From the NCBI GenBank assembly GCA_035506155.1, contig DATJPX010000160.1, forward strand, positions 309 through 64,308: a stretch of 64,000 bases of DNA, written 5' to 3'. The notes beneath the pieces are model-generated. The model was not told the DNA's origin, ran no database searches, and saw only the letters and a list, made by a program, of their open reading frames with translations. The position numbers and the translations under genes were made by a program. Origin of the DNA: Anaerolineales bacterium. GTDB lineage: Bacteria > Chloroflexota > Anaerolineae > Anaerolineales > Villigracilaceae. Positions within the stretch are counted from its first letter, which is position 1, and every line of letters begins with the position of its first letter. Positions 1 to 64,000 of the stretch are shown in pieces.

Positions 1-223
1 GACTGATAAACGGTTCCGACCCTGCAACAGCCACGGTTTCAAAGCTTGTTATGACCTGATCGAAATAGGCTTCCAGGTTCTTGAGATGTGGAAAAGAATT
101 GTATGAATCCCTGTTTACCCCCATAGCCGGCAACCATTCATTCCAGGCGATCTCCCAGCTCCGCTCGAGAGCCTGGAACAGCTCCGGACTCTCGTTTTTC
201 AGCCGTTCCCTAAGCACGTTCAT
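1..223 (-). CDS. hypothetical protein, N-terminal ~74 codons only (gene runs off the left window edge)
   Basis: ATG at 221-223 (minus) preceded by GGAGG (rc of 229-233). The frame MNVLRERLKNESPELFQALERSWEIAWNEWLPAMGVNRDSYNSFPHLKNLEAYFDQ... stays open to position 1. Absent from the ORF track because there is no stop in the window. No family recognised. Confidence 0.4.
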   Translation of the reverse strand, partial: MNVLRERLKNESPELFQALERSWEIAWNEWLPAMGVNRDSYNSFPHLKNLEAYFDQVITSFETVAVAGSEPFIS

Positions 224-494
224 ACTAACCTCCCACTTCCCCAACCCATTAATTTCAACGACAGGTGGCTTACTCCTGGTACCCGGTAGATCGGGGGTAG
301 CTTGCCGAAAACCTTACACCTTTTCCCATCCAGTATCCAGTGGCAAGTATAGCAAACATTTCGCATTGCAACAACATACTCAAATTGGAACGAATTGAAG
401 TGTCATTCCAGCACAAACCCACCCTGACGGACCGGAGGGTCTTGGATTGTTTTCTAATAAAATCCCAATGTATGCTTTACCTTGGCAGCAAAGA

Positions 495-1946
495 TCACCT
501 CCCGAACGGCCACGGGACGGTCGTCTTGCGAATGGCTTTGAAGGCGATATCGCCGGTACCACCGGCCCAGGGGAGATCGGGCAGGGGGATCGTCAGCCCA
601 TTCCTGGACCCACTTCCGGAAGAGGAAACCGTGGTCGCGCCGATGATCTTCCCAGTGGATGTATCGTAAAAATCCACCTGACAGGTGATCTTTGCAGAAG
701 TCGGTAAGGGGATGGTAAACATGGGTCTCTTCTTTACCACCGGCCTGGCAACCGGCCAGTCAGGCGGCACACAGCCAGGCTCCCGCAGCCAGCCGAGGAG
801 CACGTCCCAGCTGCCCAGCAGCGCTCCCACCAGGGTGGGAGGAAGCAGGCCGGAGATCGGTAGCGGCTCGAACTTTGCCAGGTCCAGGCCTTTGATGAAC
901 TGCGCCGCCCCCTCTTCCATGTCGGCGTATTTTTGGAGGAACGGCCATCCAAGCGGCGGGAAATAGATCCCGAAGCTGTCCTCCCAGAAGAGGGCCCGGG
1001 CGTTCATCGCCCCGGAGAGCATGCCCGCCCAGATGGCATGCTTGATCCCGATCGCAGCCCTTGGCGCGGTCGTCAGGGTGGTCTGGCCGCCGCTCGCGTT
1101 CATCGGCTCGGCGGCGCACAGGCCGGACTCGCCGATCAGAACCGGCTTCCCATAATCCGTCCGATTTTGCCGGATCATCCGGAGGATGTCTGTATCGAGA
1201 TTGCCGCCGGGCTCGTATGGATGGATCTGGATGAAATCGAGCGAAGGACTTTTGTAGAAGTCGAACCATGGATTGGTATTCCCGCCTCCCAGAGAGGCCG
1301 TGATGGGCCGCCCGGCAGGGTCGGCGCCCCGCACGGCCTGGGCCGCCGCCTCGACGAAGGATCGGGCAGCCGCTTCGGGCACGTAGACGTCCGGGGACGC
1401 GCTGACTAGGGTAAGGTTGGCTTCGGAATAGACTTCCCAGGCGAGGATATTCCCGATCGCGCCCCATTTCCCGACTACGTTGGCCAGCCAGCCCAGCCAT
1501 GTATCGTGGATATAAGTTCCTCTCTTGAAAAGGTCGGCCGGGTCGCGCGAGCCGTCATTGAACGGATTGTGGGTCCAACCGTTTTCCGTGCCGGGTTCCG
1601 GGGGATTCCAATTCGCCCATCCGGTGAAGACCGGGAGGACATAAATGCCCCGGCTGGCCGCCCTCTGAAACAGGTCCCGCCAGTTTTGGTCCCACTCCGC
1701 CACGATATTCCCGGAGCCATCGAACCCATAACCATAGTGGCCGGGGACCCCGCCCATGACCATATTGTCCAGACCCACCCGGGCCACCCGACTGCCGGCT
1801 TTTGCCATCCAGTCCAGCATTGGATCGTAATCGCTTCTTTGAACGCCCGCCAAATTGCGGGTGAAGAGGACGCTCTGGCGGCCATCGACGCTAAAATAAT
1901 GATCTCCGGGTTGTACTGTGATCGTAGGAAGCCTGCTCATCTCCAT
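495..1946 (-). CDS. glycoside hydrolase, GH5-like (clan GH-A TIM barrel) with an extra C-terminal beta-rich domain; no signal peptide
   Basis: 483-aa ORF with ATG start. Motifs LAWEVYSEAN (NE-type acid/base position) and VLIGESG (nucleophile Glu) are spaced as in GH5 cellulase/mannanase-type enzymes. Confidence 0.65.
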   Translation of the reverse strand: MEMSRLPTITVQPGDHYFSVDGRQSVLFTRNLAGVQRSDYDPMLDWMAKAGSRVARVGLDNMVMGGVPGHYGYGFDGSGNIVAEWDQNWRDLFQRAASRGIYVLPVFTGWANWNPPEPGTENGWTHNPFNDGSRDPADLFKRGTYIHDTWLGWLANVVGKWGAIGNILAWEVYSEANLTLVSASPDVYVPEAAARSFVEAAAQAVRGADPAGRPITASLGGGNTNPWFDFYKSPSLDFIQIHPYEPGGNLDTDILRMIRQNRTDYGKPVLIGESGLCAAEPMNASGGQTTLTTAPRAAIGIKHAIWAGMLSGAMNARALFWEDSFGIYFPPLGWPFLQKYADMEEGAAQFIKGLDLAKFEPLPISGLLPPTLVGALLGSWDVLLGWLREPGCVPPDWPVARPVVKKRPMFTIPLPTSAKITCQVDFYDTSTGKIIGATTVSSSGSGSRNGLTIPLPDLPWAGGTGDIAFKAIRKTTVPWPFGR

Positions 1947-2163
1947 TTACCCTTTCCGCAAATCATCGATCGTCATCTCCTGTATAGACGGCAATCAATT
2001 TTAAGGGGGTCCCCGAGGCAGCAAATCGATTTTGCTCTGGGTGAAGGTATACCCGACCCGGCGGACATGCTTGAGCATTTCTCATATGCCATCATTGAAG
2101 GCGTCGCGCCGATTGCACAGACCTGTGAGCCATTTTGGTTGCACTGGAAAACATCAGTTTTCC

Positions 2164-2193
2164 TTGACAAATTTTCTTCAGTATAAGTATAAT
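2164..2193 (+). promoter_or_regulatory. sigma70-type promoter: TTGACA (2164-2169), 18-bp spacer, TATAAT (2188-2193)
   Basis: Both hexamers are perfect consensus and lie in an intergenic AT-rich stretch. Confidence 0.55.
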
Positions 2194-2199
2194 CATTCT

Positions 2200-2345
2200 G
2201 TGCAGTGAATCGTCGTTGCACTTGGCCGTGAGAAATGACTCACTGGCCTCCTTCGTGAGCTAGACTTCGGGCTGTCCCAAAAAACGGGATGCCACATGAG
2301 CAGCATTTGCATAATATGCTGAAAGTGTGGCATCCCGTTTTTTTG
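2200..2345 (+). ncRNA. candidate small RNA (~145 nt) between the consensus promoter and a strong intrinsic terminator
   Basis: Predicted start is about 7 nt after the -10. Hairpins at 2200-2221 (gtgca/tgcac) and 2224-2248 (ggccgtgag/ctcac-t-ggcc), with an exposed CCUCC at 2247-2251. Long terminator hairpin at 2285-2337 plus a T-run. The only ORF inside is 7 codons. Confidence 0.3.
2276..2345. terminator. bidirectional rho-independent terminator
   Basis: 12-bp stem cgggatgccaca (2285-2296) / tgtggcatcccg (2326-2337). The loop contains a sub-hairpin (agcat/atgct). An A-run lies 5' and a T-run 3' (2338-2344). Confidence 0.6.
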
Positions 2346-2812
2346 TTTAATTTTTTGTCCAAACACCGGAGAAGCAGTCTTCACTACCCATGACCAGATG
2401 AGAAAGCCTCTTTTCGTGAAAATAACGACTCTCGGCGTGGCGACCAAATCTGCCGCCTTTCTATTGTCAGTACCAGCCTGGTATGGCTGTTACTCTTCGC
2501 GAGGAAGCAATGCAACTCCATAATTGCTTCGTATTCGTAAGCAGTACTTGGGACAGGAGCAAGTCATAGAAAATCGGCCACAACGCGAATGGCGATTGGC
2601 AGGCCACCATACGACAATCCTTGCTCGGATTAGTCGAATTGGGTGAATTAGAGTGTTACACAGACCCTGACAAGGAAAATTTCGTTGGCACCAACGAGCA
2701 GATCCGGACCATCGGCCAGCCAGCGTTACACAAAATCGGTCCATTTCGCCTTCTTGGCGACCGGCTTAACAGTGTTCCAACATAATCGATTTTCAAAAAG
2801 GAGAACTGTTTC

Positions 2813-3784
2813 ATGTCAACATCATCTGTATCACATCAAATCAGCCTCTGCATGGACTCGCTGTTTTTATCCAAAGAGGAAATAGATGAGATGAAATCTG
2901 AGCTTGGGGTTACTTCCCTGAAGCGCGCCCTCCGGAAAGGATGTGATCCAACTCGCCCGATTCCTTATATCCTCTCCTATGAATCATATCGCAGCTATTT
3001 TCGGGCAGCCCGGACATTCTTTAAGCGCGCACAACTCGATTCCGGAAAAAAGCTGCTCAAGGACCTTCTAAACCGGAATGTTATTTTGGCAACCTATGAG
3101 AAGTATTATACTGAGCAAGCGCCCGGAACTGTATCCAAAGCGCAAAGTGCGATCAAGAAGGTGTATGAAGGAGCGCTCAAATTAGGCTGGGTCAAAGGGC
3201 CATGTCCGATCGAAAATGATTTCCGGGATCGAATGCGCGTCCACTATCGGCCGCCTCGCTACGGATATCAGCCCAAGGATGCTCAACGCATCGTAAGCTA
3301 CCTGGTCGAATCGAAATCGTCATGCGCCCTTGCAGCCAAACTTTCCTTATATTGTGGTTTGCGGGAGCACGAGGTTGCGGGTCTCATGGGAGAACATATC
3401 GACAGGAAACGCAAGGTGCTGTGCATTACAGGCAAAAATGGGCGCTATCGGGAGGTGCCGATCCCAGAGAGACTGCTTCCTGAATTAACTGTCGCATCAG
3501 GATACCTCTTCACTCCCAGCAGGTCTTGGCGTAATTTCTATTGGCAGGAAGTCTCCAAGGCAGACAAGAATTTGGGGATTGAAATTACTGGTGTGCACCG
3601 ATTGCGGTCGACCTATGCGCAAATGAAATACTCCAAACTTCGATCGATGGGGGCGGATGATAAAAGTGCTCGCCAGGAGGTTTCCAAATTACTCGGCCAT
3701 GGGCGCCGGAGCGTTACATTCCACTATATACCGGAATGTTTTGACTGGGAAACATACAGGGAATATATTTCCTTGTACGATTAA
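2813..3784 (+). CDS. tyrosine recombinase / phage-integrase family protein
   Basis: 323 aa; AGGAG sits 10 nt upstream of the ATG. Catalytic signature is in order: R (CGLREHEV), K (ITGKNGRYREVPIP), HxxR (VHRLRSTYA), H (LLGHGR), Y (VTFHYI). Confidence 0.85.
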   Translation: MSTSSVSHQISLCMDSLFLSKEEIDEMKSELGVTSLKRALRKGCDPTRPIPYILSYESYRSYFRAARTFFKRAQLDSGKKLLKDLLNRNVILATYEKYYTEQAPGTVSKAQSAIKKVYEGALKLGWVKGPCPIENDFRDRMRVHYRPPRYGYQPKDAQRIVSYLVESKSSCALAAKLSLYCGLREHEVAGLMGEHIDRKRKVLCITGKNGRYREVPIPERLLPELTVASGYLFTPSRSWRNFYWQEVSKADKNLGIEITGVHRLRSTYAQMKYSKLRSMGADDKSARQEVSKLLGHGRRSVTFHYIPECFDWETYREYISLYD

Positions 3785-4119
3785 TACTACTAGGCAAAGG
3801 TAAAAAATGATGATCGAAATAGCTTGAAACGAAAAACCATGGATTCTTTTCTCCAATCAAGAGCCGGGGGGAAGGAGAAGATACAATAGTGAACAGGAAT
3901 GTAACCGAGACTCGTCCTGCGCCAGAATGCAATTTAAGTCATCAAGATATTGATGTATTCGAGGAAGAAATGACAGGCGACTTGGAAGAATTTGAAAATG
4001 CCTACGCGCGGGCAGGATGGTTTCCGTGATCGGCCGGGCACAAGCGTAATTTTTCAAGTAGAATCATCCCCTGGAACTGCCGCCATTTACCAGTAGCCAA
4101 GAAAGTAAGGAGCATTCCC

Positions 4120-4968
4120 ATGAACAGCATGCAAGGCAAGTGTGTCGTCGTCACCGGCCCCACCTCCGGGATCGGGAAGGAGATCGCCGTCCAGTTGGCC
4201 GGCCTGGGGGCCGAAGTCGTCCTGGCCTGCCGGGATATGAAGAAGGGTAAGGAAGTCGCCCGGGAGATCGCCGGGAAGGCCGGCGGGGCCGAGCCGATGG
4301 TGATGCCGGTCGACACATCCAGCCAGGCTTCCATCCGGGACTTCGCAAAGGAATTCAAGAAGAGGTATCCCCGCCTGGACGTGCTGGTCAACAACGCCGG
4401 CGGCAACCGCGGCGCCCTGCCCCGGGTCTTGAGCGTCGACGGCATCGAGCTGACCTTCGCCACCAACGTGGTCGGCTATTACCTTCTCATCCACGAGTTG
4501 CGCGACCTGTTGGTGAAGAGCGCCCCGGCCCGCATCGTCAATGTGGCCTCCACCTTCGCCAGCGACCTGGACCTGGACGACCTGCAATTCGAGCGGCGTC
4601 CCTTCGAGAGCTTCAAGGCCTATGCCCAGTCGAAGGCCTGCGACCGGATGCTCACCTGGGCCCTCGCCCGCCGCGTCGATGGCAGCGGGGTGACCGCCAA
4701 CGCCATGGCCCCTGGCTTGATCACCGAGACCGAGCTGTACCGCAACGCCCCGGCCGAACTCGTCTCCCGCCTGACCCAGTACGCCCACGGCCGGACGAGC
4801 GCCCAGGGCGCCGATACGGCCGTCTGGCTGGCGAGCGACCCCGGCCTGGAGGACGTGAGCGGCAAGTTCTTCGAGGAGCGAAAAGAACTGCCCTGCGAGT
4901 TCCGCAACGAAGCCAACGAGGAAAAGCTCTGGGCTATCTGCAAGGAGCTGACTGGGGAAGGCGCGTAG
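4120..4968 (+). CDS. short-chain dehydrogenase/reductase (classical SDR, retinol-dehydrogenase-like)
   Basis: VVTGPTSGIGKE (TGxxxGxG), NNAG, YAQSKAC (YxxxK). AAGGAG lies upstream. Confidence 0.85.
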   Translation: MNSMQGKCVVVTGPTSGIGKEIAVQLAGLGAEVVLACRDMKKGKEVAREIAGKAGGAEPMVMPVDTSSQASIRDFAKEFKKRYPRLDVLVNNAGGNRGALPRVLSVDGIELTFATNVVGYYLLIHELRDLLVKSAPARIVNVASTFASDLDLDDLQFERRPFESFKAYAQSKACDRMLTWALARRVDGSGVTANAMAPGLITETELYRNAPAELVSRLTQYAHGRTSAQGADTAVWLASDPGLEDVSGKFFEERKELPCEFRNEANEEKLWAICKELTGEGA

Positions 4969-5060
4969 CCCGCCCCGTTTAAGGTATACTTTGCCTGAGG
5001 GCGGCGATCCGCCTGCCCATCAGCGTTCGACCGACCGTTTCGCACAAAGGAGAAACAGCC

Positions 5061-5189
5061 ATGAGCGGAAGTGGAAAGAGCGACAAAGGCAAGAAGGAAC
5101 AGAAGAAGAAGCCCGCGCACAGCCTGAAGGAGAAGCGCAAGCTCAAGGACGAGAAGAAGCAGAAGGGCAAATATATTCCCGGTACGTAG
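5061..5189 (+). CDS. 42-aa lysine-rich small protein (MSGSGKSDKGKKEQKKKPAHSLKEKRKLKDEKKQKGKYIPGT)
   Basis: Below the ORF-track length cutoff. ATG at 5061 with AGGAG at 5048-5052. The TAG at 5187-5189 is followed by the terminator hairpin at 5214-5252. Confidence 0.5.
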   Translation: MSGSGKSDKGKKEQKKKPAHSLKEKRKLKDEKKQKGKYIPGT

Positions 5190-5213
5190 CCCTCGATAAT
5201 AATTTACGAATTA

Positions 5214-5252
5214 AGCAAAAGACTCTGGCTTTACCTGCCAGAGTCTTTTGCT
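5214..5252. terminator. bidirectional intrinsic terminator between the micro-ORF (+) and the ABC ATPase (-)
   Basis: 16-bp perfect stem agcaaaagactctggc (5214-5229) / gccagagtcttttgct (5237-5252) with a 7-nt loop. The stem arms are A/T-rich at their outer ends. Confidence 0.7.
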
Positions 5253-5288
5253 TATTCAACGATGAAGATTTCCCGGGAATCCGGATCC

Positions 5289-6239
5289 TTATTCCGTCAA
5301 ACCGGACTTGCCGCGGTGGGCCAGGAGAGTAAAGACGTCCTCCAGGGTGGATTCGACCGTCTCGACCGAATGGACGGCGACGTTCTTCGCCTTCAAGGCC
5401 TTGGTCAGGCGCGCCGGCGTCCACTGCTTTGGGTCGACGATGACGTGGGCCCGGTCCCCGTGCAGGCTGGCCTGGGCTACCCCTTCCATCCCCTCCAGGG
5501 TGTCCACCGCTTCGAGGAGCGGATCGGCGGCCAGGTCCCAGGCGGCACCCGACAGGTAGGTCGATTTGAGCGCCCGGGGGGAGTCGAAGGCCAACAGCTT
5601 GCTGCGGTACATGAATCCGACCCGGCTGCAGTGCTCGGCCTCGTCCATGTAGTGGGTGGTGATGAAGACGGTCGTCCCTTCGGAGGCGAATTGGTAGATC
5701 AGATCCCAGAACTCCCGGCGGGCCACCGGGTCGACGCCGCTGGTGGGCTCGTCCAGGAAGAGCAGCGGCGGGCGGTGGAGCATGGCGCAGCCCAGGGCCA
5801 GACGCTGGCGCCACCCGCCCGAGAGGCTTCCGGTCAGGGAGCGGGTCCGCAGCTCGAGTCCCGCCGTGCGGATAACCTCGGCGATGCGCTCCTTCTCGGT
5901 CGCCAGGGGGATCTCGTAGACCCCGGCGTAGAACTCCAGGTTCTCCTGGACGGTCAGCTCGTCGTAGAGGGAGAATTTCTGCGACATGTAGCCGATGTGC
6001 GGCTTGATCGCCTCGGCGTTCTTCACCACATCCTCCCCCAGGATCGTGGCCGTCCCCTCGCTGGGGGTCAGCAGGCCGCACAACATCCGGATGGTGGTGG
6101 TCTTGCCGCTGCCGTTCGGGCCGAGGTAGCCAATCACCTCACCCGGCTGGACGGTGAACGAAACATGGTCCACGGCGGTGAACGAGCCGAAGCGCCGGGT
6201 CAGGCCCTGGACGTCCAGGGCCGGGATGTCATTGCTCAT
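5289..6239 (-). CDS. ABC transporter ATP-binding protein (ABC-2/DrrA-like)
   Basis: Walker A GPNGSGKTT, signature LSGGWRQRL, Walker B LLFLDEPTSGVD. Confidence 0.9.
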   Translation of the reverse strand: MSNDIPALDVQGLTRRFGSFTAVDHVSFTVQPGEVIGYLGPNGSGKTTTIRMLCGLLTPSEGTATILGEDVVKNAEAIKPHIGYMSQKFSLYDELTVQENLEFYAGVYEIPLATEKERIAEVIRTAGLELRTRSLTGSLSGGWRQRLALGCAMLHRPPLLFLDEPTSGVDPVARREFWDLIYQFASEGTTVFITTHYMDEAEHCSRVGFMYRSKLLAFDSPRALKSTYLSGAAWDLAADPLLEAVDTLEGMEGVAQASLHGDRAHVIVDPKQWTPARLTKALKAKNVAVHSVETVESTLEDVFTLLAHRGKSGLTE

Positions 6240-7176
6240 GGGCTTGTTCTTCCTCCAGGAGCTGGATGAAAACGTCCTCCAGGGAGGGCGCCACCGGGAT
6301 CAGGTGGGTCAGCGGCACGCCCGCCTCTTCCATGCGCTTGGGCAGGCGCTTCAGGGGCCCCTTGGCCGAGCGGACCCGCAGGTGCAGGTACTCGCCGAAG
6401 GTGTGCACGTCCTCCACATCGGGGTCCTCGGCGGCAATCCGCCGGGCAGCCATGCTCTGCTCGGTGGCCAGCTCGAGGATCCGTCCCGCCAGGGTCTGCA
6501 TCAGGTCGCGCGGGGCGCCCTGGGTCAGGGCCTTGCCGTGGTTCATGAAGATGACCCGGTTGAAGCGCATGGCTTCGTCCATGTAGGGGGTGCTGACGAG
6601 GACGGCCGAGCCAGCCCGGAGCAGTCCAATCAACAGGTGCCAGAACTCCTGGCGGGCCACCGGGTCCACCCCACCGGTCGGCTCGTCGAGCAGGAGCACC
6701 TTCGGGCGGTGGACCAGGGCGGTCGCCAGGCCGAGTTTCTTCTGCATGCCGCCCGAGAGGGCCGCCGCCGGCCGGTTGGCGAACTCCTCCAACCCGGCGA
6801 AGCGCAACAGTTCATCCGAGCGCTGCTTGCGCTCGGCGTCCGGGATGTCGAAGACCTCGCCGTAGAACTCCAGGTTCTCCCGCACGGTCAGGTCGCCGTA
6901 TAGGCTGAAGCGCTGGGCCAGGTAGCCGAGCTCCTCCCGGGCCTTTTCGACCTGGGCGGGCAGCTCGTACCCGGCAATACGGACCTGGCCGCGGGTGGGC
7001 TGGAGGGCCCCGACCATCAGGCGGATGGCAGTGGTCTTGCCGGCCCCATCCGGGCCGACCAGGCCGACCATCTCGCCGGCCCGGACCTCGATGTTCAGCC
7101 CGTCGACTGCGTTCAGCGGGCCGAACGACCGGACCAGGTCCCGGGTCTCCAGCAGAATTTCGGGTTCCGTGCTCAT
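6229..7176 (-). CDS. ABC transporter ATP-binding protein (second, paralogous)
   Basis: GPDGAGKTT, LSGGMQKKL, LLLDEPTGGVD. Overlaps the downstream ATPase gene by 11 nt. Confidence 0.9.
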   Translation of the reverse strand: MSTEPEILLETRDLVRSFGPLNAVDGLNIEVRAGEMVGLVGPDGAGKTTAIRLMVGALQPTRGQVRIAGYELPAQVEKAREELGYLAQRFSLYGDLTVRENLEFYGEVFDIPDAERKQRSDELLRFAGLEEFANRPAAALSGGMQKKLGLATALVHRPKVLLLDEPTGGVDPVARQEFWHLLIGLLRAGSAVLVSTPYMDEAMRFNRVIFMNHGKALTQGAPRDLMQTLAGRILELATEQSMAARRIAAEDPDVEDVHTFGEYLHLRVRSAKGPLKRLPKRMEEAGVPLTHLIPVAPSLEDVFIQLLEEEQAHEQ

Positions 7177-8375
7177 TTCGCGTTGAAGACGACGTCGGCG
7201 GGCATGCCAGGTTTCAACCGGCCGGTGATATCGCTCAGGCTGAGCTTGACCGCAAAGACAGTGTTCTTGCGCCCGGAGACGGTCTGGACGTTGCGGGGGG
7301 TGAACTCCGCCTGGTCCGAGATGTAGCTGACGGTGGCATTGAAGACGACCCCCGGGAAGGAGTCGACGCTCACGCTGGCGGTCTCGCCGAGCTTGACTTC
7401 GCCCAGGCGATCCTCCGGCACGTAGACCGTGATGGTCAGTTCGTCCAGGCGGCCGAGGGTGAACAGGGCTGCCCCGGCATTCACCACGCTGCCGGGCTCG
7501 GCGTTGCGGGCCATCACCACCCCGTCCACGGGGGCGACGACGGTCGTCTTCTTGATCTGGTCGTCCAGCAGGTTCAGGTTCGCCTGGGCCATGCGGATGT
7601 TGAGCCGGGCCTGTTCGATCTGAGCCAGGGCCGCCCCGGTGGCATTATCCGGGACCTGACCGCCGGTCAGGTCGGTGACCAGGGCCTGGTCCTCGGCCAG
7701 CTTGGCCGTCAGCAACGCCACGGCCGCCGTCTTCAGGTTGATCTGTTCCTGGTTGTTCTTGCCGGACCAGGTGTTGTAGACGAACAGGGCGTTGTTATAG
7801 TTCTGCTGGGCGGCATACAACTGCTGGTAGGCCTTGGCCTTGACCGTGCTCGTCTCCACCTCGCCGCCCAGGTTGTTGTAGGCGTCCTGGGCCTTGGACA
7901 GCTTGTCCGCAGCCAGGGTCAGGCTGGCCAGGGCATTCTGGATGGCGCCGGTGTTCCGGCTGAAGTAGAGCTGGTTGTTCAGGGAGGTCTGGGCGTTGTC
8001 GAGGTCGATCTGGTCCTGGGCGGCGGCCCTCTGGGCGTTGGCCAGGATGGTCGGGGAGGTCAGCTGGAGCAGGGCCAACTGGGCCGTCTCCAGGTTGACC
8101 TGGGCGATCGCCCGCTGGTCGGTAAGGATGGAGTTGTCGAGCTGGACGAGCACGTCGCCGCTCTTGACGACGTCGCCTTCCCGCACATTCACCTGGAGGA
8201 TCTTCCCGGCGGTCTCCGGGGCGATGTTGATCTCGGTCGTCTCGACGGTCCCCGAAGCAGTCAGGGCGCCCGCTGCGGCGGTCCCGGTCGGGCGCAGGAA
8301 GAAATACCAGGCGATAAATCCGATCGCCGCCACGGCCAGAACGATCGGCAGGATGATTCTTGGGTTCCGTTTCAT
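7173..8375 (-). CDS. HlyD-family membrane fusion / periplasmic adaptor protein
   Basis: Trimmed to the ATG at 8375 (MKRNPRIILPIVLAVAAIGFIAWYFF, a TM anchor) with AAGGAA upstream. Has a long coiled-coil Ala/Gln/Leu region and a C-terminal beta-barrel (GMPADVVF). Confidence 0.8.
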   Translation of the reverse strand: MKRNPRIILPIVLAVAAIGFIAWYFFLRPTGTAAAGALTASGTVETTEINIAPETAGKILQVNVREGDVVKSGDVLVQLDNSILTDQRAIAQVNLETAQLALLQLTSPTILANAQRAAAQDQIDLDNAQTSLNNQLYFSRNTGAIQNALASLTLAADKLSKAQDAYNNLGGEVETSTVKAKAYQQLYAAQQNYNNALFVYNTWSGKNNQEQINLKTAAVALLTAKLAEDQALVTDLTGGQVPDNATGAALAQIEQARLNIRMAQANLNLLDDQIKKTTVVAPVDGVVMARNAEPGSVVNAGAALFTLGRLDELTITVYVPEDRLGEVKLGETASVSVDSFPGVVFNATVSYISDQAEFTPRNVQTVSGRKNTVFAVKLSLSDITGRLKPGMPADVVFNAK

Positions 8376-8403
8376 GAGCAATTTCCTTTCGGTATCGAAC
8401 AGG

Positions 8404-9531
8404 TTAATCGAGCTTCTTGCTGAAGCGCAGGGCCGCCGCGCCCAGCAGGACGATGGCAAATACGATCAGGGCGATCGTCTGTGGGATGATCATCTCGATC
8501 CCCACCCCCTTGACGACGATGCTGCGCAGGATGTAAATGAAATAGGTCAGCGGGATCAGATTCCCGACCAACTGCAGAAAGACCGGCAACGATGCCACCG
8601 GGAAGATGAATCCCGAAAGCATCATGGCCGGCAGCAGGATCGGCATGGTCATCAGCTGGGCCTGCTGCTGGGTGCGGGCGAAGGTGGAGATGAGCAACCC
8701 GAGCCCCAGGGTGGGCAGCAGGTACAAGCCAGTCATGGCGAAGAGCAGCAGCAGGCTGCCCCGGATCGGGACGCCGAACCACAGCGTTCCGATCAGCAGG
8801 ATCAGGAGCATGTCCGCAAAGGAGACCAGGATATAGGGGATGATCTTGGCCACGATCAGCTCCCAGTTGCGGATCGGGGTGACGATGAGCTGTTCGATCG
8901 TGCCGCGCTCCCGCTCCCGGACGATGGAGAGGGCGGTCAGGCTGGTAGCGGTCTGGAAGAGGATCATGGCGATCAGGCCGGGGACGATGTTATAGCTGCC
9001 GAGCAAGTCGGGGTTGTAGAGCACCCGGGTGCGGACGTCCACCGGGGAGGCGCTCAGCCCGCCCGCCCCGGCCAGGGCCAGCTGCTCGAGGCGCAGGCTG
9101 GTGCCGTGGGCCTGGCCCGCCAGGGTGGCGGCCGAAAGGACGGCGCCGGCGGTGGTCGGGTCCGAGCCGTCGATCAGGACGGACACCTGGGCGGTCTGCC
9201 CGGCCAGCAAGTTCGTGTTGTAATCCGGGGGAATGATGATCCCCACCTTGGCCTTCCCGGAGGCGATCAGGTCGTTCACGTCCGCGTCCGTGGAAGCCAC
9301 GAAATCGAACGAGAAATACCCGGTCACCTGGAAGGCGTCCAGGAGGGACCGGCTGGCCTGGCTGTTGCTCTGGTCGAAGATGACCGTGGGAACGTTCCTG
9401 ACGTCGGTATTGTTGGCATACCCCAGCAGGAGCAGCTGGAGGATCGGCATGATGAAAATGAAGATCAGCGTGCGCGGATCCCGCATCATGTGCAGGATCT
9501 CTTTCTTGATCAGCGCTCGAAAACGTCTCAT
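8404..9531 (-). CDS. ABC-2 type transporter permease
   Basis: 375 aa. The N-terminus MRRFRALIKKEILHMMRDPRTLIF is typical of YbhR/YhhJ-type permeases. Large extracytoplasmic loop followed by 5 further TMs. Confidence 0.85.
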   Translation of the reverse strand: MRRFRALIKKEILHMMRDPRTLIFIFIMPILQLLLLGYANNTDVRNVPTVIFDQSNSQASRSLLDAFQVTGYFSFDFVASTDADVNDLIASGKAKVGIIIPPDYNTNLLAGQTAQVSVLIDGSDPTTAGAVLSAATLAGQAHGTSLRLEQLALAGAGGLSASPVDVRTRVLYNPDLLGSYNIVPGLIAMILFQTATSLTALSIVRERERGTIEQLIVTPIRNWELIVAKIIPYILVSFADMLLILLIGTLWFGVPIRGSLLLLFAMTGLYLLPTLGLGLLISTFARTQQQAQLMTMPILLPAMMLSGFIFPVASLPVFLQLVGNLIPLTYFIYILRSIVVKGVGIEMIIPQTIALIVFAIVLLGAAALRFSKKLD

Positions 9532-9588
9532 GGTGTGACTCCTGATTGGAAAACTGTAAAGAACCGGAATATTCGAGGGAGGAAAAAT

Positions 9589-10107
9589 CTATGCGGAGCG
9601 GTCGTCCGCCTCTTCGAAGGCAGTCAGGACCTTGTTCAAAAGCGAGAGGAAGACCTCCCGCTCGCCGGAGGTAAACTGGCTCATGGCTTGTTCGACCTTG
9701 GCAAGCATGAAGGTGCTCATCGCCCGGTAGGCTTCTTTTCCTGAGTCGGTCAGCTCCACCAGGACGATGCGACGGTCCTTCGGGTCGGGCAGCCGTTGGG
9801 CGTAGCCGTTGTTGACCAGCCAGTCCACGGTGCGGGTGGCCGTGCTGAGCGGCACTTCCAGCTCGCGGCTGAGCTCGCCCATGCTAACCGGGCCGTCGTG
9901 GCCGGAGATGACGCTGCCCGCGCTATAGAAGAGGCCGCCGTCGGTGGCTCCCGCGCCCTTGCCGGACAGGTTCGACTCGCGGAACTGGTTCCTTAGCGTG
10001 GCAATATTTTCGGGAACGACCACCTTGAAGCGGTTCTTCAGGCGGATGATCCGCTGGAGCAATTCAACCGCTTCGGGCGAGACGGGGGATGGGGAAGAAG
10101 TGGGCAT
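9589..10107 (-). CDS. MarR family transcriptional regulator
   Basis: Winged-helix core LSRELEVPLSTATRTVDWLVNNGYAQRLPDPKDRRIVLVELT. First gene of the ABC-2 operon. Confidence 0.85.
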   Translation of the reverse strand: MPTSSPSPVSPEAVELLQRIIRLKNRFKVVVPENIATLRNQFRESNLSGKGAGATDGGLFYSAGSVISGHDGPVSMGELSRELEVPLSTATRTVDWLVNNGYAQRLPDPKDRRIVLVELTDSGKEAYRAMSTFMLAKVEQAMSQFTSGEREVFLSLLNKVLTAFEEADDRSA

Positions 10108-10158
10108 AAGGTTTCAACCTGGGATATTTCCAAACAAAAATACTTCCAGAGCGGAAGC

Positions 10159-10187
10159 ATTTTACCCGCGTGGCTCCCCCCTGTCAA
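10159..10187 (-). promoter_or_regulatory. promoter of the marR/ABC-2 operon: TTGACA (rc 10182-10187), 17 bp, TAAAAT (rc 10159-10164)
   Basis: Hexamers read on the minus strand, about 50 nt upstream of the MarR ATG. A short inverted repeat cttcc-N5-ggaag (10144-10158) lies just downstream of the -10. Confidence 0.45.
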
Positions 10188-10255
10188 TGCACGCCGGGCC
10201 CTGGGAGGAGATTGTTGTGATTCTGCAATTTTCCCGTCCGGCCGCATTTAAAGAA

Positions 10256-10282
10256 CAAGGCCGGAGGGATTCTCCGGCCTTG
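10256..10282 (-). terminator. intrinsic terminator after the ABC exporter pair
   Basis: 11-bp stem caaggccggag / ctccggccttg with a 5-nt loop. On the minus strand it is followed by TTCTTTAAA. Confidence 0.55.
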
Positions 10283-10289
10283 CTGCGGT

Positions 10290-12359
<2,070 letters not shown>

Positions 12360-12396
12360 AAATGATCTCCTAATTTATCCCGTAAAAAACTTGCGG

Positions 12397-14337
12397 CTAG
12401 GCCGCTTCGATATCCGAAGTGACATCCCCGACCAGCTGGGAGTTGTAGATCTCGGCGTAGATCTCGCTATCCTCCATCAACTCCTTGTGGGTGCCCCGGG
12501 CGACCACTTCGCCCTTATCCATCACCAGGATCAGGTCGGCGTTCATCACCGTGCTGATGCGCTGGGCGATGACGAACGAGGTCCGCCCCTTCATCAGCTT
12601 GTCGAGGGCCCCCTGGATCTGGGCTTCGGTCGAAAGGTCGACCGAGCTGGTCGAGTCGTCCAGGATGAGAATATGCGGGTCGAGCAGCAGGGCCCGGGCG
12701 ATGGCGATGCGTTGTTTCTGTCCGCCGCTCAGGGTGGTGCCGCGCTCGCCCACCCGCGTGTCGTAGCCGTCCGGGAATTCCATGATGAAGTCGTGGGCGG
12801 CGGCAGCCTTGGCGGCTGCCTCGATGTCCGCCTGGGTGGCGTCGGGCTTGCCGAAGGCGATGTTGTCCCGGATCACCCCCTGGAAGAGGGTCGTCTCCTG
12901 CAGAACGATCCCGATCTGGGCCCGCAGGGACTGCAGGCTGACCTCCCGCAGGTCGTGGCCGTCGATCGTGATGCGGCCCTCGGTCGGATCGTAAAAACGA
13001 GGCAGCAGGTTGATGATGGTCGTCTTGCCCGAGCCGGTCGCGCCCAGCAGGGCCACCGTCTGGCCCGGTTTGGTCTCGAAGCTGACGTTCTTCAGGACCG
13101 GGTCCCCGCCGCCGAAGTAGCGGAAGGTCACGTCCTCGAACTTGATGTTCCCATGAACAGGCGGCAGCGGGATCGCCTCGGGGCTGTCGGTCACGTCGCT
13201 CTTGGCGTCCAGGATCTCGAAGATGCGGGTCGCCGAGGCGGAAGCCTGGCTGAACTGGGTGATGATGAAACCGAATTGGGCGATCGGTAGGAACATGAAG
13301 ATCAGGTACAGGCTGAACTCCTGCCAGTCCCCGATCGTCAGCGTGCCATGGATGATCTGGATGCCGCCGGCGTATAGGGTGGTCGCCTGCCCCAGGTTGG
13401 CGACCAGGAAGATCACCGGGATGAGGAAGGCAAAGACCCGGGCGATGACGATCTGCTGACCCATCAGCAGGTCCGCCTGGTCCTTGAACTTATCCTGCTC
13501 GCTCTTCTCGCGGGTGAAGGCCTTGACCACCTTGATCCCGGCCATGTTTTCCTGCAGGGTGGTATTCAGGATGGAAAGCTTCTGCTGGACCTTGGTGAAG
13601 AGCGGCCGGGCCAGCCCACCGAAGACGAAGAACAGGGCCAGTGCCACCGGCAGGATCCAGAGCGTCACCACCGCCAGCTTGGCGTTGGTCGAAAAGATGA
13701 TGATCAGGGTGCCCGCCAGCAGGATGAATGCCCCGACCAGTTGGATCAGGCCCTGGCCAATGAACAGGCGCACCTTCTCCACGTCGTCCGTGGCGCGGAT
13801 CATCAACTGGCCGGTCTGGTTGCGGTCGTGGTAGGAGAACGACAGGCGCTGGATCTTGGCAAACAGGTCGTTGCGCAGGTCGAAGGCGACGGCCTGCGAA
13901 TTCTTCTCCGCCCAGTAGGCCTGCAGGAAGGCAAAGACGCCGAAGACGATCCCGAAAACGACCAGGATGATCCCGCCCCAGACCAGGTCATGGGGAGCGT
14001 TGGTCTGGGTGGCGGTCAGTTTCGTCGTCAGCTGGTCGGCCGTCCAGGTGGATGGGTAATTGAGGAAACCCAGGATCTTCGGCAGGGCCTGGGCGACGAA
14101 CGGGGCGGGAATTTGCGGGAGCACGTCCAGGATCGTTTTGGCGACGACCCCGTTCGTGACGGCGTTGATGATGTTTGCCACCAGGCGAGGCACTTCGAGC
14201 TGGGCCAGTGTGGCGATGAGCAGGAAAACGTAAGGCAGGGCTGCCTGGCCCTTGTAGTTCCACAGGTAGCGGGCGGCCCGGGTAATGCTGCCCGACTGGG
14301 CTGCCGGGCGATCTTTTATGGAGCGGCGATGGTTCAA
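12397..14337 (-). CDS. ABC exporter, fused permease/ATPase (heterodimer partner)
   Basis: 646 aa. GATGSGKTT, LSGGQKQRI, ILILDDSTSSVD. Apparent TTG start (rc of 14335-14337) with AAAGGA upstream. Confidence 0.85.
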   Translation of the reverse strand: MNHRRSIKDRPAAQSGSITRAARYLWNYKGQAALPYVFLLIATLAQLEVPRLVANIINAVTNGVVAKTILDVLPQIPAPFVAQALPKILGFLNYPSTWTADQLTTKLTATQTNAPHDLVWGGIILVVFGIVFGVFAFLQAYWAEKNSQAVAFDLRNDLFAKIQRLSFSYHDRNQTGQLMIRATDDVEKVRLFIGQGLIQLVGAFILLAGTLIIIFSTNAKLAVVTLWILPVALALFFVFGGLARPLFTKVQQKLSILNTTLQENMAGIKVVKAFTREKSEQDKFKDQADLLMGQQIVIARVFAFLIPVIFLVANLGQATTLYAGGIQIIHGTLTIGDWQEFSLYLIFMFLPIAQFGFIITQFSQASASATRIFEILDAKSDVTDSPEAIPLPPVHGNIKFEDVTFRYFGGGDPVLKNVSFETKPGQTVALLGATGSGKTTIINLLPRFYDPTEGRITIDGHDLREVSLQSLRAQIGIVLQETTLFQGVIRDNIAFGKPDATQADIEAAAKAAAAHDFIMEFPDGYDTRVGERGTTLSGGQKQRIAIARALLLDPHILILDDSTSSVDLSTEAQIQGALDKLMKGRTSFVIAQRISTVMNADLILVMDKGEVVARGTHKELMEDSEIYAEIYNSQLVGDVTSDIEAA

Positions 14338-14371
14338 GGCAAGAATCCTTTCGACGATAAAAATCTGGAGA

Positions 14372-14815
14372 TCAATCCTGGATCTTCCGGGCGGCTTCGG
14401 TCAATACCTGCAGCGCCTTCGAGATGTCGTCCCGCTGTTCGGGCGTCAGCGAGTTGGTGAATTTCTCCATCCACTTGCGCCGGGTATCGACCAGCGTCTC
14501 GGCCAGGGCGTGTCCCGCGGGGGTCAAGGTGAGCCGCTTTATCCGCCGGTCGGCCAGGTCCTCGGTCCGCTCGAGCAGCCCCAGCCGGACGAGATGGTCC
14601 ACAAGCTGGCTGGCGGCGGCGGTCGTCACGCCCATCTGCGCCCCGATCTCGGACACATCTGCCTGTCCCGTGAAATGCAGTCGCATGAGGGTATTCACCT
14701 GGGAGAACGACAGCCCGGAGTCGTCCATGAAATGCTTGTATTCCTGCCCAGTCCGGCGCATGAAAACCTTGAGCCATTCGTGCAGGACCTCGGAAAATTG
14801 TTCAGCGGACGACAT
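14372..14815 (-). CDS. MarR family transcriptional regulator
   Basis: 147 aa. LSFSQVNTLMRL...VSEIGAQMGVTTAAASQLVDHLVRLGLLERTEDLADRRIKRLTLT. Confidence 0.85.
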   Translation of the reverse strand: MSSAEQFSEVLHEWLKVFMRRTGQEYKHFMDDSGLSFSQVNTLMRLHFTGQADVSEIGAQMGVTTAAASQLVDHLVRLGLLERTEDLADRRIKRLTLTPAGHALAETLVDTRRKWMEKFTNSLTPEQRDDISKALQVLTEAARKIQD

Positions 14816-14841
14816 AATTAATCTCCAAAACTAGTTAATTG

Positions 14842-14876
14842 TTGTTATATATAACAAATTTTGTCCGATTTGTCAA
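14842..14876 (-). promoter_or_regulatory. marR/ABC-exporter promoter with an overlapping perfect 16-bp palindrome (putative MarR operator)
   Basis: On the minus strand: TTGACA (rc 14871-14876), 17 bp, TATATA (rc 14848-14853). The palindrome ttgttatatataacaa (14842-14857) covers the -10. Confidence 0.55.
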
Positions 14877-14955
14877 ATAATACCAATCCAGTCAGTTTAT
14901 CGCTGGGGGCAATTGGAGCCGGGAAAATAGATGGGGTTTTAGCTGAAATAAGTTA

Positions 14956-14983
14956 TTGACACGTAACCTCTTCGCGGTATAAT
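14956..14983 (+). promoter_or_regulatory. tRNA-Lys promoter: TTGACA (14956-14961), 16 bp, TATAAT (14978-14983)
   Basis: Perfect hexamers about 40 nt upstream of the tRNA 5' end. Confidence 0.55.
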
Positions 14984-15022
14984 ACCGCCCGCGCAGCAAA
15001 TGATTTTCCAGTACCTTTTCTT

Positions 15023-15094
15023 GGCCGACTAGCTCAATGGCAGAGCAACTGACTCTTAATCAGTGGGTTCAGGGTTCAAGTCCCTGGTCGGTCA
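15023..15094 (+). tRNA. tRNA-Lys (anticodon CUU); CCA not encoded
   Basis: Hand-folded cloverleaf. Acceptor GGCCGAC/GUCGGUC (one G-U). D arm GCUC/GAGC. Anticodon stem ACUGA/UCAGU with loop CU-CUU-AA. T arm CAGGG-UUCAAGU-CCCUG. Discriminator A. Confidence 0.9.
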
Positions 15095-15202
15095 CTAAAG
15101 TCCTCGTCTCGAGGACTTTTTGATTCGGTTCGAGGTTTCCCCATTGGGGGACTCTGCAAGTTCCTGGTCGGTCACTAAAGTCATCGCCTCGAGGACTTTT
15201 TG
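15077..15202 (+). repeat. tandem direct duplication (46 nt, 43/46 identical, 80-bp offset) of the tRNA-Lys 3' end plus its terminator hairpin
   Basis: Copy 1 (15077-15122): caagtccctggtcggtcactaaagtcctcgtctcgaggactttttg. Copy 2 (15157-15202): caagttcctggtcggtcactaaagtcatcgcctcgaggactttttg. Confidence 0.85.
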
Positions 15203-15401
15203 TTTGGGCCCAGTCCTTGTCGAGAAGGGGATTTCATCCCTACAAAGCCCAAACAACCCGCCGACAAGTCTGTGAGTTTCAGCCCATTGCGCGGCCGGTT
15301 CGCCGGCGCGATAATTACCACCAACCGAACCCCGGGGATGGAAGGCGGCAAGCCGAAGGAGGCTTGATTGAATACAAAGCGCTGGATCAGAGGGGACTGA
15401 C

Positions 15402-16589
15402 ATGGAAGAGATCACCTTCTCGATCTTCAATCACGGTCAGGCAGCCCTGGGCGGCCTCCAGGCGCTCCTCCGGGAGTTCGAGCGGCAGCATAAGATCCAC
15501 GTCCACCTGGACATGATCCCCACCTGGAGCATCGGCTGGACCAGGCTGGTCCAGGCTGCCATCTATCACAACGGCCCGGACGTCTCGGAAGTGGGCAACA
15601 CCTGGACCGGGGACTTCGCCCGCATGGAAGCCCTGCGCCCGTTCGAGTCCGAAGAAATCGGCCGGATCAGCCAGGGCGGGCAGTATATCGAGAATGTCTG
15701 GGTTGGCGGAAGCCGGAACGAAAACAATTCGGGGGAGATCTTTGCCATCCCCTGGTCAGGCGACACCCGGGTGGTGTTCTACTATCGCGATATTTTGGAA
15801 AAAGCCGGGATCGATGAAGCCGGGGCATTCAAGGATTTCGACCGTTTCGAACAGACCCTGGCAAAACTCCAGGCGCAATCATCCGCCATCCCGCTGACCC
15901 TGCCGACCCGTCATTCCCACCTGACCATCCATAACATCGCTTCTTGGGTATGGGGGGCAGGCGGCGATTTTTTAACCCCCGATGGGACCGGTCTGGCATT
16001 CACTACGCCCGAGGCGATGGAAGGCTGCAAGCGCTATTTCCGCCTCCGGCGCTTCCTCAGCGCAGAAGATCACGGCATGGAGGAAAGCCAATCCAACGAC
16101 GAGTTCTGGTCCGGGAAGGCCGCCGTCAGTTTGACCGGATACTGGGTGCTGTCCGATGAAAACACCACCCCCGAGGTCCGCGGCCGGCTCGGGGCCGCGC
16201 CCGCGCCGGGCGTCCCCTTTGTCGGCGGCCACGACCTGGTCGTCTGGAACCACACCAGCCATCCCGCCGCCAGCCTCGAATTGATCCGCTTCCTGCATAG
16301 CGACGAAGTAGGCAGGGTGATCTATCCGTCTTGCGGCCTGCCGATCAGCGAAAACGGTTGGGCGAACCCGCCCTTCGATTCGGGGCTCTTCCCCGTATTC
16401 AAGGAAGCCCTGCAAAAAGGGCGTGGCTTCAAAGGCCGGCTATGGGGGATGCTCGAGAAACGCCTGGCCGACGTTTATGCGGACATCTGGGAGGAAATCA
16501 TCCGGCAGCCGGAAGAGCGTCTCGACATCATCATCGAGACGCACCTGAATGAGCTGGCCAGGCACATGCAATTATCCATGGGAGCGTGA
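15402..16589 (+). CDS. family-1 extracellular solute-binding protein homologue lacking any signal peptide or lipobox
   Basis: 395 aa. Starts directly in the mature-domain-like segment ITFSIFNHG..., then WSGDTRVVFYYRDILEKAGI. An in-frame TGA at 15369-15371 prevents any upstream extension. No permease or ATPase genes are adjacent. Confidence 0.7.
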   Translation: MEEITFSIFNHGQAALGGLQALLREFERQHKIHVHLDMIPTWSIGWTRLVQAAIYHNGPDVSEVGNTWTGDFARMEALRPFESEEIGRISQGGQYIENVWVGGSRNENNSGEIFAIPWSGDTRVVFYYRDILEKAGIDEAGAFKDFDRFEQTLAKLQAQSSAIPLTLPTRHSHLTIHNIASWVWGAGGDFLTPDGTGLAFTTPEAMEGCKRYFRLRRFLSAEDHGMEESQSNDEFWSGKAAVSLTGYWVLSDENTTPEVRGRLGAAPAPGVPFVGGHDLVVWNHTSHPAASLELIRFLHSDEVGRVIYPSCGLPISENGWANPPFDSGLFPVFKEALQKGRGFKGRLWGMLEKRLADVYADIWEEIIRQPEERLDIIIETHLNELARHMQLSMGA

Positions 16590-16614
16590 TCCCGGGCAGG
16601 AAGGCAAGAATGAC

Positions 16615-16654
16615 TGCCGGCGGCGTTTCAAGCGCCGCCGGCAATTCATTTTTT
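16615..16654. terminator. intrinsic terminator between convergent genes
   Basis: 11-bp GC stem tgccggcggcg / cgccgccggca with a 7-nt loop, followed by attcatttttt. Confidence 0.7.
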
Positions 16655-16677
16655 CGTATTCCCCTTTCAGGACAGGC

Positions 16678-18654
16678 TCATTTTTCCCATTCGACCGTCG
16701 CCCAGTGGACTGGATGGTCGCTGGCGGATGCCGGCGGCGGCAGATAGGTCGGGTTGTGAATGGTCAGATCGGGGGACACAAAAATGTGGTCGATCCTGCC
16801 AGACATATCCGTCCCGTCCGGGCCGATCTTCGTCGGGTAGACGGTCAGCCAGGCTTCGTCATAGACGGCTGCAACCAGTTGGTAAGCCGCTTCGGTATCC
16901 CGCAAATTGAAGTCACCCAGGATGATGACATTCTTCACGCCCTCCGTGCGGTCCACCAGGCTGCGGGCGAAGGCCAGTTTGGCCGTATCCGAGCCGTCCG
17001 GATGGACATCATGGATGGAGAAGGTCTGCCCCCCTACCTCGATCTCGGCCTCGGCGGTGCCGATCTCGTCCCTGTCGCTGAAGGTAAAAACCGACCGGCT
17101 GTTCCGCAGCGGATAGCGTGACAGGATGGCCGTCCCAAATGTTCCGGTCACCGTCGCCGGACCGTAGTAGGAATAATAGCCTAGCTTCCCGGCAAAATAG
17201 CGAACGTAGTCGTCGTTGTTGAGGGAGAGGCGGGCCGTATCCGATTCCTGCAAGGCGACCAGGTCGGGTGAGGCCTGGCGGATCACGGCCAACTGACGGT
17301 CGTAGGAGCGCTCACCGGCCGCATCGTTGCCCGCCTGGATGTTGTAGGTCAGGACCAGCAAGGAGGTCTTGTCCGGGTTCCCGGGACGCGGCCGGTCCGT
17401 CAGCAAGGCAGCCACGGCAGTGACCAGGAATACCGCAGCAAGGGGAACCGTCCAGCCGAGCAGGGCCATTCCTCTCAATCCTACGCTCACATCTTCCCCT
17501 TCGGATTTCCTGCCGGTCGCCAACCAGGTAAGCAACCCGGCGGCGAGCAGGAAGGGCAGCCAGAACAGGTTGCGGAAGGGCGTGCTGACCGGGGCGATAT
17601 AGCCCCACACATTGGTGAAGACGTTGATGAACACCAGCACCACCAGGGCCAGGCTCCCCAGAAGCATCCCAGGGACGAGCTCCCGGGGCGTCGGGCGGGC
17701 CTGGGCGATCCGTCCGAAGAACAGGCGGAAGTCCACGAAGAGGGCCGGGAAGAGCAGGAGCATCAGGACCAGCGGGATCTGCTGGAACCAGGCCGGCGTT
17801 CCAACGATCACGGCCGGGGAGGCCGGCGTTGGCGGGAAGGAGGCGCGGTGGGCCAGGATCGTCCCAACCAGGCTCAGGGTGAAGAGCCCATTCCAGAGAG
17901 CCAGCCCGCGGCGCGACAGGCGGCCCACTACCCCCGGCCGGCCCAGGGCCAGGACGGCCCAGCCGGCGGAGAGCAGGCTGACCGCGCCCACGATCGGCGC
18001 GTAACCGGCCTCCGTCCAGCGGGCGATCACCGCCGGGGCCGAGAAGGCAAAGTAGACCAGGGTCAGGACCAGGAAGATCCCAAGAACCGGCAGGGTGACG
18101 GCCGGTCGGCCTGGCCGGGGCGAATCATCAGGCGTCCAATTCAACTGCGTCAGCGTCCAGGCAAAGACCAGGCCCAGCCCCCAGCCGATCCAGGCCCCGG
18201 AAGGCGTGAGGGAGGCATCCAGGCTGTAGTCCAGCGTGCGCAGCAGCACGGACAGCCCCACCGCCGCCGCCAACCCGACGGAGGCGGGGAGGCCAGTGTG
18301 CGGCCCGGCGCTCCCCTTCGCCCGGGCCGTAGCCAGGAAGGGGAAGAGCAGCAGCGCCGCCCCGGTTCCGATCCCGGAGGCGAGCAGGCGGCCGAAGGTG
18401 GGGAGGGACGGCGTCAGGCCCCGGGCGAGGAACAGGGCGGCAAACAATAGCCAGGCCGTCCAGGCCGGAAATTTTCGCCGGAAGGGCATCAGCAGGGCAG
18501 GCGCGAAGAACAACAACACCCCCAGGGCTTTGGCATCCAGGCTTGTGTTCATCAGGTCCAGGATGTAAATGGACTCGAGCAGGCTGCCAGCCAATTGTAT
18601 GAAAAACAGGAAGAAGAGCGCAAAAGCCAACACGAGCGGAAGTATTCTTTTCAT
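16678..18654 (-). CDS. polytopic membrane protein with C-terminal endonuclease/exonuclease/phosphatase (EEP) domain
   Basis: 658 aa. About 400 aa of repeated hydrophobic helices, then LLVLTYNIQAGND...SPDLVALQESD...VIILGDFN...IDHIFVS...ASDHPVHWATV, which are EEP catalytic motifs. Confidence 0.75.
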   Translation of the reverse strand: MKRILPLVLAFALFFLFFIQLAGSLLESIYILDLMNTSLDAKALGVLLFFAPALLMPFRRKFPAWTAWLLFAALFLARGLTPSLPTFGRLLASGIGTGAALLLFPFLATARAKGSAGPHTGLPASVGLAAAVGLSVLLRTLDYSLDASLTPSGAWIGWGLGLVFAWTLTQLNWTPDDSPRPGRPAVTLPVLGIFLVLTLVYFAFSAPAVIARWTEAGYAPIVGAVSLLSAGWAVLALGRPGVVGRLSRRGLALWNGLFTLSLVGTILAHRASFPPTPASPAVIVGTPAWFQQIPLVLMLLLFPALFVDFRLFFGRIAQARPTPRELVPGMLLGSLALVVLVFINVFTNVWGYIAPVSTPFRNLFWLPFLLAAGLLTWLATGRKSEGEDVSVGLRGMALLGWTVPLAAVFLVTAVAALLTDRPRPGNPDKTSLLVLTYNIQAGNDAAGERSYDRQLAVIRQASPDLVALQESDTARLSLNNDDYVRYFAGKLGYYSYYGPATVTGTFGTAILSRYPLRNSRSVFTFSDRDEIGTAEAEIEVGGQTFSIHDVHPDGSDTAKLAFARSLVDRTEGVKNVIILGDFNLRDTEAAYQLVAAVYDEAWLTVYPTKIGPDGTDMSGRIDHIFVSPDLTIHNPTYLPPPASASDHPVHWATVEWEK

Positions 18655-18823
18655 CGAAATCCTCCGGAAGTAGAGTACGGGATCATTCGATAGAACACTT
18701 CCGATGCAAGGAAGTGACTCCCCAGGGCAGCTCCCCGGAAAATTTAGCCGACTTCCTCTGTCTTTTCAGTTTTGGCTCCCGGCATCTTGGAGGTATTCGA
18801 TCAGCCGCGGCGAGGCAGGGAAA

Positions 18824-20767
18824 TCACTTGTCCTGGAATAATCCCGCTTCGTCGAAGAAGGCCCAGCTTCCACCGGCGGAGGAAACCTTCAGCCCGACCG
18901 TGCACTGCCCGTTGGTCACGGAGATATTCGGGATGGCCGGGTTTTGCCAGGCCTGCCAGCCGGTGTCGACGATGTCGGCCGTCAGGGGATCCCCGCCGCA
19001 GTCGATGGCGAACACTTGCAGGGTCTTCTCGCCTCCCCCGCCCTGGATCCAGGCGCTGAAGGTGTACGTGCCGTTCGGCAAGCCGGTGACCGTCTGGGAA
19101 ACCGTGAACTCGAACGGGCCATCCTGCCAGTAATGCAGGTCGTAGGCGCCCTGGTGAATGTTGGCGGTTTCGTTGCTGATGTCGACGGCATTCGTGCTGC
19201 CGGCGACGACCCAGCCGGTCAGGTCGCCGCTTTCGAAGCCGGGATTATTGAGGTAGTTCTTCTGACCTCCCACGGTAATGGCAGCGCTTGCCTTCAAATC
19301 CGTCCCAGCAACCGCGCCGGCAACGGCGAAGCTTCCTTCGACGTTAAGCTTCGAGGGGTCGACTGCGTCCCACGTCACCACAACCTTGTTAATTGAATCA
19401 TCGCTGTAGAGGGCCGAGACGGTCGCCGGAAGCTTGAGAACGTCTCCCGGAGCCAGCTTGATCTCGACCGGATAGATTTCGGTGATGGTCGCTTGGAGGG
19501 AAGTCCGGCCAGCCTTCGGCCTGACGAGATTGAACACGTCGATGGACGGGAGCGCATTCCCTTTGAAATCGAACAGGGCCTGGTTATCCCAGGCATCCCC
19601 CTCCCCGGCCTTCCATCCGGCGCCTTCGACCGGGATCCAATCGGGCTCCCAATAGAATATCCCCAGGCCCAGGCCGTCCGGCACCTTGGCGACGGCTGCC
19701 ATGACGTCCCGCATCGCGGTGGCCTGGCCTTGCATCGTGGCCTTGTAACCGCCCGTAAATTGTTCGCTTTCGCCGAAGAGGTTCGCAAGCCCATCCCCGT
19801 TATCCAACGTATAGGCGTAAGCTGTTTCGGCAATGACGACGTCCTTGTGGTATCTCTGACTGACGTCATTCATATTATTCTTTAGCTGGTTCAACGACCC
19901 GTGCCAGTAGCTGTAGTAGGAAAGCCCGATGACGTCGAAATCCACATTGCGGGCGGTCAGCTCATCGAAAACCGTGCGGTAGAGTTTGTTATCCCCGCCA
20001 TTGGCCAAGTGGATCATGATCCTGACCCGCTTCTTCGGGTTGGCATTATTCGGATCGTTATCCCGGACGGCTTTCGCGGCCTGCTGCAGCAGGGCCGCCA
20101 GACCGTCGTAGCCGCCGATCTGGGCGGAGCCCTGTTTCGAGGTCGCGCCGGCCGGCCAGAGCATCCCGCCATTGATCTCGTTCCCGAGCTGGACCATGTC
20201 GGGCATCGCGCCGGCCTTGGCCAGTCTTCGGATCACATCCGCCGTATAGGCGTAAACAGCCTGGTCGAGTTCTTCAGGAGTGAGTCCCACCCAGGCCTTC
20301 GGCATGGTCTGGGTGGAGGGGTCGGCCCACCAATCGCTGTAATGGAAATCGATCAGCACCTTAAATCCGAGCGCCTTGGCCCGTTTCGCCAGGCCGATGG
20401 TCGTCGCCAGGTCGTTATTTCCCCCGCCCAGGCCCTGTCCGTTTGCATCCGTCGGGTCGTTCCAGATCCGCAGGCGGATCCAGTTGACGCCGTGATTTTT
20501 GAGGATCTTCAAGGCATCCTGCTGGACCCCATTGTCATAATATTTTCCGCCGTTCGCCTCGATCTGGTGGAGCATCGAGACGTCCGCGCCCATGATGAAA
20601 TCCGGGCTGAGGCCGTCGATGGGATTGACCTGGACGCCCGGGGCGGGCGGCGCGGACGGTTTTTTCGCCGAAAGGAGCAGCCCGGCCGCCAGGAGTACAA
20701 TCAGGGCGAGGATCGCGACCAGCCCGAACCGAACAGCCGGCAAGCCGTACCATTTTCTGTTCTTCAT
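18824..20767 (-). CDS. secreted or anchored arabinogalactan endo-beta-1,4-galactanase (GH53) with Ig-like and CBM4_9/CBM61-like C-terminal modules
   Basis: N-terminal TM/signal anchor. GH53 motifs GADVSMLHQIE, VNWIRLRIWNDP, DFHYSDWWADP, QLGNEI (acid/base), VIAETAY (nucleophile), FYWEPDWIP. C-terminal NNPGFESGDLTGW is CBM-like. Confidence 0.85.
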   Translation of the reverse strand: MKNRKWYGLPAVRFGLVAILALIVLLAAGLLLSAKKPSAPPAPGVQVNPIDGLSPDFIMGADVSMLHQIEANGGKYYDNGVQQDALKILKNHGVNWIRLRIWNDPTDANGQGLGGGNNDLATTIGLAKRAKALGFKVLIDFHYSDWWADPSTQTMPKAWVGLTPEELDQAVYAYTADVIRRLAKAGAMPDMVQLGNEINGGMLWPAGATSKQGSAQIGGYDGLAALLQQAAKAVRDNDPNNANPKKRVRIMIHLANGGDNKLYRTVFDELTARNVDFDVIGLSYYSYWHGSLNQLKNNMNDVSQRYHKDVVIAETAYAYTLDNGDGLANLFGESEQFTGGYKATMQGQATAMRDVMAAVAKVPDGLGLGIFYWEPDWIPVEGAGWKAGEGDAWDNQALFDFKGNALPSIDVFNLVRPKAGRTSLQATITEIYPVEIKLAPGDVLKLPATVSALYSDDSINKVVVTWDAVDPSKLNVEGSFAVAGAVAGTDLKASAAITVGGQKNYLNNPGFESGDLTGWVVAGSTNAVDISNETANIHQGAYDLHYWQDGPFEFTVSQTVTGLPNGTYTFSAWIQGGGGEKTLQVFAIDCGGDPLTADIVDTGWQAWQNPAIPNISVTNGQCTVGLKVSSAGGSWAFFDEAGLFQDK

Positions 20768-20890
20768 ATGCCTTCAGCCTTTCTCCCAAACCAGTTGGTT
20801 CATGGGATTGGGGAATCAAAAAGCGCCGATGATCGAATAAGTCCTTGAGGAGTCAGCTATCTGGGGGAAAATTCCAGCCGGCGGATTGGG

Positions 20891-21100
20891 CTAGAAGTCG
20901 GTAATGCGGGAGGTCCGGTCCTTGTACTTGTCGCGGAACTCGGCGTTCAGGCGCAGGACCTCCTGCTCGTCGCCGACGAACGAACAACGCAGGCAGTAAT
21001 ATTCGTCCTTGTCGCGGTCATAGAGCATATCCATATCGATCTCGCGCATCAGGCAGCGCGGGCAGCGGTAATTCAGGCGGCCTTTTCGACCTTGAGCCAT
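20891..21100 (-). CDS. 69-aa four-Cys zinc-ribbon protein, translationally coupled to the upstream 610-aa gene
   Basis: MAQGRKGRLNYRCPRCLMREIDMDMLYDRDKDEYYCLRCSFVGDE... The ATG at 21098-21100 is preceded by AAGGAG (rc of 21110-21115) and overlaps the upstream gene's 3' end by 28 nt. The 234-aa track ORF was trimmed because its upstream part is Arg/Pro/Gly junk. Confidence 0.6.
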   Translation of the reverse strand: MAQGRKGRLNYRCPRCLMREIDMDMLYDRDKDEYYCLRCSFVGDEQEVLRLNAEFRDKYKDRTSRITDF

Positions 21101-22905
21101 GTGTGCAACTCTCCTTTGCCGCGAATGGTCTTCTTGATGCCGATGGTGTACATGGGCGAAAAGGCGAACCCCTCCCGGAAGTATCCGGCCGCCCGGCCGG
21201 AATCCGCCCGCATCGCCAGGCGGGTCTCCACCTGGGGGACGAGCGCTTCGACCCGGCGGACGTCCTCCACCTGGTCCTCCCGGCACTGGTAGGCGTACTC
21301 GATCGACTTCGTATCCGCCGCGCCTTCCAGGGTAAGGCGGACGCCGGTCAGGTCCTCGGGGTATTCGGTCGTGCCGTAGCAGCCGGTCAGGTACTCGTCG
21401 ATCGACACTTCCGCCTTCGGGTCGGTCGTCCCGACGATCCGGCGGACGATCTCGATCTCGCCGCTGCCTTCCCGGATGCGGAAGATCGACTGGACCCGGA
21501 TGGTCGTGCCGTCGAACTCGATCTCGACCGGATCGACCGTCACGATGCGCACATCCCCCTCCTCGGACCAGGAGGCATGCGAGCGGCAGGCGCACAGGTC
21601 CACTTCCTCGCCTTTGTAGCCGAATTTGCAGCTCTTGACGGCTCCCTCCCCAGCGTAATGGGTGAAATACCCGGCCCTATAGAGGGACTGGACCAGGAAG
21701 GGATAGGAGGCATCCTGTAAATTCTTCGTGCCCACGCCCACCGGCCGTTCCAGCTTGGCGGCGTACGGGCGCAGGTCGATCATGGCGCCGCCCTGGTTCA
21801 TGTCCAGGCAGAAGCGCATCCAGGGATCGGCGTACCAGAAATGCTGACGCTTCGAGCCGTACAGAATGTCCTTCCAGAGGAAGCATTCAGGCCTGGCATA
21901 TGGACGGCCGGCGCGGTAGATGTCGGCGAATTCACTCATGGTGACGTCCTTCGCCTTGCCTTCCTTCTTCAGGGTCCCGTAGTATTCCATGCCGGCCTGG
22001 TAGCTGTGCAGCAGGGTTTCGTAATCCGCTTCCCAGCGGCCGTTCTTGCTCATCCAGCCCGGGCCGACGTACATCATGTTATAGGAGTAACCCCGGTTGT
22101 ATTTTGCCATCGCCCGGTATTGGTCGACCAGGTTGTAGAAATAGGGGATCTCGTGATCTTCGTAGACCATGCCGCGCAGGATGTTCTGCGGGTGGGTGCC
22201 ATAATACGAACCTGGACCGTCGAAGACGGCCATCAAGTCTCGGGAAATATGCGGAATGGCCACGATGCCGATATCGTCCGCCTCGTCCGAGGCCGGGCAG
22301 TGGATGTTCCGCTTGGATGGGATCCAGGGGTTCCAGGGTCCGCCGTCGAAAATGGTGTACCAGGAATTGTTGGCGTTCCAGTAAGCCTTGGGTCCCTCCT
22401 CCCAGCAGGTCGCCACGGCGGCTTTGACCATGGGATATTTTTCTTTTATGTAGCCAACCAACTCGGCATCCATGTAATACGAGCCCGTGGAAGCCGGGTA
22501 AAAGCCGAAGACCTCCTTGAACTTCCCGAAGACCGCGTCGACGATCCTGCGCTTGTCCTCCATCGAGAACAACCAAATCGCCAGCTCGCGCGACTTGAAC
22601 TGCTGGCGGAATTCCTGGCATTGCAAGCCAAGGAAGGTCGAGCTGATCTCATCCTGGTAGCGCTCGTGATCTTCCCTGGCGATCGAAACCGCCTCGGCGT
22701 TGAACAGGCTGGCATACGTCATCTGGATCGTGGTCCGCAGGCCATTGGCGTGGGCAATCCGCTGTTGGGTGCGGAAGATATCGAGGGACTCCTGCAGGAC
22801 CCGCCTGCGGGTGAGGTCTTCCTTTTTCCCGTGCTCGGCTTCCTTCTGGATGTATTCCGGCACCATTTCCGGACGGTGGATGATGTTCAGATAGAATGCT
22901 TCCAT
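21073..22905 (-). CDS. uncharacterised 610-aa cytoplasmic protein inside the galactan locus (no family recognised)
   Basis: Long ORF with protein-like composition (many Tyr/Trp/Glu, no low complexity) on the same strand as the sugar ABC operon. No signal peptide, no TM, and no nucleotide-binding or GH signature that I can name. Confidence 0.7.
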   Translation of the reverse strand: MEAFYLNIIHRPEMVPEYIQKEAEHGKKEDLTRRRVLQESLDIFRTQQRIAHANGLRTTIQMTYASLFNAEAVSIAREDHERYQDEISSTFLGLQCQEFRQQFKSRELAIWLFSMEDKRRIVDAVFGKFKEVFGFYPASTGSYYMDAELVGYIKEKYPMVKAAVATCWEEGPKAYWNANNSWYTIFDGGPWNPWIPSKRNIHCPASDEADDIGIVAIPHISRDLMAVFDGPGSYYGTHPQNILRGMVYEDHEIPYFYNLVDQYRAMAKYNRGYSYNMMYVGPGWMSKNGRWEADYETLLHSYQAGMEYYGTLKKEGKAKDVTMSEFADIYRAGRPYARPECFLWKDILYGSKRQHFWYADPWMRFCLDMNQGGAMIDLRPYAAKLERPVGVGTKNLQDASYPFLVQSLYRAGYFTHYAGEGAVKSCKFGYKGEEVDLCACRSHASWSEEGDVRIVTVDPVEIEFDGTTIRVQSIFRIREGSGEIEIVRRIVGTTDPKAEVSIDEYLTGCYGTTEYPEDLTGVRLTLEGAADTKSIEYAYQCREDQVEDVRRVEALVPQVETRLAMRADSGRAAGYFREGFAFSPMYTIGIKKTIRGKGELHTWLKVEKAA

Positions 22906-22956
22906 GGCGATTTTCTGGGGTGAAAGTCGGGTATCGGTAATATGTATTGGCCAGGA

Positions 22957-23316
22957 TTATTTCTTGGGAGGTCGGGCCGCCAAGGCAGAATGGAATCCGT
23001 CGTACGTCAGCGGATGGATCAAACAATCATCCGCCCCGAGCTCCCGGCCGCGGGCCTCTTCGCCGATCGAGGTGCAGACCAGCACGGGGATGTCGCTGCC
23101 AGTCAACCCCGCCACCAACGTCTGGGAAGCCTCCAGGCTTTCCACCGAAGTGAAAATCAGCGCGGCGGGCTTGAGGGCGTTGACCTCGCCGGCCTGCGGG
23201 ATGCCTGCCAGGCTGGCAAGCTCGTACCCGCTGCGGGCGGCGTAGCGTCCGATCAGGTAGGCCAGGGCCGGGTCGTTGCCGACCATCAGGATCTTCAACT
23301 GGGCGGATGATTTCAA
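22957..23316 (-). CDS. stand-alone receiver-like protein lacking the phospho-acceptor Asp (pseudo-receiver)
   Basis: 119 aa. TTG start with GAGGAGG 7 nt upstream. REC-like beta-alpha pattern KILMVGND / AALIFTS / PVLVCTS / DDCLIHPL, with Asp57-equivalent and Lys109-equivalent positions substituted. Confidence 0.6.
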   Translation of the reverse strand: MKSSAQLKILMVGNDPALAYLIGRYAARSGYELASLAGIPQAGEVNALKPAALIFTSVESLEASQTLVAGLTGSDIPVLVCTSIGEEARGRELGADDCLIHPLTYDGFHSALAARPPKK

Positions 23317-23331
23317 GAAGAGCCTCCTCGC

Positions 23332-24222
23332 TCAGCCCCGGATGCTTCCCAGGCTGAGGCCTGCCTGCCAGTATCGCTGCAGGAACAGGAATACGATCAT
23401 GAGCGGCAGGATCGCCACCACCGAACCCGTGATGACCAGGATATACAGGACCTGGGCATTCCCCGGCAGGGAGGCCAGTCCGTTCCAGTAGGCCAGGCCC
23501 ACCGTGACCGGATACAGGTTCATCTTGCTCAAGACGAGCAGGGGCAGGAAATAGTTGTTCCAGGCCCCGACGAAGGCGAACAGGAAGACGGTCACGAAAC
23601 CGGGCGCGATCAGCCGGAAGACGATGGTGGCGAAGATGCGCAGCTCGCCTGCGCCGTCCACCCGGGCAGCGTCGATCAGGTCCTGGGAGACGGCCTGCTC
23701 AGTGTAGATGCGCATCAGGTAGACGCCAAACGGGTTGACCAGCGCTGGCAGGATGACGGCCAGGAGCGAGTTCGACAGGCCAGTCTTGCTTTCCAGCAGG
23801 TAGAGCGGGACGGCGAAGGCCGTCCCGGGGACGAAGACGGAGGCCAGTACGATCCCGAACAGCAGGTTACGGCCTTTGAAGTGGTACTGGGCGAAGGCAT
23901 ATCCCGCCAGGGCGGATATGATCGAGGAGCCCAGGGCCGCATTGATGGCATAGACGGCCGTATTGCGCATCCACAGGCCGAAGGCGCCGCCGTCGCGGGC
24001 AAACAAGTCCTTCAGGTTCTGGATGACGTTGATGTGTTTATCGAACCACAGTCCAAAGGAGGCGAACAACCCGGCGTTCGTCTTGGTGCTGGCGATGAAC
24101 AGCCAGATCAGCGGGATCAGGAAATAGGCCAGGAACACGCCCATCAGGGTGTACCCGAACACACTGCCGGGGCGCCGGATCGGCCGGGCTTTTCGGACCG
24201 GGGCGAGGGTTTGAGCGGTCAT
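23332..24222 (-). CDS. carbohydrate ABC transporter permease (MalG/GanQ-like)
   Basis: 296 aa, 6 TM. EAA-loop-like AARVDGAGELRIFATIVFRLIAPG. Confidence 0.9.
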   Translation of the reverse strand: MTAQTLAPVRKARPIRRPGSVFGYTLMGVFLAYFLIPLIWLFIASTKTNAGLFASFGLWFDKHINVIQNLKDLFARDGGAFGLWMRNTAVYAINAALGSSIISALAGYAFAQYHFKGRNLLFGIVLASVFVPGTAFAVPLYLLESKTGLSNSLLAVILPALVNPFGVYLMRIYTEQAVSQDLIDAARVDGAGELRIFATIVFRLIAPGFVTVFLFAFVGAWNNYFLPLLVLSKMNLYPVTVGLAYWNGLASLPGNAQVLYILVITGSVVAILPLMIVFLFLQRYWQAGLSLGSIRG

Positions 24223-25163
24223 TGGTTAGCCTCCCGGCGGAAGATGACGAACAGGACCAGCGAGGAGACGACGGCCGTGACGAGGGCCAGAGTAAAGGAA
24301 ATCGCTGCCGAATAGTCGAACTGTTTGTTGGCGAATGCCAGCTGGTAGACGTACAGGTTGGGGGTGAAATGGCTGTTCATCGCCGTCGGGGCGACCGCGT
24401 TCAACACGTTCGGCTCGTTGAACAGTTGGAGCGTGCCGATGATCGAGAAGATGAAAGTCAGGAGGATTGCCGGCATGACCAGCGGGATGCGGATGTTCCA
24501 GGCGATCTGCCATTCGTTGGCGCCGTCCACCTTGGCGGCCTCGTAGAGCTCGGTCGGGATCGCCTTCATGGCCGCATATATGATCAGCATGTTGTAGCCG
24601 GTATACTGCCAGACCGAAATGTTGGCGATGGAGGGAATGATGCCCTTGGATGTCAGGAAGATGGGCGGCTGCAAATGAAGCAGGTTCGCCAGCTGGGCGA
24701 TCGGCCCGAAGCTCTGCCCGTAGAAATATCCCCAGATCAAAGCCGCCACCACGTTGGGGACGGCGAAGGGCAGGAAATAGCCCAGACGGAAAATCGTCAC
24801 CCGCCGGATGACGCCGCTATCGATCAACGTCGCGAAGAGCAGCGCCAGCCCGAGCATGATCGGGATCTGCATGGCGCCGAAAACCAGGACGTTGCGGACC
24901 CCCTCCCAGAAGTTCGTATCCTGGAAAGCCTTGATGTAATTGGAAAGCCCGACGAAGGTGATCCCGCCGATCAGTTTCTTCCGGTACAGGCTCAGGTTGA
25001 AAGCATAGATCAATGGATAGACCAGGAATACCAGGAAGCCCGCTAGGAATGGGGACAGGAAGAGGTAAGGCGTGGCCTTCCGGCCCAGGCGACTCCAGAA
25101 GTAGTGTTCCCGGGGGGGCCGGTTTTTGGACGCTCTCGGTACAGCCATTCCGGTTATGGACAT
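24219..25163 (-). CDS. carbohydrate ABC transporter permease (MalF/GanP-like)
   Basis: 314 aa. EAAKVDGANEWQIAWNIRIPLVMP. AAGGAG upstream. 4-nt overlap with the downstream permease gene. Confidence 0.9.
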   Translation of the reverse strand: MSITGMAVPRASKNRPPREHYFWSRLGRKATPYLFLSPFLAGFLVFLVYPLIYAFNLSLYRKKLIGGITFVGLSNYIKAFQDTNFWEGVRNVLVFGAMQIPIMLGLALLFATLIDSGVIRRVTIFRLGYFLPFAVPNVVAALIWGYFYGQSFGPIAQLANLLHLQPPIFLTSKGIIPSIANISVWQYTGYNMLIIYAAMKAIPTELYEAAKVDGANEWQIAWNIRIPLVMPAILLTFIFSIIGTLQLFNEPNVLNAVAPTAMNSHFTPNLYVYQLAFANKQFDYSAAISFTLALVTAVVSSLVLFVIFRREANQ

Positions 25164-25350
25164 ACTCTCTCCTTACTGAAGGTTTCGGTCAAACATCCAA
25201 GGATTCGATCGCCTGCCGCCAAGGCACCAGGGCACGAAAAAAAATCGGAACTCGCTTTTCGGGGCGTCTTCGCGCCTTCGTGTCTTTGGGGTAGGAATCT
25301 CTTCGTCGATATGCTTTCCATGAATGACTGCGCCGATTCTTTTTGGATGA

Positions 25351-25388
25351 GAGTACCGGGGCAACTTTTACCTGCTGCCCCGGTACTC
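25351..25388 (-). other. intercistronic hairpin between the SBP and permease genes (13-bp perfect stem)
   Basis: gagtaccggggca (25351-25363) / tgccccggtactc (25376-25388). A second 8-bp hairpin lies at 25403-25445. No U-run follows, so this looks like an mRNA-stabilising or partial-attenuation element rather than a full terminator. Confidence 0.5.
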
Positions 25389-25473
25389 TATTCCTCGTTC
25401 GTCGTGCGGTCCAAGGATCGAGTCCGTTCTTGCACTCACCGCACGGGCATTGAACCGGGAAGCGGAAATCCGC

Positions 25474-26826
25474 CTATGGGGTGGTGACCGTGAATCCCTG
25501 GTCCTTGGCGTACTGGACGACCGTGGTCTGCATCTGGGTCATGGCATCTTCGAAGCTCAGGCTGCCGGCCCGCACTTTGACCAGAAGGTCGCCGTAGGTG
25601 GTGTAGACGTAGCTGGTGAAGGGGCTCCAGCCGAAATTCACGTTGACGTTCTGGGCGGCTTCGGCCATGACCTGGTGGATCGCCTGTCCGCTCCAGTAGG
25701 CATCGGTGACGTTCAGCCAGTCAGGATTCGCCAGGGTTCCCGTCGTGACCGGGAAGAGGGCCGCCTTGGCGGCATTGGTCACTTCCAGGGTGGGCTTCGG
25801 ATCGGTGGTCAGCCACTGGGCAAATTTGGCGGCTTCGGCAGGATGAGCGGAGGCCTTGGCGACGGCGATCGTGGAGCCGCCGTAGTTGCCATTGGCCTTG
25901 CCGCCGGCAGTCCACTGGGGCAGTTGGTAGATCGACCATTTGCCGCTGAAATCGGGGCCATAGCTGGAGATGTAGGTGCCCCAGGCGCCGGCCTGCCAGC
26001 AGGCGATGGTGCCGTTGCCGATGGCGGTGTTCCAGTCGTTGGTGTAGGTGTCGATCGGGCTCAAGACGCCGGCTTTCATCATATCACCCCACAGCTTGGC
26101 GACTCGGATCGCCTCGGGCGAGGTGAAGTTGATGGTGATGTTCTGGCCGTTCACGATGAAGGGCTGCGCGCCGGACTGCCAGAGCATGCCGAAGAACCAG
26201 CCCTGGTCGGAGGTGAAGTTCGACAGGTAGACTTTCGGGTCGGCCTTGTGCAGGGCGGCGGCCGAAGCGGCGAACTCATCCCAGGTGGTGGGGACGGCGA
26301 TGTTGTATTTCTGCAGGACGGAGTCGTTGCAGAACATGACCATCGGGCCGGCATCCTGCGGGTAGGCGTAGACGCCGGTTCCCTGAGAGACCTGCGACCA
26401 GGTCCAGGGGATGAACTGGCTCTTGACGTCATTGGCGCCGTACTGGCTCAGGTCCGCAAGGGCGCCCTGGGCGATGTAGCTGGGCAGGTGCTGGTACTCG
26501 ATCTGGACGACATCCGGGATGTCGGCGTTGGCCTGCAGGGCAGTGTTGAGCTTGGTGTACTCGCCATTGCCGCTCCCGGCGTTCAGGTAGTTGACCTGGA
26601 TCTCGGGATGGAGGGCATTCCACTCATCGACCTGGTCCTTGATGTTGGGCACCCACGACCAGAAGGTGATCGTCACCGGTGCAGGGGCTGAAGTCGCCGT
26701 GGCCGGAGCGGCGGTCGCCGGGGCAACCGTCGCGGGCGCGGTCGTCGGAGCTGCCGTCGTCGCCGGTGCGCAGGCGGCCAGCAGCAGGACGGCTGTCAGC
26801 GTCAGAAAAACAATGGTTTTCTTCAT
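25474..26826 (-). CDS. sugar ABC transporter substrate-binding lipoprotein
   Basis: Trimmed to the ATG at 26826 (AGGAG upstream). MKKTIVFLTLTAVLLLAAC lipobox, Ala/Thr/Pro linker, then a family-1 SBP body. Confidence 0.85.
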   Translation of the reverse strand: MKKTIVFLTLTAVLLLAACAPATTAAPTTAPATVAPATAAPATATSAPAPVTITFWSWVPNIKDQVDEWNALHPEIQVNYLNAGSGNGEYTKLNTALQANADIPDVVQIEYQHLPSYIAQGALADLSQYGANDVKSQFIPWTWSQVSQGTGVYAYPQDAGPMVMFCNDSVLQKYNIAVPTTWDEFAASAAALHKADPKVYLSNFTSDQGWFFGMLWQSGAQPFIVNGQNITINFTSPEAIRVAKLWGDMMKAGVLSPIDTYTNDWNTAIGNGTIACWQAGAWGTYISSYGPDFSGKWSIYQLPQWTAGGKANGNYGGSTIAVAKASAHPAEAAKFAQWLTTDPKPTLEVTNAAKAALFPVTTGTLANPDWLNVTDAYWSGQAIHQVMAEAAQNVNVNFGWSPFTSYVYTTYGDLLVKVRAGSLSFEDAMTQMQTTVVQYAKDQGFTVTTP

Positions 26827-27063
26827 TTCTTCTCCTTTTGAGTTAAAAACGGATGGTATCCTGAAAAATGGATCCAAGGTGTCAGTTCCATTGTAAGGAG
26901 TGGGCCATCTTGAGTCTTGACGGGGAGCGGGATGTTTTTGCCGATTTCCGGGATTAAATCCGGCGGATTTCTCCCGCTTTTTGACAATAATTCCCCGGGC
27001 ACCTGCTATAGAATTGGAACGAAGCGCAATCCCCTCTTCTATTTCAAAAACCCGGAAGAAAAA

Positions 27064-28116
27064 ATGGACAATCCTTCCTCGCAAACTTCATCCGCCCATT
27101 CCCTGCCCATCCTCGGCGCAGACCTTTCCTCCCTGCCGCGCTCCCTCGACTTGGGAGCCAGGTACTTCGACGAGGCAGGCGCCCCGGCAGATCCGCTGCA
27201 ACTCCTGAAGGATTGGGGCGTCAATTACGTCCGCCTGCGGGTCTGGGTCGATCCCGCCAACGGGGTCAACGACAAGTCGCAGACGATCCGCTTCGCCGAG
27301 ACCGTCAAGGCTCGCGGCATGCGACTGTTGATAGATTTCCACTATTCCGACACCTGGGCCGACCCCGAACACCAGGTCAAGCCGGCGGCCTGGGCCGGGC
27401 ACGATTTCACCCGGCTGCAGAAGGACGTCTACGACCATACGCGGGATGTCTGCTCGAGCCTGGCATCGGCTGGCCTGGCTCCCGACATGGTCCAGATCGG
27501 GAACGAGATCAACCCCGGAATGCTCCTGCCCGACGGGAGCGCCCGGGATTGGGAAAAGCTGTCTGCCCTGCTTAAACAGGGCTACGAGGCAGCCAAAGCC
27601 TGCTCGAGTTCGATCCAGGTGATGCTCCATGTGGCCAACGCCGGCGATTTGGCCGGCACGCGCGCCTGGTACGACGGGGCTACTTCGAAGGGCGTCCTGT
27701 GGGACGTGATGGGATTGTCGTACTATTCCTACTGGCACGGGACCCTGGCTGCAATGCGGGAGACGGTGGCCGATGCGAGGGCGCGCTACCGGCGGCCGGT
27801 CGTGATCGTCGAAACGGCCTATCCCTTCACCCTCTCCGAAAATGACGGCGAAAAGAATTCCATCCACAGCGCCGAACAGCTGTCGCCGAATTTTCCGGCT
27901 ACGCCCGAAGGCCAGGCCGCGAATCTGCAGGCGGTGATCGAGTCCGCCCGCGCCGGCGGGGCGATCGGCGTATTCTATTGGGAACCGACTTGGACGGCGG
28001 TCAAGGGGAACGGCTGGGATCCAACGAACCCGGATTCGGGCGACCAGTGGGAGAACCAGGCCCTGTTCGGTTTCGACGGCAGGGCGCTGCCGGCGATCAG
28101 GAAACTGATCTCCTGA
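27064..28116 (+). CDS. GH53 endo-beta-1,4-galactanase homologue without a signal peptide (predicted cytoplasmic)
   Basis: Trimmed to the ATG at 27064 (MDNPSSQTSS...). VNYVRLRVWVDP, DFHYSDTWADP, QIGNEI, VIVETAYP, FYWEPTW. Confidence 0.8.
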   Translation: MDNPSSQTSSAHSLPILGADLSSLPRSLDLGARYFDEAGAPADPLQLLKDWGVNYVRLRVWVDPANGVNDKSQTIRFAETVKARGMRLLIDFHYSDTWADPEHQVKPAAWAGHDFTRLQKDVYDHTRDVCSSLASAGLAPDMVQIGNEINPGMLLPDGSARDWEKLSALLKQGYEAAKACSSSIQVMLHVANAGDLAGTRAWYDGATSKGVLWDVMGLSYYSYWHGTLAAMRETVADARARYRRPVVIVETAYPFTLSENDGEKNSIHSAEQLSPNFPATPEGQAANLQAVIESARAGGAIGVFYWEPTWTAVKGNGWDPTNPDSGDQWENQALFGFDGRALPAIRKLIS

Positions 28117-28154
28117 CACCTGCTCATCCCAGGGATCATCAGCAGGAGGAAACC

Positions 28155-30539
28155 GTGGAATTCAAGGATTTCCAGCGAGGCCCGGCTGCCAGGAGATTTC
28201 TATGGACGGCTCTCCTGGCTGCCATGCTGCTGACCGCTTCCTGCACCGGACCGGTTCCGTCGTCCACGCCGACTACGAATCGCCTGAACCTGGATTTCAA
28301 TGTGGACTGGAAGTATTCCCAGGGGGACGTTAGCGGTGCAGAGGCCACAGCCTTTAACGATTCCGGGTGGATTTACGTGGACCTTCCGCACTCGACCAAA
28401 TTCGTGACCCCCGAAGACCCGAATGCCTACCTGGGTGTGAGCTGGTACCGGAAACACTTCAGCGTGGACAGCGCCTACCAGGACCGCAAAGTGTATATCG
28501 AGTTCGAAGGAGCCATGCAGTCCGCGGACGTGTGGGTCAACGGCGTCAAGAAGATCCGCCACGTGGGCGGCTATACCCCGTTCACCATCGACGTCACCGG
28601 CGACGTGACCTACGGCGGCGCCGATAACGTCATCGCGGTGAGGCTCGACAGCAATGCCAGCCCGGATTGGGCGCCCGGCTGGAACGGCGTGGATTTCCAA
28701 TATGACGGCGGCCTGTACCGGGACGTCAACATGTACGTGACCGACCGGCTGCACGTCACCGATGCCGTTTATGCCAACAAGGTGGCGGGAGGCGGAGTTT
28801 TCGTCACCTATCCCGAAGTAAGCGCGGCCTCAGCAACCGTCCATATCAAGACGAACGTCCTCAACGAATACCCGGGGGCGAAGACCGCCACCCTTCTCTC
28901 GGAGATCGTCGCCGCGGACGGGCAGGTGGTCGCGTCGGCGGTGACGAGCGCATCGATCGGCGCAGGTGCGGATCACGACTTCACCCAGGATATCACCCTG
29001 GCCCAACCGAAGCTCTGGAGTCCGTACGCGCCCAATCTCTACACCCTGAACAGCATCGTCAAGGACGGGTCGGCAGCCGTGGACGAGGTCTCGACCCGGA
29101 TCGGCATCCGGCGCATCGAGTGGAGTCACGACGGCGGTCTGGTCATCAACGGCAGTCGCTTCAAGGCGCTCGGGGTGGATATGCATCAGGAGATGTACGG
29201 ACTGGGCAATGCCGTTCCGGACCAGTCCATTTACTATGACGTCAAGCGCATCAAGGATGCCGGGTTGAATTTCATCCGCGGCTCGCACTATCCGCACGAC
29301 CCGGCCTTCTACGCCGCCTGCGACGAGCTCGGCATCCTCGTCCTGGATTCCCAGACCGGCTGGCAGCAGTTCAATGACACGACCGCCTTCAAGGACAACA
29401 CGTACCAGGAGCTGCGCGACATGATCCGCCGTGACCGGGATCACCCGAGCGTGGTCGCCTGGGAAGCCAGCCTGAACGAATCCAACTTCACGGATGCCTG
29501 GGCTAAAGCGGCCAACGACATCGTCCACGCAGAATATCCCGGCGACCAGGCTTTCTCGGCCGCCTGGAAGGGACCCTACGCGGACATCTTCATCGACGCC
29601 TCGCAGCATAACGTCCGCAGCACCACCGATCCCCGTCCGATCATCATCGACGAGTACGGCGATTGGGAATACGGCGGCGCCAACTCGACCAGCCGGCAGG
29701 CCCGGGAGGCGGGCGACGCCGCCATGCTGACCCAGGCGAACAACGTCCAGGACGGCGAGGGCAAGAACATGGCCATGCCCTGGTTCACGGCAGACGGCTA
29801 CTGGGATTGGGCGGACTACGGCGGGTTCAGCAACTACGGCATCACCCGGTCGGGCCTCGTCGACATGTACCGCCTGCCCAAGTATTCCTATTATTTCCTG
29901 CAGAGCCAACGAGATCCAGGCGTCATCATCCCCGGGGTAGATTCGGGTCCGATGGTATTCATCGCCAACCAGTGGACGGCGAGCTCGCCGACGACCGTGC
30001 GGGTGTACAGTAACTGCGAACAGGTCGCCCTGTCCCTGAACGGAAAACTGGTCGCCACCCAAAGACCCGACGTCGGAACGAACCTGCTCCACCCGCCATT
30101 CGATTTCAATCTGGGCGGCTACACCCCGGGGACCCTGAAAGCGGATTGCCTGATCGGCGGCAAACCGGAAGCATCCTTCACCCAAAGGACGCCCGGGCAG
30201 GCAGCCGCCATCCGGCTGGTGCCGGAAGCGACCAGGCTGCAGGCCGACTTGAGCGACGCCCGGCTGGTCTTCATCGAAGTCGTCGATGCCAATGGTACGG
30301 TGGTGCCAACGGACAGCAGCCAGGTGAGCTTGAGCCTCACTGGTCCAGGAAGCATCGTCGGACCCATCCTGCTCACCATGAAAGGCGGCGAGCTGGCAAC
30401 CTGGGTCCGGGCGGGCCGCGCCGCCGGGACGATCGTCCTGACGGCCAGCGCTTCCGGCCTGACCCCGGCCACGCTGAAGCTGGTCAGCCAGGCAGTGCCG
30501 AACCTGCCCCCGCCGCCGCCCGATCGCAAGGATAAATAG
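28155..30539 (+). CDS. GH2 beta-galactosidase-like glycoside hydrolase, predicted lipoprotein
   Basis: GTG at 28155 with AGGAGG 5 nt upstream. Signal RRFLWTALLAAMLLTASC. GH2 sugar-binding domain (GVSWYRKHF, YIEFEGAMQSADVWVNG, GGYTPFTIDVT). TIM barrel (NFIRGSHYPHD, AWEASLNES). Confidence 0.8.
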   Translation: MEFKDFQRGPAARRFLWTALLAAMLLTASCTGPVPSSTPTTNRLNLDFNVDWKYSQGDVSGAEATAFNDSGWIYVDLPHSTKFVTPEDPNAYLGVSWYRKHFSVDSAYQDRKVYIEFEGAMQSADVWVNGVKKIRHVGGYTPFTIDVTGDVTYGGADNVIAVRLDSNASPDWAPGWNGVDFQYDGGLYRDVNMYVTDRLHVTDAVYANKVAGGGVFVTYPEVSAASATVHIKTNVLNEYPGAKTATLLSEIVAADGQVVASAVTSASIGAGADHDFTQDITLAQPKLWSPYAPNLYTLNSIVKDGSAAVDEVSTRIGIRRIEWSHDGGLVINGSRFKALGVDMHQEMYGLGNAVPDQSIYYDVKRIKDAGLNFIRGSHYPHDPAFYAACDELGILVLDSQTGWQQFNDTTAFKDNTYQELRDMIRRDRDHPSVVAWEASLNESNFTDAWAKAANDIVHAEYPGDQAFSAAWKGPYADIFIDASQHNVRSTTDPRPIIIDEYGDWEYGGANSTSRQAREAGDAAMLTQANNVQDGEGKNMAMPWFTADGYWDWADYGGFSNYGITRSGLVDMYRLPKYSYYFLQSQRDPGVIIPGVDSGPMVFIANQWTASSPTTVRVYSNCEQVALSLNGKLVATQRPDVGTNLLHPPFDFNLGGYTPGTLKADCLIGGKPEASFTQRTPGQAAAIRLVPEATRLQADLSDARLVFIEVVDANGTVVPTDSSQVSLSLTGPGSIVGPILLTMKGGELATWVRAGRAAGTIVLTASASGLTPATLKLVSQAVPNLPPPPPDRKDK

Positions 30540-30582
30540 ATCTGCTTTTCCAGAGAGGTGCGATTCTTCTTCTCTTTCCTCC

Positions 30583-30615
30583 GAGGAGGCAGGCACGCGA
30601 GGCGCCTGCCTCCTC
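30583..30615. terminator. bidirectional terminator between GH2 (+) and the hybrid regulator (-)
   Basis: 12-bp stem gaggaggcaggc / gcctgcctcctc with a 9-nt loop, then ccctttt. Confidence 0.6.
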
Positions 30616-30624
30616 CCCTTTTAA

Positions 30625-33600
30625 TTAATTTCTTTTTCCGCGCCGGAACGCCCGCGGGGTCACGCCGACCTCCTTCTGGAAGGTACGGGTGAAATGGGCG
30701 CTCTCGGAAAAACCCACTTCGAGGGCCACCTGCATGATCGACAGGTTGGTGGTCTCCAGCAATTCCCGGGCCTGGCGGATCCGGTAGCGGCGCAGATACA
30801 TCATCGGGGTGATATTGAGCTCCTGGCGAAAGCAATCGGTCAGGTAGTCCGCACTGATTCCGATGTGGCGGGCGATGTCCTCCCGGCTGAGCGGCTCGGC
30901 ATACTGGGCATGGATGAAAGCCATGGCCTGCCGGACGAGCTGCTGGGTCGCCCTGCCCAGGGTATGCTGCTTTGCCAGGGCGATTTCGATCAGGTTGAGG
31001 GTCTCGGCCGCGTTGAACAGTCCCTTGCTCAGGATCGCCGCCACCCCCTGGTTGCAGCGCTCCAGGTCGGCCTCGGAGAGCATCTTGGCGGTCAGGACGA
31101 TGACCGGGAGGTTGCGGGTTTCAGCCTTCAAGCGCAGGGCGTCCAAGACGGCGAACCCGTCCATCACCGGCATCATCAGGTCGAGCAGGATCAGGTCCGG
31201 GCGGACCCGCCCGATCGCGGTCATGGCTTCCTGCCCATTGCGGGCCGTCATGACCTGGCAGCCGATCTGTTTCACCAGGCGGCTGTGCAGGTCGAGGATG
31301 CCCGGGTCGTCGTCCACGACCAGCACCGTGCGCTGGCCAGGCCCGGGCTCCACATACCGGGCCAGTTCCTCGGATAGCTGTTCGAGGCGCAGCGGCTTGT
31401 GGAGGTAATTCAGCTCCAGGAGTTCCCCCTGATCGCGCTCGACATCCAGGGAATAGACCAGGACCGGGACGTGCTCGGTGGGCGGCTGCCGCTTGAGCAT
31501 CCCCAGGATCGTCCAGCCTTCGCGTTCGGCCAGGCGGTTGCCCAGGACCAGGGCGGCGGGCGGGGAAGTGACCAACTCGGGCATCCATTCGATGTCCCCG
31601 TCCACCAGGTAGGCCCGCACGTCGAAACCGCGCATCCGCAGGTGGGCGCATAGCTGTTCGGCCGGATCGGAGTGTTCGGTCAGTACCACCACCGTGCTGC
31701 TCTGGGGAACCAGGGAGGCGATCAGGCCGGCCTGCGGCGAAACGGCCGATTCGATCGGCAGGGTGAAGAAAAACGTGGTGCCGGCCCCCAGGTCCCCGGG
31801 CGAGCGGATGCCGATCGTGCCGCCGTGCTGCTCGACCAGCTGCTTGGAGATCACCAGGCCCAGGCCCAGGCCGCCGTATCCCGACTGGACCGCCCGCTCC
31901 GTCCGATGGAACTCGTGGAAGATCTTGTCCAGCTCCCCGGGCGGGATGCCGATCCCCGTGTCGCTGACCGAAATGGTCGCCTGCTTATCCTGGATGGAGA
32001 CGTCCAGGCGGACCTGGCCGGTTGGGGTGAATTTTATGGCGTTGCTGATCAGGTTGAGCGTGACCTGGCGCAGGCGGGTCCGGTCGCCGATGATCCAGGG
32101 TCCCTGCCTGGGAAGCTCGGCCTGCCAGGTGAGACCCCTGTCACGGGCCAGTTGCTCGCCGATCTTGACCGCCACCTGCAGGACCTCGCTCAGGTCGAGG
32201 GGTTCCCGCAGGATCCGCAGCTGGCCCGCCTCGCTGCTGGCCAGGTCGAGGACGTCGCCGATCAGGCGGGCCAGGTGCTGGGCGCTGGTGTGGATCTGCT
32301 CGATGTCGCGCAGCGCGGTCCCGGACGGCTCGGACTGCTCCCGCAGGACCATCTCGCTCAGGCCGACGATCAGGCTGAGGGGCGTGCGCAGCTCGTGGCT
32401 CACCATCGACAGGAAGCGACTCTTCAGGCGGTTGGCCTCCTCGGCCAGCTTGCGGCCCTCGAGGGCATCCCGGTAGAGCTGGCTGGAGCGCAGCGCCGAA
32501 GCCAGGTTGTGGACGATGGCGGCGCACGGTTCGAGGTTGGTGGCGCTCATCGCCACGAACCCGGTCGTGTTCTCGTCGATGATCAACGGCAGGAGGACTA
32601 GCTGGAAGGCCTTGTCGGCGGGGTACTGGCCGGGAGGCGGAAACTCCCGGGTCGTGAAGCGTGTCCCGGCCGTATTTTCAGGCAAGCCAACGTCGAAGAG
32701 GATCCTTCCCTCGGCCAGCGGGTCATCCTCCTTCGAAGAATAGAGGGCCACCAGGGCATGCGGGATGCCCAGCTGCGGTAAGTGTTCGGCCAGGATATTC
32801 GCAGTGGACGGCAGGTCGAGGGCAGACAGCAATTGCGAGGTCATCAATCCGAGCCGGTTGGTCGTTTCCATGTGGCGCAGGAGGACGTCTGTGGCCTGAC
32901 GCTGGGCCAACTCGGCAATGACGATGCGGGCCCGGTCCACCAACGCGTCGGCGAAGTTCTCGTCGGACCTGGCGACGGTCGAGCGCAAGGCCGGCAATCC
33001 GCCCCGCAGGACCGAAAATGCAGTATGCCAGGCATAGGCATCCTCCTCGTGCAATTCGGTCCAGGTAAAGATGTGCTGCAATTCGGCATCGAACCGCTTC
33101 GGATCGCGCCGCGACAGACTTTCCTGAAAAGTATTGACGATGTTCAGGCAGAGGTTCTCCACCTCCGCGTATGGGCTGTGGCGGATTTCCAGGTAGGCAG
33201 CATCGGCCATCGAGTGGGCCAGTAGACCCGGGGCGGCATCCCGACTCGAGGCCGCCGAGGGGAGCGGCGGCGCAGCGGCCACGTTCTCCGGGCGGCAACC
33301 GCAGGATTGGCGGATGACCAAACGGGTGGGGACGCGCCGGCCGCTTTCAGTCTGGCCCTTCCCTTCGATCGCATCCAGGACCGACAGGACCGCCTGGTAG
33401 CCGAGGGTGAAGGTCGGGTGGCGGACGGTCGTCAGGATGGGAAGCTGCGAGCGCGCCTCCAGGATGTCGTCGAAGCCGATCACCGCCACATCCTCCGGGA
33501 TGCGCCGGCCGGACGCCCGCAACACCTCCATTGCCCCGATCCCCGAAAGGTCGTTGCTGGCAATGAGGGCGGAAAACGGCGCGCCGGCCTCGAGGATCGC

Positions 33601-34227
33601 CTGCATGGCGATCCGCCCATCCTCCCGGCGGTGCTCGCCGAAAGCAACCAGGCGCTCGTCCTCCGGGAGTCCCGCCTCATGGAGCGCCTCCCGGTAAGCC
33701 GCCAGCCGCTCGGCGCTGTCGCCGCCGCGGCCTTTCTTCCCAGCGATGAAGGCAATGCGTTTGTGTCCGTGATAGAGGAGGTGTTCGAACGCCTGACGGA
33801 TCCCGTTCGCGTTGTCCACGGCGACCAGTGGACCGGGTTTCTCGGCGGTCGTCAGGATGATCGGATACCCGGCGCGGATCAAATCCTGCACGTACTGGAA
33901 TTGTGCGTCCGAGAGGTCGTCGGGAATAATGATCAGGCCGTCGGCATTCCATGGCCCGACCGGCAAGAAGTCCATGCCTGCCCCGGGGACGGCCCAGGCG
34001 GTCCGGCTGGCGCGCGGGCTGCCCGGCAGCGAAACTCCGCAGCCGATCAGGAGATTGCAATCTTGCTCGAACGCTGCCGCCCGGACCCCTTGCATGAGGG
34101 CGTGGGTGTAATTGTCGATCGTGGTCCCTTCATAGACGGACCAGGTGGAGAGAAAACCGATCGTTGGGCGTTTGTCGCTGGGGCGCATATACGATGGCGG
34201 GGAGAGGAAAAAGCCGGCTGCGTTCAA
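30625..34227 (-). CDS. TM-less hybrid regulator: LacI-type PBP sugar-binding domain, GAF-like, HisKA, HATPase, pseudo-REC, REC, AraC HTH
   Basis: 1200 aa. IGFLS...ASNDLSGIGAMEVLRASGRRIPEDVAVIGFDD (PBP1). SMVSHELRTPL (H-box). DTGIGIP/GGLGLGL (N/G boxes). VLVVDDD...LILLDLMMPVMDG...VLTAK (REC). C-terminal LSIMQVALEVGFSESAHFTRTFQKEVGVTP (AraC). Start is uncertain: TTG at 34227 or ATG at 34188. Confidence 0.85.
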   Translation of the reverse strand: MNAAGFFLSPPSYMRPSDKRPTIGFLSTWSVYEGTTIDNYTHALMQGVRAAAFEQDCNLLIGCGVSLPGSPRASRTAWAVPGAGMDFLPVGPWNADGLIIIPDDLSDAQFQYVQDLIRAGYPIILTTAEKPGPLVAVDNANGIRQAFEHLLYHGHKRIAFIAGKKGRGGDSAERLAAYREALHEAGLPEDERLVAFGEHRREDGRIAMQAILEAGAPFSALIASNDLSGIGAMEVLRASGRRIPEDVAVIGFDDILEARSQLPILTTVRHPTFTLGYQAVLSVLDAIEGKGQTESGRRVPTRLVIRQSCGCRPENVAAAPPLPSAASSRDAAPGLLAHSMADAAYLEIRHSPYAEVENLCLNIVNTFQESLSRRDPKRFDAELQHIFTWTELHEEDAYAWHTAFSVLRGGLPALRSTVARSDENFADALVDRARIVIAELAQRQATDVLLRHMETTNRLGLMTSQLLSALDLPSTANILAEHLPQLGIPHALVALYSSKEDDPLAEGRILFDVGLPENTAGTRFTTREFPPPGQYPADKAFQLVLLPLIIDENTTGFVAMSATNLEPCAAIVHNLASALRSSQLYRDALEGRKLAEEANRLKSRFLSMVSHELRTPLSLIVGLSEMVLREQSEPSGTALRDIEQIHTSAQHLARLIGDVLDLASSEAGQLRILREPLDLSEVLQVAVKIGEQLARDRGLTWQAELPRQGPWIIGDRTRLRQVTLNLISNAIKFTPTGQVRLDVSIQDKQATISVSDTGIGIPPGELDKIFHEFHRTERAVQSGYGGLGLGLVISKQLVEQHGGTIGIRSPGDLGAGTTFFFTLPIESAVSPQAGLIASLVPQSSTVVVLTEHSDPAEQLCAHLRMRGFDVRAYLVDGDIEWMPELVTSPPAALVLGNRLAEREGWTILGMLKRQPPTEHVPVLVYSLDVERDQGELLELNYLHKPLRLEQLSEELARYVEPGPGQRTVLVVDDDPGILDLHSRLVKQIGCQVMTARNGQEAMTAIGRVRPDLILLDLMMPVMDGFAVLDALRLKAETRNLPVIVLTAKMLSEADLERCNQGVAAILSKGLFNAAETLNLIEIALAKQHTLGRATQQLVRQAMAFIHAQYAEPLSREDIARHIGISADYLTDCFRQELNITPMMYLRRYRIRQARELLETTNLSIMQVALEVGFSESAHFTRTFQKEVGVTPRAFRRGKRN

Positions 34228-34335
34228 GGAAAGTATATCATTACCGCTGCTCGATTCCCCCCTCCGAAACGCAAGCCAGGAACGCCTGCCAAAAGGCGTC
34301 GTCCGTCCGGAAAGCAGCCGGGCGATGGAGAGACT

Positions 34336-34599
34336 CTAGTGCAGGATCTCCTGGTTGGCCCGATCGGCCTCCTGGAGGATCTGGCTGACCTCCTCTTTCA
34401 TCTCGGGGGTGGCGCTCGGGGTTTTGGGGATGTATTTCACCAGGTCGCGGGCATCCTGCAGGAGCGCCTTGACCCGGGCGATGTAGGAGAAATTATGTTT
34501 GCCACCCTCGGCAGCCTCCGGGACGGGATAGTCGCGGGCTTCCTGGATCAGGGCATGGGCTTTTTTGATCCGATCGACGGCCAGAATCAAGCGGGACAT
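34336..34599 (-). CDS. 87-aa helical hypothetical protein
   Basis: Trimmed to the ATG at 34599 with AGGAG upstream. MSRLILAVDRIKKAHALIQEARDY... Last gene on this strand after thrC. Confidence 0.5.
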   Translation of the reverse strand: MSRLILAVDRIKKAHALIQEARDYPVPEAAEGGKHNFSYIARVKALLQDARDLVKYIPKTPSATPEMKEEVSQILQEADRANQEILH

Positions 34600-34684
34600 G
34601 AAGGCTCCTGTGAGAGAAAGGCGGGTCACGCCGATCGGCGTGACCCGTAAAGTTTAACCCATTTTGTGGAGGAATTGCAGAAAT

Positions 34685-35899
34685 CTAGGCCAGCGCATCC
34701 AGGTATTTCAGCCCCGACCCGGTGTTGAACAGGACAATGCGCTCGTCCGGCCGGACCCACTTCTGCTTGACCAGCTTTTCCAACCCGGCCAGGGTGGCGG
34801 CGCCCTCGGGGGCGGGGAAAATCCCTTCGTGGGCGCTCAGGTCCCGCCCGGCTGCCAGGATGGCCTCGTCGCTGACGGCCACAGCCGTCCCCTGGCTTTC
34901 GCGCAAGTCCGCCAGGATGAGGGCGTCGGCAAAGCTCTTCGGGACGCGCAGCCCGGAAGCCAGCGTGTGGGCGTTCGTCCAGAAATCGCAGAACTGGGCG
35001 CCGCTCTCGAAAGCCTTGACCACCGGGGCGCAGCCCTCGGCCTGCACGACGACCATGCGCGGCCGGCGGGTGTCCTTCAGCCAGCCGAGCGCTTCCATCT
35101 CGGCGAAGGCCTTCCACATCCCGACCAGTCCGGTGCCGCCGCCGGTCGGGTAGACGATCACGTCGGGCAGGGACCAGTCGAAGGCTTCGGCCAGCTCGTA
35201 GCCCATGATCTTCTTGCCCTCCACGCGGTAAGGCTCCTTGAACGTGGACAGGTCGAACCAGCCTTCCTCGCGGGCCTTGATGCCGGCCATGCCGGCCGCG
35301 TCGCTGATGATCCCGTCGACCAGGATCACGTCCGCCCCGGCCATGCGGCTTTCGTCGATGTTGGCGCGCGGGGTGTCCTTGGGCATATAAATGGCGGCGC
35401 GGATGTTCGCCCGGGCGGCATAGGCAGCCATCGCCCCGCCGGCGTTCCCGGCGGTCGGGATGATGACCTTGTCGATGCCCAATTCCTTGGCCTTCGATAC
35501 GGCCGCGGCCAGGCCGCGCGCCTTGAACGAGCCGGTCGGATTGGTGCTCTCATCCTTGACGTACAGGTTGGACAGCCCGAGTTTGGCGCCGATGTGCGGG
35601 ACCGGCAGCAGAGCCGTATCCCCTTCCCCCAGGTAGACGAAGTTTTGCGGATCCCGGACCGGGAGCAACTCATGCCAGCGCCACATCCCGTGCAGCCGCT
35701 GGCGGATGGTCGCCCGATCCACATGCGCCTGCACGGCTTTCAGATCGTAGCGCGCCAGCAGGGGCGATTGACAATCGGGGCAATAAGTATGAATCTGATC
35801 GGCTGCGAATTTCGCGCCGCAGCCGGAACATTCTAATTCGGTAAGGTAGGAGGTGGCCGCAGAGCCCGTTGCCTCATCTGCCATAAAGTTGGATGGCAT
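34685..35899 (-). CDS. thrC: threonine synthase (short, Zn-ribbon-containing ThrC type)
   Basis: 404 aa. N-terminal CSGC...CPDC. PLP-Lys motif NPTGSFKARG. PTAGNAG. GGGTG-type phosphate loop (YPTGGGTGLVG). Confidence 0.8.
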   Translation of the reverse strand: MPSNFMADEATGSAATSYLTELECSGCGAKFAADQIHTYCPDCQSPLLARYDLKAVQAHVDRATIRQRLHGMWRWHELLPVRDPQNFVYLGEGDTALLPVPHIGAKLGLSNLYVKDESTNPTGSFKARGLAAAVSKAKELGIDKVIIPTAGNAGGAMAAYAARANIRAAIYMPKDTPRANIDESRMAGADVILVDGIISDAAGMAGIKAREEGWFDLSTFKEPYRVEGKKIMGYELAEAFDWSLPDVIVYPTGGGTGLVGMWKAFAEMEALGWLKDTRRPRMVVVQAEGCAPVVKAFESGAQFCDFWTNAHTLASGLRVPKSFADALILADLRESQGTAVAVSDEAILAAGRDLSAHEGIFPAPEGAATLAGLEKLVKQKWVRPDERIVLFNTGSGLKYLDALA

Positions 35900-35947
35900 G
35901 CTATTCCTTCTTCACTCAACCATTATAACCAATTTGGATATACCAGC

Positions 35948-36328
35948 TTAGTGGGATGAGACGACGAAACCTTCCACACGGGCCCACAGCTCGCGGATGT
36001 TGATCGGCTTGGACATGTACACGTCACAGCCTGCATCCAGGGCCTTTTCGGCGTCGCCTTTCAGGGCATTCGCCGTGATGGCAATGATCGGGACATAGGC
36101 CAACTCGACCTTGGTGCTCTTGCGCAGGCGACGGGCCACTTCATACCCGTCGATGTCGGGCAGGTTGATATCCAGCAGGACTAGGTCCACGTCCTGCGCT
36201 TCCGCCATGGCCAGGCCCCGGGTGCCATTCTCGGCTTCCAGCAGATGGTACCCGCGCGATTCAAGCACACGCTTGACCAGCAGCATGTTATCCGGATTAT
36301 CTTCGATGTATAAAATATTTTTTCCCAT
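35948..36328 (-). CDS. single-domain response regulator (CheY-like)
   Basis: 126 aa. ILYIEDN, LVLLDINLPDIDG, IIAITAN, YMSKP. Confidence 0.9.
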   Translation of the reverse strand: MGKNILYIEDNPDNMLLVKRVLESRGYHLLEAENGTRGLAMAEAQDVDLVLLDINLPDIDGYEVARRLRKSTKVELAYVPIIAITANALKGDAEKALDAGCDVYMSKPINIRELWARVEGFVVSSH

Positions 36329-36331
36329 GAA

Positions 36332-37984
36332 TTATTTCCCTTGTTCCGTATTCTTGTCTTCGAGCACCTGGATGACCTGGTCGACGAACTTGCGCGGCGG
36401 CAGGGAGCCTTTTTGGTAGACCGCTTCGATATGTCCGTTCAGGCGCTTTCTTTCCTCCGGGGTGATGTCCTTGGCGCTGACGACCACGATCGGGACGTCC
36501 CGGGTGCGCGGGTCGAGGCGCAGTTCCTCCACCAGGCCGAAGCCGTCGATGCCCGGCATCATCAGGTCGGTGACGATCAGGTCGGGCAGCTTCTGCCGGG
36601 CCATGGCCAGCCCCTCCCAGCCGTCCCGGGCGTGGAACAGGCGGTAGGCCTTGCGGCTCTCCAGCAGGCGCTGGATCAGCAGGGCGTCGTCGGCGTTGTC
36701 GTCGATCAACAGGATGGTGGTGGTCTTCTCGTCCAGGTTCTCGAGGGCGGCCTGCAGGCCTTCACGCGGCGCAGGCGCCTGGGTCTCGCTCAGGTGCACG
36801 TCCACGGCGAACTGGTCGCCGACGACGTGCTTCTCGGTCGGGAAGGTATGCCCGGTGCAGTTGACCACGACCTTCTCGCCCTCGCCGATCTGGCCGGTGC
36901 GGACGAGCTTCTCCAGCCCGGCAAAGGCCACAGCCGCGGCCGGTTCGACCGCCATGCCTTCGCTGTGCGCCAGGGTGCGCATGGCCGAGAACGCTTCGGC
37001 GTCCGAGACCGCTTCCATCACCCCGCCGTACTGCTGGTACAGCTTCCACAAATAAGTGTAGACCTTGCCCGGGTCGCCGGTGGACAGGACGATGATACGC
37101 GTGTCCGGCACCACCGCCTCGGCGGTTTCCCGCCCGGCCCGGAATGCCTCGACCATCGGCGCACAGCCTTCCGCCTGGATGACAGCCAGCTTGGGGATGC
37201 GGTCGATCAGGCCCATCGCCTGCAATTCTCGGAAGCCCTGGAACACGCCCAGGGGGCCCAGCCCGCCGCTGACCGACTGGATGTACCAGTCCGGGGCGGT
37301 CCAGCCGAGCTGCTCGACGATTTCGTAGGCGATGGTCTTCATCGACTCGCGCGCCGGGACGGAGCCCGCGCCGCGGTCCAGCAGCAGGTTGCGGCGTTTG
37401 GCGAACTGGGCGGCGATCTGCTTGGTCTGGTCGTAGTTGCCGCTGACCCGGATCACCTCGGCGCCGAAGAGGGCCGCCTCGCGCAGCTTTTCCTGCGGGA
37501 CCAGGCTGGTCATGAAGACCCACAGCTTGATCCCGGCCCGGGCGCAGGCCGCCGCGTACGCCACGGCGGCGTTCCCGGTGGAGGCGATCACGGCTTCGCG
37601 CACGCCGCCCTCCAGCATGGCCGCCACGGCCACGGCGGCCTGGCGGTCCTTGAAGGAGCTGGTCGGACCGTAGCGCTCGTCCTTGATGTAGACCTGGGCC
37701 AGCCCGAGCGAAGGCCCGTAGCGCTGCGACAGCCACAGCGGAGTCCCGCCGGCCGGATACAGGTCCAGATGGGAGGGGTCGTCCAGGGGCAGCACGTCCT
37801 GGTAGCGCCACAGGTTGGACGGGCGCCCGGGCAGGCCGCGCAGGATCTCACGCTTGAACTCGGCGTACTCGTAGCGGCCTTCCAGCCAGCTCGAGCCGCA
37901 CCCGGCGCACACGGCCGGAGTGAACGGTTCGTAAGGCTGCTGTTTTCCGCAGACGATGCACTCGAGATACTTCGGTCGGGTCAT
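36332..37984 (-). CDS. threonine-synthase-like PLP enzyme fused to a C-terminal response-regulator receiver domain
   Basis: 550 aa. CIVC...CAGC Zn ribbon, GPTSSFKDRQ (PLP Lys, about K112), ASTGNAA, SVSGGLGPLG. Then REC at aa 421-540 (DNA 36365-36724): ILLIDDN, LIVTDLMMPGIDG, VVVSAK, YQKG. Confidence 0.85.
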   Translation of the reverse strand: MTRPKYLECIVCGKQQPYEPFTPAVCAGCGSSWLEGRYEYAEFKREILRGLPGRPSNLWRYQDVLPLDDPSHLDLYPAGGTPLWLSQRYGPSLGLAQVYIKDERYGPTSSFKDRQAAVAVAAMLEGGVREAVIASTGNAAVAYAAACARAGIKLWVFMTSLVPQEKLREAALFGAEVIRVSGNYDQTKQIAAQFAKRRNLLLDRGAGSVPARESMKTIAYEIVEQLGWTAPDWYIQSVSGGLGPLGVFQGFRELQAMGLIDRIPKLAVIQAEGCAPMVEAFRAGRETAEAVVPDTRIIVLSTGDPGKVYTYLWKLYQQYGGVMEAVSDAEAFSAMRTLAHSEGMAVEPAAAVAFAGLEKLVRTGQIGEGEKVVVNCTGHTFPTEKHVVGDQFAVDVHLSETQAPAPREGLQAALENLDEKTTTILLIDDNADDALLIQRLLESRKAYRLFHARDGWEGLAMARQKLPDLIVTDLMMPGIDGFGLVEELRLDPRTRDVPIVVVSAKDITPEERKRLNGHIEAVYQKGSLPPRKFVDQVIQVLEDKNTEQGK

Positions 37985-37985
37985 A

Positions 37986-39860
37986 TTATTTCTGCTGTTT
38001 CTCCGCCGGTTCGGTCAGCTTGGCTTCGAGCGGCAGTTCGACGAACAGGGTCGTGCCTTCCCCGGCGACGCCGGTGGATTCGGCCCACATGCGGCCGCCG
38101 TGCATTTCGACCAGCTTGCGGCTGATCGGCAAGCCCAGGCCGGTGCCGCCCGCCTTGCGGGTGGTCGAGGAGTCGACCTGGACGAATTCCTGGAAGATGG
38201 TTTCCAGTTCGCTGGGCGGGATGCCCACGCCGGTATCGCGCACGACGATCAGGGCGTTCTCGTCCCGCCGGTCGACGCGGATTCGGATCTTGCCCTTCTC
38301 GGTGAATTTGATGGCGTTATTGATCACGTTGATCATCACCTGGCGCAGGCGCGTCCGGTCGGCGTATATTTCGACGTTCTTGTCAGAATTCTTTTCGATC
38401 GTGAGGGTGAGCTTCTTCTCGCCCGCCAACGGCGAGGTGATGTTGACGACCTCGTCGAAGATCTCCTGGACCTTGAAGCGCTCCGGGCTCAGGTTCATCC
38501 GGCCGGCGGTGATCTTGGCCATGTCGAGCACGTCGTTGATCAGGTGCAGCAGGTGCTGGCCATTCTTCTGGATCAGGCGCAGGTCGTTGGACATGTTCTC
38601 GGTCAGCGGGCCGTCCAGTTCCTCCAGCATCACGTCGGCGAAGCCCAGGATGGAGTTCAGCGGGGTGCGCAGTTCATGGCTCATGTTGGCCAGGAAGGCG
38701 GATTTGAGCCGGTCCAGTTCCTGCAATTCGGCGGCACGTTTGCGCAGTTCATCGTTCAGGCGCAGGGTCTCGAGGTGGATGCTGGCCTGGGCGGCAATCG
38801 AGGCGGCCAGACTGGCGGCCTCCGGCGGGAGCTTGTCCGCGCCGGCGATGACCAGTTGCCCGATCGTCTCGCCGTTGACCAGCAGCGGCTGGGTCAGGTC
38901 GGCTTCTTCGATCCCGGCGGGGTCTTCCGTCGGCACGACCTGGTTGGAGTCGTAGACAAAACCGAGTGGTTTCTCTTCCTCTTGTTCGGCGGCGAACTCC
39001 TGCCAGCTTTCACGCGTCATGCGCCGGGTCAGGTCTTCTGCTTCGGCGCGGGCGCGTGAGGCGTCGGAGAGCAGGCGCAGGTTCTCGACCTGTTGGGAGA
39101 TCTGGCGGGCCACCGCAGCGATCAATTCGCGCTCGTCGTCCGTCAGGGGATGGTCCGGATCGGCCTTCAGGTAGAGGGCGCCGATCTGCTCTTCCATCAC
39201 GTCCAGCGGCACTTCGTAGCCGGAATTGGCGGGGAGCTTGTTGGTAAAAGGCGTCAGGGCATCCTTGTCGTAGGCAAAGCCGACGCGCTCGTGCTGGTGG
39301 ATGGCATCGAGATAGGACTCCCAACCTTCGTGGATGAACTGCCGGGTGGCGGATTCGGCCTCGGCGCGGGCGCGCTCAGTGGCGGCCAGCAGGCGCAGGT
39401 TCTGGATCTGCAGCGAGGCCTGCTGGGCCACGTTCTGCGCCAGGTTCATTTCCTCCGGGTCGAGCGGACGATCGGAGGGCTGTTCGATCTGCAACTCGCC
39501 GATCTCTTCGCCGCTGGCCGTCAGCAGGGCCTTGAGGGCATGGTCCAGTTGGGTCAGGGTTTGGACGGAGCCTTCGACCGGTTCCAATTTGTCCCCGGCG
39601 TAAGCAAAGCCGACCTGGTCGCGTTCGTACAGGGTGGCAGGGCTGGAGACCGCAGCCGGCGCCTCGACCGATGGAGTCTCCGCCCGGGCGGGTTGGCGCT
39701 TTTCGCTTTCCAGGAATTCTGCTTCCAATTCGAGCAGGCGGGCGCGCAGGGCATCCAACTCGGCGCGCACAGGGGGCGTCTTGCCGAGGGTCGATGCGGC
39801 TATTTGCTCGATGTCGCTGAACAGCATCTTCAAACGTTGACGATATCTCTTCGTATCCAT
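37986..39860 (-). CDS. soluble histidine kinase: coiled coil, three tandem half-GAF-like modules, HisKA, HATPase
   Basis: 624 aa, no TM. H-box NMSHELRTPLNSI. N box INNAIKFT. G boxes DTGVGIP and GGTGLGL. Stop lies 1 nt before the ThrC-REC start. Confidence 0.9.
   Translation of the reverse strand: MDTKRYRQRLKMLFSDIEQIAASTLGKTPPVRAELDALRARLLELEAEFLESEKRQPARAETPSVEAPAAVSSPATLYERDQVGFAYAGDKLEPVEGSVQTLTQLDHALKALLTASGEEIGELQIEQPSDRPLDPEEMNLAQNVAQQASLQIQNLRLLAATERARAEAESATRQFIHEGWESYLDAIHQHERVGFAYDKDALTPFTNKLPANSGYEVPLDVMEEQIGALYLKADPDHPLTDDERELIAAVARQISQQVENLRLLSDASRARAEAEDLTRRMTRESWQEFAAEQEEEKPLGFVYDSNQVVPTEDPAGIEEADLTQPLLVNGETIGQLVIAGADKLPPEAASLAASIAAQASIHLETLRLNDELRKRAAELQELDRLKSAFLANMSHELRTPLNSILGFADVMLEELDGPLTENMSNDLRLIQKNGQHLLHLINDVLDMAKITAGRMNLSPERFKVQEIFDEVVNITSPLAGEKKLTLTIEKNSDKNVEIYADRTRLRQVMINVINNAIKFTEKGKIRIRVDRRDENALIVVRDTGVGIPPSELETIFQEFVQVDSSTTRKAGGTGLGLPISRKLVEMHGGRMWAESTGVAGEGTTLFVELPLEAKLTEPAEKQQK
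38706..39623 (-). repeat. three tandem ~300-bp coding repeats (about 95-105 aa modules) inside the kinase gene
   Basis: Modules begin VGFAYAGDKLEP / VGFAYDKDALTP / LGFVYDSNQVVP. They end QNLRLLAATERARAEAE / ENLRLLSDASRARAEAE / ETLRLNDELRKRAAE. DNA-level similarity is visible, e.g. 39040-39140 versus 39352-39455. Confidence 0.75.
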
Positions 39861-39911
39861 GTCTATGCCTCAGGCCTCCAGCGCCGCAGATCGCCGCAGG
39901 GAAATCACTGT

Positions 39912-42900
39912 CTACTTGCCCTTGCCCTTGCCATTCTTCTTGTCTTTGACACCCAACTGCGCGATGGTCAGCGGGGCATTCAGAGCCCGGCCGAGTTCGC
40001 GCGCCGCGATCTGCAGGACGGCCTCCACCGAAGTGGCGGACTGGATCTTCTGGCTGATGGTGTTGAGGGCGGTCTCGCGTTCGGCCTGGCGCTGCGCCAC
40101 GGAGTAGGTACGGGCGTTCTGCAAGGCGACGGCGATCTGGGCCGCCAGGGTGGTCTGGATGCGGATGTCTTCTTCAGTGAAGTGATCGGCCTTGTCGGAC
40201 TGGACGTCGAACACGCCGATCACGTTCCCACCGACGATCATCGGGACGGCCAGTTCGGCACGCGTCTCGGGCAGCAGCGGGTGCGGCAGGAAGTCGGGGT
40301 CGATGCGTACGTTGTTCACGATGACGCCTTCGCGGGAGCGGGCAGCCCGCGCCACCAGCGATTGTTCACGGCTAAGCGGGATCGAGCGGCCTTCGGACAC
40401 CATCTGCTTGCCCACGTCGCCAGCGCCGGCGGAGAGATCCAGGGTATCGCCGGTCTCGTTCAACAGGTAGATATGGGCGTGGTACAGGCCGAAGGATTGT
40501 TTGGTCAGGTCGACCACTTCCTGCAACAGGCGGTCGGTGTCGATGATCGTGGCAGCCGCCGTACTCACGCGGGCCGCCAGTTCCAGCTCGGTGGCGCGCT
40601 TGTCGAGGGCGGCCTCGTCCATTTTGCGTTGGGTGAAGTCCGAAGCGCTGAACAGGAGGCAGTCGTCGTTGTTATAGCGGATCTGATGCACGTAGAGCAG
40701 CACGTAGAAACCGTGGCCGTCGGCATGCTTGGTGTGTAATTCGTAGCCGACCAGGCTGCCACGCGTTTCCAGTTCCTTGAACAGGCGCGGCCGGTCTTCC
40801 GGGTCGAAGTAGAAATCGGGGGTGCGCTTGCCCATCAGGTCCTTTGTGTCGTATCCCAGCAGTTCGCCGAAGGCGGGGTTGGCGTACAGGAGCACACCGT
40901 CGGTCTTGCGGCTGATCGCAATGGAGGTCGGCACGGTCTTCAGGATGGTGTCGAGGCGTTCCTGGCTTTCCTGCACGGCCTGTTCGGCCAGTTTGCGCTC
41001 GGTGATGTCCTGGTTGGCGCCGTAATAGCGGATGATCTTGCCGAACTCATCCCGTTCGATATGAACATTGACGGAGATGTAGCCCACGCCGCCGTCCTTG
41101 TAAATGACCCGGTGTTCCAGCTTGACATTGTAGTGCCGATCGGTGGAGGCGATGGCCACCCCGATCGCCTCGCCGACCAGGTGCACGTCGTCCGGGTGGA
41201 CCAGGCGCTGGGCGTATTGCTCGGAAGACAGCTCGTAGCCGCCCATCTCCTCTGCGGTAGTATGGAAGATCGAATAGAAGTGATCATTGAAGAGGAAGCG
41301 GTCGCGTGCCACGTCGTACTCCCAGTTGGCCAACCGGGCAATGTCGAGCGCCTCGGACAACTGGGCGGCGGCACGCTGGGTCTGTTCGTACTGGCGGATG
41401 TTCAACAGGGCGATGGCGACCTGGCTGGCGATCGACAGGATCAGGTCGGTATCCTGCCCGGTCAGGCTGTTCGAGACGTTGTTCTGCACGTCCAGCACGC
41501 CCAGCACCTGGTCACCGGCCAGGATCGGCACGGCCACTTCCGACTTGGTCTCGGGCAGCAGCGGGTTGGGCAGCCAGTCGGGGTCCTTGCCTGTATCCGG
41601 CACGAGCACCGCCTGCCGGCTTTCAGCGGCGCGACCGACCAGGCCGCGCCCGCGGGCGATCTTGTGGCCGCGTTCCAGCAATGCCTGACCGGCGTCGCCC
41701 GTACCGCCGGCCATAACGAGCTCGCCGGTCGTTTCGTTCAGCAAGTAGATGTGGGCGTGGTAGTACCCAAAGGCGGTCTTGATCTGCTCGACCACCTGGG
41801 AAACCAGTTGGTGTTGGTCGAAGATGGTCGACAGGTGACGGCTGACTTCCGAGGAAGTCTCCAGGGCCTTGGTGCGATCGGCCACGCGCTGTTCCAGGGT
41901 ATCGATCATTTCACGCAACTGGGCGGTCATGGCATTGAACGTCGACGCCACCTGTTGGACTTCGGCAGTACCGGTCACTTCGGCTTTGGCTGTCAGGTTG
42001 CCTCCGGCGATCTCGGTCGCGGCCTTGGACAGCGACACCAGAGGGGCTGACAATCTGCGGGACAAGGGGATGGAGATCAAACCGGCCGCGATCAGCAGAA
42101 CGATGAACGCGATGATACCAAAACCGATCAGGGTGATGATCGACTGGTAGGCTTCCGCCCACGGAGTTTCGACGACCACGGCCCAGTTCGGCGTGGCCAA
42201 GGGAACGTACGTTCCTACAACTCTGATTCCGGTCAAGCCGGTATAAGTGGATACCCCGGGCGTGATATCGGCGGCCGCGGTTGGATTCGCAACGAATTCG
42301 CCCACTTCCCCGATGTTCTTGAGATTCTTGCCCTGTAAAACCAAGCCGGTATCCCGGTAGGCGAGTAAGTTCCCTTTACTATCGACCACGTAAATGTAGC
42401 CGGCTTTGCCCACCTTGAATTGATCGACCAAATCCCGCATGAACTTCAGGTTGATCTCAGCCACCAGAGTCCCTTGAACATCACCTAAATCGTCCTTTAC
42501 CGGAATGGCGACACTGATCAAAGGTTCGCTGGTCGTATCATCGGTGTAGAGGGCGCCAAAATATTCCTGGCCCTTGGCTGTCTGGGTCAGTGCGTCGCCC
42601 TTCAGTTGTGCTTGGAATTGCGCCGACAGGCTCGAAGAAAAGCGCGAAACCTGGGATACGACCTGTCCACGGCTATCCAACAAGGCAAATTGCCGGAAGG
42701 CTGTATCGACCCCCAGCAAACTCTCCACGAAGGTCCTCTGGGTATCCGGATCGGCAGCGATCGGGTTGGTCATAGACACGGCAGTCTGCATGCGGGCGAC
42801 CCGTTCTAGGATGAAGTTGCTGACCGAGGTGCCGGCCTCGCGAGCCGTGGCATCCTGCTGCGAAGTCAAGGCAGCCTGCTGAGTGCGCACTCCCTCGATG

Positions 42901-43013
42901 AGGAATATGTTCCCGGTGATCAACAAGGCGACAGAAGCCACAAGGATGAGCATCTGGGCAAGTGTTTGTGCAAGGGTACGTGGCATTCGTGGCCGTTTTG
43001 CTGGAGTTTTCAT
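39912..43013 (-). CDS. membrane sensor without transmitter: TM, Cache-like extracytoplasmic domain, TM, HAMP, GAF, PAS, PAS, GAF
   Basis: 1033 aa. TM1 [21 protein letters not shown]2 [47 protein letters not shown]. Two paralogous GAFs ([22 protein letters not shown] and [22 protein letters not shown]). Ends in [11 protein letters not shown] with no H-box or ATPase motifs. Confidence 0.8.
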
Positions 43014-43083
43014 ATCATCTCACTTTTCTACTCGTTGGGTAACAACGCTGATTAATCCATGCCGAGTGGTTTCTACACTCCAG

Positions 43084-44097
43084 CTAGTGGAGCACATTAT
43101 CCGCTTGCTTGATCAAGCCTTCAGGCACCGTAACGCCCAGGGCTTGGGCAGCCTTCAGGTTGATCTGGAAATAACTTTCGGAGGTCAGGACCGGGACGGA
43201 GCCAACTGGCGTTCCCTTGAAGATCTTGTCAGCCTGGGTAGCCGCATCCGCGCCCACGATCTCGGGCTTCGGCAGCAAGCCGAAGAGGGAGGCATGTCCA
43301 TCCGGCTCCATAATGGCGCCGCCAATCGGAATCCGGTGGGCATAACAGAAATTGCCCAGGAGCGAGTAAAAATCGGGCGTAATGCCCAACGGTTCCACCA
43401 GCATCAGGACGGCATCGAAGCCGACACCATCCGAGGTGGTCAATTGATCGAGCTCATTCTGGAGATCCTGGGGAGCGGTTGCAGGGAATTCGATCAACTG
43501 CACTCCCGCCGCCTGGGCCTGCGGGCGGATGGCGTCCAGCTGGCCGGGCACGTTCGGATATCCCTTGAGATAGGGTGCGAAGACGCGTTTCGCGTTGGGA
43601 GCCATCTGAAGCAGGACCTGCAGGCGCTTGCTAGCCGTGTCGGCGCTGCCCCAGCGTACACCGGTGATATTCCCACCCGGCTTCTGGACACTGTCGATCA
43701 AGTTAACGCCGGGGACATCCGTGAATGCCAGGGCAAAGACCACCGGGATGTTCGTGCCTTTGGTGTCGGCTTTGGCTTCCATGGCGGCTTCCGTCGGGAA
43801 GGCCAGGATGAGGTCCACTTTTTCGCTCACGAACTTTCCGATGGCTGCTTTATAGGCTGCGGTATCGACGTTGGTCGACTGCACATCGTAAGTGATATTC
43901 TTGCCTTCAACATAGCCCAGGCTGGTCATCTTGGCTTTAAAACCGTCGACGATACCGCTGAAAGCATCCAAACCCGACAGGATACCCACATGGTAGACCT
44001 TCGTCGGCTGGGTACCGCACCCGCCCAAGGGCAGGACGACCAGGACGATCAGAACGAGGACCATCAACCCCTTTTGAACTAATCCCTTATTGAACAT
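43084..44097 (-). CDS. ABC_sub_bind (PF04392-like) substrate-binding lipoprotein, orphan
   Basis: 337 aa. Lipobox LPLGGC. VGILSGLDAFSGIVDGFKAKMTSLGYVEGKNITYD...DLILAFPTEAAMEAK...PVVF...PGGNITGV. Confidence 0.75.
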   Translation of the reverse strand: MFNKGLVQKGLMVLVLIVLVVLPLGGCGTQPTKVYHVGILSGLDAFSGIVDGFKAKMTSLGYVEGKNITYDVQSTNVDTAAYKAAIGKFVSEKVDLILAFPTEAAMEAKADTKGTNIPVVFALAFTDVPGVNLIDSVQKPGGNITGVRWGSADTASKRLQVLLQMAPNAKRVFAPYLKGYPNVPGQLDAIRPQAQAAGVQLIEFPATAPQDLQNELDQLTTSDGVGFDAVLMLVEPLGITPDFYSLLGNFCYAHRIPIGGAIMEPDGHASLFGLLPKPEIVGADAATQADKIFKGTPVGSVPVLTSESYFQINLKAAQALGVTVPEGLIKQADNVLH

Positions 44098-44177
44098 GCT
44101 CTACTCCTTCCTTTCCATTTCTTACGTTGAACGATTGATTCGCCAGGTAAATTCACAGATATGGCCGGATGGTCGTT

Positions 44178-45524
44178 TTATCGATCCATCTTTGCCGGTT
44201 GCGCACACGAAAGAACATATTCCAGGGCAATGGATGCCTGACTGGCGATTGCCCGCAGCAGCAACATATGATCCGGGGTGAAATAGCCCGGCTTTTCATG
44301 GATCAACACCAACCAACCCAGATGGCTGAGGCGCCCCGCCAATGGAACGATCAGCAGCGAACGGACCGAGTCGTCTGCTCCGGCCGGCCAGTGTGGGTCG
44401 GACCGGACATCCTCGACGACCAAGCCCTGCGGGGAGTCCTTGAGCTGGCCGAAGATACTTTCCAGGGGCGGGAGGTGGATTTCTTTGGGCTTATCGGTTG
44501 GACCGGGGAGTTCATATTCTTTGATCAATGACGCAGAGGCGTTCGTCACCACGATGCCTCCGAGCATTGCCCCCAAGGTTTCCACCGAACGACGCAGGAT
44601 CACATCCGCCAACTCGTCCAGATCCAGCCGGCCGCTAAAGTCACGACCGACCTCGGGCAGGACGTTGAACTCACGGCTGCGGCGGCGAATGGCGTCTTCG
44701 GTTTCCTTGGCGCGCAATTTCGTGCGGACGCGGGCAAGCAGTTCGCGCCGATCGAAGGGTTTGGTGATGTAATCGTCCGCCCCCAGGTTCAACCCGGACT
44801 GGATGTCGGCGGGATTGTGCCGGGCGGCGGTGATGAAGATTACCGGGATGTGCTCGATGGCCGGATCCGAGCGGATCTCTTTCAGCACCTCGAAGCCGTC
44901 CTTGCCGGGCATATTGACGTCCAGCAGGATCAGGTCGGGCATCTCGGCCCGCGTCACTTCGAGCGTTTCGTTCCCGTCCGAGGAGGTGACGATCGTGTAT
45001 CCCTCGGCCTGCATGTTGCGCGAGAGCAACAGGACATTGTCCGCCACGTCGTCGGCGATCAGCAGCTTGAACGGTTGTTGAGCTTTCCCGGAAGGCTCAG
45101 GCTGCTTGGCGGCCCGGATCGTTCCGAGCGCCTTGCGAACGACCTCGCGGATATATTCCGGCCGGAATGGCTTGATAATGGTCTCATTGACTTTCAAACG
45201 GCGGGCGCTTTCCTTCAGGCCGGGAACGTCATATGCCGTGATCAGGATCGAATACGCCGGACGACCACCCGGATGGGAACGCAGGTTCTCGATCAGTTCC
45301 AGGCCGTTCATATCCGGCATCATCATGTCGGTAATGACCAGGTCGACCGCATTTCCTTCCACGCGGGACAATGCCTCTTCACCGCAGATGGCAGGAATGA
45401 CTTCAACGTCCGGTCCCAGTTGGGACAGGTTGCGTGCCAGCGTGGCCGCCATGCCGGGATGATCATCGACCACCAGGATGCGCGCCTTGGCAGCAAGAGG
45501 GGATATGGTTGCGTCTTTGTTCAT
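44178..45524 (-). CDS. response regulator with two receiver domains and a C-terminal GAF domain
   Basis: 448 aa. REC1 ILVVDDH/LVITDMMMPDMNG/ILITAY/IIKP. REC2 LLIADDV/LILLDVNMPGKDG/IFITAA/YITKP. Then a GAF-like C-terminus. Confidence 0.85.
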   Translation of the reverse strand: MNKDATISPLAAKARILVVDDHPGMAATLARNLSQLGPDVEVIPAICGEEALSRVEGNAVDLVITDMMMPDMNGLELIENLRSHPGGRPAYSILITAYDVPGLKESARRLKVNETIIKPFRPEYIREVVRKALGTIRAAKQPEPSGKAQQPFKLLIADDVADNVLLLSRNMQAEGYTIVTSSDGNETLEVTRAEMPDLILLDVNMPGKDGFEVLKEIRSDPAIEHIPVIFITAARHNPADIQSGLNLGADDYITKPFDRRELLARVRTKLRAKETEDAIRRRSREFNVLPEVGRDFSGRLDLDELADVILRRSVETLGAMLGGIVVTNASASLIKEYELPGPTDKPKEIHLPPLESIFGQLKDSPQGLVVEDVRSDPHWPAGADDSVRSLLIVPLAGRLSHLGWLVLIHEKPGYFTPDHMLLLRAIASQASIALEYVLSCAQPAKMDR

Positions 45525-45576
45525 CGGTTCTATTTTCCCGCTAATCCCGTCCAGCCCCGATGGTCATGCGGAGGAA

Positions 45577-45599
45577 AAAGTTGGCAAAAGTTGGCAAAT
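45577..45599 (-). promoter_or_regulatory. perfect tandem 10-bp direct repeat (minus strand TTGCCAACTT x2), 53-75 nt upstream of the REC-REC-GAF start
   Basis: The plus strand reads aaaagttggcaaaagttggcaaa. Helical-turn spacing is typical of OmpR-family half sites. An OmpR-type regulator is encoded immediately upstream. Confidence 0.4.
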
Positions 45600-45629
45600 A
45601 CAAAAATCCGCCCCCTTCCCAGGAGACGG
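45597..45629 (-). terminator. intrinsic terminator after the OmpR-type regulator gene (minus strand only)
   Basis: Minus-strand RNA CCGUCUCC-UGGGAA-GGGGGCGG (8 bp, 2 G-U) followed by AUUUUUGUAUUU. The G-U pairs make it strand-specific. Confidence 0.5.
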
Positions 45630-45658
45630 ATGGTGACTGTTGAAATCTGTGCTGCGAC

Positions 45659-46456
45659 CTAGTCCGCGACGAAGCGATATCCCTTGCCGCGCACGTTGAT
45701 CAGATATTGAGGCGAATGAGGATCGGATTCGAGCGCCTGGCGGATATGGTGAACGTGCCACTTGGCCAGCTCTTGCGCCTCGCGCGGGTCGGCCTGGTAG
45801 CCCTGGGCCTCCGCCACCAGGGTTTGGTAATCGACCACATCCGGGGTATGCCGCGCCAACACGAGCAGGTAATCGAACGAAGTCGGCGGCAGGTTGGTGG
45901 TGGTCTCGCCGATCGTCACCCGCCGGGCATGTAAATCGAGGCGGAACGGACCCAGGCGCAGATATCTTTCGTCTGATCTCGAAAGAGGAATGCTCAATTC
46001 AGCAGTGGGTTCTTCAGCTTCAATGTTGTCCAGTTTCGTTTGCAGGTCTTCGATTTGCTGCTGGAGGCGGCGCTTGCGGCGTTCCTTCGCCTGGGCAAAA
46101 AGCAGTGCATTCGTTCGCTCGAGCAGAGTATCGGGCTGGATCGGTTTTACCAGGTAATCCTTGGCGCCCAAACGCAGCGCCTCGACAGCCGAATGCACGT
46201 CCGGCTGGGCGGTGAACAGGACAACCGATAGGTCGGGGTTGCCGGCGTGGATGGTTTTCAACACCGCCACACCGTTCATATCCGGCATGCGCACATCCAG
46301 GTAGACCAAGTCGAATTCCTGTTTGGCGATCAGCGCGAGGGCTTCCTTCCCGCTCGCGGCGGTGGTCACTTCGGAACCGGCATTCTGCAGGATGCGCGCC
46401 AGTGTATGGCGCAACGACGCCTCGTCGTCGATGATCAGGACTTTTCCGGAGAGCAT
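45659..46456 (-). CDS. OmpR/PhoB-family response regulator with a long coiled-coil linker
   Basis: 265 aa. VLIIDDE, LVYLDVRMPDMNG, VLFTAQ, YLVKP. About 45-aa charged linker. Winged helix ...YLINVRGKGYRFVAD. Confidence 0.9.
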   Translation of the reverse strand: MLSGKVLIIDDEASLRHTLARILQNAGSEVTTAASGKEALALIAKQEFDLVYLDVRMPDMNGVAVLKTIHAGNPDLSVVLFTAQPDVHSAVEALRLGAKDYLVKPIQPDTLLERTNALLFAQAKERRKRRLQQQIEDLQTKLDNIEAEEPTAELSIPLSRSDERYLRLGPFRLDLHARRVTIGETTTNLPPTSFDYLLVLARHTPDVVDYQTLVAEAQGYQADPREAQELAKWHVHHIRQALESDPHSPQYLINVRGKGYRFVAD

Positions 46457-46459
46457 CCG

Positions 46460-49081
46460 TCACTCCTCTTTCATCACCGGCAGCCAAAAGTTGAACGTGG
46501 CTCCGCCGTCGGGATTGTTTACCGCTTCAATGATGCCCTTGTGTTGGCGGATGATATCGTAGACGATGGAAAGGCCCAACCCGGTCCCGGTCGTCTTGCT
46601 GGTCACGAATGGCTCGAAGATATGCGGCAGGATTTCCCGGTCAATGCCGGGTCCGCTGTCTACAATCGAAAACAAAATGCGGCTTTCCTCGGGCTCTTCC
46701 TTGGTGAGAACCGTCAGGCTGCCGCCGTCCGGCATGGCTTCGATCGCATTGACGAACAAATTCAAGATGACCTGGCGGATCTGGTCGGGGATGCCGAAAA
46801 GCACCGGCAGGGTCGCGCCGGGCAGGAATTCGAACTGGATATTGTTGTGCCGCATTTGCGTGGCGGTCAACGCATGGACATCGTCGATCATGTCATTCAG
46901 GTAGATATTCTGCAAGTCCTGGATGCGCGTGGGCCGGTAGGCTGCGCGCAGCCTTTCGATCATCGCGCTCATGCGCTCGGTTTCAGACAGGATGATGCCC
47001 AAATCCTGGCTGCCCTGCTCGGACAGTTTTTCCTCATCCTTGAGCAGGAAAAGGGCATTCTGGATCGCCTGCAGGGGATTGTTCAGTTCGTGGGAGACGG
47101 AGGCAAGCAATCGCCCGACGATCGCCAGCCGTTCGGCCTGAATCAACTGGTCGCGGGTGGACTTTTCTTTTTTCAAGGCGGCCTGCAGGTCGGAGTACAG
47201 GTTGGCTTTTTGCAGGGCAACCGCCATTTGATCGGCTACAGCGGTCATTAACTGCAGGTCACGCTCGGTCAGGCACCCGGGCGGGGTTTGCTGGATATCC
47301 AGGACACCCAGGATCCGATCTTCAACCTTGATCGGCACGGTCATTTCCGATTGGGTATCGGGCAGGTAAGGACCGCGGATGAAGAAAACCACATCGTCGA
47401 CATTATTGGTGACAAAGGCTTGCCCGGTTTCCACCACGTGGCCGATGATCCCGGCACCGGCCGGCAAATGATAGCGCTGCTTGCGCAGTTGGGCACCGAT
47501 TTCTCCGCTGCCATGGCGGATGACCATATTTCCATTCTTAGGATTCAGGGTGAAGATTTGAACGTGATAATAACCAAAACTGTCGTGCAGGAAATTCACC
47601 ACGTCCTTCATCAGCCGGTCCGTATCGAGCGAGGCGACCAGCCCCTGGCTTAAGTGATAGAGCGCATCGATCTGCTTCAGGTCCTGCCGGGTGGTCTCCA
47701 GCAGATTCGAGTTCTCGATGGCAATGGCCGCCTGCGCGCCCAGCGCACCGAGCAAATGGATTTCATCCGCGCTGAAGGCGAGCGGCAGCGGGCTTTGCAC
47801 GCTGATCGTACCCCAGCAGCGCTCGTTGCTCTGGATCGGAGCTACGATGAGCGAACGGAACTTTGTGGTCATCGACTTGTCCAGGAAGCGCGCATCTCCC
47901 TGCGTATCGGAAACGGCGACCACCCGCTTCTCTACGATCGCCTGGCCGGCGATTCCTTCGCCCAACCGCATATTCAATCGTGTCGTGGATCTCTTTTCGA
48001 TCCCCGAGACGGCGCGTGGCACCAGAATCTGGCGGTCGTTATCGATGAGGTGCAGGACCACTTCCTTGGCAGTAGGGATTAATTCCCGGGCAGAATCCAC
48101 GATCAATTGCAAGACGGTTTCGATACCCACTTGTTCGGTTTCGCTCAAAGCCTGTCCGACTTTGGCAAGCGTCCGGGCTTCCTTGAGCTGTTTCTCGATC
48201 TTGAATTCCTGCTGGACAGTATACAAAGCCAGGGCAAGCTGGCTGCCGGCTAGACCGGCATATCTGATATCTTCCTCGTGAATATCCAGCACATGATTAA
48301 AGGCCAGGATGACAAGACCCAGTTTATTATTTTTTGCAACCAATGGGATGCACAGGGCCACCGGTGGGTTGGGTATATTTTCCCAAAACATTTCGGGATT
48401 GGCCAAAAAAGTGGCCGGGGCCAGATCCGCGGTGAGCACTGCCGAGCCGCCCTCCAATATCGATGCGATCAGCTCCGTCGCATGCGCCGTCAGGCTGGCC
48501 TTGGAAAACGACGCTCGAGTTTGCAGGGTGGTGGTAATCGGGGCGGCTTTTTGCTGGGCTCCATCCCACTGCACAAAATAGGCATGATCGGCGGTATAGA
48601 GATTGGCCAGATGGGTGATCAGGAAATAATATCGGTCCTCATCGCTTTGGGGCTTGAGGATGTCCCGTATTGCAATATTGACCAGGGTAAGGTGCCGCTC
48701 CCGGGAGCGCAGTTCAGCCAGCAAGTTCTCCTGCCGGGTCCAGATGATTTGTACACGACCGGCCAAGTAACCGATGGCGACGAAGAGCAAGCTGCCCGGC
48801 CAATTATTCACGACCATGCTCAACCAGGGTTGATGGCTGAACAAGGCAAGCAGGAACGCCACCAACGTCACGGCGGCAAAACCGGCGACCGAACCGGCAT
48901 ATACCCCAAAATACCAGCCGGTGAGGAGCACCGGGACCGTCACCGGGACGGCCGCAACTGGTCCATCCAATTTATAGAGAGGGAAGAATAATCCAATCGC
49001 CAGCAATACCGTCCCTGCCACAATGGCCACACGCAGCCAAAATCGACGGAGAAGATACACATTGTTTTTCTGGGATTTCAT
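46460..49081 (-). CDS. membrane sensor histidine kinase with multiple GAF domains
   Basis: Trimmed to the ATG at 49081 (MKSQKNNVYLLRRFWLRVAIVAG...). About 4 N-terminal TMs, three GAF-like segments, H-box SVSHELNNPLQAI, N box FVNAIEAM, G boxes DSGPGI and GTGLGLS. Confidence 0.85.
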   Translation of the reverse strand: MKSQKNNVYLLRRFWLRVAIVAGTVLLAIGLFFPLYKLDGPVAAVPVTVPVLLTGWYFGVYAGSVAGFAAVTLVAFLLALFSHQPWLSMVVNNWPGSLLFVAIGYLAGRVQIIWTRQENLLAELRSRERHLTLVNIAIRDILKPQSDEDRYYFLITHLANLYTADHAYFVQWDGAQQKAAPITTTLQTRASFSKASLTAHATELIASILEGGSAVLTADLAPATFLANPEMFWENIPNPPVALCIPLVAKNNKLGLVILAFNHVLDIHEEDIRYAGLAGSQLALALYTVQQEFKIEKQLKEARTLAKVGQALSETEQVGIETVLQLIVDSARELIPTAKEVVLHLIDNDRQILVPRAVSGIEKRSTTRLNMRLGEGIAGQAIVEKRVVAVSDTQGDARFLDKSMTTKFRSLIVAPIQSNERCWGTISVQSPLPLAFSADEIHLLGALGAQAAIAIENSNLLETTRQDLKQIDALYHLSQGLVASLDTDRLMKDVVNFLHDSFGYYHVQIFTLNPKNGNMVIRHGSGEIGAQLRKQRYHLPAGAGIIGHVVETGQAFVTNNVDDVVFFIRGPYLPDTQSEMTVPIKVEDRILGVLDIQQTPPGCLTERDLQLMTAVADQMAVALQKANLYSDLQAALKKEKSTRDQLIQAERLAIVGRLLASVSHELNNPLQAIQNALFLLKDEEKLSEQGSQDLGIILSETERMSAMIERLRAAYRPTRIQDLQNIYLNDMIDDVHALTATQMRHNNIQFEFLPGATLPVLFGIPDQIRQVILNLFVNAIEAMPDGGSLTVLTKEEPEESRILFSIVDSGPGIDREILPHIFEPFVTSKTTGTGLGLSIVYDIIRQHKGIIEAVNNPDGGATFNFWLPVMKEE

Positions 49082-49409
49082 GCGCCATCCTTCGAAAGGC
49101 AGGCTGCCACCTCGATTGCGCGGGACCCGGCAGCGTGCGTTGGGATACACGGCATCCCAATGAAAAAATTATACCCTAGCAAGGCACGGGCGGGTTCCAG
49201 CTGGCAGGAAGACCCTGACTGCAGTCACTCTGGCCAAAAAGTCCCGCCTTTCTCATTTTGCCTTAGCATAGACCCTACCAGAGTGGGCATACTATTTTCT
49301 ATTATAGGTGCCAATTAAAGGTATTCCATGACAAATCCATTCGAATCGACCGATACGGTCAAAACCAGCCTTTCCCGACAAAATTGCATTTCATCGGATG
49401 AGATCACCG

Positions 49410-49703
49410 CTATCGTCTACCTGGCTGGGAAGCTGGGCAAGTTGCGCCTGGCCAAAGCGATCTCATCCACGAGGGCGCTATCAGCCCAAGTAGCGCCGGC
49501 ATCGTCAGGGCGTTATATAGTCTTTCGACAAGAAGGAAGGGGATTGCGACAAAACTGTAAGCAAACAGGATCACCATCGCGCTCAACAAGAGCGTTTTGA
49601 GCGCCCGGGCAACGCGTGTCTTTTCCTCTTCATCCGGGCATTCTGGCGGCGCGAACAGCTTTCTCAGATGCAACAATACCGTCTTCCCTTTCACGATGGC
49701 CAT
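49410..49703 (-). pseudogene. possible remnant of the N-terminus of a sensor protein
   Basis: 97-aa ORF ...PDEEEKTRVARALKTLLLSAMVILFAYSFVAIPFLLV... resembles the charged-then-TM start of GAF/PAS sensors, but it stops after two hydrophobic segments. The start codon lies 14 nt after the qcr terminator hairpin, leaving no room for a promoter. Confidence 0.25.
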
Positions 49704-49716
49704 GTGCGCGAATCAA

Positions 49717-49742
49717 ACGGCCTGTCCATCCGGACAGGCCGT
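49717..49742 (-). terminator. intrinsic terminator after the qcr operon
   Basis: 11-bp stem acggcctgtcc / ggacaggccgt with a 4-nt loop. On the minus strand it is followed by TTTGATT. Confidence 0.6.
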
Positions 49743-49752
49743 CATTGTCTTC

Positions 49753-51123
49753 CTAGTGCTTTACGTTGGCGGCGTCCTGCGCCGTTTTCGGCATTCCTGC
49801 CATCACCCAGCGGGTCAGCATGTCGATATACTGCGGGTCGAGCAGCTTGGTCGGCGGCATCTGCTGGATAGCCTGGCCGGTCTTGGGGTCGGTCCCGGTA
49901 TGGCCGGCGATCAGCTGGAGCAACAGGCTGTTCGCGTCGCCGGCGGTCATCACGGGGGCATTGTCGCCGGTGGCCAACATCCCGTCATAGCTCGTCATCA
50001 GGTAGTTGTTGTTCAGCCGGCCCGGCTGGTGGCAGGACAGGCAGTAACGCTTGACCAGCGGCCCGATGTGTACATCGTAAGATGGCACTTCCCCGGGATT
50101 CAGGGTCGGGATGCCGCCGGCTACGACTGCTCCGGCCGGGAGTTGGGAGCGATCGTCCCATGTATAGCGCATGAAGGTCACGATATTATCGATATCGGTC
50201 GGGGAGAGGATACCGCCGTAGGCGGAGCCGAAGGGCTGCATGCCCATGTTCGGCTGGCCGTACGAGATGATGCTTGCCAGGGTTGCATCGTCACGGGTAT
50301 ACATCTCGTCCTGGCTGTGGATGGCCTTCATATTGAATCCTTCCAGTCCGGCCACACCCTTGATGATCCCGCCTTCCCCGTCCGGGCCGTGGCACTCAGC
50401 GCAGTTGAGCGAGTACAGGTCCTGCCCAGCGGCGATCTTCTCCGGGATGGTGGCGGCTACCTGGACGTTCGGGCCGGCCGCGGCCGGAGGGGCCAGGACC
50501 AGCACGATAATCGCCAGGACCAGCATTGCCGCTGATGCGCCCAGGGCCGTCCAGAGCTGGGTATGGCCAATCAGCCTTGCCGCTTTCCTTGCAGCCAGGG
50601 AAAGCCCGAAGAGAGCCACGAAGGCCACACCGGGGATGATCAGCCCGGCCAGGAATTGCAGCCCCGGCAGGACCGTGGTGGGAATATCCGCCATCATCGT
50701 CAGGGTGACCACGCTGACCACGAAGACGCCCATCACCGTGATTCCCGTGACCCGCCGGGAATAGTGGCGGTAGGGATTCCTGTCGATCAGCGGCAGGACG
50801 AACAGGACCAGGATCGCCAGGCCGGGGACCACCGTGGTGGCGATCCATTCGATCTTGCCCAACACCGGGATCTGGCCGTACAGGGCCAGGAACTTGAACA
50901 GGAAGAGGAAATACCACTCCGGCTTGGGGACGTAGGAGGTGTCCGCCGGATTGGCTTTCGGCTCGCCTGGCACGCCGATGAAGGTGGCCAGGAGGACCAG
51001 GAGGATGAAAATTCCCAGGGAGACCAACAGGTCTTTATAAATGCTGTCGGGCCAGAAACGCTCGCCTTTCTGCAGGGCGATCTTGTACTTGTCAAGGATT
51101 GACTTTTTCTGTTCGTCTTTCAT
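49753..51123 (-). CDS. qcrC: menaquinol-cytochrome c reductase subunit IV fused to a di-haem cytochrome c (QcrC-like)
   Basis: 456 aa. PEWYFLFLF motif of cyt b C-terminal/subunit IV, extra TMs, then CAECH and CLSCH haem-c sites. Confidence 0.8.
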   Translation of the reverse strand: MKDEQKKSILDKYKIALQKGERFWPDSIYKDLLVSLGIFILLVLLATFIGVPGEPKANPADTSYVPKPEWYFLFLFKFLALYGQIPVLGKIEWIATTVVPGLAILVLFVLPLIDRNPYRHYSRRVTGITVMGVFVVSVVTLTMMADIPTTVLPGLQFLAGLIIPGVAFVALFGLSLAARKAARLIGHTQLWTALGASAAMLVLAIIVLVLAPPAAAGPNVQVAATIPEKIAAGQDLYSLNCAECHGPDGEGGIIKGVAGLEGFNMKAIHSQDEMYTRDDATLASIISYGQPNMGMQPFGSAYGGILSPTDIDNIVTFMRYTWDDRSQLPAGAVVAGGIPTLNPGEVPSYDVHIGPLVKRYCLSCHQPGRLNNNYLMTSYDGMLATGDNAPVMTAGDANSLLLQLIAGHTGTDPKTGQAIQQMPPTKLLDPQYIDMLTRWVMAGMPKTAQDAANVKH

Positions 51124-51134
51124 CGCCGTCTCCT

Positions 51135-51794
51135 TTAGTCATCCTTGTCCGGGTAGGCAGACTCGCCATGCCGGATGATCAGGTAGAGGTGCGTGCCGAT
51201 CAACGCAGCCAGGGCCGCCGGGAGCATCCAGATGTGGGCGGCGAAGAACCGGTTGAGGGTCAGGGCGCTAATATCGGTCCCGCCCCGCAGCGCCTTGAGG
51301 ATGAAAGGTCCGATAAAGGGGACCGACCCGGCGATGGAAGTGCCGACCGTCGTGGCCCAGTAGGCTTTCTGGTCCATCGGCAGGAGGTAGCCGGTGAAGC
51401 CCATTCCCAGGGTCAGGACCAGCAGGCCGACGCCGATCAACCAGGTCAGCTCACGCGGGTACTTGTAGGAGGCGGTCACGAAGACCCGGATCATATGGAT
51501 GAAAACCACCAGCACCATCAAGGTTGCGCCCCAGTGATGGATGCCGCGGATCAACCAGCCGAACGCCACGCCGGTCATGATGTACTGGATGCTGTCGTAG
51601 GCGTGGTCGGGCGAAGGGGTATAGTAGGCAGCCAGGAAGATGCCGGTCACGCCCTGCATGATGAACAGGAACAGGCTGGCGCTTCCCAGGGTATTCCACC
51701 AGGTGCCCTTCGGTTCCGGGCGATCGAGGGTGGCCTTATACAGGTCGTTTAGTCCCAGGCGTTCGTCCAGCCAGGCAAACAGTTTTTTCCACAT
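51135..51794 (-). CDS. qcrB: cytochrome b6-type cytochrome b (N-terminal four-helix part)
   Basis: 219 aa. GIFLAAYYTPS, WLIRGIHHWGA, VFIHMIRVF (haem-ligand His pairs). Confidence 0.85.
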   Translation of the reverse strand: MWKKLFAWLDERLGLNDLYKATLDRPEPKGTWWNTLGSASLFLFIMQGVTGIFLAAYYTPSPDHAYDSIQYIMTGVAFGWLIRGIHHWGATLMVLVVFIHMIRVFVTASYKYPRELTWLIGVGLLVLTLGMGFTGYLLPMDQKAYWATTVGTSIAGSVPFIGPFILKALRGGTDISALTLNRFFAAHIWMLPAALAALIGTHLYLIIRHGESAYPDKDD

Positions 51795-51797
51795 AAG

Positions 51798-52292
51798 CTA
51801 GCCTTCCATGAAGTGAAGGAACAATGTGCCGTTTTCGACCTTGAGCTGATCCCCCGAATAGCTGTCCAGCGGACGAGGCGGCGGGCCGCCGACGACCCTC
51901 CCGTTGATGTCGAACTGGGCGTCGTGGCAGGGGCAGATGAATTCCTGCTTGTCCGTCTTCCAGTTGACCTGACAACCCAGGTGGGTGCATTTATTGGAGA
52001 TGACGACCGTCTCGGTATCGGATTTTCGCAGCACGAAAACGCCATGGCTGGTGACCGTCTTTTCCCACCCGTTGACCTGGCTCTGGGTGAACGAGACCAA
52101 CGTCGGCTTGCCCACCGGGAAAGCCGCGACCTTCCCGAGCGGAATCCAGGCGTCCGCCTTGCTCGACTTGAGCGCCGGGTCGATCAGGTAGCCAATGGCC
52201 GGCAGGCCCACTGCCGCGGCAATGAGTGTACCCACGGCTGCAGTGGTCAGTTTGACGAAATCCCGTCGGCTGATGTGATCCGAACCTGCCAT
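51798..52292 (-). CDS. qcrA: Rieske 2Fe-2S protein with Tat signal
   Basis: 164 aa. SRRDFVKLT twin-Arg. CTHLGC and CPCHDAQF cluster boxes. Confidence 0.9.
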   Translation of the reverse strand: MAGSDHISRRDFVKLTTAAVGTLIAAAVGLPAIGYLIDPALKSSKADAWIPLGKVAAFPVGKPTLVSFTQSQVNGWEKTVTSHGVFVLRKSDTETVVISNKCTHLGCQVNWKTDKQEFICPCHDAQFDINGRVVGGPPPRPLDSYSGDQLKVENGTLFLHFMEG

Positions 52293-52550
52293 GCGAACCT
52301 CCTGGTCGATAATCTGGGATTAAAATATTCCAGAGCGATATTATCTGAATTATAATCAAGTTCCGGGCAGTCTGCTCCGCCGCCTGGAAATTCCCAGCGG
52401 CATAAGAATCTTTACTCATTATAAGGATGATTCGGCCTTCTCCTAAAGGATGTCTGAAACCAATAATCCATGAGTATTGTCACTTTTCCTCATAGAAACG
52501 AGGATGGGATAATACACCATGTCCCCAAATCATGATCTAAGGAGGCGTTG

Positions 52551-52949
52551 ATGGGCCTGTCGAGGAAAGTCAGCCTGAGGGATGCCCTGCGATATCAGGG
52601 CAAGGGTCCGATGCTTACGTTCATCTTGCACCGGATCAGCGGGGTGGGCATGGTACTGTTCATTTCGTTGCACATCCTGGCGTCGTATCTGATGAACCAA
52701 TCCTGGGGGATGAATATCGGCACCTTCATCAACCACAGTTTTTATGAGACCTGGGTTTTCCAGACCATCATCTTCTTCTTCGTCCTCTTCCACGTTATCA
52801 ACGGCCTGCGCATCACTATCCTGGACCTCTGGCCGAAGTTGATGGAATACCAGCGCGAGGCGATCTGGCTGGAATGGTGCATCTTCCTGCCGGTCTATGG
52901 GATGGCCCTGTTCGTCATCGTTCGAACCGGCCTGGGTTTGGGAGGTTAG
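52551..52949 (+). CDS. sdhC: succinate dehydrogenase cytochrome b subunit
   Basis: ATG at 52551, 5 nt after AAGGAGG (the track's TTG at 52548 is less likely). 3 TM, His in HRISG and FHVINGLR. Confidence 0.75.
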   Translation: MGLSRKVSLRDALRYQGKGPMLTFILHRISGVGMVLFISLHILASYLMNQSWGMNIGTFINHSFYETWVFQTIIFFFVLFHVINGLRITILDLWPKLMEYQREAIWLEWCIFLPVYGMALFVIVRTGLGLGG

Positions 52950-52952
52950 GCA

Positions 52953-53375
52953 ATGATGCGCATCCGGATTGCACCCAAACGCGGCTTTAATTTCGATTAC
53001 GTGATGTGGCTTTTCACCCGCCTGTCAGCCCTGGCCATGTACCTGCTGGCCTTCATCGGCATCGTCGGCGCCTTGATCATGGGCGCCCGCCAGAGCATGA
53101 ACCTGGCCGACCTGATGCGCTGGGCTTTCATGCCGGAGGTTACCCACGTCCAGAATACCAACGTGGCTGATGTAAACGCCTGGAAGAGCACCTTCTGGCA
53201 GGGGATGGGAATCCTGTTCGTCTTCGTCGCCAGCGCCCACGGTCTGCACGGGCTGCTCAACGTCGTGGAGGATTACCTCGAAAATCCAATCGTTCGGAAG
53301 ATCCTACGCTACCTGGTGATCGGCGTCCTGGTGGTGATGAACGCCATTGCCATCTACGTGATCCTGCATTCATAG
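52953..53375 (+). CDS. sdhD: succinate dehydrogenase hydrophobic membrane anchor subunit
   Basis: 140 aa, 3 TM, HGLHG motif. Position between sdhC and sdhA. Confidence 0.7.
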   Translation: MMRIRIAPKRGFNFDYVMWLFTRLSALAMYLLAFIGIVGALIMGARQSMNLADLMRWAFMPEVTHVQNTNVADVNAWKSTFWQGMGILFVFVASAHGLHGLLNVVEDYLENPIVRKILRYLVIGVLVVMNAIAIYVILHS

Positions 53376-53384
53376 GACAGCAGA

Positions 53385-55178
53385 ATGAATACTCACGAGT
53401 TCGAAGTCATCGTCGTCGGGGCAGGCGGGGCCGGCCTGATGGCCGGGCTGTATGCATCCAAGACCGCCAAGACGGCTGTCATCACCAAGCTCTATCCCAC
53501 CCGCTCGCACACCGGCACCGCCCAGGGCGGGATCGGCGCGGCCCTCGGCAGCCAGGAGGAAGACCACCCTGAATGGCATACCTATGACACGGTCAAGGGC
53601 TCCGACTACCTGGGCGACCAGGACGCCATCGAGTTCATGTGCAACGAAGCCATCCCGGCCGTCTACGAGCTGGAACACATGGGTCTGCCCTTCGACCGCA
53701 CCCCGGACGGCAAGATCGCCCAACGCCAGTTCGGCGGGCACACCAACAACGTGACCGGTAAACCGGTCCGGCGCGCCTGTCACGCCGCCGACCGCACCGG
53801 GCACATGATCCTGCAGACCCTCTACCAGCAGTGCATGAAGAACAATGTCACCTTCTTCGACGAGTTCCAGGTCGTGGATTTGCTGATCGTGGACGGGGCG
53901 GCTGCAGGGGTGGTGGCGATCGAGCTCGCCACCGGCGAGATGCATGTCTTCCACGCCAAGGCGGTCATCTTCGCCACCGGCGGGCACGGACGCATCTGGG
54001 AGATCACATCCAACGCTTACGCTTTCACCGGCGACGGTCCTGCCATGATCATGCGGCGCGGCCTGCCTCTCGAAGACATGGAATTCTTCCAGTTCCACCC
54101 CACCGGCATCTACAAGCTCGGCATCCTGATCACCGAGGGCGTGCGCGGCGAGGGCGGTGTGCTGATCAACGGCAAGGGCGAGAGATTCATGGAGAAGTAT
54201 GCCCACACCGTCAAGGACCTGGCCTCCCGGGACGTCGTCAGCCGGGCCATCTATACCGAGATCCGTGAGGGCCGGGGCGCCAATGGCCAGAACTACGTCT
54301 ACCTGGACGTTCGCCCGGAAAGCGTCAACAAGTACGCCGCCCTGGACGGGCGCAAGAATCTGGACGGCTCGCCCTACACCGTCACCGGCGAGCAGATCCT
54401 GGCCAAGTTGCCCGACATCGTCGATTTCTGCCGGGTCTACCTCGGTGTGGATCCGGTGACCCAGTTGATGCCGATCCAGCCGACCGCCCACTATGCCATG
54501 GGCGGCATTCCCACCAACAAATTCGGCGAAGTCGTCGTCGACGACAAGAACACGGTCGTCCCTGGGCTGTACGCGGCCGGCGAGTGCGCCTGCGTCTCGA
54601 TCCATGGCGCCAACCGCTTGGGGACGAACTCCCTGCTCGACCTGGTGGTCTTCGGCAAACACGCCGGCCTGCGGGCCGCCGAATACGCCAAGGGCGCCGA
54701 ATTCAAATCCCTGCCGGCCGACCCGACCGAGTTCGCTCGGGGCACCTTCGAGCACCTGCGCACGGCCAGCGGGAAGGAAAACGGCTTCGACATCGCCCGC
54801 GAGATGAAGAAGATCATGTTCGATGACATGGGCATCTTCCGCAACGCCAAGGGCATGGAAAACGCCCTGACCGTTGTCCACCAGCTGCAGGAGCGCTTCA
54901 AACACGTCCGCGTGACCGATAGCGGCAAGATCTTCAACATGGAACTGATGAACGCCTGGGAGCTTGGCAACCTGCTCGACCTGGCCGAGATCACCACGGT
55001 CTCCGCCATCGCCCGGACCGAAAGCCGTGGCGGCCACTCCCGGGAAGATTTCCCCAATCGGGACGACAAGAACTGGCTCAAGCACACCCTGTCGATCGTG
55101 AAACCGGACGGCAAGATCGAGCTGAAATACAAGCCGGTCGTCATCACCAAATATCAACCAAAAGAACGGGTGTATTAG
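53385..55178 (+). CDS. sdhA: succinate dehydrogenase flavoprotein subunit
   Basis: 597 aa. VVGAGGAGL, RSHTGTAQGG (FAD His), HPTG, GANRLGTNSL. Confidence 0.95.
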   Translation: MNTHEFEVIVVGAGGAGLMAGLYASKTAKTAVITKLYPTRSHTGTAQGGIGAALGSQEEDHPEWHTYDTVKGSDYLGDQDAIEFMCNEAIPAVYELEHMGLPFDRTPDGKIAQRQFGGHTNNVTGKPVRRACHAADRTGHMILQTLYQQCMKNNVTFFDEFQVVDLLIVDGAAAGVVAIELATGEMHVFHAKAVIFATGGHGRIWEITSNAYAFTGDGPAMIMRRGLPLEDMEFFQFHPTGIYKLGILITEGVRGEGGVLINGKGERFMEKYAHTVKDLASRDVVSRAIYTEIREGRGANGQNYVYLDVRPESVNKYAALDGRKNLDGSPYTVTGEQILAKLPDIVDFCRVYLGVDPVTQLMPIQPTAHYAMGGIPTNKFGEVVVDDKNTVVPGLYAAGECACVSIHGANRLGTNSLLDLVVFGKHAGLRAAEYAKGAEFKSLPADPTEFARGTFEHLRTASGKENGFDIAREMKKIMFDDMGIFRNAKGMENALTVVHQLQERFKHVRVTDSGKIFNMELMNAWELGNLLDLAEITTVSAIARTESRGGHSREDFPNRDDKNWLKHTLSIVKPDGKIELKYKPVVITKYQPKERVY

Positions 55179-55190
55179 GAGGCGGCAGTC

Positions 55191-55892
55191 ATGCAAGTCA
55201 CCATTAAAATCTTCCGCTATAACCCCGAAAAAGACAAGAAACCTTCCTACAAAACCTATCAACTGGAAGGCGAAGAGACCGACCGCGTCCTGGACCTGCT
55301 CGAGAAGGTCAAGGGCTACCAGGATGGGACCCTCTCCTTCCGCCGCTCGTGCGGCCACGGCGTGTGCGGCTCGGATGCCATGCGCATCAACGGGATGAAC
55401 CGCCTGGCCTGCAAGACCCTGGTGCGCGACACCGGGGCAAAGATCACCGTCGAGCCGATCCTGGGCCTGCGGGTCATGAAGGACCTGATCGTGGACATGG
55501 AGCCGTTCTTCGAGCATTACCGCTCCGTCCTGCCCTGGCTCATCAACGACAGCCCGGAGCCCGAGAAGGAGCGCCCCCAGACCCCCGAGCAGCGCGCCCG
55601 TTTCGACGACACGACCAAGTGCATCCTGTGCGCCTGCTGCACCACCTCCTGCCCGTCCTTCTGGGGCAGCGAGGAGTACGTCGGCCCGGCCGCGATCGTC
55701 GCCGCCCACCGCTTCATTTTCGACAGCCGTGACAAGGCCGCCGACGAGCGCCTGAAGATCCTGAGCGACGTCTTCGGGGTCTACCGCTGCCATACGGTTT
55801 TCAACTGCACCATGGCCTGCCCGCGCGACATCCAGATCACCAAGGCCATCGGCGAGGTCAAGGAAGCCATCGGGGCCGGAAAACCGAAGTAA
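55191..55892 (+). CDS. sdhB: succinate dehydrogenase iron-sulfur subunit
   Basis: 233 aa. CGHGVCGSDA, CILCACCTTSCP, CHTVFNCTMACP cluster motifs. Confidence 0.95.
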   Translation: MQVTIKIFRYNPEKDKKPSYKTYQLEGEETDRVLDLLEKVKGYQDGTLSFRRSCGHGVCGSDAMRINGMNRLACKTLVRDTGAKITVEPILGLRVMKDLIVDMEPFFEHYRSVLPWLINDSPEPEKERPQTPEQRARFDDTTKCILCACCTTSCPSFWGSEEYVGPAAIVAAHRFIFDSRDKAADERLKILSDVFGVYRCHTVFNCTMACPRDIQITKAIGEVKEAIGAGKPK

Positions 55893-55910
55893 CCCTTTAT
55901 CGGCCGATAG

Positions 55911-55941
55911 GGCGGGTGGAATATCCACCCGCCTTTCATTT
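55911..55941 (+). terminator. intrinsic terminator after sdhB
   Basis: 10-bp stem ggcgggtgga / tccacccgcc with a 3-nt loop, then tttcatttt. Confidence 0.7.
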
Positions 55942-55944
55942 TGC

Positions 55945-55979
55945 TTGACAAGTATAAGAATATTATATATAATAATATT
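55945..55979 (+). promoter_or_regulatory. padR promoter TTGACA (55945-55950), 17 bp, TATAAT (55968-55973), overlapped by a 7-bp-arm inverted repeat
   Basis: Perfect hexamers. The inverted repeat aatatta (55959-55965) / taatatt (55973-55979) spans the -10. Confidence 0.55.
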
Positions 55980-56010
55980 ACATATAATCATTCCAACGAG
56001 GAGACATCCG

Positions 56011-56364
56011 ATGAGCCAACTCCAACAGCTGCGCAAAGGCAGCACCCCTCTTTTGATCCTGAGCGTCCTGGCCGACGAAAAAATGTACGGCTACCAGATC
56101 ATGCGCGAGCTGGAGCAGCGCAGCGAGGGTTACTTCACCATGACCGCCGCCTTGCTCTATCCCGCCCTGCATCAGCTCGAAAAGGACGGCCTGCTGGAAA
56201 GCGAATGGGAAGAGAGTCCCGGAAAGCGCCGCCGCAAATATTACAGCATCACCAACCAGGGAAAGAAAGCCCTGGCTGGCACCCGGGCGGATTGGCAGAC
56301 CTTCATGACCAACCTGTTCAAGACGCTCCAGCCGGCCGGAAAGGTCAAGGAGGACAGCCTATGA
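56011..56364 (+). CDS. PadR family transcriptional regulator
   Basis: Trimmed to the ATG at 56011 (GAGGAG upstream). LLILSVLADEKMYGYQIMRELEQRSEGYFTMTAALLYPALHQLEKDGLL...RRKYYSIT. Confidence 0.9.
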   Translation: MSQLQQLRKGSTPLLILSVLADEKMYGYQIMRELEQRSEGYFTMTAALLYPALHQLEKDGLLESEWEESPGKRRRKYYSITNQGKKALAGTRADWQTFMTNLFKTLQPAGKVKEDSL

Positions 56365-57401
56365 CGCCTGACGAATACCTGCGCTCACTCAAGGACCAGT
56401 TGAATGCCTTTCCGCCCCGAGAGCGGGCGGAGCTGCTCGAGGAGATCGCCAGCCACTTCGAAAGCGGCGAGGAGGACCCTCACATGGGCCGGGAGCCGGA
56501 GGAGCGCAGGCAGAAGACGCTCGCCGAAATGGGCTCCCCGGAGCAGTTGGGACAGGGCCTCAAGAAAGTCCATCACCCGGACGGCTGGATCGACTATCTC
56601 CTGGTCATCGGGCCGATCCTGCTTGATATGGCCGTTGTCTACTCTCTCCATTTGGCCGACCCGGCGGGTTCCCAGGCCTTCCGGATCGGATTTGGGTTGG
56701 CCTGCCTCTGCCTGGTTTTGATCGGCCTGCGGCGGCATTCGAACCTGCTGGTCCTGACCTGGATCGAAATATTTGCCACCTGGGTGATTTCGCTCCTTGC
56801 CTCCCTCGGCCAGTTCCTGGTGCCAAAAGTCATCCTGGATCCGGCAGATTTGCGCTATACCATGGTGTTCACCTCGCCGGATGCCCTGCAGGTCAGATGG
56901 TTTCGGGGCCTGCCGGCCGGGGAGGGGATTTTCTGGCTGATCATGTTCGCCGGGGCGATCTACCTGCTGGGCTGGATCATCTGGCGCAATCGCCGGGACT
57001 GGCTGATCGTTTCCTATGCGCTCCTGGAGCTCATCGCCCTGGCCGGCAGTTACGCCGTTCCGCTGCTCCTCCACCAAGCCGGCTGGGACAAGATGATCGA
57101 GGGGGTCAAATTCAGGTCATTCCCGGCCATGATGGTCTGGATGGATCTGCCCATCCTGTTCACCCTCCTGGGGTTCGTCATGTGGGGGATGCTTTTCATC
57201 GCCTACAAGCGTCCGCTGCGCTGGGCCGCCCTGGCCGGCTACGCCCTGTCCGCCGGGCTGCAGGCCGGGGTCTACATGTACCGGCCTTCGGTATACGCCC
57301 TCCCCGAATACTTCCAATTGCTCCTGCTCCCGCTGGCCATCGTTGTCGTGGGGTGGAGCCTGGAACGCTCCAAAAAGCGACCCTCCCCGGTCATCGCCTG
57401 A
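56361..57401 (+). CDS. membrane protein with DUF1700/HAAS-like N-terminus (PadR partner)
   Basis: ATGA overlap with the padR stop. MTPDEYLRSLKDQLNAFPPRERAELLEEIASHFE... followed by about 8 hydrophobic helices. Confidence 0.7.
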   Translation: MTPDEYLRSLKDQLNAFPPRERAELLEEIASHFESGEEDPHMGREPEERRQKTLAEMGSPEQLGQGLKKVHHPDGWIDYLLVIGPILLDMAVVYSLHLADPAGSQAFRIGFGLACLCLVLIGLRRHSNLLVLTWIEIFATWVISLLASLGQFLVPKVILDPADLRYTMVFTSPDALQVRWFRGLPAGEGIFWLIMFAGAIYLLGWIIWRNRRDWLIVSYALLELIALAGSYAVPLLLHQAGWDKMIEGVKFRSFPAMMVWMDLPILFTLLGFVMWGMLFIAYKRPLRWAALAGYALSAGLQAGVYMYRPSVYALPEYFQLLLLPLAIVVVGWSLERSKKRPSPVIA

Positions 57402-57411
57402 TCCTCTAATG

Positions 57412-57441
57412 AACCCCGGTTTCCCAAAGCCGGGGTTTTGT
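57412..57441 (+). terminator. intrinsic terminator after the padR operon
   Basis: Stem aaccccgg / ccggggtt (8 bp) with a 10-nt loop, then ttgtt. Confidence 0.55.
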
Positions 57442-57471
57442 TATCCCGAAAGTGGTATTTTGAATCTCTCA

Positions 57472-57489
57472 ATCCTGTGAACACAGGAT
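57472..57489. promoter_or_regulatory. 18-bp inverted repeat atcctgtg-aa-cacaggat, about 80 nt upstream of the fumarase genes
   Basis: Perfect 8-bp arms with a 2-nt spacer. That is too tight for an RNA hairpin and is consistent with a dimeric regulator site. Confidence 0.35.
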
Positions 57490-57570
57490 ATTCTGCCGTC
57501 CATATCACTGCGCTTTGTTACTCGAAATCCTCCTTAAACTGAGTAAGATTAATTCCAGCATGGAGGCAGT

Positions 57571-58443
57571 ATGCGCGATCTGACCAATGAAATCCTCGAA
57601 CTGATCCGGCGCACTTCCACGGACCTTCCGGCGGATGTAGAAAACCGCCTGCGGGAGGCCGTCGGACGGGAAGCTCCCGGCTCGGCTGCCCGCGGCGCCC
57701 TGGAGACGATCTTGAAAAACGTCGAGCTCTCCAGGCAGAACTCCACCCCAATCTGCCAGGACACCGGAACTCCCATCTTCTATGTGAAATATCCAGCCGG
57801 CTGGTCCACCCGGAAGCTCAAGGAGCAAATCCGCTCGGCGCTGGCCGAGGCGACCAAAAAATCCTACATGCGCCCGAACGCCGTGGACGCCGTCTACGAC
57901 AAGAACTCAGGGAATAACCTGGGCGGGGACGATTTCCCTTACATCCATTTCGAGGAAGTCGAAGGCGATACCCTGACCATCGAGGTGATCCTGAAAGGCG
58001 GCGGCTGCGAGAATGTCGGGGCGCAGTACTCGCTGCCCGATTCGCGCCTGGGCGCGGGCCGCGACCTGGCCGGGGTCCGCAAGGCCGTCCTGGACGCAGT
58101 CCAGCGGGCCCAGGGGCAGGGCTGCGCCCCGGGGATTCTGGGCGTGGCCATCGGCGGGGACCGCGGCTCGTCTTACTTCGCCTCCAAGGAAGTCCTGTTC
58201 AAAGTAATGGGTGAATCCAGCCCCGACCTCAAGCTGGCCGCGCTGGAGAAACAACTTACTGAAGAGGCAAATACGCTTGGGATCGGGCCGATGGGCTTCG
58301 GGGGCAGGACGACCGTCCTGGACACCCGCATCCGCGGCCTCTCGCGCCTGCCGGCCTCGTATTTCGTCTCGGTCTCGTATATGTGCTGGGCCTATCGGCG
58401 ACGCAAGCTGACGGTCCAGAACGATCAGGTCACGTACGATTAG
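57571..58443 (+). CDS. class I (Fe-S) fumarate hydratase / tartrate dehydratase alpha subunit
   Basis: 290 aa. ICQDTGTPIFYV, GGGCEN. Genomic context next to sdh. Confidence 0.85.
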   Translation: MRDLTNEILELIRRTSTDLPADVENRLREAVGREAPGSAARGALETILKNVELSRQNSTPICQDTGTPIFYVKYPAGWSTRKLKEQIRSALAEATKKSYMRPNAVDAVYDKNSGNNLGGDDFPYIHFEEVEGDTLTIEVILKGGGCENVGAQYSLPDSRLGAGRDLAGVRKAVLDAVQRAQGQGCAPGILGVAIGGDRGSSYFASKEVLFKVMGESSPDLKLAALEKQLTEEANTLGIGPMGFGGRTTVLDTRIRGLSRLPASYFVSVSYMCWAYRRRKLTVQNDQVTYD

Positions 58444-58454
58444 CGGAGGCCGCC

Positions 58455-59075
58455 ATGCAACAAGTGAAAATTCCCATCTCCGACGAAACTATCCACAGCC
58501 TGAAGGTCGGCGACCCGGTGGCGTTGACCGGGACCATGATCACCGGCCGGGATGTGGTCCACAAATGGATGATCGAGACCTTCATCAGGAAAACCCGCCA
58601 ACCCCAAGGCGATGACCTGCAAGTCTACGAGGCCCTGAAGCCGATCCTGGACGGCGGCCTGATCTACCACTGCGGGCCGGTCGTCTCCGGCCTGGAGGCC
58701 AAGGAGTATAAGTTCGTCGCCGCCGGACCGACCACATCCATCCGGGAGGAGCCCTACCAGGCCGAAGTCATGAAACATTTCAACCTGAAGGGCGTGATCG
58801 GCAAAGGCGGCATGGGTCCCAAGACCTTGCAGGGCTGCCAGGAAGCGCCGGCCGTCTATTTTCACGCTATCGGGGGCGCGGCGACCCTGATCGCCCGCTC
58901 GGTGACGAAAGTGCTGGGCGTCTACAAGCTCGATTTTGGCGTTCCCGAAGCCATGTGGGTGATCGAGGTCAGGGAATTCCCGGTCGTGGTAACCATGGAC
59001 GCCCATGGCGGGTCGCTCCACAAGGACATCGAAGAAAGCTCCGGCAAGGTGCTGGCAGAGTTGCTGGCGAAGTAG
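58455..59075 (+). CDS. class I fumarate hydratase beta subunit
   Basis: Trimmed to the ATG at 58455 (GGAGG upstream). GDPVALTGTMITGRDVVHKWM, GKGGMG. Confidence 0.85.
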   Translation: MQQVKIPISDETIHSLKVGDPVALTGTMITGRDVVHKWMIETFIRKTRQPQGDDLQVYEALKPILDGGLIYHCGPVVSGLEAKEYKFVAAGPTTSIREEPYQAEVMKHFNLKGVIGKGGMGPKTLQGCQEAPAVYFHAIGGAATLIARSVTKVLGVYKLDFGVPEAMWVIEVREFPVVVTMDAHGGSLHKDIEESSGKVLAELLAK

Positions 59076-59096
59076 CCGGAGAGGCCGGAGGAAAAG

Positions 59097-59804
59097 ATGA
59101 TGGATACAGTTTTGATCACCGGTACAGATAAAGGCTTGGGATTTTCCCTGGTCGAGCGGTTCCTGCGGGGAGGGGCGCGGGTCTTCGCCGGCGCGCTCAA
59201 GGGTCCGGATCGCCTGGCCAAATTGGCGAAGGAATTCCCTACTGCCCTGACCGGGCTGCAGTTGGACGTGACTGATATGGATTCGATCGTCCAGGCGGCC
59301 CAGCAGGTCCGAGCCAGCACGCCCGGCCTGGACATCCTGATCAACAATGCCGGGGTCCATATCGAAAAGGAAATCGCCAAACTGGAGGAGCTAGATTTCA
59401 GCGACGGGCACTTGGAACGCACTCTGGCAGTGAACACCTTCGGCCCATTACGCATGATCCAACAGTTCTTGCCGCTGTTGAAGGCAGGCCAACGAAAATT
59501 GATCATCAATATTTCCTCGGAGGCCGGCAGCATCGCCGACTGCCCGCGCAGCGGTGAGTTTGCCTACTGCATGTCCAAATCCGCATTGAACATGCAGTCG
59601 AAAATTCTCCAGAATTATTTGGGGCCGCAGGGCTTCAAGATTTTGGCTGTCCAGCCGGGCTGGATGCGCACCGACATGGGCGGATCCAATGCGATTATTT
59701 CACCGGATCAATCTGCGGAGGGCATCTTCGCCCTGGCAGGGAGGCGCTGGACTCCGCAGGACGAGATCTACCTGGACTACCAGGGCAAGCCCTTGCGCTG
59801 GTAG
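59097..59804 (+). CDS. SDR family oxidoreductase
   Basis: 235 aa. LITGTDKGLG, NNAG, YCMSKSAL. Confidence 0.8.
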   Translation: MMDTVLITGTDKGLGFSLVERFLRGGARVFAGALKGPDRLAKLAKEFPTALTGLQLDVTDMDSIVQAAQQVRASTPGLDILINNAGVHIEKEIAKLEELDFSDGHLERTLAVNTFGPLRMIQQFLPLLKAGQRKLIINISSEAGSIADCPRSGEFAYCMSKSALNMQSKILQNYLGPQGFKILAVQPGWMRTDMGGSNAIISPDQSAEGIFALAGRRWTPQDEIYLDYQGKPLRW

Positions 59805-59813
59805 GAGACGGGC

Positions 59814-60479
59814 ATGGAAAAGAAACGCGCCCTGCTCCTGTTAGGCGGCACGTGGCACGACTTCGACGGTTTCGCCCAGTCGCTCGGCGCGTGCCTGGGG
59901 TCCCATGGCTGGGAAGTGGAACCCGGCTATGATCTGGAACGCCTGACCCGTCTGGAGCGTGAATCCTGCGATCTGTTAATAACCTACACCTGCTTTTCCC
60001 TCCCTGCCGAGGGCGTACCCGTGACCGGTTCGGAAAAAATGGAGGACGACCAGATCGACGCTTTGACCGCCTGGGTCCGGGCAGGTGGGGCGTACCTGGC
60101 GGCCCATGCCTCCACTTCGCTTGGCAATTCCAGCCCCGCCCTCGGCCGATTGATCGGCGGCGTTTTCATCAAACACCCGCCGATGTTCTCCTTCCCGGTT
60201 TACCCGGTCTACGGGGCACACCCGATCACGGCGGGAATCTCGGCCTTCACCGTCTTCGACGAAATGTACATCGAGCGTTGCGAACCCTTCGTGGACGTGC
60301 ACATGGCGACCGTCCACGAAGGGACCGTTCACCCGCTGGCCTGGAGCAAAAGCGAGGGGCGGGGCCGAGTGGCCCACGTCGCCCTGGGGCATTCCGCCGA
60401 AGTCTGGGGGCTGGAACCCTATCAGCGGTTGATGGTCCAGGCCGCGGATTGGGCCGTGGCAGGACGGAAAGGGGATTGA
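59814..60479 (+). CDS. ThuA-domain (class I glutamine-amidotransferase-like) protein
   Basis: 221 aa. Pattern LLLGGTWHDF...GGAYLAAHAS...FIKHPP...DEMY...PLAWSK is typical of ThuA-like proteins. Confidence 0.6.
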   Translation: MEKKRALLLLGGTWHDFDGFAQSLGACLGSHGWEVEPGYDLERLTRLERESCDLLITYTCFSLPAEGVPVTGSEKMEDDQIDALTAWVRAGGAYLAAHASTSLGNSSPALGRLIGGVFIKHPPMFSFPVYPVYGAHPITAGISAFTVFDEMYIERCEPFVDVHMATVHEGTVHPLAWSKSEGRGRVAHVALGHSAEVWGLEPYQRLMVQAADWAVAGRKGD

Positions 60480-60596
60480 AGATTCGAGACGAATAGGTCT
60501 ATACTCGACCAGATTTTTCTCGGCCGATTTTTTCATTTTGTAGACGGGCGGTCGGGGTGGGACATCCCCGCTCCTAACCCGGGGAGGTGGATCATC

Positions 60597-61529
60597 ATGA
60601 ATCGCACGCGCATCTTTGCTCACCTGTTCCTGGCGGCTCTGGTTGCCCTCGCGTCGGCGCTCTTTTTGCCATTCTCTGGTCAAAAAGTCAGCGCCGCACC
60701 GCCGGCGGATGTGGTAGCCAACTTGGTCTTGAGCAGGGTGACGTCGCTCCCCTCCAAAATGTGCGTCGGCGCTACGGCGAATTTGGTCTTCTCATATACA
60801 TTGACCTCCCTTCCGTACGGCAAACCCGGGCGCGACTACGAGAATAAAGCCATCGTCAGCTCCAGCGCCGTGACGGGGGAGATCAACCCACCCAGCTTGA
60901 GCATTTACGCCAGCACGGGTTCGGGGACATTTAATTTCATCTACGAGGCCAAAAAGGCTGGCACGGATGTTGTCACGATCTCCGCCAGCAGTGGAAGTTT
61001 AAGCGGATCCAAAGATTATAAAGTCCGTGTACTAGACTGTAACAAGAAAGTCACGATCGCAGCCAGCATCTTCAAGCAGGCGCAATATGGTACTGCGGAT
61101 GCGTTCCTGAACGCTACCGGAGGAGTACAGGTTGCTGACAGTGGCAGCGTGACCGGAGGCGGTACGTTTGACTATACCTTCAGCATGAGCTACGCCCCCG
61201 ACGATCCTTCCACCATTTGCGATAAATCTGCCAAGACAAGCGGCAAGTCAACCTTCACCATCAGTGGAGATTCCGACGACAATGGCCAAATCTCGATTAG
61301 TTTTGATTTTGCGCCTTTCAATCTTCCCCCGGTGGTCGTCAACTGTACCGATAAAAGCGGCAAGACATTCCAGGTCACTTTAGTTAAAGGGCAGAATGTG
61401 ACCCCCAATAACGACGTCAATCTCGGCACGCTGAGTTTCGGCGCTGGCGTTGAATCCCAAAACTTTAAATTTGGAGAGGGCGGACAAGGAAGTGTCTGGG
61501 TGGTCGACAAGACGGGGAGCAGCCAATGA
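60597..61529 (+). CDS. secreted beta-rich hypothetical protein
   Basis: 310 aa. Signal MNRTRIFAHLFLAALVALASALFLPFSGQKVSA-AP. Ser/Thr/Gly/Val-rich with four Cys. Slightly lower GC than its neighbours. Confidence 0.65.
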   Translation: MNRTRIFAHLFLAALVALASALFLPFSGQKVSAAPPADVVANLVLSRVTSLPSKMCVGATANLVFSYTLTSLPYGKPGRDYENKAIVSSSAVTGEINPPSLSIYASTGSGTFNFIYEAKKAGTDVVTISASSGSLSGSKDYKVRVLDCNKKVTIAASIFKQAQYGTADAFLNATGGVQVADSGSVTGGGTFDYTFSMSYAPDDPSTICDKSAKTSGKSTFTISGDSDDNGQISISFDFAPFNLPPVVVNCTDKSGKTFQVTLVKGQNVTPNNDVNLGTLSFGAGVESQNFKFGEGGQGSVWVVDKTGSSQ

Positions 61530-63202
61530 AACGCTTAATCCTGCCGCTCGCTCTATCCTTTGCGATCTTGCTGGCCTGCCCGTTCTCGGGAAAAGTCCAA
61601 CCAGGCAGCCAGGTAAAGTCCATGCTCGGGGATCCGCAGGTGGGCCTGGCCAGTCTGAAGAACTACCATGCCACATTGAAAGTGACCTTCCAAGGCACCC
61701 AGGCGGGGCAGACGGTCGACCTGACCGATTCGTATGACCAGACCATCTGGCTCACGCCGGCCGCTCATTTTACGACGATCGATACCACTGACGCGGGAGG
61801 ATCGCATCAGTTCGTCCTGGCTGGCCAAGTAGGCAGTGCACAATATTACCAGGCGGATGCCAAAGCTACCTGCGGAGTCTATTGGGATGAGGCGGCTACG
61901 CCGGCGGATTTCCTGGTCGCTTCGCTTCTCCCGGCAGTCGGGATCGCCAAGCTCGTGGACGAACCAAGCGTAGACGGCATTCCGACCGAACACTATACTT
62001 TCGACGCGAGCGGGCTTGGCCTGCCCAGCGACGCCACTGCCAATGGCGAGACCTGGTTGGCCCAGAGCGGTGGGTACGTGGTCAAGTATGTGCTCGATAT
62101 CACCGGGGCGGATTCCATGTTTGGCGCCGGCGTTCAAGGCACCCGTCACATGGAATATGAGCTTAGCGACATGGGTGCCCAGGCCGCGGTCGTCTATCCG
62201 GCTGGATGCGAGCCAGTGCTTGACCTGCCAGCCATGGATAATGTCACCGACCTGACCCGTCTTCCCGGGCTGCTCTCCTTCACCACCCGCGCCAGCGCGA
62301 AGGCCGTATTCTCCTTTTACCAGGACAAGCTGACCGCCCTGGGCTGGCAGAAAAGTTCGGATTCGGGCATAGGCTCAGATTCCGCAACGACCACGTACAT
62401 TCGCTCTGACTCGGGCGACATGCTCACTGTGGAAGCGGACACACAGGCAGGTTCGTGCGATGTGACGGTGATGGCGCCCTCGTTGGCATCTAGTGCTGCC
62501 TCGACGACCAGCCCGGCCACCACGCCCGGCGCCGATCAGACCCAGGTATCGGGAAGCCCGGTCGTGGTCGTCACGAAATCCGTGAACCTGCTGATCGGGA
62601 CGGATTCCAAGCCATCTGCCCTGCCATCCTTCCACCTCGAATCTCAACTTCTGACGCCCGTCTGGTCTGGAGGCAAGATCGCCCAGGATCGGGAGACGAT
62701 GACTGCGGACGTCCAGGGACAGAATGTCCACTTCATCGACCAGACCAAGAAGGCCGGCGGATCGAATCAAACTGCCGAAGCCTACCTCATGGGAAAACAA
62801 GATTACGACGTCGTGAACGGGAAGGTCCAGCCGGCTGGCGTCAGCATGACCGCCCTGACCTGGAAGATGTGGCCGCTCGACCTGGTGATGATCCTGGCCA
62901 CCGGGGCGACCGACGCCAAAGCCAGCGGGACCGAGACCCTGGAAGGACGCACCGCCGAGGTTTATACGCTGAACGTCTCGGGGGCGACAGCCCCAGCCGT
63001 GGCTGGCATCGGGCTTCCGGTAACGGCCGTCTCCGGCAAGGTCTGGATAGACCAGCAAACCGGGGCGCTGCTCAAGGCGGTCCTGGATTTCCAGGCTGAC
63101 GTGCACGACTCCTCTGGCAATCCCCAAGGGAGCGGATCCGGGCACCTGGAAATCACCGTGACGAAGGTTGGCCAGGTAACCGTAACGCTTCCCGCTCATT
63201 GA
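61526..63202 (+). CDS. hypothetical lipoprotein
   Basis: 558 aa. ATGA overlap with the upstream gene. MKRLILPLALSFAILLAC lipobox. No motif recognised. Confidence 0.65.
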   Translation: MKRLILPLALSFAILLACPFSGKVQPGSQVKSMLGDPQVGLASLKNYHATLKVTFQGTQAGQTVDLTDSYDQTIWLTPAAHFTTIDTTDAGGSHQFVLAGQVGSAQYYQADAKATCGVYWDEAATPADFLVASLLPAVGIAKLVDEPSVDGIPTEHYTFDASGLGLPSDATANGETWLAQSGGYVVKYVLDITGADSMFGAGVQGTRHMEYELSDMGAQAAVVYPAGCEPVLDLPAMDNVTDLTRLPGLLSFTTRASAKAVFSFYQDKLTALGWQKSSDSGIGSDSATTTYIRSDSGDMLTVEADTQAGSCDVTVMAPSLASSAASTTSPATTPGADQTQVSGSPVVVVTKSVNLLIGTDSKPSALPSFHLESQLLTPVWSGGKIAQDRETMTADVQGQNVHFIDQTKKAGGSNQTAEAYLMGKQDYDVVNGKVQPAGVSMTALTWKMWPLDLVMILATGATDAKASGTETLEGRTAEVYTLNVSGATAPAVAGIGLPVTAVSGKVWIDQQTGALLKAVLDFQADVHDSSGNPQGSGSGHLEITVTKVGQVTVTLPAH

Positions 63203-63220
63203 TCCTCCGGCGAACAAAAT

Positions 63221-63253
63221 GAAGGGCGGCCCTTTTATCGAGCCGCCTTTCTT
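63221..63253 (+). terminator. intrinsic terminator
   Basis: Stem gaagggcggc / gccgcctttc (10 bp, one G-U) with an 11-nt loop, followed by tt. Confidence 0.55.
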
Positions 63254-63353
63254 AATCCGCTTATTATGGATAATTTAGGTAAAATAAGTTAGAATGTTAT
63301 GGCTTTCCATCCATTATCCGTTCGTTTTCGTTCGTTCGCCAGGAGGATTTACC

Positions 63354-64000
63354 ATGTCACCCGCAACTGTCAAGAAATCCAAGCTCGAAGGAGAAGTTTT
63401 CTACCCCACTTCGGATGCGGTCGCCCAAACCTACGTCCAGGATTGGGAAGCCGATGCCGGCCGGGCCGGGAAAGACCTGGCCGGCTATTGGGCCGAGCGC
63501 GCCCGGGAGCTGGAGTGGTACAAACCCTGGGACACCATCCTCGACGAGAGTAAAAAACCTTTTTACAAGTGGTTCGTCGGCGGCCAGGTGAACATCATCC
63601 AGAACTGCCTGGATCGGCACGTCCGGACCTGGAGGCGCAACAAACTGGCGCTCATTTGGGAGGGCGAACCGGGCGACCAGCGCAGCTTTTCCTATCACGC
63701 TTTGAACCGGGAGGTAAGCAAGTTCGCCAACGTGCTCAAAGCGATGGGCATCCAAAAAGGTGATCGGGTGACCATCTACCTGCCGCGCATCCCCGAGATC
63801 GTCATCGCCATGCTGGCCTGCGCCAAGATCGGGGCGATCCATTCGGTCGTCTACGGCGGGTTCTCGGTGGAAGCACTGCACGGGCGCATCCTCGACTCGC
63901 ACTCGAAGATCGCCATCACCGCCGACGGCGGCTGGTTGAACGGGAAGATCGTCAAGCTCAAGGACATCCTGGACGAAGCCCTGACCCGCTCCCCAAGCGT
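63354..64000 (+). CDS. acs: acetyl-CoA synthetase (AMP-forming), 5' part; runs off the right edge
   Basis: ATG at 63354 with AGGAGG at 63341-63346. Hand translation: MSPATVKKSKLEGEVFYPTSD...WYKPWDTILDESKKPFYKWFVGGQVNIIQNCLDRHV...ALIWEGEPGD...TIYLPRIPEIVIAMLACAKIGAIHSVVYGGFS. Not in the ORF track because there is no stop in the window. Confidence 0.85.
   Translation, partial: MSPATVKKSKLEGEVFYPTSDAVAQTYVQDWEADAGRAGKDLAGYWAERARELEWYKPWDTILDESKKPFYKWFVGGQVNIIQNCLDRHVRTWRRNKLALIWEGEPGDQRSFSYHALNREVSKFANVLKAMGIQKGDRVTIYLPRIPEIVIAMLACAKIGAIHSVVYGGFSVEALHGRILDSHSKIAITADGGWLNGKIVKLKDILDEALTRSPS

Follow-up and report, generated by a model that had tools for sequence, protein, structure and literature searches.

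The window, i.e. the entire stretch of 64,000 nucleotides that was analyzed, contains on its minus strand a gene for a fusion protein, in which a pyridoxal phosphate (PLP)-dependent, threonine synthase (ThrC)-like domain (PALP) precedes a receiver domain (REC). All ORFs of the first-pass annotation were found in place on this strand, and the features of the locus are, in the direction of transcription:

39912..43013, minus strand: membrane sensor without kinase core (1033 aa; Pfam dCache_1, HAMP, two GAF, PAS)
37986..39860, minus strand: soluble histidine kinase (624 aa; Pfam HisKA and HATPase_c)
36332..37984, minus strand: PALP-REC fusion protein (550 aa; Zn-ribbon, ThrC-like PLP domain, linker, receiver)
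37898..37960, minus strand: N-terminal four-Cys Zn-ribbon of the fusion (C9, C12, C26, C29; residue conservation)
36851..37753, minus strand: PALP domain of the fusion, residues 78-378 (Pfam PALP)
36728..36814, minus strand: inter-domain linker of the fusion, residues 391-419 (AF2 and conserved motif)
36335..36724, minus strand: receiver domain of the fusion, residues 421-550 (Pfam Response_reg; AF2)
35948..36328, minus strand: single-domain CheY-like receiver (126 aa; Pfam Response_reg)
34685..35899, minus strand: stand-alone Zn-ribbon-type threonine synthase (404 aa; NCBIfam PRK08197)
34622..34647, minus strand: terminator-like hairpin (11-bp stem, 9 G-C pairs)

The TAA of the kinase gene and the ATG of the fusion gene are separated by a single T, and TTC lies between the TAA of the fusion and the ATG of the CheY-like gene, so that the gaps of 1 nt and 3 nt proposed before are both borne out by the sequence. 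This tight coupling was counted in favor of reading the fusion as a response regulator. Between the TAA of the CheY-like gene and the ATG of thrC there are 48 nt, and since this spacer contains a perfect TATAAT, besides GAAGGA, thrC may have a transcription of its own. The hairpin lies 38 nt past the thrC stop, where transcription of the unit probably ends. An ORF of 97 aa (34336-34629), which lies inside the range of the first-pass annotation and the start of which overlaps this strong hairpin (34647-34622), has no match in Pfam or NCBIfam and no counterpart in any of 35 related loci, and is probably not a gene of the PALP-REC module.

The Pfam search confirmed that ORF 36332-37984, which had been read as a single 550-aa product, encodes both a PALP domain (residues 78-378; 241 bits, E 2e-71, gathering cut-off 35) and a Response_reg domain (residues 424-515; 57.9 bits, E 1.4e-15, cut-off 30.2). 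The motifs pointed out before are all present in the translation, namely C9/C12/C26/C29, SSFKDR with the Schiff-base lysine K112 (codon 37649-37651), STGNAA (S135-T136-G137-N138), SGGLGPLG with the PLP-phosphate loop S239-G-G-L-G243, and, in the receiver, LLIDDN, LIVTDLMMPGIDG with D473, VVSAK with S503 and YQKG with K525. T377 is expected to face the ring nitrogen N1 of PLP. In an alignment of 46 fused proteins, non-redundant at 80% identity, the four Zn-ribbon cysteines, which are also found in Zn-ribbon-type ThrC, are kept in 44-45 proteins, and K112, D113, R114 and Q115 in every aligned one (45/46; one gap). The domain is thus not devoid of the catalytic lysine, a concern that had been raised for a proper alignment. 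S135, G137, N138, E213, K216, T217 and the loop S239-G-G-x-G are likewise kept. The receiver pocket comprises the acidic D428/D429, the phospho-acceptor D473 (codon 36566-36568), S503 and K525, with D429 conserved in 44, D473 in all 46, and T/S503 and K525 in 45 proteins each. Conservation of at least 96% is seen for the Schiff-base lysine, for the PLP loop and for each of the four catalytic positions of REC. A kept PLP lysine does not by itself prove catalysis; regulators of the GabR/MocR type retain it in a sensor role.

AF2 predicts a canonical (beta-alpha)5 fold for the receiver and a flexible linker (residues 391-419, pLDDT <50; pTM of the whole model 0.66). A fixed PALP-receiver contact is absent from the model, and therefore an allosteric path is not visible in it. 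The linker carries a motif of its own, P406-x-E-G409-L410-x-x-A413-L, with P406 invariant and G409, L410 and A413 at least 90% conserved (alignment A1), which is a candidate coupling element.

A continuous PALP-REC ORF recurs in at least 300 independent clusters at 90% identity (at least 120, 105 and 100 in three listings), with fused representatives extending down to 43-50% identity, and is carried by about 35 species genomes of three Chloroflexota classes, Anaerolineae, Caldilineae and Thermoflexia. Some members are PALP-REC-REC proteins; unfused relatives are rare (P0129, P0132, P0390) and show that the PLP module is able to stand alone. It had been asked whether an assembly or frameshift error had made a single ORF of two genes, one ThrC-like and one for a receiver. 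Apart from these rare unfused relatives no support for this was found, and it is effectively refuted by the conserved linker motif and by the recurrence of this uninterrupted ORF in hundreds of assemblies that are independent of each other, stem from various projects and assemblers and include contigs of 1.5-3.7 Mb; its probability is negligible. The fused gene is real, and selection acts on it. The first-pass annotation knew of no described ThrC/PALP output, and in our literature search, too, a published account of a PLP-enzyme/receiver protein did not turn up. Its reservation that the architecture might already be common and functionally annotated applies in the first part, as sequence databases contain many proteins built in this way. 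It fails in the second, because the database names are machine-made, either “threonine synthase” or “pyridoxal-phosphate dependent enzyme”.

The closest folds of the PALP domain are the ThrC structures 2d1f, 2zsj, 3aey and 6nmx (target TM-scores 0.80-0.83), and with ThrC (EC 4.2.3.1; PRK08197; 1UIM, 2ZSJ, 2D1F, 6NMX; 30-33% identity, TM-score 0.80-0.83) the fusion has in common the fold, the four-Cys N-terminal ribbon, the lysine of SFKDR, S-T-G-N, E-x-x-K-T, the Gly-rich PLP-phosphate loop and a T/S-G motif near the C-terminus. The neighboring gene 34685-35899 encodes a conventional stand-alone ThrC, as had been assumed (PRK08197 569.9 bits vs. cut-off 303; TIGR00260 177 bits; NCBIfam). In contrast, the fusion stays below the PRK08197 cut-off with 248.7 bits and barely reaches that of TIGR00260 thrC (167.6 vs. 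167.1), whereas the nested unfused P0129 passes PRK08197 (305.5 vs. 303). As TIGR00260 is reached and P0129 passes PRK08197, the fusion might still have true ThrC activity. In the PALP phylogeny a split with 99/100 bootstrap separates the fusion from the neighboring ThrC, and their PALP domains share only about 31-33% identity, so that the proposed duplication followed by neofunctionalization, read as a recent duplication of the adjacent thrC, is not supported. The fused subfamily has a signature of its own (KDERxGPTxSFKDRQA, LDRG, ESMKT, VSGGxGPxG, SGHTFPxE). Among the columns conserved in at least 85% of ThrC-side sequences, N55->G, A72->M, G187->S, A238->I and G320->T (Thermus ThrC numbering) are replaced family-wide, and the lysine of the C-terminal GLK motif became proline; Q takes the place of G64, so that the motif becomes FKDRQA, and DRG is found in the region of N154/S155. 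The canonical arginine, which in ThrC binds the phosphate of O-phosphohomoserine, is not conserved in the fused subfamily: the position equivalent to R160 of Thermus ThrC is V, M or I in most fused members, and the subclade of the window keeps an arginine one position off the canonical site (R212). True threonine synthesis is doubtful because the fusion remains below the PRK08197 cut-off and has lost this arginine.

The membrane sensor shows the order TM-dCache-TM-HAMP-GAF-PAS-PAS-GAF, dCache being flanked by two hydrophobic segments (residues 13-42 and 286-322), and is likely the input partner of the downstream kinase; homologs lie upstream of the kinase in six loci (L007, L019, L021, L022, L024, L027), and at distant loci sensor and kinase are joined in one polypeptide. 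The kinase consists in its N-terminal half of three repeats of about 100 aa with GAF-fragment matches, followed by HisKA (72 bits) with the H-box SHELRTP and HATPase_c (108 bits). Since the hydrophobic-segment scan found no TM segment in it, it is soluble, in agreement with its earlier description as a soluble histidine kinase. In most Anaerolineales loci a homolog of the kinase immediately precedes the fusion. The CheY-like receiver (Response_reg 96 bits) follows immediately downstream in almost all of them with 75-82% identity. Its best matches are REC domains of downstream REC-kinases (L028, L082, L085-L088; 40-45% identity), and judged from these similarities it is the ortholog of the REC in the REC-HisKA-HATPase gene found 3' of the fusion in distant clades.

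At close and distant loci alike the fusion gene always sits among two-component genes, with the order kinase-fusion-REC kept in Anaerolineales and [GAF kinase]-[PALP-REC]-[REC-kinase] in distant clades; the conserved core is [GAF-rich kinase]-[PALP-REC]-[REC or REC-kinase]. Because PALP and receiver are fused within a two-component signaling operon, the two modules are probably coupled. Of 30 close relatives about 14 have thrC beside the module, but of 10 distant loci none does, and its adjacency is thus lineage-specific synteny outside the conserved module. In 7 of the 10 distant loci a DMT/EamA transporter gene adjoins the module on its downstream side, the EamA genes being mutually 43-51% identical. 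This suggests that, in most lineages outside the order of the window, the substrate or the product is moved across the membrane. In the window itself and in loci of its order no EamA gene was found close to the module, an observation counted against the response regulator reading.

Taken together, we favor, at about an even chance, the view that the fusion is a response regulator whose effector would be a PLP-dependent enzyme from a subfamily related to ThrC, but distinct from it. Architecture, conservation of residues and gene context, phylogenetic placement and taxonomic spread were obtained directly, and from these we infer the partners in phosphorylation, in which direction and with which sign control is exerted, and the chemistry. 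The GAF-rich histidine kinase encoded upstream, which in the window would be divided into the membrane dCache sensor and the soluble kinase, may phosphorylate D473 of the C-terminal receiver and thereby change how active the N-terminal PLP domain is. A likely route would be that receiver dimerization acts on the PLP-enzyme dimer, or that the conserved linker motif docks or releases. The downstream CheY-like receiver, or the REC-kinase in other clades, could share or relay phosphoryl flux. An amino acid substrate probably undergoes beta/gamma-elimination or replacement, and the reaction is probably not housekeeping threonine synthesis, since a bona fide ThrC adjoins, the PRK08197 score is too low, the subfamilies are split and the R160 position is V, M or I. 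The C-terminal position of the receiver was counted against the response regulator reading; it is unusual in effector-type response regulators and typical of hybrid kinases and CheV-like modulators.

This position can also be explained by a PLP domain that acts as input, binding an amino acid-type ligand as external aldimine with little or no turnover, and that controls through the linker whether the receiver accepts, holds or passes on phosphoryl groups. In a network of several kinases the protein would then serve as a node gated by a metabolite or as a phosphate sink. We regard this as possible, but rather improbable. Distant clades place the fusion between a receiver-bearing hybrid kinase and a second REC-kinase, which resembles a relay or branch point and not a terminal output; the PALP-REC-REC variants, the loss of the canonical substrate-phosphate arginine in most members and the GabR/MocR precedent point the same way. 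However, all positions for PLP binding and general acid-base chemistry that the fusion has in common with active ThrC are strictly kept across about 50% divergence, some of which are often relaxed in pseudo-enzyme sensors, a receiver-to-receiver relay would be without an obvious carrier as an Hpt domain was seen in none of the examined loci, and the co-inherited transporter suits a metabolic enzyme at least equally well. That the fusion is a genuine threonine synthase isozyme, switched by the two-component system beside a constitutive ThrC, is unlikely. All closest solved structures and HMMs are ThrC, the fusion reaches the TIGR00260 cut-off and is similarly distant from solved ThrCs as the neighboring ThrC (149 vs. 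162 bits), R212 is retained beside the canonical position in the subclade of the window, thrC adjoins in about half of the close relatives, and an aspartate kinase gene is located close to one of the unfused relatives. Against this stand the PRK08197 score, the 99/100 separation, the family-wide replacements including FKDRQA, DRG and the R160 position, and the distant clades, which lack thrC linkage and have the EamA transporter linked instead.

Like the enzymatic response regulators CheB (methylesterase), PleD/WspR (GGDEF), RpfG (HD-GYP) and PorX (PglZ), the fusion has a receiver with intact catalytic residues covalently joined to an enzyme and is encoded beside a histidine kinase, but its effector would be a fold-type-II PLP enzyme, and its receiver is C-terminal to the enzyme and not N-terminal as in these proteins. 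With CheV (CheW-REC) and hybrid kinases it shares a receiver C-terminal to another domain and a system of several kinases and receivers, but it has neither a CheW nor a kinase domain; chemotaxis genes were not found near the fusion. GabR/MocR regulators also join a PLP domain with conserved lysine to a regulatory module, but combine a fold-type-I PLP domain with a DNA-binding domain. Cysteate synthase (TIGR03844; CapA2, PDB 9K3C) is a ThrC-derived paralog with a new substrate that aligns over N-terminal region and PALP core (429 columns), but with only 24% identity, and the fusion scores 127 bits against a TIGR03844 cut-off of 324.9. A C-terminal regulatory module on a PALP core is known from IlvA (ACT-like) and cystathionine beta-synthase (Bateman module), and plant ThrC, activated by SAM, belongs to the same class of fold-type-II PLP enzymes with appended regulation; as a PALP + LeuA_dimer protein exists as well (P0188), the theme of appended regulators recurs in ThrC-type enzymes. 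Unlike these, the fusion would respond to phosphorylation by a kinase and not to a bound metabolite, and the model of the fusion predicts no inter-domain interface. If the response regulator reading is true, the PALP-REC protein, widespread in Chloroflexota, would be a new PLP-enzyme output of a response regulator.

The PALP-REC fusion lies in a tight string of genes that runs from 43013 to 34685 on the minus strand and consists of the genes listed here, with a hairpin past its end.

39912-43013, minus strand: sensor of 1033 aa
37986-39860, minus strand: histidine kinase of 624 aa (Pfam HisKA and HATPase_c)
36332-37984, minus strand: PALP-REC fusion of 550 aa (Pfam PALP and Response_reg)
35948-36328, minus strand: CheY-like gene of 126 aa (Pfam: one receiver)
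34685-35899, minus strand: ThrC of 404 aa (Pfam PALP; NCBIfam PRK08197)
34647-34622, minus strand: strong terminator-like hairpin just past the ThrC stop (11-bp stem, 9 G-C pairs)

All motifs quoted in the first-pass annotation are found in the translation of one 550-aa ORF, and its assignment of both domains to this single product is borne out by Pfam, which places PALP (PF00291) at residues 78-378 (241.2 bits against a cut-off of 35, E 2e-71) and Response_reg (PF00072) at residues 424-515 (57.9 bits against a cut-off of 30.2, E 1.4e-15). Also the junctions, read directly from the sequence, agree with the described gaps of 1 and 3 nt: TAA-T-ATG between kinase and fusion and TAA-TTC-ATG between fusion and CheY. 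The 624-aa kinase has no hydrophobic segment, as expected of the soluble protein it was said to be, and from its adjacency with a 1-nt gap it is a candidate phosphate donor to the receiver. Its N-terminal half (residues ~80-370) contains three ~100-aa repeats, each with a '(V/L)GF(A/V)YD' motif and, at its end, a GAF C-terminal fragment '...IGxL...NLRLL'; Pfam GAF matches are partial only. The 1033-aa sensor has two hydrophobic segments, one on either side of its dCache domain. It is arranged as TM-dCache-TM-HAMP-GAF-PAS-PAS-GAF, lacks a kinase core and is encoded 51 nt apart from the soluble kinase; in distant relatives the equivalent sensor and kinase domains form one polypeptide of 2441 aa (locus L084, 529-7854) or 1866 aa (locus L034, 2769-8369). 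By its domain layout, the window appears to hold a split sensor kinase.

The gene downstream of CheY is a conventional ThrC as proposed, since it reaches 569.9 bits on PRK08197 (cut-off 303). That it is co-operonic with the fusion is plausible, but not secure, because the 48-nt spacer between CheY and ThrC (35900-35947, minus strand) contains a perfect TATAAT ~22 nt 5' of the ThrC ATG. A GAAGGA ribosome-binding site is also present in this spacer, and the neighbour ThrC may have its own promoter besides read-through. The range proposed for the module had extended to 34336 and hence included a 97-aa ORF (34336-34629), which is probably not a gene: it has no family match, is absent from all related loci, and its start overlaps the terminator hairpin. 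Rfam and tRNA scans revealed no RNA elements in or beside the module.

The fusion is not confined to this contig. A search of 5.8 billion proteins yielded matches of 81-100% identity that fall into at least 120 distinct 90%-identity clusters; every one combines PF00291 with PF00072, is 540-564 aa long and originates from Anaerolineales/Chloroflexota MAGs. When one genome was scanned for each GTDB species, full-length matches were present in ~35 species, with identities of 78-83% and 67% in Anaerolineales and 45-50% in Caldilineaceae and other Anaerolineae. Searches from two rare unfused relatives returned mostly more fused proteins, among them a large ~548-aa clade (Aggregatilineales, Anaerolineae), members from Thermoflexus and PALP-REC-REC proteins of ~695-704 aa. 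According to NCBI taxonomy, the fused family occurs in three Chloroflexota classes, Anaerolineae, Caldilineae and Thermoflexia, and among the best 80 genome loci no full-length match from outside Chloroflexota was found; clustering at 50% leaves only ~7 fused representatives among 1.84 billion sequences. The fused family is deep but phylogenetically confined. An assembly artefact, against which the first-pass annotation had cautioned, can practically be dismissed, since the same fusion is repeated in hundreds of assemblies, and several of the fused genes lie on contigs of 1.5-3.7 Mb. A PALP-REC-REC form of ~695-715 aa is also frequent (e.g., the related proteins P0122 and P0123, and locus L090 at 7001-9091). 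One reading of its second receiver was that the downstream CheY had been copied and fused on, a Rosetta-stone link, but this receiver is nearer to the fusion's own receiver than to CheY; by this comparison it is a tandem duplicate of the first receiver (40% identity), and in L090 a separate CheY is still found downstream.

Conservation was assessed in an alignment of 242 fused proteins, reduced to 46 non-redundant at 80% identity. The receiver half of the fusion contains the acidic pocket D428/D429, the phospho-acceptor D473, S503 and K525, of which D429 is conserved in 44/46, D473 in 46/46, T/S503 in 45/46 and K525 in 45/46 sequences, and AF2 predicts a (beta-alpha)5 fold with five strands alternating with five helices (residues 423-549, pLDDT ~80-92). 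In the PLP half, the catalytic Lys is retained as had been claimed, with the Schiff-base residue K112 in every aligned sequence (45/46, one gap). The loop S239-G240-G241-x-G243, which would bind the PLP phosphate, is kept in 45-46/46, and residue 377 is T or S in 46/46; the roles of K112, of the Gly-rich loop and of T377, which presumably faces the PLP ring N1, are our assignment from an alignment with ThrC structures and from background on such enzymes. Altogether, 44-46/46 sequences conserve the four Zn-ribbon Cys, K112-D113-R114-Q115, S135-T-G-N138, E213-S-M-K-T217, S239-G-G-x-G243 and T/S377-G378. The AF2 model, built from a 101-sequence alignment, is confident for both domains (mean pLDDT 81; pTM of the whole model 0.66), with a linker at 391-419 of pLDDT <50, and for the monomer no confident inter-domain arrangement or fixed packing was predicted. 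Within the linker, P406 never varies, and conservation reaches at least 90% at G409, L410 and A413; as a conserved motif within a low-pLDDT stretch, it is a candidate coupling element.

The gene neighbourhood is conserved beyond the window. Within the order of the window the invariant core is kinase, fusion and CheY, whereas distant clades have the order giant dCache/HAMP/GAF-array hybrid kinase (sometimes split), PALP-REC, REC-HisKA-HATPase and DMT/EamA transporter. The REC-HisKA-HATPase is present in 6/10 distant loci, with a stand-alone CheY in its place in L090, and the transporter in 7/10. Since the best matches of the window's CheY are the receiver domains of the distant downstream REC-kinases (40-45% identity), the two-gene unit [PALP-REC][REC(-kinase)] is, on these sequence matches, ancestral for the family as a whole. 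Compared across four of the seven loci, the EamA genes are 43-51% identical to each other, which equals the divergence of their PALP-REC partners and indicates that EamA travelled with the module; their curated-model annotation goes no further than 'carboxylate/amino acid/amine transporter'. With tblastn, the surroundings of the module yielded no EamA gene, neither in the window nor elsewhere in its order.

The signalling array extends further upstream on the same strand (43084-49150, minus strand).

46460-49150, minus strand: GAF-GAF-histidine kinase
45659-46456, minus strand: OmpR-type regulator
44178-45524, minus strand: REC-REC-GAF protein
43084-44097, minus strand: ABC_sub_bind (PF04392) lipoprotein-like binding protein

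Homologs of the REC-REC-GAF and ABC_sub_bind proteins are also located upstream in two related loci, L019 and L027. On the other side of the module, at 30625-34227 (minus strand), a 1200-aa polypeptide with hybrid two-component-system architecture unites a LacI-type periplasmic-binding-protein domain, HisKA, HATPase, a receiver and an AraC HTH. Beside it, at 23332-30539, are GH53 and GH2 glycosidases, a solute-binding protein and ABC permeases, and by gene content the two jointly resemble a locus for galactan-type sugar utilisation. Elsewhere in the window, an 891-aa ORF (53370-56045, minus strand) without any Pfam match at E<=1e-5 is overlapped on the opposite strand by an ORF of 597 aa, and the G+C content at 2001-4000 is 0.47 compared to ~0.6 in the rest.

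Which reaction the PLP half would catalyse was approached by comparison with ThrC and cysteate synthase. Its nearest solved proteins by sequence are the threonine synthases 2ZSJ, 1UIM and 2D1F (E ~1e-42), and Foldseek gives target TM-scores of 0.80-0.83 against ThrC structures at 30-33% identity. The cysteate synthase CapA2 (9K3C) is more distant than these, with 24% identity, and the score on the cysteate synthase model TIGR03844 is 127.1 bits, below the cut-off of 324.9. On the ThrC models the fusion reaches 248.7 bits for PRK08197, below the cut-off of 303, and 167.6 bits for TIGR00260, barely at the cut-off of 167.1, compared to 177.4 bits of the neighbour ThrC on the latter. A neighbour-joining, hence distance-based, tree was built from 92 PALP modules. 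In it, a split with 99/100 bootstrap sets the fused group, together with a few unfused sisters, apart from a ThrC side that comprises the neighbour ThrC and the ThrCs of Thermus, Aquifex and M. tuberculosis, while monophyly of the fused set reaches only 45-58/100. The comparison covered columns with at least 85% conservation among the ThrC-side sequences, and key motif regions were inspected. The fused family retains the general PLP machinery within a signature of its own (KDERxGPTxSFKDRQA, LDRG, ESMKT, VSGGxGPxG, SGHTFPxE). Literature searches did not find usable residue-level descriptions of the ThrC active site. In Thermus ThrC, T88, N154, S155, R160 and N188 are reported to bind the O-phosphohomoserine phosphate (1V7C structure paper), with R160 presumably the chief ligand in this PDB entry. 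At these sites the fused family has A for T88, D-R-G in the N154/S155 region and G for N188. The A for T88 and the G for N188 also occur in the bona fide neighbour ThrC, which leaves the Arg and the N154/S155 region as the informative differences. Residue 212 of the fusion, the R160 equivalent, is V in 23, M in 7, R in 6, K in 5 and I in 5 of the 46 non-redundant sequences; R or K near this position occurs only in the window's own subclade and in Caldilineales, one residue displaced.

From the PRK08197 score, the 99/100 split, the own signature and V/M/I at the R160 position, it can be assumed that the PALP half is a ThrC-derived paralogue forming its own subfamily and not simply a ThrC, and true ThrC activity is unlikely. 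The conserved R204 of the DRG motif could provide alternative anion binding, so that a phospho-ester substrate is possible. A genuine ThrC isozyme under phospho-regulation is quite improbable in our judgement. Unfused members of the subfamily, which is nearly all fused, are few (P0129, P0299, P0390), and the chemistry of the fusion could not be read from their unrelated contexts, among which no neighbourhood repeats. P0390 (locus L089, 1664-5610) lies between a sulfite-producing CysH-type PAPS reductase (NF002537, 160 bits against a cut-off of 154) and an aspartate kinase, a context that, at a single locus, hints at a sulfur (cysteate-synthase-like) or aspartate-pathway role of the ancestral enzyme. 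To the first-pass annotation, the adjacent housekeeping-type paralogue had also suggested a duplication with subsequent neofunctionalisation. A recent tandem duplication does not hold, since the two PALP modules share only 31-33% identity, belong to separate subfamilies and are patchily adjacent: a neighbour-type ThrC follows CheY in ~14/30 Anaerolineales loci and in 0/10 distant loci. In the thrC-less Anaerolineales loci the genes downstream of CheY vary, and no second conserved partner was found. Due to this patchiness and the different subfamilies, the ThrC adjacency is, as judged from gene order, order-level synteny; it reflects neither a duplication on the spot nor a functional link that is conserved.

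The best-supported reading of the whole protein, which we regard as evenly poised between right and wrong, is a response regulator with a PLP enzyme as effector. D473 would receive its phosphoryl group from the dCache sensor and soluble kinase, which other clades encode as a single polypeptide, and catalysis in the PLP domain would change as a result, either by receiver dimerisation acting on a presumably dimeric enzyme or via the conserved linker motif, while the adjoining CheY may share or drain phosphoryl flux. Regulatory modules appended to a fold-type-II PLP core are known from IlvA and cystathionine beta-synthase, and fusions of ThrC-type PALP with LeuA_dimer are a further example. Three such proteins (P0188, P0204, P0251; ~611-620 aa) carry LeuA_dimer as a C-terminal allosteric domain, an apparently undescribed fusion. 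The main rival, though rather unlikely, is that the PLP domain acts as a ligand sensor that controls the receiver; the C-terminal position of the receiver and the placement between two kinases speak for this, and the conserved PLP Lys is compatible with it, as GabR/MocR regulators exemplify. A further, if doubtful, possibility is that filamentous Chloroflexota use a two-component pathway for the direct switching of a dedicated PLP enzyme, whose reaction produces or breaks down a non-proteinogenic amino-acid-type metabolite, which the co-inherited EamA would move across the membrane.

Full-text literature searches returned no account of a protein that joins a PLP enzyme to a receiver, and within these searches the impression of the first-pass annotation that a ThrC/PALP output of response regulators is undescribed holds. 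The reservation that the architecture might already be common and annotated applies in part: there are hundreds of database entries, but their names are automatic only, "threonine synthase" or "pyridoxal-phosphate dependent enzyme". The protein would be new in either case, whether as a response regulator whose enzymatic output is of a new class or as a PLP enzyme whose regulatory domain is of a new kind, and would surprise specialists for signalling and for PLP enzymes alike. Response regulators with enzymatic output are few, and each of them opened a field, such as chemotaxis adaptation or c-di-GMP signalling. If controlled by its receiver, the protein would be the first such fold-type-II PLP enzyme known to us, the known examples having metabolite-binding domains. 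The proteins are soluble and small, which makes direct testing feasible. This is a large family, conserved in three classes of a little-studied phylum that abounds in wastewater, sediments and soils, and its wholesale mis-annotation as "threonine synthase" distorts metabolic reconstructions from MAGs. If the PLP-enzyme output is true, sensor kinases would exert direct post-translational control of amino-acid chemistry; and if the metabolite pathway is true as well, the module would work as a "signal synthase" or metabolite valve gated by phosphorylation, and would represent a so far unrecognised class of response-regulator output, one that reaches small-molecule metabolism without passing through transcription.
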